Source: Planctomycetota bacterium (lineage in GTDB: Bacteria; Planctomycetota; UBA11346). From it: a stretch of 24,815 nucleotides of DNA. The position numbers and the translations under genes were made by a program. Positions within the stretch are counted from its first letter, which is position 1. Each line of letters begins with the position of its first letter. The notes under the pieces were generated by a model that saw only the letters and a list, made by a program, of their open reading frames with translations, searched no databases and was not told the DNA's origin. The stretch is from NCBI GenBank assembly GCA_038213805.1, contig JBBQSO010000081.1, forward strand, positions 1 through 24,815, given 5' to 3'. Below, piece by piece: positions 1 through 24,815 of the stretch.

Positions 1-112
1 GTGCGGCTCAATGGCCTGGCTGCAAACCTGCTCCATCCACCTCAAACACTGCCTCAGGAGGCTTGACTAACAACACAGTCACTCCTGTTCTATCCGGTCT
101 GCGCCTTGAACA

Positions 113-3100
113 TCACGTCGCCGAGATCACCGGTTGCCCCACCGACGGCGTGCCCTCGTCGCGCCCCATGCGCGCCAGGCCCTGGCGCGCCGGGTGGCTG
201 ACGCCGGAACCCTCGGCGATGAGCGTGCGGTAGATGCTGTCGGCGTCGCCGGTGCGCCCGAGGGTCTCGGCGATCCAACCGCCCACCATGATCAACGGCG
301 CGGCCTCCAGGCCACCACCGTGAGTGACCGCCAAACCGTCGACCATCAGCTCCCACGGCAGGTAGCCGAGGCCATAGCAGCCCATGCGCGCGGCGTAGAG
401 CAGGACCAGCGAGGTGCGTTCGACCTCGACCAGGTCGGTGAGCTTGAAGCACCACTCGAGGTCGGCGCGCGCCAGTTCGTCGCGGCTGTTGCGCGCCCAC
501 AGTCCGGCGCGCAAGAGGCGCTCGATCGGCGTGACGTCGTCGCCGCCGAGGGTGGCGAGCAACTGCTCCTCGCAGCCCAGCGAAAGCATGACGAAGAAAT
601 CGCGCACGTAGTCGCGCAGCGCGAATGCGTCGTCGTCGCCGCGGCCCAGGTAAAGCAGGGTCTCACTCGCATCGTTGGTGCGCATCAGGTGGCGGGCGAG
701 CGCGAGGTCGTCGGTGTGGGTGCGCGGGTCGCGCAGCGCGAGCTTGAAGCCGATGCCGCGGCAGCGGCGCATGCTTTCGCGGAAGACCGCGATGCGCTCG
801 TTGTCGTTGCGGTCGTAGAGGTGGTTGAGGAAGGCGCACAGGCTGGTGCTGATCACCAGGGTGAACGAGTCCATGATCACCAGCTCGTCGGGCGAGCCAC
901 GGATCAGCTGCTTGACCAGGTCGAGGGCACGCTCGACGTGGCGGGCGAGGCCCTCGAGGCGCGCCGCCTCCTCGATCTGGGGCAGCAGCCACAGGCAGAA
1001 GCGCGAGCGCACGTAGTCACCCGACTCCTGGTAGGAGAGGATCTCGCGCACCGCGCGCTCGAGGCCGTCGCCACCGGTCGCGGCGCGCAGGCGGGCGAGC
1101 TCGAAGATCGCGTCCTGGGCAAGCGGGTGGTCGAGGTTCTGCGACAGGAAGTGGCGCATCTCCGCCTCGGCGGCGGCGTTAAGTCCCGCGCGCTGGTAGG
1201 CGAGACAGAGCATGAAGTGCGCCTCGACGGCCTCGCCGGTCTCAGCGTGCTCGGTCATGAAACGCCGGTAGGCGTCGATGGCCAGCGAGTGCAGGCCTTG
1301 GCGCAGCAGTTCATTGGCGACCGCGTGGCTCGGCACCATCAGCGGGCTGCGCCGACGCTCGACGGAAAGCTTGCGCACGACCATCTGCGACTTCCAGGTG
1401 GCGATCGCCATCTGCGCGGGCGCGGCGTGGGAACTGACCAGGATGTCCTGGAAGACCAAGGGCTGCTCGTCGTCGAGGGTCAGCACCAGGCGAGCGCCAA
1501 CCACCTCGATGATCAGCTCGCGGATGTGCGAGCGCGCGCGCTCCTTCGAAGTGGTCGCGGCGCCGCGCAGCGGGCGCATGGTCAGCCACTCCGGCGACAG
1601 CACCTCAAGGTCGGTGCCCTCGCCGCGCGCGATGGTCAGCCACTTGCCCTCGTAGGCACCGATGCGGAACTGGTAGGCCGGCCCGGGCGGCACGCCACGC
1701 AGGAATACCCAGAACTCGGCGCCGCGCACCACCTCGACGGACAGGCGCACGCGCACGTCTTCGGCGGGCGGACCGGTGAAGGGGTAGACCTGAAGCCCGT
1801 TGCCGCCGAGCAGCAGGCCGCCCATCTCCGGGTGCTGCACCTGGCCGACCACGTCGCCGAGGATGGCGAAACTGTCGGGCGAGAACGGGCCGAGGTCGGG
1901 CGAGGCGGCGAAGTCCCAGCTGCCCGCGGGCAGCCAGGCGCCCTCGCGCTCGCGCGCCAGGCGCTGGCGCTCGACCTCGGAATACGAGGCCGAAAGCTGC
2001 GACAGCAGGGTGCGCAGCTCGCCGCCGAAGACCTCGCAATCGGGGTAGCGGTCCTGCGGGTCGACGGCCAGCGCCCAGTCGGTGATCACGTGCAGCGCCT
2101 GCGGCGCGTCCGGCCACCAGTCCTTGAGGGTCTTGCGCTCGCCGTTCTGGACGCGCTTGATGAAGGTCATGACCAGCTCGTCGGCGGCCATCTCGCAGGG
2201 CGGGTGCAGGGTCAGCAGTTCGAATAGGATCACACCTAGTGAGTAGATGTCCGCGCGCTTGTCCGCGACGCCGGCCTGGCCCTTGGCCTGCTCTGGCGAC
2301 ATATAAGCCGGGCTGCCCAATACCTGGCCGAAGTGGGTGCTGCGCGCCAGGCGCCCGGTCGACGACGAGCTCGCGTGCGCCTGGCTGTTGCTGGTGGCGG
2401 CGCGCATGCGCACGCTCTCGGCGCGCACCTTGGCCTCGTCGATGCGGATCTGCGAGGTGGTGGCCGGGCGCGCATGCCGCCCCGAGGAGTGGCTCGCGGT
2501 GGCGTGGTTGCTCGGCGTGGCGGTGGTCAGATTGGTGCGTGCGGTGCCCTTCACCGCTGGATCCTGGCCCGGCCCCATGATCACCGTCGCATCCTGGATG
2601 GCGATCTCCTTCGGCGTGGTGAAGAGTTCGTCGAAGGTGTTCTCCAGCGCCTGCGGCGGGGCCGGGCGCTCCTCGCGCAGGCTGCGCGCCAGGCCCCAGT
2701 CGAGCACCCACAGCTCGCCGTAGTTGCCGATCATGATGTTGGCGGGCTTGAGGTCGCGGTGGACGATGTCCTGGCTGTGCGCGTAGGAGATCACCTCGAG
2801 CAGCTTGAGGAACAGCGTCAGGCGCTCGATCAGCGCGAACTGCCGCCAGTGGCTGGAGCTGGCGGCCTTGATCTTCTCAAGGTGGGCCTCCAGGCTGATG
2901 CCGCGCGCCAGGCTCATGACGTAGCACGAGGCGCCGTCCGGCGTCGTGCCCGCCTCGTAGACCGCGACGATGCCGGGGTGCTGCAGCCGGGCGGTGTAGC
3001 GGATCTCCTGGGCGAAGCGCAGTGCGATCTCGGCCTGGCCGGCGACCTGCGGGTCCAGCACCTTGACCGCGACCTCGCGCTCCAGCGCCTGATCCCAGGC

Positions 3101-3190
3101 GGAGAAAACGCGGCCGGTCGAACCACGCCCGATCTCGCGGATCAGGGCGTAGCGGTCGTTGATGAGCCGAGGCTCCTGGGTCGAGGGCAT
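113..3190 (-). CDS. Hanks-type Ser/Thr protein kinase with C-terminal beta-rich and TPR-like regions (PknD-like architecture)
   Basis: Motifs IGRGSTGRV, VAVK, HRDLKPAN, DWG, GSPAYMSPE and DIYSLG. A TPR-like segment follows (AIDAYRRF...EAHFMLCLAY...DAIFELARL). Start reassigned to the ATG at 3190 (MPSTQEPRLINDRY) because the 179-codon extension in the ORF track crosses intergenic repeats. Confidence 0.92.
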   Translation of the reverse strand: MPSTQEPRLINDRYALIREIGRGSTGRVFSAWDQALEREVAVKVLDPQVAGQAEIALRFAQEIRYTARLQHPGIVAVYEAGTTPDGASCYVMSLARGISLEAHLEKIKAASSSHWRQFALIERLTLFLKLLEVISYAHSQDIVHRDLKPANIMIGNYGELWVLDWGLARSLREERPAPPQALENTFDELFTTPKEIAIQDATVIMGPGQDPAVKGTARTNLTTATPSNHATASHSSGRHARPATTSQIRIDEAKVRAESVRMRAATSNSQAHASSSSTGRLARSTHFGQVLGSPAYMSPEQAKGQAGVADKRADIYSLGVILFELLTLHPPCEMAADELVMTFIKRVQNGERKTLKDWWPDAPQALHVITDWALAVDPQDRYPDCEVFGGELRTLLSQLSASYSEVERQRLAREREGAWLPAGSWDFAASPDLGPFSPDSFAILGDVVGQVQHPEMGGLLLGGNGLQVYPFTGPPAEDVRVRLSVEVVRGAEFWVFLRGVPPGPAYQFRIGAYEGKWLTIARGEGTDLEVLSPEWLTMRPLRGAATTSKERARSHIRELIIEVVGARLVLTLDDEQPLVFQDILVSSHAAPAQMAIATWKSQMVVRKLSVERRRSPLMVPSHAVANELLRQGLHSLAIDAYRRFMTEHAETGEAVEAHFMLCLAYQRAGLNAAAEAEMRHFLSQNLDHPLAQDAIFELARLRAATGGDGLERAVREILSYQESGDYVRSRFCLWLLPQIEEAARLEGLARHVERALDLVKQLIRGSPDELVIMDSFTLVISTSLCAFLNHLYDRNDNERIAVFRESMRRCRGIGFKLALRDPRTHTDDLALARHLMRTNDASETLLYLGRGDDDAFALRDYVRDFFVMLSLGCEEQLLATLGGDDVTPIERLLRAGLWARNSRDELARADLEWCFKLTDLVEVERTSLVLLYAARMGCYGLGYLPWELMVDGLAVTHGGGLEAAPLIMVGGWIAETLGRTGDADSIYRTLIAEGSGVSHPARQGLARMGRDEGTPSVGQPVISAT

Positions 3191-3430
3191 GTGCAGGAGA
3201 GGATACGCGATGGACGGCCAGCAGGCAACCGCAGCGCGGGCAGCCGTCCAAGGCGTGCGCGACACCTCCTCGTGCGCTGTTCCCGACCGGCGACGGCCAT
3301 CCAACCACTTCCCAGCAACCACTCTGCCGTGCAAGTTAGCGGTTGTTTCTGAATGGGTGACGCGTGCCCGAGACACCCATGGAGGGCGGGTGGTGTCATC
3401 ACGCCCAGGCGGGAAGGGTGGGGCAAATGT

Positions 3431-3576
3431 CACAGAGCCGCAGAGCCAGACGCAGAGGGCCGCAGAGGACCCCCATGCTGAACTGGGAAGCCCTGAGGAT
3501 GGCCACCGCCTGCCGCTCCATTGAAGCCATGCTCTTGGCTCTGCTGCCCTCCTGCCTTCCCGCTGCATCTCTGGGG
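3431..3576. repeat. Degenerate CGCAGAG-unit inverted repeat element
   Basis: Left arm cacagagccgcagagccagacgcagagggccgcagagg (3431-3468). Decayed complementary arm ctctgctgccctcctgcc...catctctgggg (about 3539-3576). Same unit as the intact element at 12693-12829. Confidence 0.55.
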
Positions 3577-3692
3577 CAAAGGCCTCCAGTCTCGTCAGGC
3601 TTACCCTGATAGCATGGGTGGTTGGTGCGGCGCCCACTGCGGCGCTCCGCGGTCCGCCGTTGCCTCGACCCATCCCGCCCGAGGATGGCGGA

Positions 3693-6608
3693 ATGAGCGC
3701 CATCCCCCAGTCCGCCTCGTTCACCATGACCGCCCGCCGCGAGGTCCCGGCCCTGGGTGTGACGGTCGAGACCTGGAGCCACCCCTGCGGCGCCGTCCAC
3801 TACCACCTCGCCTGCGCCGACGAGCACCGCGCCTTCGTCATCGGCTTCCGCACCAATCCCGAGGACAGCACCGGCCTGCCGCACATCCTTGAACACACCG
3901 CGCTGTGCGGCAGCCAGCGCTACCCGGTGCGCGACCCATTCTTCCAGATGCTGCGCCGCTCGTTGCAGACCTTCATGAACGCCATGACCTTCCCGGACAT
4001 GACCGCGTATCCCTTCGCCAGCCAGGTGGCCAAGGACTACGACAACCTGCTCGGCGTCTACCTCGACGCGACCTTCCGCCCGCTGCTCGACCCGCTCGAT
4101 TTCGCCCAAGAGGGCCACCGCCTCGAGCCCGTCGCCGGGGCCACGCCACCCAAGCCGGAATGGATGAGAAAAGGGGTGGTCTTCAACGAGATGAAGGGCG
4201 CCATGGACGGCACCAGCGAGCAGGTCAGCAGCGCCACCGCGCGCGCGCTGCTGCCCGACACCTGCTACCGCCACAACTACGGCGGCGAGCCGTCCGATAT
4301 CCCGGCGCTTACCCACCGCGATCTGGTCGCCTTCCATCGCCGCTGCTACCGCCCGGCCAACGCCTGCATCGTCACGTACGGCAACCAGCCGGCGCCGGCC
4401 GTGCACGCGCGCCTTGCGCCCTATCTGACCGGCGACGATGGCGTGGCGCTGCCGCCGCCCGGGCTGCAGCCACGCCTGGCCGCGCCGCAGCAGGTGGTGG
4501 TGCCGGTGCCCTGGGGCGAGGGCCAGGACGAGCTCGACGTCACCAGCGTCGCCTTGACCTGGGCGCAGGACGACACCTCCGACCTCGACGAGGTGCTGAC
4601 CAGTGAGCTGCTCGACCGCTTGCTGCTTGGCCACGCCGGCGCGCCCCTGCGCCTGGCGCTGGAGAACAGCGGCCTGGGCCGCAGCACCGGCGGCAGCGGC
4701 TATGGCGCCAGCTACCGCACCGGACTGTTCACCGCCGAACTCGCCGGCATCGCTCAGGCCGACTACCCCAAGCTGGTGCCGCTGGTGCTCGCGACCCTGG
4801 AGGCGGTGGCGCGCGATGGCGTGCCCGCGGCCGAGCTCGACGCCGCGCTGCACCAGCTCGAACTGGCGCGCCGTGAGATCCATGGCGACCATTATCCCTA
4901 CGGCCTGGAACTATGTTTCCGCCTGCTCGCGCCGTGGAACCACGGCGTCGACCCGCTGCCCTTCCTCGACCAGGCGCCGGCCATCGCGCGCCTCCAGCAG
5001 CGCTCGGCCGCGCCCGGCTTCATCCAGAGCGAGATCCGCCGGCGCTTCCTCGACAACCCGCACCGCGCGCTGTTCAGCGCCCTGCCCGACCGTGGCTTCC
5101 ACGTCCGCCAGCAGGCCGGCGAGGAGGCCCAGGTCGCCGCCGAGGTCGCTGCCCTTGACGATGCGGGCCGGACGCGCGTGCGTACCCAGGCCACCGCGCT
5201 CGCCGTGCGACAGGCGAGCCACGACGATCCCGCCGTGCTGCCCGACCTCGAGCTCAGCGACGTGCCGCGCTCGCGCCGCTGGGCCGAAGGCCGCGACGCC
5301 GGCGCCGGGCTGACCATCTTCACCCCGGGCACCAACGGCATCCTCCATCAGGTCCTCGCCTTCGGTCTGCCGCCGCTGACCGGAGACGATCTCGACCTGC
5401 TGCCGGTGCTGACCCAGACCATCGGCAGCCTCGGCGTCGGGCGCCGCGATTACCCGGAACGCTCAGCGCAGCTCAACGCGCTGTGCGGCGGCCTGTGGGC
5501 GTGGAGCGACATCTCCGGCGACGCCGCCGATCTGACGCGCCTGCACGGCCTGCTCTTCGCCGAGGTCAAGGGCCTCGCCACCAAGCAGGCGGAGTTCGCG
5601 CCGCTGCTCGCCGAGACCCTGCACGAACAGCGCTTCGACGAGCACGACCGCCTGCGCGAACTCGTCGAGCAATCCCTGCAGCGCCTGCAGGACCGCGTCC
5701 AGGGCTCGGGCAACGCCTTCGCCGCGCGCGCCGCCGCGCGTGGCTTTGCGGGCGCCGCCGCGCTCGGCCACCGCACCAGCGGCCTTGGCCGCCTTGCCTG
5801 GCTGAAGAGCCTCGCCGCCACCATCGACGAGGACGCGCCCGGCGCCGACGACGCGCTCGCCGCCCTCGCCGCGCGTCTCCAGGCGCTGCTCGCGCGCCTC
5901 GCCGCGCAGCCCTTCCGCTGCGCGCTGATCGGCGATGCGGCGGCTGCACCCGCGGTCATCGCCGCACTGCGCGCGGCGTGGCCGCAGCCCGCGGGCGGCG
6001 CCATCGCGACCCTGCCGGGTCCAGCCGCGCGCGCGGTCGCGCCGACCGCCTACACCACCGCCACCGCGGTCAATTACAGCGCGCTGGCCTTCGCCACCGT
6101 GCCCCTGGCGCATGGCGACGCGGCGCCGCTCGCGGTCGCCGGCCGGCTGCTGACCAACAACGTGCTGCACCCGCGCATCCGCGAGCAGGGCGGCGCCTAC
6201 GGGGCCAGCGCCAGCTACGCCGGCGGCAACGGCACCTTCGCGCTGACCAGCTACCGCGATCCGCGCCTGGCCGCGACCCTCGCCGACATGCGCGCCGCGC
6301 TCGGCTGGCTGGCCGCCTGCCCGGACGACCCGCGCCTGCTCAAGGAAGCCGTGCTCGGCGTCATCGCCGGTCTCGACAGCCCCGGCAGCCCCGCCGGCGA
6401 GGCGCGCTCGCGCTTCACCGCCGACCTCAAGGGCACCGGCCCGCAGCGCCTCGACGCCTTCCGCGCCGCGATCCTCGCCGTCACCCCCGCCGACGTGCGC
6501 CGCGTGACCGCGGCCTGGCTGCCAACTGACGGCGGTAGTCAGGCCGTGGTCACCAGTCCCGAGACCCTGGCGGCGAGCGGACTGGGTTGGGACGCCGAGG
6601 CGATCTGA
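3693..6608 (+). CDS. Insulinase-family (M16C, presequence protease PreP-like) Zn metallopeptidase
   Basis: Inverted zinc motif HILEH in GLPHILEHTALCGSQRYPVRDPFF, plus FMNAMT, KGVVFNEMKG and C-terminal IREQGGAYG...SYRDP. About 970 aa, ATG at 3693. Confidence 0.95.
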   Translation: MSAIPQSASFTMTARREVPALGVTVETWSHPCGAVHYHLACADEHRAFVIGFRTNPEDSTGLPHILEHTALCGSQRYPVRDPFFQMLRRSLQTFMNAMTFPDMTAYPFASQVAKDYDNLLGVYLDATFRPLLDPLDFAQEGHRLEPVAGATPPKPEWMRKGVVFNEMKGAMDGTSEQVSSATARALLPDTCYRHNYGGEPSDIPALTHRDLVAFHRRCYRPANACIVTYGNQPAPAVHARLAPYLTGDDGVALPPPGLQPRLAAPQQVVVPVPWGEGQDELDVTSVALTWAQDDTSDLDEVLTSELLDRLLLGHAGAPLRLALENSGLGRSTGGSGYGASYRTGLFTAELAGIAQADYPKLVPLVLATLEAVARDGVPAAELDAALHQLELARREIHGDHYPYGLELCFRLLAPWNHGVDPLPFLDQAPAIARLQQRSAAPGFIQSEIRRRFLDNPHRALFSALPDRGFHVRQQAGEEAQVAAEVAALDDAGRTRVRTQATALAVRQASHDDPAVLPDLELSDVPRSRRWAEGRDAGAGLTIFTPGTNGILHQVLAFGLPPLTGDDLDLLPVLTQTIGSLGVGRRDYPERSAQLNALCGGLWAWSDISGDAADLTRLHGLLFAEVKGLATKQAEFAPLLAETLHEQRFDEHDRLRELVEQSLQRLQDRVQGSGNAFAARAAARGFAGAAALGHRTSGLGRLAWLKSLAATIDEDAPGADDALAALAARLQALLARLAAQPFRCALIGDAAAAPAVIAALRAAWPQPAGGAIATLPGPAARAVAPTAYTTATAVNYSALAFATVPLAHGDAAPLAVAGRLLTNNVLHPRIREQGGAYGASASYAGGNGTFALTSYRDPRLAATLADMRAALGWLAACPDDPRLLKEAVLGVIAGLDSPGSPAGEARSRFTADLKGTGPQRLDAFRAAILAVTPADVRRVTAAWLPTDGGSQAVVTSPETLAASGLGWDAEAI

Positions 6609-6610
6609 CC

Positions 6611-7144
6611 ATGCAGCTGCGCAGCCGCGGTCGCCGCGTCACGCTGGTTGCACCCGCTGTTGCCGGCGCGGCGCGCGCGGCCGCAGTGCTCTGTTCGTGG
6701 GACGGCGAGGCCCTGCAGGCCGGTGCGGAGCTGCCGGCCGCAGTGCGCGCCCGCCTCACGCCGGCCGAACTCGCCGCGGCCGAGGGCGCCATCGCCACCT
6801 GGCGCACCGAGCGGCGCGAAGCCGCCCGCCGCGCCCTGGTGACGCGCGCCGCAGACGCCCTGCGCGACCTCGCCACGGCGCTCGGCGATCCGGCCGCCGC
6901 GCCGCGCCCGAGCGGCCTGCTCGCCGCGCTCGAAAGCCACCGCCTGCGCACCCTCATCGATGCCCACCACGAGCTTGGCGAGACCCTGCGCGCGCACGCC
7001 GAGCACCTCGGCCTGCTCTACAGCGTGCCCGCCGCGGCCGACCTCTCCGCCGCAGCCGACGATGATCCCGTGATCATCGCCAGCGACCACAGCGACACGG
7101 TCACGGTCAGTCAGTGGGACGTGGCGCGCATCGCGAAGCGCTGA
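6611..7144 (+). CDS. Hypothetical protein (177 aa, Ala-rich, probably helical)
   Basis: ATG lies 2 nt after the peptidase stop, codon usage is GC3-rich, and the ORF fills the gap to the convergent PLD gene. No recognisable motif. Confidence 0.6.
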   Translation: MQLRSRGRRVTLVAPAVAGAARAAAVLCSWDGEALQAGAELPAAVRARLTPAELAAAEGAIATWRTERREAARRALVTRAADALRDLATALGDPAAAPRPSGLLAALESHRLRTLIDAHHELGETLRAHAEHLGLLYSVPAAADLSAAADDDPVIIASDHSDTVTVSQWDVARIAKR

Positions 7145-7169
7145 CAGCTCGCTCGCCAGGCTGCCGCGT

Positions 7170-7796
7170 TCATGGCCGCCTGCGGCGCTTCGCATCCCCC
7201 GCCGTGGGTTCGGCCCCCCACGGCAGCGCGTGCGCGAGGTGCAGCTGCCAGTTGCGCGCGTAGGTCGCGGCTAGGGTGGCATCGCGGATCACCAGCAGGT
7301 TCTCGGCGTTGGAATGTTCCGCCTGGGCGGTGAAGTTGAATGACCCGGTGATCACCACGGCATCGTCGATGATCATCACCTTGTTGTGGGCGATCTGGTG
7401 TTGCCCGTCCGTGAGGACCTCCACGCCCTGGCCGGAGAGCCAATCAGCCTGCGTGTGCTCGCCCTCGCTGTTGCCCTTGCGGTCGACGATCACGCGCACC
7501 GTCAGGCCGTCGCGGTGCCGGGTCTCCAGCGCCGAGCAGATCGCCTCGCTGGTGAAGCTGTAGGCCTGGACGAGGATGCTGCGCTTGGCGTTGCGGATCT
7601 CGGCGACCACCGCCTCGGTGCAGCCGCCCTTGGGCGAGAACCAGGTGCTGATCGCAGGCAGCTGCGCGACCGTCGCCGCTGGGCCAGTGGCTGGCGCGGT
7701 CTGCGCGCCACCATGCCCGCTGCCCTGCACCCAGCCAAAAGCACCAGCGATGGCGGCCACGATGACGACGACCAGCGACTGGGAGGATCCGCGCAT
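7170..7796 (-). CDS. Phospholipase D-family (Nuc-like, single HKD) secreted or membrane-anchored nuclease
   Basis: HNKVMIID (HxKxxxxD) followed by GSFNFT...NAEN, and FSPKGG...IRNAKRSILVQAYSFT. Hydrophobic N-terminus. Start taken at ATG 7796. Confidence 0.9.
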   Translation of the reverse strand: MRGSSQSLVVVIVAAIAGAFGWVQGSGHGGAQTAPATGPAATVAQLPAISTWFSPKGGCTEAVVAEIRNAKRSILVQAYSFTSEAICSALETRHRDGLTVRVIVDRKGNSEGEHTQADWLSGQGVEVLTDGQHQIAHNKVMIIDDAVVITGSFNFTAQAEHSNAENLLVIRDATLAATYARNWQLHLAHALPWGAEPTAGDAKRRRRP

Positions 7797-7868
7797 GCGT
7801 GGTCGTACCCCGAGCGCCGGCCCGCGCCAGAGCAGCGGCAACGGCGCCACGGCGGCGCACGCGTCACC

Positions 7869-8948
7869 TCACGTCACCAGCACCGACTGCGCCTTGCACA
7901 AGCACCACACCGGCGCGCCCGGTGCGAGCTCCAGTTCGGCGACCGCGCGCCGCGAAATCTCGACCAGCAACGTGACGCCGACATCGACGGCGACGACGGT
8001 GCGGGTGACCGTGCCGGTGATGCTGACCACCCGCCCCAGCCATTGGTTCTGCATCGATATCGCGACCACGCGCGTGCGCGCCAGGACCAGGTCCGCGGGC
8101 CGGATGAGCAGCACGCAGGCTGTGCCGACTGGCTCATCGCGCAGCGCGGTCAGCACGGTACGCTCCGCACCCAAGGTGACGCTGGTCAGACCGTCCTCCG
8201 GCGCATGGCCCGCCACCGTGCCGGGCAGCGCGTTGACCAGCCCGAGATCGTGGAGCCGACCGAGATGTTCCGGCTGCGCGGCGAGCTGCGCGACGGTGCC
8301 GCGCGCCACCACCGCTCCGCCCTCCAGCAGCAGCAGGTCGGTGGTCAGCTGCAACACCTCGCCCAGATCGTGGCTGACGTGGATGGTGGGGATGCCCAGC
8401 GCACTGTGCACGCGGCGCAGAAACGGCAGGATCTGGCGCTTCAGCCCGCCATCGAGCCCCGCGAGCGGCTCGTCGAGCAGCAGCAGGCGCGGCGACGCAA
8501 GCAGAGCGCGCCCGAGGGCGACGCGCTGCCGCTCGCCACCGGACAGGGTTGCGGGCCGGCGCGCGAGCAGCGGCCCGAGCGCGAGCAGCGCGACCACATC
8601 CGCGTAGCCGATGCGGCGCTGCGCCGCCGCCAGCAGGCGCTCGCCATAGCGCAGGTTGCCGTCCACGCTCAGATGCGGCAGCAGCCGCCCGTGCTGGAAG
8701 ACCACGCCGATGCGGCGGCGGTGCACCGGCACGTGGATGCCAGCCGCGGTGTCGTCAAGCACCTCGCCATCCACCACCACGCGTCCGACCGCCGGGCGCA
8801 CCAGCCCGGCGATCAGCTGCAGCAGGGTGGTCTTGCCCGCGCCCGACGGCCCGAACACCCCGGTCGCCGGCGCGGCCAGGGTGCTGACGACGCGCAGCCG
8901 GAAGCCGCCGTCGGCGAATCCCACCTCGGCAGCGATGTCCACGCTCAT
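7869..8948 (-). CDS. modC: Molybdate ABC transporter ATP-binding subunit
   Basis: Walker A GPSGAGKTT, signature LSGGERQRVALGRAL, Walker B LLLLDEP, and a C-terminal TOBE/Mop-like region (ISMQNQWLG...LELAPG). ATGA overlap with the modB stop. Confidence 0.93.
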   Translation of the reverse strand: MSVDIAAEVGFADGGFRLRVVSTLAAPATGVFGPSGAGKTTLLQLIAGLVRPAVGRVVVDGEVLDDTAAGIHVPVHRRRIGVVFQHGRLLPHLSVDGNLRYGERLLAAAQRRIGYADVVALLALGPLLARRPATLSGGERQRVALGRALLASPRLLLLDEPLAGLDGGLKRQILPFLRRVHSALGIPTIHVSHDLGEVLQLTTDLLLLEGGAVVARGTVAQLAAQPEHLGRLHDLGLVNALPGTVAGHAPEDGLTSVTLGAERTVLTALRDEPVGTACVLLIRPADLVLARTRVVAISMQNQWLGRVVSITGTVTRTVVAVDVGVTLLVEISRRAVAELELAPGAPVWCLCKAQSVLVT

Positions 8949-9637
8949 GCCGTCTCCACCCGCCGCGCCAGCCGGCGCGCCACCCATTCCGAGCCGATCA
9001 GCGCCAGCAGCGAGATCGCCAGCGAGATCAGCACCAGGCGGCGCACCGCGTCATCGCCGTCCGCGACCTGGGACTGCGCATAGATCGCCACCGGCAACGT
9101 CCGCGACTCGCCGGGGATGTTGCCGGCCAGGGTGATGGTTGCGCCGAACTCGCCCAGCGCGCGCGCGAAGGCCAGCATCAACCCGGCGAGGATGCCGGGC
9201 GCGGCCAGCGGCAGGGTTACGGTGCCCAGCACGCGCAACGGGCTGGCGCCGAGGGTGCGTGCCGCGTCCTCCAGACCGCGGTCAGTCATCTCCACCGCCA
9301 CGCGCACCGCGCGCACCATCAGTGGGAAGGCCACCACCGCAGCCGCCAGCGCCGCGCCCTTCCAGGTGAAGGCGATGCGCAGCCCGAACCACGATTCCAG
9401 CCAGGCGCCGATCAGGCCGCGCCGACCGAACGCGACCAGCAGCAGGTACCCGGTGACCACCGGCGGCAGCACCAGCGGCAGGTGCACCAGCGCGTCGACC
9501 ACGGATTTTCCCGGAAAGCGCGCGCGCGCCAGCACCCAGCCGGTGAGCGCGCCCGGCACCGCCACCAGCGCGACGCTGGCGAGCGCCACCTGCAGGCTCA
9601 GCACCAGCACGGCGATCTCGTCGGCGGTGAGGATCAC
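8945..9637 (-). CDS. modB: Molybdate ABC transporter permease
   Basis: LPLVLPPVVTGYLLL, EAA-like loop LEDAARTLGAS, FARALGEFGAT, GNIPGESRTLP. GTG start at 9637 (alternative 9643) after a purine-rich GAGGGGAAGG. Confidence 0.93.
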   Translation of the reverse strand: MILTADEIAVLVLSLQVALASVALVAVPGALTGWVLARARFPGKSVVDALVHLPLVLPPVVTGYLLLVAFGRRGLIGAWLESWFGLRIAFTWKGAALAAAVVAFPLMVRAVRVAVEMTDRGLEDAARTLGASPLRVLGTVTLPLAAPGILAGLMLAFARALGEFGATITLAGNIPGESRTLPVAIYAQSQVADGDDAVRRLVLISLAISLLALIGSEWVARRLARRVETA

Positions 9638-9978
9638 CGGCACCTTCCCCTCGCAGCCGCCCGCATGGTCGGACGCCGCCACGATTGCACGCGCTTGACC
9701 CGCCACAAGCGGAGTTGCCGTGGCCAACCGTGGCCGCGGTTCCACGGGTCCATTGAAGGCCCCGTGCCTTCCCATCCGGGATAGGAGTTCATCTGAGCCA
9801 TTCGCATGAGCGTGTTGCGCGGGGCGTTGCCAGAGATCGGGTCGGTCGCGCCGTTGGCGCCCTGGACATGTGCTTTGGGCCTCAGCGCAATACGCGTGAC
9901 TAACAAGGCGGGCCACGCCATGGCTGCAAGCCTTACGAACACGTTGCGAGCACCCCGATCGCCAAGCGTGTCTCCATC

Positions 9979-10743
9979 TCACTTCACCAATGGATCGCCG
10001 CTTCGCGCAGCTCCATAACGCCCCCGATACCTGCTCGGCGTCATCCCCTTCCGCTTCACGAACTGATGGCTGAAATGGCTCTGGTCATAGAAGCCGGTCT
10101 CGAGCGCGATGGTCGAGAGCGGCAGCCCCGTCGTGGTCAGCAGCTCGCATGCCGCACCGATGCGCACCCCGATCAGGTAGCGCAGCGGCGTGACCCCGAA
10201 GCGCTTGCGGAAGCTGCGCTCGAACTGGCTGACCGACAGTCCGAGCAGCTGCGCCAGCCCGGTCATGGTCAGCGGCTTGGCGTAGTCCGCCATCATCGCC
10301 TCGATCACCGGCGCCATGGCCAGGAAGCGGTGGCTGGTCGATGACATCGCCTGCAGGTCGCGGGTGATCCCGACCAGGCCGATCACCGTGCCAACGTGGT
10401 CGCGCAGCGGCAGCTTGGTGGTGCTGTACCAGGCTATGGTGGCGTCAGGATTGCGTCCGAGCTCGACCTGGTCGACCAGCGCGTGGCCGGCAAGCACGCG
10501 CGCGTCGTCCGCCGCAAAGCGCTCACAGAGATGCGCAGGCGAGAAGTCCTCGTCGCGGCGGCCGATCACCTCTTCCTCGCGGCGGCAGCCGAACAGGCGG
10601 ACCAGGGCCGGGTTGCCCAACACGAAGCGCCGCGCGCGGTCCTTGGCGAACAGGAAGACGTCGGGCAGCTGGTCGAGCAGCGCGAACCCGGCACCCGGGG
10701 GCAAGCGCGCCAGGAACCGCTGCTTGAGCTCGTGCGCCTCCAT
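9979..10743 (-). CDS. AraC-family transcriptional regulator with N-terminal PAS domain
   Basis: PAS-like FLFAKDRARRFVLGN...VIGRRDEDF...TTKLPLRD...GLVGITRD. AraC HTH region LAQLLGLSVSQFERSFRKRFG...IALETGFYDQSHFSHQF...TPSRYR. Confidence 0.95.
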   Translation of the reverse strand: MEAHELKQRFLARLPPGAGFALLDQLPDVFLFAKDRARRFVLGNPALVRLFGCRREEEVIGRRDEDFSPAHLCERFAADDARVLAGHALVDQVELGRNPDATIAWYSTTKLPLRDHVGTVIGLVGITRDLQAMSSTSHRFLAMAPVIEAMMADYAKPLTMTGLAQLLGLSVSQFERSFRKRFGVTPLRYLIGVRIGAACELLTTTGLPLSTIALETGFYDQSHFSHQFVKRKGMTPSRYRGRYGAARSGDPLVK

Positions 10744-10767
10744 AAACCCCCCTCCTCGGCATGCGAG

Positions 10768-10831
10768 ATGCCGAAAAAGTACAAGCGCATGCCGGTTCTG
10801 TGCAAGAAGCGATCGGTCATCCGCATAGCAT
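10768..10831 (+). promoter_or_regulatory. Putative tandem AraC-type operator half-sites plus -10 element
   Basis: ATGCCGaaaaaGTACAAG (10768-10785) and ATGCCGgttctGTGCAAG (10789-10806) are direct repeats with a 21-bp period. TAGCAT at 10826-10831. Confidence 0.65.
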
Positions 10832-10916
10832 CAATCACCAGAGCAAAACGCGACCAGGCATAGCGCCGGCGCCCCCCTCCGCGGCCTCCCGGCCGCGCCC
10901 CCAGCGGAACCCCGAC

Positions 10917-11720
10917 ATGAGCGGAATCTCCTACGTCGACACCAACGGCATCCGCCTTGCCTACCGCGAGCGCGGCACGGGCGAGCCGCTGGTGCTGATC
11001 ATGGGCCTGGGAGCCGACGGCCCGGTGTGGGAGGACCACGTGCGCTTCTACGAGCGCCACTTCCGCTGCTTCCTGGTCGACAACCGCGGCAGCGGCGCCT
11101 CTGACAAACCCGCCGGCCCCTACAGCACGGCGCAGATGGCCGACGACTACGCCGGCCTGATCCGCGGTCTGGGACTGGGCGCGGTGCGCGTGATCGGCAT
11201 CTCGATGGGCGGCGCGATCGCGCAGCAACTCGCCCTGCGCCACCCGCAGCTGGTGCGCCGCCAAGTGCTGGCCTGCACCTGGGCGCGCTGTGACGCCTAC
11301 GCGACCTGGATCTTCGAGCACTTCGCCGCGGTGCGCGCCGCAGTGCCGCCCGGCGAGTTCATGCGCCTGCTGCAGCTGTGGATTTGGAGTCCAGCCTGGG
11401 TCGCAAACCACCGCGACGACCTGCTCGCCGTGCAGGACACCGCCCTCTGCGCCCCGCCCATGCCCCACCACGCCTTCGTCGCGCAGTGCCGCGCCTGCAC
11501 CACGCACGACACCCGCGACCAGCTCGCGCGCATCGCCACGCCGACCCTGATCACCGTCGGCGACCAGGACATCTTCACGCCGCCCGCGTTCTCGCGCGAC
11601 CTCGCCGCAGCCATCCCCGGCGCGCGGTTGGAGGTCCTGCCCGGCACCGGCCACGCCCACCACTGGGAGGCGCTCGACGCCTTCAACGAGCTGACCACGA
11701 CCTGGCTGCTCGCCACCTGA
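10917..11720 (+). CDS. Alpha/beta-fold hydrolase
   Basis: PLVLIMGLG, DNRGSGAS, nucleophile elbow GISMGG, GDQD acid and GHAHH histidine. Confidence 0.93.
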   Translation: MSGISYVDTNGIRLAYRERGTGEPLVLIMGLGADGPVWEDHVRFYERHFRCFLVDNRGSGASDKPAGPYSTAQMADDYAGLIRGLGLGAVRVIGISMGGAIAQQLALRHPQLVRRQVLACTWARCDAYATWIFEHFAAVRAAVPPGEFMRLLQLWIWSPAWVANHRDDLLAVQDTALCAPPMPHHAFVAQCRACTTHDTRDQLARIATPTLITVGDQDIFTPPAFSRDLAAAIPGARLEVLPGTGHAHHWEALDAFNELTTTWLLAT

Positions 11721-11734
11721 ACCAGGAGACCCCC

Positions 11735-12568
11735 ATGGCCACGATCCGCTTCGGCTGCCAGACCTACAGCTGGCTGATGTCCGGCGACGCCAACCGCGAC
11801 CGCCTCGACCACATCATGCGCGTCGCCGCCGAGGCCGGCTTCGCCGGTCTGGAATCCGAGGTGGTGATGCTCGGCCGCCTCGCCGACCCCGCGGTGATGC
11901 AGGCGAACCTCACCGCCAACCGCACCACGCTCGGCGCCGTATGCCTGGTGCAGGACTGGCGCGGCCCGGGCGAGACCCCCGCCGAGCGCGCCGAGGCCGA
12001 CCGCATCATCGCCCTGCTGGGCCGCTTTCCCGGCACCGTGCTCTCGCTCTGCCAAATGCCCGGCGCCGACCGCACCGATCTGCGCGCGCGCCAGACCAAC
12101 CTGCTGACCTGCGCCAACGCCATCGCCAAGCGCGCCGCCGACCGCGGCATCCGCTGCACCTACCATCCCAACTCCCCGGCCGGATCGGTCTACCGCACCG
12201 CCGAGGACTACGAGATCCTGCTCGCCGGCCTCGACCAGCGCGTGCTGGGCTACGCCCCTGACCTCGGCCACATCGCCGCCGGCGGCATGGACCCCCTGGC
12301 CATCGTCAAGCGCTACCGCAGCCAGGTGAACCACGTCCACTTCAAGGACATGTTCCCCGACCGGCGCTGGGCCCCGATGGGCGGCGGCATCATCGATTTC
12401 GCGGGCGTCGTCGCCTTCCTGCGCGACACCGGCTACGACGGCTGGATCATGGTCGAAGACGAGTGCGAGCAGGCCGAGCACGATCCCGACGGCGCCACCG
12501 CCAACAACGGCGTGTTCGTGCGCGAGACGCTGGTGCCGATCGCGAAGGCGGGGGCGGCGAAGGGGTAG
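11735..12568 (+). CDS. Sugar phosphate isomerase/epimerase family TIM-barrel protein (IolE/xylose isomerase-like)
   Basis: AEAGFAGLE, YHPN, PDLGH, HVHFKD, PMGGGIIDF and GYDGWIMVE motifs. AGGAG ribosome-binding site at 11724-11728. Confidence 0.9.
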   Translation: MATIRFGCQTYSWLMSGDANRDRLDHIMRVAAEAGFAGLESEVVMLGRLADPAVMQANLTANRTTLGAVCLVQDWRGPGETPAERAEADRIIALLGRFPGTVLSLCQMPGADRTDLRARQTNLLTCANAIAKRAADRGIRCTYHPNSPAGSVYRTAEDYEILLAGLDQRVLGYAPDLGHIAAGGMDPLAIVKRYRSQVNHVHFKDMFPDRRWAPMGGGIIDFAGVVAFLRDTGYDGWIMVEDECEQAEHDPDGATANNGVFVRETLVPIAKAGAAKG

Positions 12569-12630
12569 TCGCCGCCAGCGGTTCGCCGTCCGCTCTCCTC
12601 CAGAGCGCCAACGGCGCCGAGCCAATCTTC

Positions 12631-12908
12631 AGCCCAGGGCAAGGCCCTACCCATTAGCCACAAGTCCGCTGGTGCGATGAAGCCTGAAGGCAACCGCAGA
12701 GTCGCAGAGCGCCGCAGAGGGCCGCAGAGGGTCTTTGCCCGTGCTCTACAGAAGGGCTGGTGAGAGCGGCACTCATGGGCAATCCAGTTCTTCTCTGCGG
12801 CCCTCGGCGGCCCTCTGCGTCTCTGCAGTGAGGTAGGCCCTGCGGTGACCGGCGATTCGGTAGTCTGCGTCGACTTGTGGGTAGTGCGTAGGGCTCACGC
12901 CCTGGGCT
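12631..12908. repeat. Nested inverted repeats (REP-like outer arms enclosing a CGCAGAG-unit inverted element)
   Basis: Outer arms 12631-12666 and 12872-12908. Inner arms 12693-12729 and 12793-12829 (33/37 complementary). Innermost ttgcccgtg / catgggcaa. Confidence 0.85.
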
Positions 12909-13082
12909 AGGTTCTGTCGCCTGCTCCGCAGGCTCGTTCGAGCTGATGCAAAGGTGTTTCCCGCTGATTGATGGTCACGTTCCGCGGGTCACTGCCAGAG
13001 GTTCTGTCGCCCGCTCCGCAGGCTCGTTTGAGGCGATGCGCGGGTTTTTTCCGCTCATTCACGATCACGTTCCGCGGGTCAC
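12909..13082. repeat. Two 84-bp direct repeats with a 90-bp period
   Basis: 12909-12992 and 12999-13082, about 71/84 identical by manual alignment. Each contains a gcc(t/c)gctccgcaggc mini-palindrome. Confidence 0.9.
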
Positions 13083-13315
13083 CTCCAGTTGCCGTCACCG
13101 TCAGTCGCCATTGGAGGCGGTTGCTGGGAGTGCACTTGTCGTGGCTGACCATGGCGATGAGTCCTCTGGGGCAGTCTTGTCTCTATCTCCCTCATTCCCA
13201 CGCCGGGATTCGAACCGCGTAGCGGGTACGCCGCCCCGGCGTAGGCCGCCACCTGCGTGGCGGCCGGCCCGCGGAGCCCGGCCGAAGTCCCCGCAGCGCA
13301 GCGAGGAGTCGAGGC

Positions 13316-13358
13316 CGGGGGGTTCGACCCCTCCTGTCCGCCATCCCCCTCCCCGGCC
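13316..13358 (+). repeat. Inverted duplicate of the tRNA-Ser 3' end plus trailer
   Basis: 13333-13358 is the exact 26-nt reverse complement of 13395-13420. Complementarity continues imperfectly through GGGGGTTCGA. Confidence 0.9.
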
Positions 13359-13409
13359 CCCCTGCGCACCAACGAAAATCCCCGACCATTGCGCGGCCGG
13401 GGAGGGGGA

Positions 13410-13499
13410 TGGCGGACAGGGGGGGATTCGAACCCCCGAACGAGTTTCCCCGTTGCGCGCTTTCCAAGCGCGTGCCTTCAGCCGCTCAGCCACCTGTCC
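13410..13499 (-). tRNA. tRNA-Ser (anticodon GGA), CCA encoded
   Basis: GGACAGG/CCTGTCC acceptor stem, cgcgc-TT GGA AA-gcgcg anticodon arm, long variable arm (aacggg gaaa ctcgtt), GGTTCGAATCC T-arm, GCCA end. Confidence 0.97.
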
Positions 13500-13523
13500 A
13501 GGTCACATGCGGGAAGCGCCGGG

Positions 13524-13551
13524 ACTATGGCCTGGGTGGGGTGGAGGTCAA
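13524..13551 (-). promoter_or_regulatory. Putative sigma70-type promoter of tRNA-Ser
   Basis: TTGACC-16 nt-CATAGT on the minus strand, about 25 nt upstream of the tRNA. Confidence 0.55.
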
Positions 13552-13882
13552 GGCGGGTCGCATGCAAAAAGGGCATTGGGACACGGTTAGGGAAGATGAG
13601 GTCGGCACACTTCCTGACCAAGTGGGATCCGGCAGTTTAGGCCATTTGCGGGCGGGCCGCCCGCGGTCCCAGGGGAGAGACATGAAACCCAGGAAGCGCC
13701 AACGACCTGTCCGGCGGGGTCCAGGGGCGGCAGCCACCTGGCGGGCGTAGCGGGCGGAGCCCGCGAGATGCGGCCTCCCGAGCGAATCAGCGAGCGAGCG
13801 GAGGCCAGGCGCGGGGACTGCGCAGCAGGCCCACCGCGGCGCAGCCGCGGTCGCCCGGGGCCGATCGCGGCGCAGCCGCGAC

Positions 13883-13928
13883 CCGCGCCAGCGGGTGAGC
13901 CGCGCCAGCGGGTGAGCCGCGCCAGCGG
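13883..13928. repeat. 17-bp tandem repeat, about 2.7 copies
   Basis: ccgcgccagcgggtgag twice plus ccgcgccagcgg. Preceded by two copies of the palindrome cgcggcgcagccgcg. Confidence 0.85.
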
Positions 13929-13954
13929 CGAATCGGACCCGGGCGCGAGCGCCG

Positions 13955-15196
13955 TCAGTTGTTTTGGTAGTACGTATTCGGGAGAAGGTAGTCATTGAAC
14001 ACCCCTGGGTCCTGATCCCCCGGCTGCGGCGTCACCCCATCCCCGAACACCGGATCGTGCGCGCACGTGGCGAAGCGCTTGACCCGGTTCTGCAGATCGC
14101 GCCATTCCTTCGAGCCGTAGGCGATGAAGCGGTGGATGTCCGCCTCAAGTTCGGCGAGCTCCTCCTGCGAGTGCTGGAAGAAGCGCTTGAGGTCCTCGAC
14201 CAGGAAGTTGCCGAGCGCGATGTTCGAACGCCACCAGCGCTTGGTCTCTTCGTCGAGCGGGCGCACCTCGCGCTCATAGACCTTGAAGAAGCGCTCGACC
14301 TCGAGCATCAGCTTGGGGATATCGGCGAGCTGGGCCTCCTTGTAGCGGCGGATGTCGGCGACCAGCGCCATGCGCTCCGGCGTGGCGTGGACGCGCCAGC
14401 GGTTGAGGTCGGCCTTCATCTTGACGAACTCGCGCTCGCGCCACTGGGTGAAGCGCCACAGATCATCGACCAGTCGCGGCACGGTGGCCTTTTCATAGCT
14501 CCAGAAGTTCTTGAAGTCGATGACCAGCCGCTCGCCCTCGACGGTGGCGTGCAGGCGGAAGCGCTCGATGTCCTCGGTCAGCTTCTGCCATTCGAGCTCG
14601 CTGGCGGCGAAGAAGTCGCGGCCGTCGATGATCAGCTTCTTGTACTCACGGTTGCGCCATTCCAGGAAGGTGATGACGTCGACCTGCAGGTTGGCGGATT
14701 CCCAGCGCACATGTTCGTAGAAGCGGCGCAGGTCGTCACCCAGCGGCGCGACCTCGCGCGCCTGGTATTCGACGAAGATCGCAATGTCCATCACCAGGTT
14801 CTTCCACTCGACGTCGGCCTTGGCGAAGAACTCAAGGATGTCGTCCTTGGCCCTGGGGAAGTTTTGGATGTTGTAGCCGTAATAGCGCGCCACGTCATTG
14901 GTGAGCTTCTCGATCTGCTCCCACTCGGTGGTGATCAGATAGGCATACTCTTCGCGCATGTACCACCACTCGCGGCGGCGCCATTCCAGGAAGCGCGCGG
15001 TGTCGAGCGGCAGGTTCTCGGCCTGGATGGCGTTGGAGCGGATGAAGCGATCGATGGCGATGACCATCTCCTGCTGCTCACGGTTGGCGTGCGCGACGAA
15101 GCGGTGCACGTCATCGACGGTGGCGTCGCGCTCGCGGCAGCAGCCCGCCAGGGCCGCGACGACGATCATGAGCACGAACGGGACCCACCTACGCAT
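13955..15196 (-). CDS. Putative lipoprotein composed of 20 tandem 18-residue helical repeats, function unknown
   Basis: Signal peptide MRRWVPFVLMIVVAA-LAGC (lipobox) and strong coding bias. Residues 26-385 parse into exactly 20 x 18 aa with consensus L-x-x-D-h-x-R-F-x6-E. Confidence 0.88.
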   Translation of the reverse strand: MRRWVPFVLMIVVAALAGCCRERDATVDDVHRFVAHANREQQEMVIAIDRFIRSNAIQAENLPLDTARFLEWRRREWWYMREEYAYLITTEWEQIEKLTNDVARYYGYNIQNFPRAKDDILEFFAKADVEWKNLVMDIAIFVEYQAREVAPLGDDLRRFYEHVRWESANLQVDVITFLEWRNREYKKLIIDGRDFFAASELEWQKLTEDIERFRLHATVEGERLVIDFKNFWSYEKATVPRLVDDLWRFTQWREREFVKMKADLNRWRVHATPERMALVADIRRYKEAQLADIPKLMLEVERFFKVYEREVRPLDEETKRWWRSNIALGNFLVEDLKRFFQHSQEELAELEADIHRFIAYGSKEWRDLQNRVKRFATCAHDPVFGDGVTPQPGDQDPGVFNDYLLPNTYYQNN

Positions 15197-15337
15197 CGGC
15201 GCAGCCTAGACCCCCCTCAGGAGGGCCACAATCCATGCACCCGGTGGGGGGGTCCCGTGTGTCATCCTCGGCCATTCCCCAGGTCCCGTGTTCAGGCGGC
15301 TTTAGAGCGCACCTGCAGCAGGCCGTGCCCGGTCCCG

Positions 15338-15365
15338 TTGACACCTCACGCAGCGCACCCATGAT
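15338..15365 (+). promoter_or_regulatory. Putative sigma70-type promoter of the SRP RNA
   Basis: TTGACA (15338-15343)-16 nt-CATGAT (15360-15365), 7 nt upstream of the RNA 5' stem. Confidence 0.7.
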
Positions 15366-15372
15366 CCGCCCC

Positions 15373-15473
15373 GCACAGCCGGAACTTGGGAGTCGAGTGC
15401 CGCCGAATCTGGTCAGGCCTTGACGGGAGCAGCCATAAGGCATGCACCGGCGTCCCAGGCACTCTGGCTGTGC
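15373..15473 (+). ncRNA. ffs: Signal recognition particle RNA (small bacterial 4.5S type)
   Basis: One long hairpin closed by GCACAGCC/GGCTGTGC, with the domain IV motif UGGUCAGG-CCU-UGAC-GGG-AGCAGCCA. It has its own promoter and a T8 tail. Confidence 0.9.
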
Positions 15474-15482
15474 ATTTTTTTT
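15461..15482 (+). terminator. T-tract ending the SRP RNA transcript
   Basis: The 3' strand of the RNA closing stem is followed by A and T8 (15475-15482). Confidence 0.55.
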
Positions 15483-15497
15483 GAGAGGTCCGAAGTC

Positions 15498-15681
15498 CGG
15501 AAGTCCGGAAGTCTTGGTGGACGGGGCGGAATGGTTGCCCGAATGACGAAATCGCACCCATCCAAGCTTAGCGGCTGTCCTCCACCGTCCTCCGCGCCTC
15601 CATCCCTCCTGTTCTATCCGGCTGTCGAGCGACCACGTCGCATCTGACCGTTCCCGGAGTCACCAGACTTCCGGACTTCCG
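15498..15681. repeat. Inverted-repeat element with CGGAAGTC octamer arms
   Basis: cggaagtccggaagtcttggtg (15498-15519) versus caccagacttccggacttccg (15661-15681), complementary with one indel. Confidence 0.8.
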
Positions 15682-15691
15682 CACCCGGGAC

Positions 15692-16879
15692 TCACTCGAC
15701 CACGCGCAGCACAAACCCCTTGAGGTACTCCGTCTCCGGCACTGCCGGTAGCACCGGATGGTCGGGGCTGGCGCCCAGCACCGCCTCGAGGCGCAGGCTG
15801 CGTCCGGCGTCGGCGGCCGCCTCGACCACCATCTCGAGGAAGGCCGGCCCGGAGACGTGGTGCGAGCAGCTGAAGGTCGCCAGCACGCCGCCCGGTCCGA
15901 GCATGCGCAGGGCGCGCAGGTGGATCTCCTTGTAGCCGCGCAGCGCGCCGGCCACCGCCACCTTGGTGCGGGTGAACGACGGCGGGTCCAGCACCACCAC
16001 CTGGAAGCGCTCGCCGGCCTCGTCCGCGGCGCGTAGCCAATCGAAGGCATTGCCAAGGTGGGTCTCGAGGCGGTCGGCGCAACCCGCCCACTCCGCCGCC
16101 TGGTGCGCCCCGTCAATAGCGTCCGCGGCGCTGTCGAGAGCCACCACCCGGCCAGCGCCGGCGGCCAGCGCGTGCAGGCCGAAGCCGCCGAGGTGGCAGA
16201 AGGCGTCGAGCACGCGGTCGCCGGGGCGCACGAAGCGCGCGACCGCGGCCCAGTTCTCCTGCTGGTCGAGGTAGACTCCGGTCTTGTGCGCGTCGAGCGG
16301 ATTCCATGGGAACTCCACCGCGCCGACGCGCATGCGCGCCGCGGCCGGCGGCGGCCCGCGCAGCACGCCGCGGCGCTGCGGCAGGCCTTCCAGAGCGCGC
16401 ACCGGCAGGTCGTCGCGTTCCAGGATGGTTGTGGGCGCCAGCAGCTCGACGAGCAGGTCGGTGAGCAGCGGCAGGCGCGCGTCCATGCCCGCGCTGGTCG
16501 CCTGCACGCTGAGCACGTCGCCATACTGGTCGACGATCAGGCCGGGCAGCAGGTCGGCCTCGCTGCTCACCAGGCGGCGCGCCGGCCGCCCGGGCAGCAC
16601 CGCCTCACGGTGGGCGATGGCGCGGACCAGGCGCGCGCGAAAGAACGCCGCATCGATCGCGACGGGCACCCGGCTGAGCACGCGCACGGTGATCTTCGAG
16701 CGGCTGTTGTAGAAGCCGATGGCGAGCGGATGCCCGTCCTCATCGCGCACCTCGACCACGTCGCCGTCCGCAGGCGTCCCGTGCACGCGGTGGATCTCGC
16801 TGCCATATACCCACTGGTGCCCACGAAACAGCCGGTGCGGCACGGAGCGGAGCAGGGTGACGACGGGCAGGGTGTCCAT
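15692..16879 (-). CDS. Class I SAM-dependent rRNA methyltransferase, RlmI/RlmK-like with PUA domain
   Basis: GHQWVYGSEI PUA start, SEADLLPGLIVDQY, HKTGVYLDQ, VLDAFCHLGGF, VVLDPPSF, TFSCS and PETEYLKG. Confidence 0.92.
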   Translation of the reverse strand: MDTLPVVTLLRSVPHRLFRGHQWVYGSEIHRVHGTPADGDVVEVRDEDGHPLAIGFYNSRSKITVRVLSRVPVAIDAAFFRARLVRAIAHREAVLPGRPARRLVSSEADLLPGLIVDQYGDVLSVQATSAGMDARLPLLTDLLVELLAPTTILERDDLPVRALEGLPQRRGVLRGPPPAAARMRVGAVEFPWNPLDAHKTGVYLDQQENWAAVARFVRPGDRVLDAFCHLGGFGLHALAAGAGRVVALDSAADAIDGAHQAAEWAGCADRLETHLGNAFDWLRAADEAGERFQVVVLDPPSFTRTKVAVAGALRGYKEIHLRALRMLGPGGVLATFSCSHHVSGPAFLEMVVEAAADAGRSLRLEAVLGASPDHPVLPAVPETEYLKGFVLRVVE

Positions 16880-16972
16880 GGGGGCGGTACGGTCGGAGTG
16901 GCAGACGGCGGCGCAAGGGGCGGCGCTGCGACCCAGACACGAAGCACAGAGCGCGCGGCGAGTGCCGGCGCC

Positions 16973-19249
16973 CTACTTTGCGCGGGTCTTTGCCGCGAGC
17001 TGCGTCACTAGATCGGCGCGCGCATGCTGGATGGCGGGCGTGATGATCGCCGCATCGCTGGGGATCTCGGCCAGCACGGCCTTGGCACGCTCGAGGTCAC
17101 CGGCTTCCATGGCCGAGCGGGCGACGGCCAGGCCCTTCCCCCAGGCGTTCTCGACTCCCGCCAGAAAGGTGCGCGCCTGGCCGAGCGGCACGGCGAGGTC
17201 GGGGTAGGCGGCGGCGCCATCGATCGCCAGCAGCAGGTCGGCACAGCGCGTGTCGGTGACGGCGGCCTTCAAGCGCACCCAGGCGGAATCCTGCGCGACG
17301 CGCAGCGCGGCGAGGTTGCGCACCATGTCCTTGTAGCCCTGGGTGTCCGCCGGGATCGAAGACAACACCGCCTCGGCCAGGCCGGGCTGCTTGCGGCGCA
17401 GCGCCTGGCGGAATTCAGCGACCGCGTCGAGCGGCTTGAGCGCCGGCCCGAGCGGCTTGTCGACCGGCTGGGCCGAAACCAGCTGCGGCGCCTTGGGCAA
17501 GACCACCACCGGCACCGCGGAGGGCGGCGGCGTGGGTGGGAGTGCCGGCGGCGGCGTGGGCACCGAGGCTGCGGCCACGACCGGGGGTGACACAATCGGC
17601 TCCGCAGCGATCGGAGGCCCAGCCGGAGTGACCGGCGTGGGGGTCGGGGGTGGGGGCGTGGCCGCGACCGGCGGAAGTGGTGGCGAAATCACGGCCACTA
17701 CCGGCGGAACGGGGACCGGGGCCGCAGGCGAATCTGGCTGGACAGGGACGGGACCCGCCGGCACCACGGGCGCAGCCGCGGGAGAGGTAGCAACCGTCTC
17801 AGGCGCTGACGCTGGCAAAAGTACGGCTGGAGCAGGCACGGGGGCACCCGTGGGCGCAGCCGTGGACGTGGGCACCGCCGCCGTCGACGACGCCAGCGGC
17901 TGCGGCTGCGGCTGCGGCTGCGGCTGCGGCTGCGGCTGCGGCTGCGGCTGCGGCTGCGGCTGCGGGACAGGCACCAGGTCCGCGGCTGCCACCGCCCCGC
18001 CCGCCGGCGCGGCGGGCTGCCGGCGCGCGATCACCACCGCGACCACACCGATCATGGCCCCGATCAGGATCACCAGGATCAGACCGACAGGGGCCCGCTT
18101 CGGCGCCGGTTGGGCGTCCGCCAACGCGCCCGCGCCACTGGTGCCGACCATGGTCGCCGCCAGCGCCGTCGACGGCGGCACAGCGATGGTCGCCGCCGCA
18201 GCGCGCTGCGCCTGGCTCGCGGCTGGCACCACGGTCTTGGCAGTCATGTCGACGACGCTCGCAACCGCCGCCGCTCCGACCGTGTTGCGCGTCGCCGAGG
18301 TCGCGCCCGGATCCGCCGGCGAGCCGGTCGAGACCAGGGTGGCGATGGTGGTGTGGTCGGCGCCGGTGCCGTGCGCGTGTCCGACCAGCTCCGGCACGGC
18401 ATGCGGCACGTGCAGGCCCTGGCCGACCAGCGCGATCAGTTCATTGGCGAGCTGCTGCGCCGAGGCCGGGCGGTCGTCGGGATGCTTCGCCAGGCAGCGC
18501 CGCACCAGCGCGGCGATCGGCTCGGGCACGGCCGGATTGATCATGGCGATGTCGGGCACCGGCTCGTCGAGATGGGCGCGCAACATCGCCATGGTGTTCT
18601 CGGCCTTGAACGGAGTGCGTCCGGCGAGCATGTGGAACCAGGTCGCGCCCAGGCTGTAGAGGTCGCCGCGGAAGTCGGTGGGCTCGCCACGGCAGGCCTC
18701 CGGCGGCATGTAGGACGGGGTCCCGAGCAGGGTCCCGCCCATGGTCATGGAGGTCGAGTCGACCGCTTTCGCCAGGCCGAAGTCGGTGAGCTTGGCCACC
18801 CCCTTCTTGGTCATCATGATGTTGTCGGGCTTGATGTCGCGGTGCACCACGCCCTGCTCGGCGGCCGCGGCCAGACCCTCGGCGGCCTGTAATGCGACGC
18901 TCGAGGCCAACCGCCAGTCGAGCGGTCCGGTCATGTACTTCTTCAGGCTCGCGCCGCCCTCGACCAGCTCCATCACCAGCAGGTAGTGCTCGTTGGCGTT
19001 GGCGTCCGCGTACTGGCCGAACTCGTAGACCCCGACCACGTTCGGCGCCTGGATACGGGCGATGCACTGCGCCTCGCGTTCAAAGCGGGCGACGTTGTCC
19101 GCGTCGCCCGCAAGGTGCTCGGCGATGCGCTTGACCGCCACCGGGCGCTTGAGCGAGACCTGGGTCGCCAGGTAGACCTCGCCCATCGCTCCGCGGCCGA
19201 GCAGTCCTTCGATGAGCAAACCGCCGATACGCGTACCATTCGGGATCAT
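16973..19249 (-). CDS. Transmembrane Hanks-type Ser/Thr kinase with Pro-rich extracytoplasmic linker
   Basis: LGRGAMGEV, VAVK, HRDIKPDN, DFG, GTPSYMPPE. Transmembrane segment VGLILVILIGAMIGVVAVVIA, then a Pro/Ala-rich linker and a helical C-terminal domain. ATG 19249 follows GGAG (alternative GTG 19255). Confidence 0.93.
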   Translation of the reverse strand: MIPNGTRIGGLLIEGLLGRGAMGEVYLATQVSLKRPVAVKRIAEHLAGDADNVARFEREAQCIARIQAPNVVGVYEFGQYADANANEHYLLVMELVEGGASLKKYMTGPLDWRLASSVALQAAEGLAAAAEQGVVHRDIKPDNIMMTKKGVAKLTDFGLAKAVDSTSMTMGGTLLGTPSYMPPEACRGEPTDFRGDLYSLGATWFHMLAGRTPFKAENTMAMLRAHLDEPVPDIAMINPAVPEPIAALVRRCLAKHPDDRPASAQQLANELIALVGQGLHVPHAVPELVGHAHGTGADHTTIATLVSTGSPADPGATSATRNTVGAAAVASVVDMTAKTVVPAASQAQRAAAATIAVPPSTALAATMVGTSGAGALADAQPAPKRAPVGLILVILIGAMIGVVAVVIARRQPAAPAGGAVAAADLVPVPQPQPQPQPQPQPQPQPQPQPQPLASSTAAVPTSTAAPTGAPVPAPAVLLPASAPETVATSPAAAPVVPAGPVPVQPDSPAAPVPVPPVVAVISPPLPPVAATPPPPTPTPVTPAGPPIAAEPIVSPPVVAAASVPTPPPALPPTPPPSAVPVVVLPKAPQLVSAQPVDKPLGPALKPLDAVAEFRQALRRKQPGLAEAVLSSIPADTQGYKDMVRNLAALRVAQDSAWVRLKAAVTDTRCADLLLAIDGAAAYPDLAVPLGQARTFLAGVENAWGKGLAVARSAMEAGDLERAKAVLAEIPSDAAIITPAIQHARADLVTQLAAKTRAK
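17898..17963. repeat. Perfect hexamer microsatellite (GGCTGC)11 encoding (QP)11
   Basis: 11 identical units in frame within the kinase linker. Confidence 0.95.
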
Positions 19250-19915
19250 ATCCACTCCGCTGCCGGGACACTTTTCATCCAGGACGGCAAATGCAACGCC
19301 GCCCGTCCATGCAGTGGGGAAACCCCTTGCCCCGCCCGTCCGACGCTTCCGCCCTCTGGTAGACTGGAGGAGTCCCAGCGCGACCCAGCCCGCTGCCGGG
19401 TGCCGTCGTCCTCAGGGACGAACTGGATGCGCCGCAGCGCCGCAGCGCTCCGCCACTCAGCGTCATGCACGCATCCGCAAAGCCCTGCGGACGCATCCCG
19501 CCACCCCCGTGCGCAGGACGTGTCGATCCAGGATTGGAACGACAGGCAACCGCCGGCAGGACCGCCGTTGCCCGGCAAGTGGCATTCATCGACATGCTCG
19601 CGATCGCGATCGCAGCCTCAGCGGATGCGCCATTTTCCCCTGTTCGTGCGAGGTTTTTTTCACGGGAGGAACATGCGGACCCGCATCGTGCGCCGTACGG
19701 GGTTTTCCGCGTCATCCGCTGTCCGGTTCGCTGCGGAACCGCCATCCTGGTGAATGCCGTCAGGCGCTGGCCTCCCGCATTCGCGATATGCACGCGCGGG
19801 CCACGCATCGGCAGGTCGCTGTTAACGAGCAGCTCGGGCCGGCGATCTGCTTAAGCCGCATTTCGCGAACAGCGTATCCGCCAGAGCCCTGCGCCCCTCC
19901 CGGAATCCTCCGCCC

Positions 19916-22120
19916 ATGCCCGCACCGCGCCGCGCCGCCTTCACGCTCTTCGAGGTCGCGATCTCACTGATCATCGTCGCGTTCGGCGTGGTCAGCATCA
20001 TGGCGCTGATCCCGGTCGGACTGAAACAGCTTACCGCGCAGCGCTTCCGCATCTACGCGGCATGCGTCGCGAACCAGCTGATCGACGTCTACGCCAACGC
20101 CGACGCCAGCGCGGTGATGATCGACCACGAGGGCCCCGACCCGTGGGACGTCCCCATCGACCGCAAGGTCAACGCTCCCGATCTCGAGGCCAAGCTCGCC
20201 AATCCGCGCTACGGCATGCTGCCGCTGCCGACCGAACTCGCGCGCCGCCTTGACAGCGACGGGGATGAGCTCCAGCGCCTGCTCGACGACGGTGGCTACG
20301 TCTACTACGCGCAGCCCAACGTCGCGAACTCATGGCGCGAGGACCTGCTGCCGGTCGAACCGCCCAATGATCTGCAGAAGATGATCGTCGGCGTGGTCGG
20401 CGCCGCCCAGCACAACGCCTCGTACGCCTTCCCGATGAAGCGCTGGCCCTATTACGCCACCGTCCCCGGTCCGCCCCTGCACGCCATACACGTGCGTGGC
20501 TCCGGCTGGGACGCGGCCAATCCCAACGCGTCCACCGCGCCGGACACGCGCCGCGACGAGGACGGCGCCATGCCGACGGTGTGGAAGGAGAGCAAGTCGA
20601 CCTACTGCTGGGCCGCCTGCGTCGATCCCGATCCGCGGCTCAAAATGGTATTCGACACTTTCTGGGACTATCTGCAGATCCGCGACTTTCCGGAGAAGCA
20701 GAGCGTCGAGTACCGGACCAAGCTCGGCGCGTACATCCTCGCCACCGTCGCCTACGCGCAGTCCACCGGCCTGACCGGCGCGGACCTGGCCGCGGCGATG
20801 GCCGCCGACGCCACCACCGGGGTCGCTGCGCAGCTCGCGGCGCTCACCCCCTACCCCTACGCCAGCACTGCGCCGGGAACGGCGGCGCGCAAGGTGCTCG
20901 CACTTTCCTACCTGTCCAACGCGCTGATGTGCCTGACGCGCTGGCACAAGTACGACGCCGTCACCAGCACCGACGCCGGCGACCGCGACCCGCTGAATGG
21001 TGGCGTCGACCTGCAGGCCAACTACGGCATCACGCCGACCCTGCCGATGCCGCGCATTACCCACAACGGCCTGACCAACCTGGTGCGCAACACGCGCTAC
21101 TGGTACTTCCGCTACTGCGCCGAAAATCCCTACGACTGGGCGGTGCCGCGGCCGATCGAGCACGCCTGCATGATGGATTATCCGCTGCTCGAACTGGACC
21201 TCTTCCGTGAGCCGGCCAGTGGCAGCATCTGGGGCCTGTCCGCCGGCATCGCCAATGCGCTGCGCCCCGGCAGCCAGGCGTTGCAGTGGCGGTACCTGTC
21301 GCCCACGCCGGTCACCACGGTCGATGGCGGCCCGGCACAACCCTTCGGACCGAGCCTGACCTACCCGCTTACGACGTATCCGGGCGCGGACGACGGCAAT
21401 GCGCCGTTCGCCGAGAACGGGCCGCGCAGCGGTGAGGTTTCCCACTTCACCCTGTGCAACCGCTTTGACGCCAGCGAGCGCTGCCGCCAGCTGGTGTTCT
21501 GGGTGGTCGACTGGCAGTCCTACGAGGACTGCGAGACCGCGCCCAGCGCGGCGGTCGACGCCAGCCGCTACCCCAAAGCCGCGCCGGGCGGATTGAAGCC
21601 GGACAACGCCGGGGTCGATGGCCGTGCGTGGAGCACGTCCGTCGCACCCACCACCGGCTTCGATGATCTCATGTGGGGCTTCACCGACGGCTGGGGCGAC
21701 GTCACCGGTCTCGAACAGGCGATCAACGCCGCCGGCAGCGACAACATCCAGCTGCACCGCGCGCTGATCGGCAGCTATCTGCACGCCTACCGCAACCCCG
21801 AGAAGAACCTGGTCTTCACCAGGCCGCTCGACGACCAGCCCACCGGCACCGACGTCACCGCTTTCAAGGTCCACGACAATCCGCCCGGCTACCGGCCGTT
21901 CACCGATCGCATGCTGATGAACAACCCGCCGGACTTCGGGCCGCCCGGCGTCGGCGGCGCCGTCCAGGCACCGCAGATCTTCACCGGCCGCTTCGGGGCC
22001 GACCGTAACGGCAACAACCGTCTCGACCGCGGCGTACTGCCGCGCACCGCGCGCCTGCGCGCCGTCACCGTGGCCCGCTTCAACTACTACGACATGCGTG
22101 TCCCATGCCAGATCAAATGA
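19916..22120 (+). CDS. Large prepilin-type N-terminal cleavage/methylation protein (PilV/GspI-like N-terminus, 734 aa)
   Basis: RRAA|FTLFEVAISLIIVAFGVVSIMALIPVGL class III signal with Glu5. Confidence 0.85.
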   Translation: MPAPRRAAFTLFEVAISLIIVAFGVVSIMALIPVGLKQLTAQRFRIYAACVANQLIDVYANADASAVMIDHEGPDPWDVPIDRKVNAPDLEAKLANPRYGMLPLPTELARRLDSDGDELQRLLDDGGYVYYAQPNVANSWREDLLPVEPPNDLQKMIVGVVGAAQHNASYAFPMKRWPYYATVPGPPLHAIHVRGSGWDAANPNASTAPDTRRDEDGAMPTVWKESKSTYCWAACVDPDPRLKMVFDTFWDYLQIRDFPEKQSVEYRTKLGAYILATVAYAQSTGLTGADLAAAMAADATTGVAAQLAALTPYPYASTAPGTAARKVLALSYLSNALMCLTRWHKYDAVTSTDAGDRDPLNGGVDLQANYGITPTLPMPRITHNGLTNLVRNTRYWYFRYCAENPYDWAVPRPIEHACMMDYPLLELDLFREPASGSIWGLSAGIANALRPGSQALQWRYLSPTPVTTVDGGPAQPFGPSLTYPLTTYPGADDGNAPFAENGPRSGEVSHFTLCNRFDASERCRQLVFWVVDWQSYEDCETAPSAAVDASRYPKAAPGGLKPDNAGVDGRAWSTSVAPTTGFDDLMWGFTDGWGDVTGLEQAINAAGSDNIQLHRALIGSYLHAYRNPEKNLVFTRPLDDQPTGTDVTAFKVHDNPPGYRPFTDRMLMNNPPDFGPPGVGGAVQAPQIFTGRFGADRNGNNRLDRGVLPRTARLRAVTVARFNYYDMRVPCQIK

Positions 22121-23565
22121 GCCGCCGCGACCCGCGCCACGGCGCCTTCACGCTCATCGAGCTGATCATCGCCATCGCGCTCGGGCTGGTGATCATGGGC
22201 GTGGCGGTCTCGGGATTCCGCGTGCTGGTCTCGTCGCTGACCGTCACCCAGCGCATCGCGCGCACCAACGACCTGCTCGCCACCGCCGCGCTCGCGGCTT
22301 TCGATGAGGCCGATTTCTGGGACAGCTACGATGACCGCGGCGGCGACGCCAGCGGCCGTCGTTTGCGCGGATCGCTCGCGCTGCCGGTGCCCAACCGCGA
22401 TGGCAGCACCGTCACCCTCGGCCTGCCGTTCGCGCCGCTCAGCCGCAGCGTCGGTGGCGACGCCGCGACCTGGCCCGCGGGCGACAGCCGCAGCTGGGGC
22501 TACGGGTGGCAGGACGACGAGCGCTTGTGGGCGACCAGCGCCGACAACGAACTGACCTGGTATCCCGGCATCATCTGCGAGAGCATGGAAACGGACTGCC
22601 GCTTCGGCCACTACTCCATCCTCGGCCTCAGCCATCTGCCTGGCGAGAGCTCTTTGCCGATCGACGGCGGCACCAGCCCGCTGGTCGGCGGCTGGCAGCC
22701 GCGCAACGGCGGCGGCCTGTACGGCACCCTGACCTTTCCGAGCGAGACCACGCCACCCCGCCCGGGGGCCGCCACCGCCGCCTACCGCCACGCCACACCC
22801 GGCTGGTACTACAACCAGTTCCACGGCCTGACCAACGCGCTGGGCTGGTATGGCATGCAGGACTACCTGCCGGCGAACGCCATCCTCAGCTACGCGACGA
22901 AATACCAGCCGATGGTCCGCGCCACCAGCGACGCATGGCAGGACAGTCCCGCCGACAGCACCGACGCCGCCGGCCGGCCGATCTACCTGATCAAGACCTT
23001 CGCGCGCGCCAACGCCGCCTGGCAGTTCGGCGACAAGCCCTTCTTCGTGCTGCAGTCCTACAGCGTCAACTGGATGCCGCACGCCATGGACTTCCTCACC
23101 TCGTACACTGCCTTCGGCCTGACCCCGCCGCGCGGCAACCTCTACGAAGGTGGCACCGGCACCACGCTCACCACCGCCCAGCTCGCCTACTTCAACCGCA
23201 ATATCGTGCGCATGGAGTCCGACGACATGCCACTGGGCGACTGGGGAGGCAACGACAGTACCGATTTCGCCGAACCCGCCTACCCCGGGGCGGCGGACGC
23301 CTACGGCGCCACGGTGTTCAACTCCTATGTGCTGCGCACCACCTCGGCCAGCAAGCTGATGACCCTCAAACCGAGCAGCTGGCCCGATGTTTCCGTGGCA
23401 GTGGCGCGCTACCTGCGCCTGACGCGCTTCTCGACCCAGTTCAAGATCTCGTGGACGGATCCGCTCTCGGGTGAGCGCGCCGACCTGCGCTTCACCGCGA
23501 TGGGGACGACCCTGCGCGGCGCGCGGCGCATGCGCGATCTCGACCTGCCGGCGGCCGCGCCATGA
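22117..23565 (+). CDS. Prepilin-type protein (PilW/GspJ-like N-terminus, 482 aa)
   Basis: RHGA|FTLIELIIAIALGLVIMGVAVSGF. ATGA overlap with the upstream stop. Confidence 0.88.
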   Translation: MSRRDPRHGAFTLIELIIAIALGLVIMGVAVSGFRVLVSSLTVTQRIARTNDLLATAALAAFDEADFWDSYDDRGGDASGRRLRGSLALPVPNRDGSTVTLGLPFAPLSRSVGGDAATWPAGDSRSWGYGWQDDERLWATSADNELTWYPGIICESMETDCRFGHYSILGLSHLPGESSLPIDGGTSPLVGGWQPRNGGGLYGTLTFPSETTPPRPGAATAAYRHATPGWYYNQFHGLTNALGWYGMQDYLPANAILSYATKYQPMVRATSDAWQDSPADSTDAAGRPIYLIKTFARANAAWQFGDKPFFVLQSYSVNWMPHAMDFLTSYTAFGLTPPRGNLYEGGTGTTLTTAQLAYFNRNIVRMESDDMPLGDWGGNDSTDFAEPAYPGAADAYGATVFNSYVLRTTSASKLMTLKPSSWPDVSVAVARYLRLTRFSTQFKISWTDPLSGERADLRFTAMGTTLRGARRMRDLDLPAAAP

Positions 23566-24692
23566 GCGCGGCTCCGCTCCAGCGCAGCGCGGCGCGCCAT
23601 GGCACCGTGCTCATCGTGGTGGCCGGCATCACCGCGTTGATGGCGAGCATGGGCCTGGCCTTCATGTTGCGCATCCGCGAGGGCGCGGAGACCTCCGACC
23701 TGCTCATACGCGAGGCGCAGGCGCGCATCATGCTGCACGCGGCCTGCGCCTACATCCTCGAGGCCTCGCGCCTGGGCTACGGTCCCGACCGCTTGTCCGC
23801 GACCGCCGCGGCCGGAGTGTCCACCGTCGGCTTCGTCAGCACCGGCAGCGGCGCGCTGGCTGTGCGCGAGGGTTTCGGCTGGATCGATGTGCGCGACTCC
23901 GACGGCACCAGCTTCGGCGCGGGCGCCACCGCCTACGGCCCGCGCGACCAGTCCGGCCGCGCGGTGTGGAGCGGCGGCGGCGTGTGGCCGGACGTCGGCG
24001 GCACGGTGATCTGCCCGATGTACCGCTGGACGCGGCCGCCAGAAGCCCTGCGCCAGACCGTCGCTTACAACCCGATCATGAGCGGCCTCAGCGACAACGG
24101 CGACCCGCGCTGGGGTCGCCCGCTTTTGCTCAATCCCGACCCCCAGCCGGCGGTTGCCAACGGCTGGCCGAATACCGTCACGGCGACGCGCTGGGGCGAC
24201 TTCGTTGGCGGCGACGCGACCCCGGTGACCAACTCCGCCGGCGTCTCGTGGTTCCGCGTCCACCGTGTCAGCGCCGCGACTTTCATCGTCACCTGCGGCG
24301 CCGGCGGCACGCTTGGCTTCAAGGACTGGGCCGAGGTCCTCGCCCACCCCGGCCTGACCGGCGTCGCCGGCGGAACGGAGCTTTTTTCAGGCGACCAGGC
24401 GACCTTCGACACCCTGCAGGCCAACGAGAGCCGCCTGTGGTACGAGGTGCGTTGGTCCGGCGCGGTGCGCCCCCTCGACTTCCGCCACGAGGAGCCGACC
24501 TGGTGGCGCTGGCTGCAGAACTCCTTCGCCTACCGCATCTACCCGGTCAACAGTTCGCAATATCCCGGCTGGGGCCGCACCAACCGCTTCAATCCCAACC
24601 CGGTCGGTACGATCAGCTACATCCAGCGCCTGGAGAGCATCGGCAGCAATCCCATCGATGCGCAGACGCGAACGCAGATTACGGCGTGGTGA
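23562..24692 (+). CDS. PilX/GspK-like prepilin-type protein (376 aa)
   Basis: RHG|TVLIVVAGITALMASMGLAF lacks Glu5, as is typical of PilX/GspK. It continues ...EAQARIMLHAA. ATGA overlap with the upstream stop. Confidence 0.8.
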   Translation: MSAAPLQRSAARHGTVLIVVAGITALMASMGLAFMLRIREGAETSDLLIREAQARIMLHAACAYILEASRLGYGPDRLSATAAAGVSTVGFVSTGSGALAVREGFGWIDVRDSDGTSFGAGATAYGPRDQSGRAVWSGGGVWPDVGGTVICPMYRWTRPPEALRQTVAYNPIMSGLSDNGDPRWGRPLLLNPDPQPAVANGWPNTVTATRWGDFVGGDATPVTNSAGVSWFRVHRVSAATFIVTCGAGGTLGFKDWAEVLAHPGLTGVAGGTELFSGDQATFDTLQANESRLWYEVRWSGAVRPLDFRHEEPTWWRWLQNSFAYRIYPVNSSQYPGWGRTNRFNPNPVGTISYIQRLESIGSNPIDAQTRTQITAW

Positions 24693-24815
24693 GCTGATGG
24701 CTGATGGCTGATGGCTGATGGCTGATGGCTGATGGCTGATGGCTGATGGCTGATGGCTGATGGCTGATGGCTGATGGCTGATGGCTGATGGCTGATGGCT
24801 GATGGCTGATGGCTG
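24693..24815. repeat. Perfect heptamer tandem array (GCTGATG), 17 units plus a partial, truncated by the window end
   Basis: Starts at the base after the TGA of the PilX-like gene and has no mismatches over 123 nt. Confidence 0.97.

Follow-up and report, generated by a model that had tools for sequence, protein, structure and literature searches.

Exchangeable apolipoproteins, of the ApoA-I type and apolipophorin III, consist of tandem amphipathic helices that are partly punctuated by proline, and the classic ApoA-I mimetic peptide is an 18-mer. In Braun's lipoprotein Lpp, a periplasmic coiled-coil protein, an N-terminal lipid anchor stands almost directly before a helical periodic domain, and two reports describe the length of this protein as relevant to envelope spacing (PMC8824477, PMC5736177). 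Aromatic periodicities of 11 or 18 residues occur in phage tape-measure proteins, and one report describes some in which aromatics recur every 18 residues, at a constant position in the repeat (PMC5099701). A preprint on designed antiparallel bundles presents an 18-residue repeat, equal to five helical turns, as giving straight, non-supercoiled helices (bioRxiv 10.1101/2024.10.07.617055).

The lipoprotein studied here is encoded on the minus strand at positions 13955 to 15196 of the window, by which we mean the whole 24,815-nucleotide stretch of Planctomycetota DNA analyzed. It shares with the designed bundles, as that preprint portrays them, the arithmetic of the repeat and an in-phase stripe, here 352 residues long. 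Those bundles are artificial and short, however, whereas this protein is natural and has 20 units, conserved loops, a lipid anchor and a seam with a polar center, and its own bundle fold is one that we infer. Like Lpp, it carries its lipid anchor almost directly before the periodic domain and is the product of an apparently stand-alone gene, and the conservation of its length could likewise matter for envelope spacing. It has no sequence relation to Lpp in Pfam or NCBIfam, however, and its period is 18 residues rather than a heptad (z = 1.14 at lag 7). Its two ends appear to meet, unlike those of a simple one-way strut, and Lpp is far shorter than the mature lipoprotein of about 395 residues. 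The aromatic at a fixed position with 18-residue spacing recalls the tape-measure proteins of that one report, but the lipobox, the invariable unit number and the absence of phage genes nearby set this protein apart from them. An identity as a phage tape-measure protein was rejected: PHROGs returned only one family of unknown function (E = 0.0069, over 48 aa), and BFVD returned nothing at E ≤ 0.001.

The gene encodes a 413-aa precursor, with its stop codon at 13955 to 13957. Because an in-frame stop lies three codons ahead of the ATG, the start codon is unambiguous. GC3 was 0.89, similar to that of the neighboring genes, and GC2 was 0.35. Bacterial lipoproteins are recognized by a positive n-region, a hydrophobic h-region and a lipobox of the pattern [LVI][ASTVI][GAS]C. 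The precursor begins MRRWVPFVLMIVVAALAG followed by Cys, a layout that reads as MRR, then WVPFVLMIVVAA, then the lipobox LAGC. Residues 1 to 18 (MRR n-region, hydrophobic core and lipobox LAG; 15143 to 15196, minus strand) were thus read off the sequence as a signal peptide, and Cys19 (15140 to 15142, minus strand) is the predicted lipidated mature N terminus. This residue was Cys in 33 of 33 rows of one alignment (A2) and in 62 of 66 rows of a larger one (A3), the remaining 4 rows beginning downstream of it. The earlier note had called the protein a lipoprotein from its LAGC lipobox, and the conservation of Cys19 in every family row that reaches the N terminus supports that call, with the protein as a predicted substrate of signal peptidase II.

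Residues 26 to 385 (14042 to 15121, minus strand) form an array of 20 units of 18 residues, with the consensus L1 x x D4 [IVL]5 x R7 F8 h9 x [WYH]11 x x R14 E15 [WFYV]16 x x. Our repeat analysis exactly reproduced the gap-free division proposed in the earlier note, together with its counts: L or M at position 1 in 18/20 units, D or E at position 4 in 18/20, R at position 7 in 14/20, F, Y or W at position 8 in 19/20 and E at position 15 in 13/20. Prolines, said to fall mostly at unit boundaries, occupied unit positions 17, 18 or 2 at six of the eight array sites. The proposed period was also recovered by BLOSUM62 autocorrelation with 500 shuffles, which gave z scores of 11.1, 11.4, 11.8 and 11.4 at lags 18, 36, 54 and 72 and no further lag above 1.9 among lags 1 to 79. 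The 18-residue repeat is far above chance expectation, and the same period was present in all eight homologues tested, two of them distant (z = 6.4 to 9.9). Since the units share on average just 3.85 of 18 residues and Tandem Repeats Finder detected no repeat at the DNA level, the register is old, as had been supposed. The pattern is degenerate in units 4 and 17, and in unit 20 it holds for the first half only, before the unit enters the C-terminal tail. No clear 36- or 54-residue super-unit was seen in the single sequence. Unit profiles were most alike when 10 units apart (P = 0.0065 for this lag by itself, 0.078 when corrected for 14 lags), which hints weakly at an old duplication of 10+10 units.

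The hydrophobic moment was coherent at exactly 100 degrees across 352 residues (z = 9.7). Its phase was nearly constant, at about 36 to 76 degrees, in 17 of the 20 units, and the fifth harmonic (period 3.6) was dominant. Positions 1, 5, 8, 9 and 16 were 80 to 94% hydrophobic across the family, and the apolar positions remain in phase at the 3.6-residue periodicity of an 18/5 helix over a long stretch. The midpoint of the apolar arc is position 12 (20 degrees on the helical wheel), where just 28% of cells were hydrophobic and 72% were not; the invariant Arg73 and Arg181 both occupy this position. The apolar arc is flanked by the acidic D4 (300 degrees) and E15 (320 degrees). Conserved residues span the arc from 220 to 60 degrees, and the opposite face is variable. 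Aromatic residues (F+W+Y) make up 14.5% of the protein, with Trp (4.3%) and Arg (11.4%) enriched.

AlphaFold2 predicted an all-helical protein, in agreement with the helical nature proposed earlier, with about 10 to 11 helices, the longest of up to 106 residues, and breaks at residues 106 to 116, 221 to 243 and 311 to 315. Global confidence was low in both models (pTM 0.26 and 0.28). With 66 alignment rows in place of 20, pLDDT rose from 66 to 70 and pTM just from 0.26 to 0.28. pLDDT peaked at 81 to 92 and at 82 to 93 around the breaks at 106 to 116 and 311 to 315.

Each break coincides with a conserved element. The loop YGYNIQNFPR (residues 106 to 115; 14852 to 14881, minus strand) has an invariant P114 and nearly invariant G107, Y108 and N112 in 66 rows; residues 106 to 116 were nonhelical in both models, with the highest pLDDT on both flanks. 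The VPRL break (residues 239 to 242; 14471 to 14482, minus strand) lies inside a low-confidence segment, residues 221 to 251, where pLDDT was below 50. Its P240 and L242 are nearly invariant, and 1-residue insertions recur at 231 to 239. The VRPLD turn (residues 311 to 315; 14252 to 14266, minus strand) interrupts the helix in both models between flanks with pLDDT of 88 to 93, and R309, E310, P313 and L314 are nearly invariant. Beyond these helices, the Pro/Gly-rich C-terminal tail (residues 379 to 413; 13958 to 14062, minus strand) had pLDDT below 50, carries the family motif DPxFGD..P..G....VF.D and has nearly invariant G385 and P390. The extreme C terminus (...YYQNN) is not conserved and lacks a terminal Lys or any other feature known to attach proteins to the wall.

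We then looked across the family. An exhaustive search among 1.84 billion proteins yielded 54 family representatives, and 35 of 36 genome loci of the family are titled Planctomycetota. This is a real, previously unnamed, small lipoprotein family of uncultured Planctomycetota. Homologues aligned colinearly with the 413-aa protein, 24 of them in a first set and 54 in a larger one, and the full-length members found in the exhaustive search were all 405 to 453 aa, the rest being fragments. Each of two lipoproteins of 383 and 387 aa (P0068 and P0070), at 23 to 26% identity, also had its own 18-residue period. Used as the query of a word-index search, P0068 matched only itself, and a profile search gained one more member, P0072. 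The earlier note had not recognized the family, and neither did the databases. Pfam, NCBIfam and PHROGs gave only subthreshold noise (Pfam had no apolipoprotein match at E ≤ 10), ESM Atlas gave no usable match, and Foldseek gave no match at E ≤ 0.001 for either AlphaFold2 model against the PDB or for the second model against BFVD. Among PDB profiles, the best match, a designed four-helix bundle (E = 0.0066), and a match to ApoLp-III (E = 0.45) were both rejected as compositional. Full-text literature searches found no description of the family or of its linkage to ffs, the SRP RNA gene.

An 18-residue insertion or deletion was seen in 0 of 32 homologues with 32 to 62% identity, so the unit number is fixed at 20. 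This gives no support to the earlier idea of a ruler that varies in 18-residue steps. Shorter indels, of 1 to 4 residues, were present in 22 of the 32, concentrated near residues 55 to 59, 199 to 239, 252 to 268 and 340, with a further cluster at 377 to 382, just beyond the array. They would put a continuous stripe out of phase, and indels of homologues that break the register are something the earlier note had itself named as counting against its reading.

A second N-terminal Cys, Cys20 (15137 to 15139, minus strand), covaries with a Cys at the end of the array, Cys378 (14063 to 14065, minus strand). In the 64 scorable rows of a 66-row alignment (62 distinct), the N-terminal Cys and a Cys at 377/378 were both present in 27, both absent in 37 and never found singly. 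They were the top MI-APC pair of all pairs in the 66 rows. The tree requires 7 coincident Cys changes, 3 of them independent on well-supported branches (sign test, p = 0.25). Two rows, P0037 and L026, have the corresponding Cys 21 residues past the lipobox Cys yet directly ahead of the array, so it tracks the start of the domain rather than the lipid anchor. Judging by this covariation, the start and the end of the array probably come together, with a Cys20-Cys378 disulfide as the simplest link, a putative bond that could also be intermolecular. Beyond the Cys pair, antiparallel and parallel pair-of-pair patterns in MI-APC over the 66 rows were not above random (P = 0.09 to 0.5), and the best diagonal segments reached a z of about 3.9 among about 12,000. 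A hairpin topology thus draws no support from coevolution.

The gene sits between two RNA genes. A probable ffs lies divergently at 15377 to 15472 (plus strand), 180 nt from the lipoprotein ATG; it covers the full Rfam model RF00169 with 37.9 bits (E = 9e-6) against a gathering score of 40. Six loci of the family exceed that gathering score, and an nhmmer profile places ffs upstream in 32 of 36 loci. On the same strand as the lipoprotein gene and 455 nt downstream of it is tRNA-Ser(GGA) (13410 to 13499, minus strand), and tRNA-Ser(GGA) lies 72 to 434 nt downstream in 17 of the 36 loci. The sole minus-strand terminator-like site within 13300 to 15800 is at 13403 to 13379, after tRNA-Ser. Lying between ffs and the tRNA gene, the lipoprotein gene may be expressed constitutively and perhaps strongly. 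The neighbors here encode kinases, a peptidase, an ABC transporter and a methyltransferase. No protein-coding neighbor was conserved across the 36 loci, and an RlmI-like methyltransferase was rejected as a partner, being upstream in just 10 of them, all close relatives.

The explanation that we favor, tentatively and as somewhat short of probable, is a lipid-anchored bundle of straight helices that folds back on itself. The protein would be an exported, N-terminally lipid-anchored, all-α repeat protein whose 20 in-phase, five-turn units make straight, untwisted helices packed side by side. The loops at 106 to 115, about 235 to 243 and 311 to 315 would divide the array into roughly four long helical segments. 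These would fold back on one another in antiparallel fashion, two hairpins being the probable arrangement, and thereby bring the array ends together near the membrane. There, a Cys20-Cys378 disulfide would staple the junction in about 40% of family members. With the presumed number of passes and length, this would produce a stiff rod of bundled helices, roughly 10 to 15 nm long, that hangs from the membrane into the periplasm, with the disordered, motif-bearing tail at its base. Such a bundle may brace the cell envelope or act as its structural scaffold and, given the ffs/tRNA position of its gene, may be abundant. The signal peptide and lipobox, the fixed unit count, the helix breaks at conserved loops and the covarying Cys pair are all consistent with this bundle, and the polar position 12 with its invariant Arg residues, together with the conserved arc of 220 to 60 degrees, points to packing rather than lipid binding. 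Against it stand the low pTM of both models, the small number of independent Cys changes and the chance-level covariation elsewhere, the unequal sizes of the four putative segments (about 85, 104, 67 and 61 residues) and the possibility of an intermolecular disulfide.

Some of the same observations could be read as an extended, Lpp-like strut or tether that sets or spans the periplasmic distance, with helices in line and bent at the loops, perhaps homo-oligomeric as an 18/5 coiled coil tens of nanometers long, and with the Cys pair making head-to-tail or antiparallel links between molecules. We regard this as unlikely. The in-phase stripe, the helices of up to 106 residues without confident compact packing and the filamentous helical proteins among the best, nonsignificant, Foldseek rows all suit it, as does an array length strictly kept at 32 to 62% identity, which is expected if length matters but is predicted equally by any fixed fold. 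The short indels interrupt the stripe, however, the nonhelical loops are conserved, and the C terminus offers no wall-attachment feature. A bond within one chain is the simplest account of the Cys pair, and in an antiparallel dimer the two lipid anchors would end up at opposite ends. The single continuous helix of about 54 nm put forward in the earlier note is not supported, with the conserved Gly/Pro/Asn loops, the indels and the Cys covariation all speaking against it. Less likely again, and improbable in our estimation, is a binding platform, in which a polar-aromatic stripe (D4, E15, W/Y/H11, R7 and R14) recurring every 27 Å would hold a regularly repeating polymer, for instance a glycan strand or another repeat protein. 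In this reading, the DPxFGD motif of the tail would dock a second partner. Conserved residues do reach well past the apolar seam, into the arc from 220 to 320 degrees, Trp and Arg are enriched, and the tail motif is conserved despite the disorder of the tail. No partner gene is conserved alongside, however, Pfam, NCBIfam and PDB profiles gave no similarity to known binding repeats, and the stripe could equally be a ladder of salt bridges between helices.

The least probable of the alternatives, and one that we think quite doubtful, is the apolipoprotein-like belt suggested in the earlier note. We take such a belt to lie on or around a lipid surface, with a Cys20-Cys378 bond closing it into a ring of about 17 nm, like a circularized nanodisc scaffold. 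In class A helices, the polar/apolar boundary is lined by basic residues and the apolar face is unbroken. Here the layout of charge is the opposite, with acidic D4 and E15 at the interface and Arg in a mostly polar apolar center. Per-unit hydrophobic moments were moderate (0.16 to 0.62), none of the 20 units lying above the Eisenberg surface-seeking line, and the apolipoprotein-type period was absent (z = 1.85 at lag 11 and −0.8 at lag 22, versus 11.1 at lag 18). These results weaken the belt, as do the many unit-specific invariant residues in orthologous units, which suggest specific tertiary contacts, the want of any Pfam apolipoprotein match and the weakness of the PDB profile match to ApoLp-III (E = 0.45). 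In its favor are the 20 amphipathic units with prolines near their boundaries, the lipid anchor, array ends that probably meet, the high aromatic content and the absence of a confident intramolecular core in AlphaFold2. The Cys pair is compatible with a ring, which the earlier note had listed as its third alternative.

The immediate value of the family is structural and evolutionary rather than mechanistic. Long, exact, natural 18-residue repeats (3.6 residues per turn) are rare, and most known instances of their geometry are designed bundles without supercoil. In this family the repeat occurs naturally over 360 residues, the number of units is fixed, individual units keep invariant residues of their own, and the putative terminal disulfide is open to test. 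The family would be a useful model for straight-helix packing and repeat-protein evolution. It also adds a clade-specific, apparently stand-alone envelope lipoprotein to the Planctomycetota, whose cell-envelope organization is still debated. It is doubtful, but were it true, that the protein forms a disulfide-closed belt ring of ~54 nm circumference or a fixed-length 18/5 strut, genomically locked to the SRP RNA gene, it would be a new element of envelope architecture in an uncultured Planctomycetota clade.

The lipoprotein gene (13955..15196, minus strand) encodes 413 residues, and its start is unambiguous because an in-frame stop lies three codons before the ATG. The N-terminus reads MRRWVPFVLMIVVAALAG followed by Cys19, forming a canonical LAGC lipobox. 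The G+C content of the gene is 0.63 versus about 0.70; its GC3 (0.89) equals that of the neighbor genes, and the low G+C is due to codon positions 1 and 2. The earlier note had divided residues 26 to 385 (nt 14042-15121) without gaps into 20 units of 18 residues. This array was borne out, and the five position counts were all exact: L/M at position 1 in 18/20 units, D/E at position 4 in 18/20, R at position 7 in 14/20, an aromatic residue at position 8 in 19/20, and E at position 15 in 13/20. Six of the eight prolines of the array fall at unit position 17, 18, or 2. Autocorrelation (BLOSUM62, 500 shuffles) gave z scores of 11.1, 11.4, 11.8, and 11.4 at lags of 18, 36, 54, and 72, with z ≤ 1.9 at every other lag from 1 to 79. 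Mean identity between units is 3.85/18, and we found no DNA-level tandem repeat in the gene; the repeat is therefore ancient and upheld at the protein level. Units separated by 10 others in the series resemble each other weakly at this spacing (P = 0.0065 alone, 0.078 after correction), a hint of a 10+10 duplication.

On a helical wheel, unit positions 1, 5, 8, 9, and 16, which are 80 to 94% hydrophobic family-wide, lie at 0, 40, 340, 80, and 60 degrees, and the conserved residues D4, E15, W/Y/H11, R7, and R14 lie at 300, 320, 280, 240, and 220 degrees. The variable arc runs from 100 to 200 degrees. The straight hydrophobic stripe proposed from the sequence is real: across 352 residues, the hydrophobic moment taken at exactly 100 degrees stays coherent (z = 9.7), and 17/20 units keep a phase of about 36 to 76 degrees. 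Position 12, in midstripe at 20 degrees, is hydrophobic in just 28% of cells and is the site of the invariant residues Arg73 and Arg181. Moments per unit are moderate (0.16 to 0.62); not one of the 20 rises above what we take to be the Eisenberg surface-seeking line.

We compared indels among 32 full-length homologs (32 to 60% identity). Whole-unit indels (18 residues or multiples thereof) were absent, and the unit number was fixed at 20. Indels of 1 to 4 residues occurred within residues 26 to 376 in 22 of the 32, clustering near 55-59, 199-239, 252-268, and 340, with another cluster just beyond the array at 377-382. Inserting or deleting one residue in a continuous helix would turn the apolar stripe by 100 degrees, and helix breaks are therefore the best reading of these sites. 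Residues R73, P114, L134, D137, E143, R181, and E364 are invariant in the 66 rows of the family alignment, and orthologous units retain many unit-specific invariant residues, which is the mark of a single fixed three-dimensional structure and not what a ruler that can be extended, or a nonspecific amphipathic coat, would show.

Besides the lipobox Cys19, the protein has two cysteines, Cys20 and Cys378. Of the 66 rows (four are duplicates), 64 could be scored: 27 had both an additional N-terminal Cys and one at 377/378, 37 had neither, and none had just one of the two. In the database protein P0037 and at one family locus (L026), this additional Cys comes 21 residues past the lipobox Cys yet still right before the array, which makes it part of the domain and not of the anchor. 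On a maximum-likelihood tree of the core columns alone, each trait has to change seven times, always together with the other; just three of these changes fall on branches with good support, too few for the sign test to be significant (P = 0.25). When all residue pairs were ranked by MI-APC without preselection, 20-378 came first, and no other covariation in the family alignment rose above chance. The simplest reading is a putative disulfide linking the start and end of the 20-unit array. The chain would then fold back in an even number of passes; a closed ring or a bond between molecules is less likely.

AlphaFold2 runs with 20 and 66 aligned sequences both gave all-helical models of about 10 to 11 helices (mean pLDDT of 66 and 70, pTM of 0.26 and 0.28), with the tail past residue 377 disordered. 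Helix breaks in the 66-row model fall at 61-63, 106-116, 221-243, 311-315, and 329-332; in the 20-row model, a break at 235-246 replaces that at 221-243. Confidence peaks in the 66-row model (residues 81-150 and 271-350) flank two conserved loops, which may be hairpin tips. Foldseek searches of the models against PDB and BFVD gave no match at an E value of ≤0.001, and a PDB sequence-profile search gave no credible match.

Searches of Pfam, NCBIfam, and PHROGs with the protein likewise gave no match above noise. A word-indexed search of 5.8 billion proteins returned 24 relatives, phmmer run exhaustively against 1.84 billion representatives returned 54 at an E value of ≤0.001, and a profile search added one further member. 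Full-length members have 405 to 453 residues, each aligns as a single colinear stretch, and their sole name is "hypothetical protein." In 185,579 species genomes scanned, we located 36 family loci, 35 titled Planctomycetota and one just "bacterium"; one shares 98% identity with the window. The Brocadiaceae or Kuenenia labels on six loci with G+C contents of 0.61 to 0.73 are doubtful, given the G+C typical of those taxa. Two distant lipoproteins from outside the window, P0068 (383 residues) and P0070 (387 residues), share 23 to 26% identity with the family and have their own 18-residue period (z of 7 to 8); P0068 matches the family profile with an hhalign probability of 97.7% and gaps of about one unit. 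They form a second, very rare branch of the repeat architecture and point to a wider but rare superfamily.

No protein-coding neighbor is conserved among the 36 loci; the RlmI-like methyltransferase gene upstream recurs in 10, all close relatives. A probable SRP RNA (ffs) gene (15377-15472, plus strand) lies divergently 180 nt from the ATG, covering the full model at 37.9 bits versus the Rfam gathering score of 40, which six relatives passed. With an nhmmer profile, ffs was found 107 to 369 nt upstream in 32/36 loci and is divergent in 29 of these; of the four lacking a match, one has only 326 nt of flank. A tRNA-Ser(GGA) gene (13410-13499, minus strand) lies 455 nt downstream on the same strand as the lipoprotein gene and recurs 72 to 434 nt downstream in 17/36 loci, 16 of them with both genes on one strand. 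Among the loci without it, eight have <320 nt of downstream flank. This RNA-gene linkage holds across 35 to 98% protein identity and G+C contents of 0.43 to 0.73. Cotranscription of the lipoprotein gene with tRNA-Ser is possible, since the sole minus-strand terminator-like hairpin in 13300-15800 sits past the tRNA (13403-13379). The context hints at constitutive, perhaps strong, expression; the ffs adjacency is no evidence for a functional tie between the lipoprotein and SRP.

A sigma-70-like promoter (TTGACA-16-CATGAT, 15338-15365) lies 12 nt upstream of ffs. Between ffs and the lipoprotein ATG (15197-15376, minus strand), an alignment with 11 related loci showed an ACACAC box (in ATGACACACG) about 75 to 80 nt upstream of the ATG and a TCTA box (in TCTAGGCTG) about 10 to 14 nt upstream, each conserved in 12/12 sequences. 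They are candidate promoter or 5′-UTR elements that do not match sigma-70 spacing. A long inverted repeat (13328-13358/13395-13425; 31-nt arms, 97% complementary, 36-nt loop) overlaps the tRNA-Ser 3′ end, gives spurious subthreshold Rfam microRNA matches on both strands, and may represent a terminator or what is left of a recombination site. At 13205-13227, 218 nt from the tRNA-Ser gene, a 23-nt segment matches the T-arm region of that gene with 78% identity; it may be a piece of a tRNA or just the common T-arm consensus. Between the TIM-barrel gene and the tRNA (12909-13088 and 12693-12829 region) lies a 90-nt tandem direct repeat (two copies, 83% identical) adjoined by inverted repeats rich in CCGCAGAG. 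Elsewhere are two large Ser/Thr protein kinase genes (113-3727 and 16973-19255, both minus strand; 1,204 and 760 residues) and an open reading frame (22105-23565, plus strand) with a prepilin-type N-terminal methylation motif, which may be pseudopilin-like; the adjoining frames (19916-22120 and 23562-24692) had no Pfam match.

A single-helix 54-nm ruler, one proposal of the earlier note, is unsupported, given the register-breaking indels and the fixed unit number. An extended or oligomeric strut is unlikely, although an intermolecular disulfide is among the arrangements that the cysteine pair would allow, and a platform binding a ligand or partner seems somewhat less likely again. Least probable is an apolipoprotein-like belt closed into a ring: the cysteine pair could close one, but a polar layer buried every 27 Å and acidic residues beside the seam fit helix-helix packing better than lipid insertion. 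With phage tape-measure proteins (PMC5099701), the lipoprotein shares only an 18-residue aromatic spacing, and its sequence, fold, and context lend the analogy no support.

We tentatively favor a bundle of straight helices that folds back on itself, is anchored by lipid, and faces the periplasm. In designed proteins, a repeat length of 18 residues accompanies untwisted antiparallel bundles (bioRxiv 10.1101/2024.10.07.617055). Alpha-helical repeat lipoproteins are a known kind of protein, and we found no description of this family in the family libraries or the literature searched; what is new about it is the exact array of 20 units of 18 residues, the covariation of the terminal cysteines, and the linkage to ffs. 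The bundle would probably comprise two hairpins with the YGYNIQNFPR and VRPLD loops as tips. In some family members, a Cys20-Cys378 bond would staple its base; the conserved but disordered C-terminal motif would lie near the membrane, and the bundle may act as a rigid scaffold or brace.
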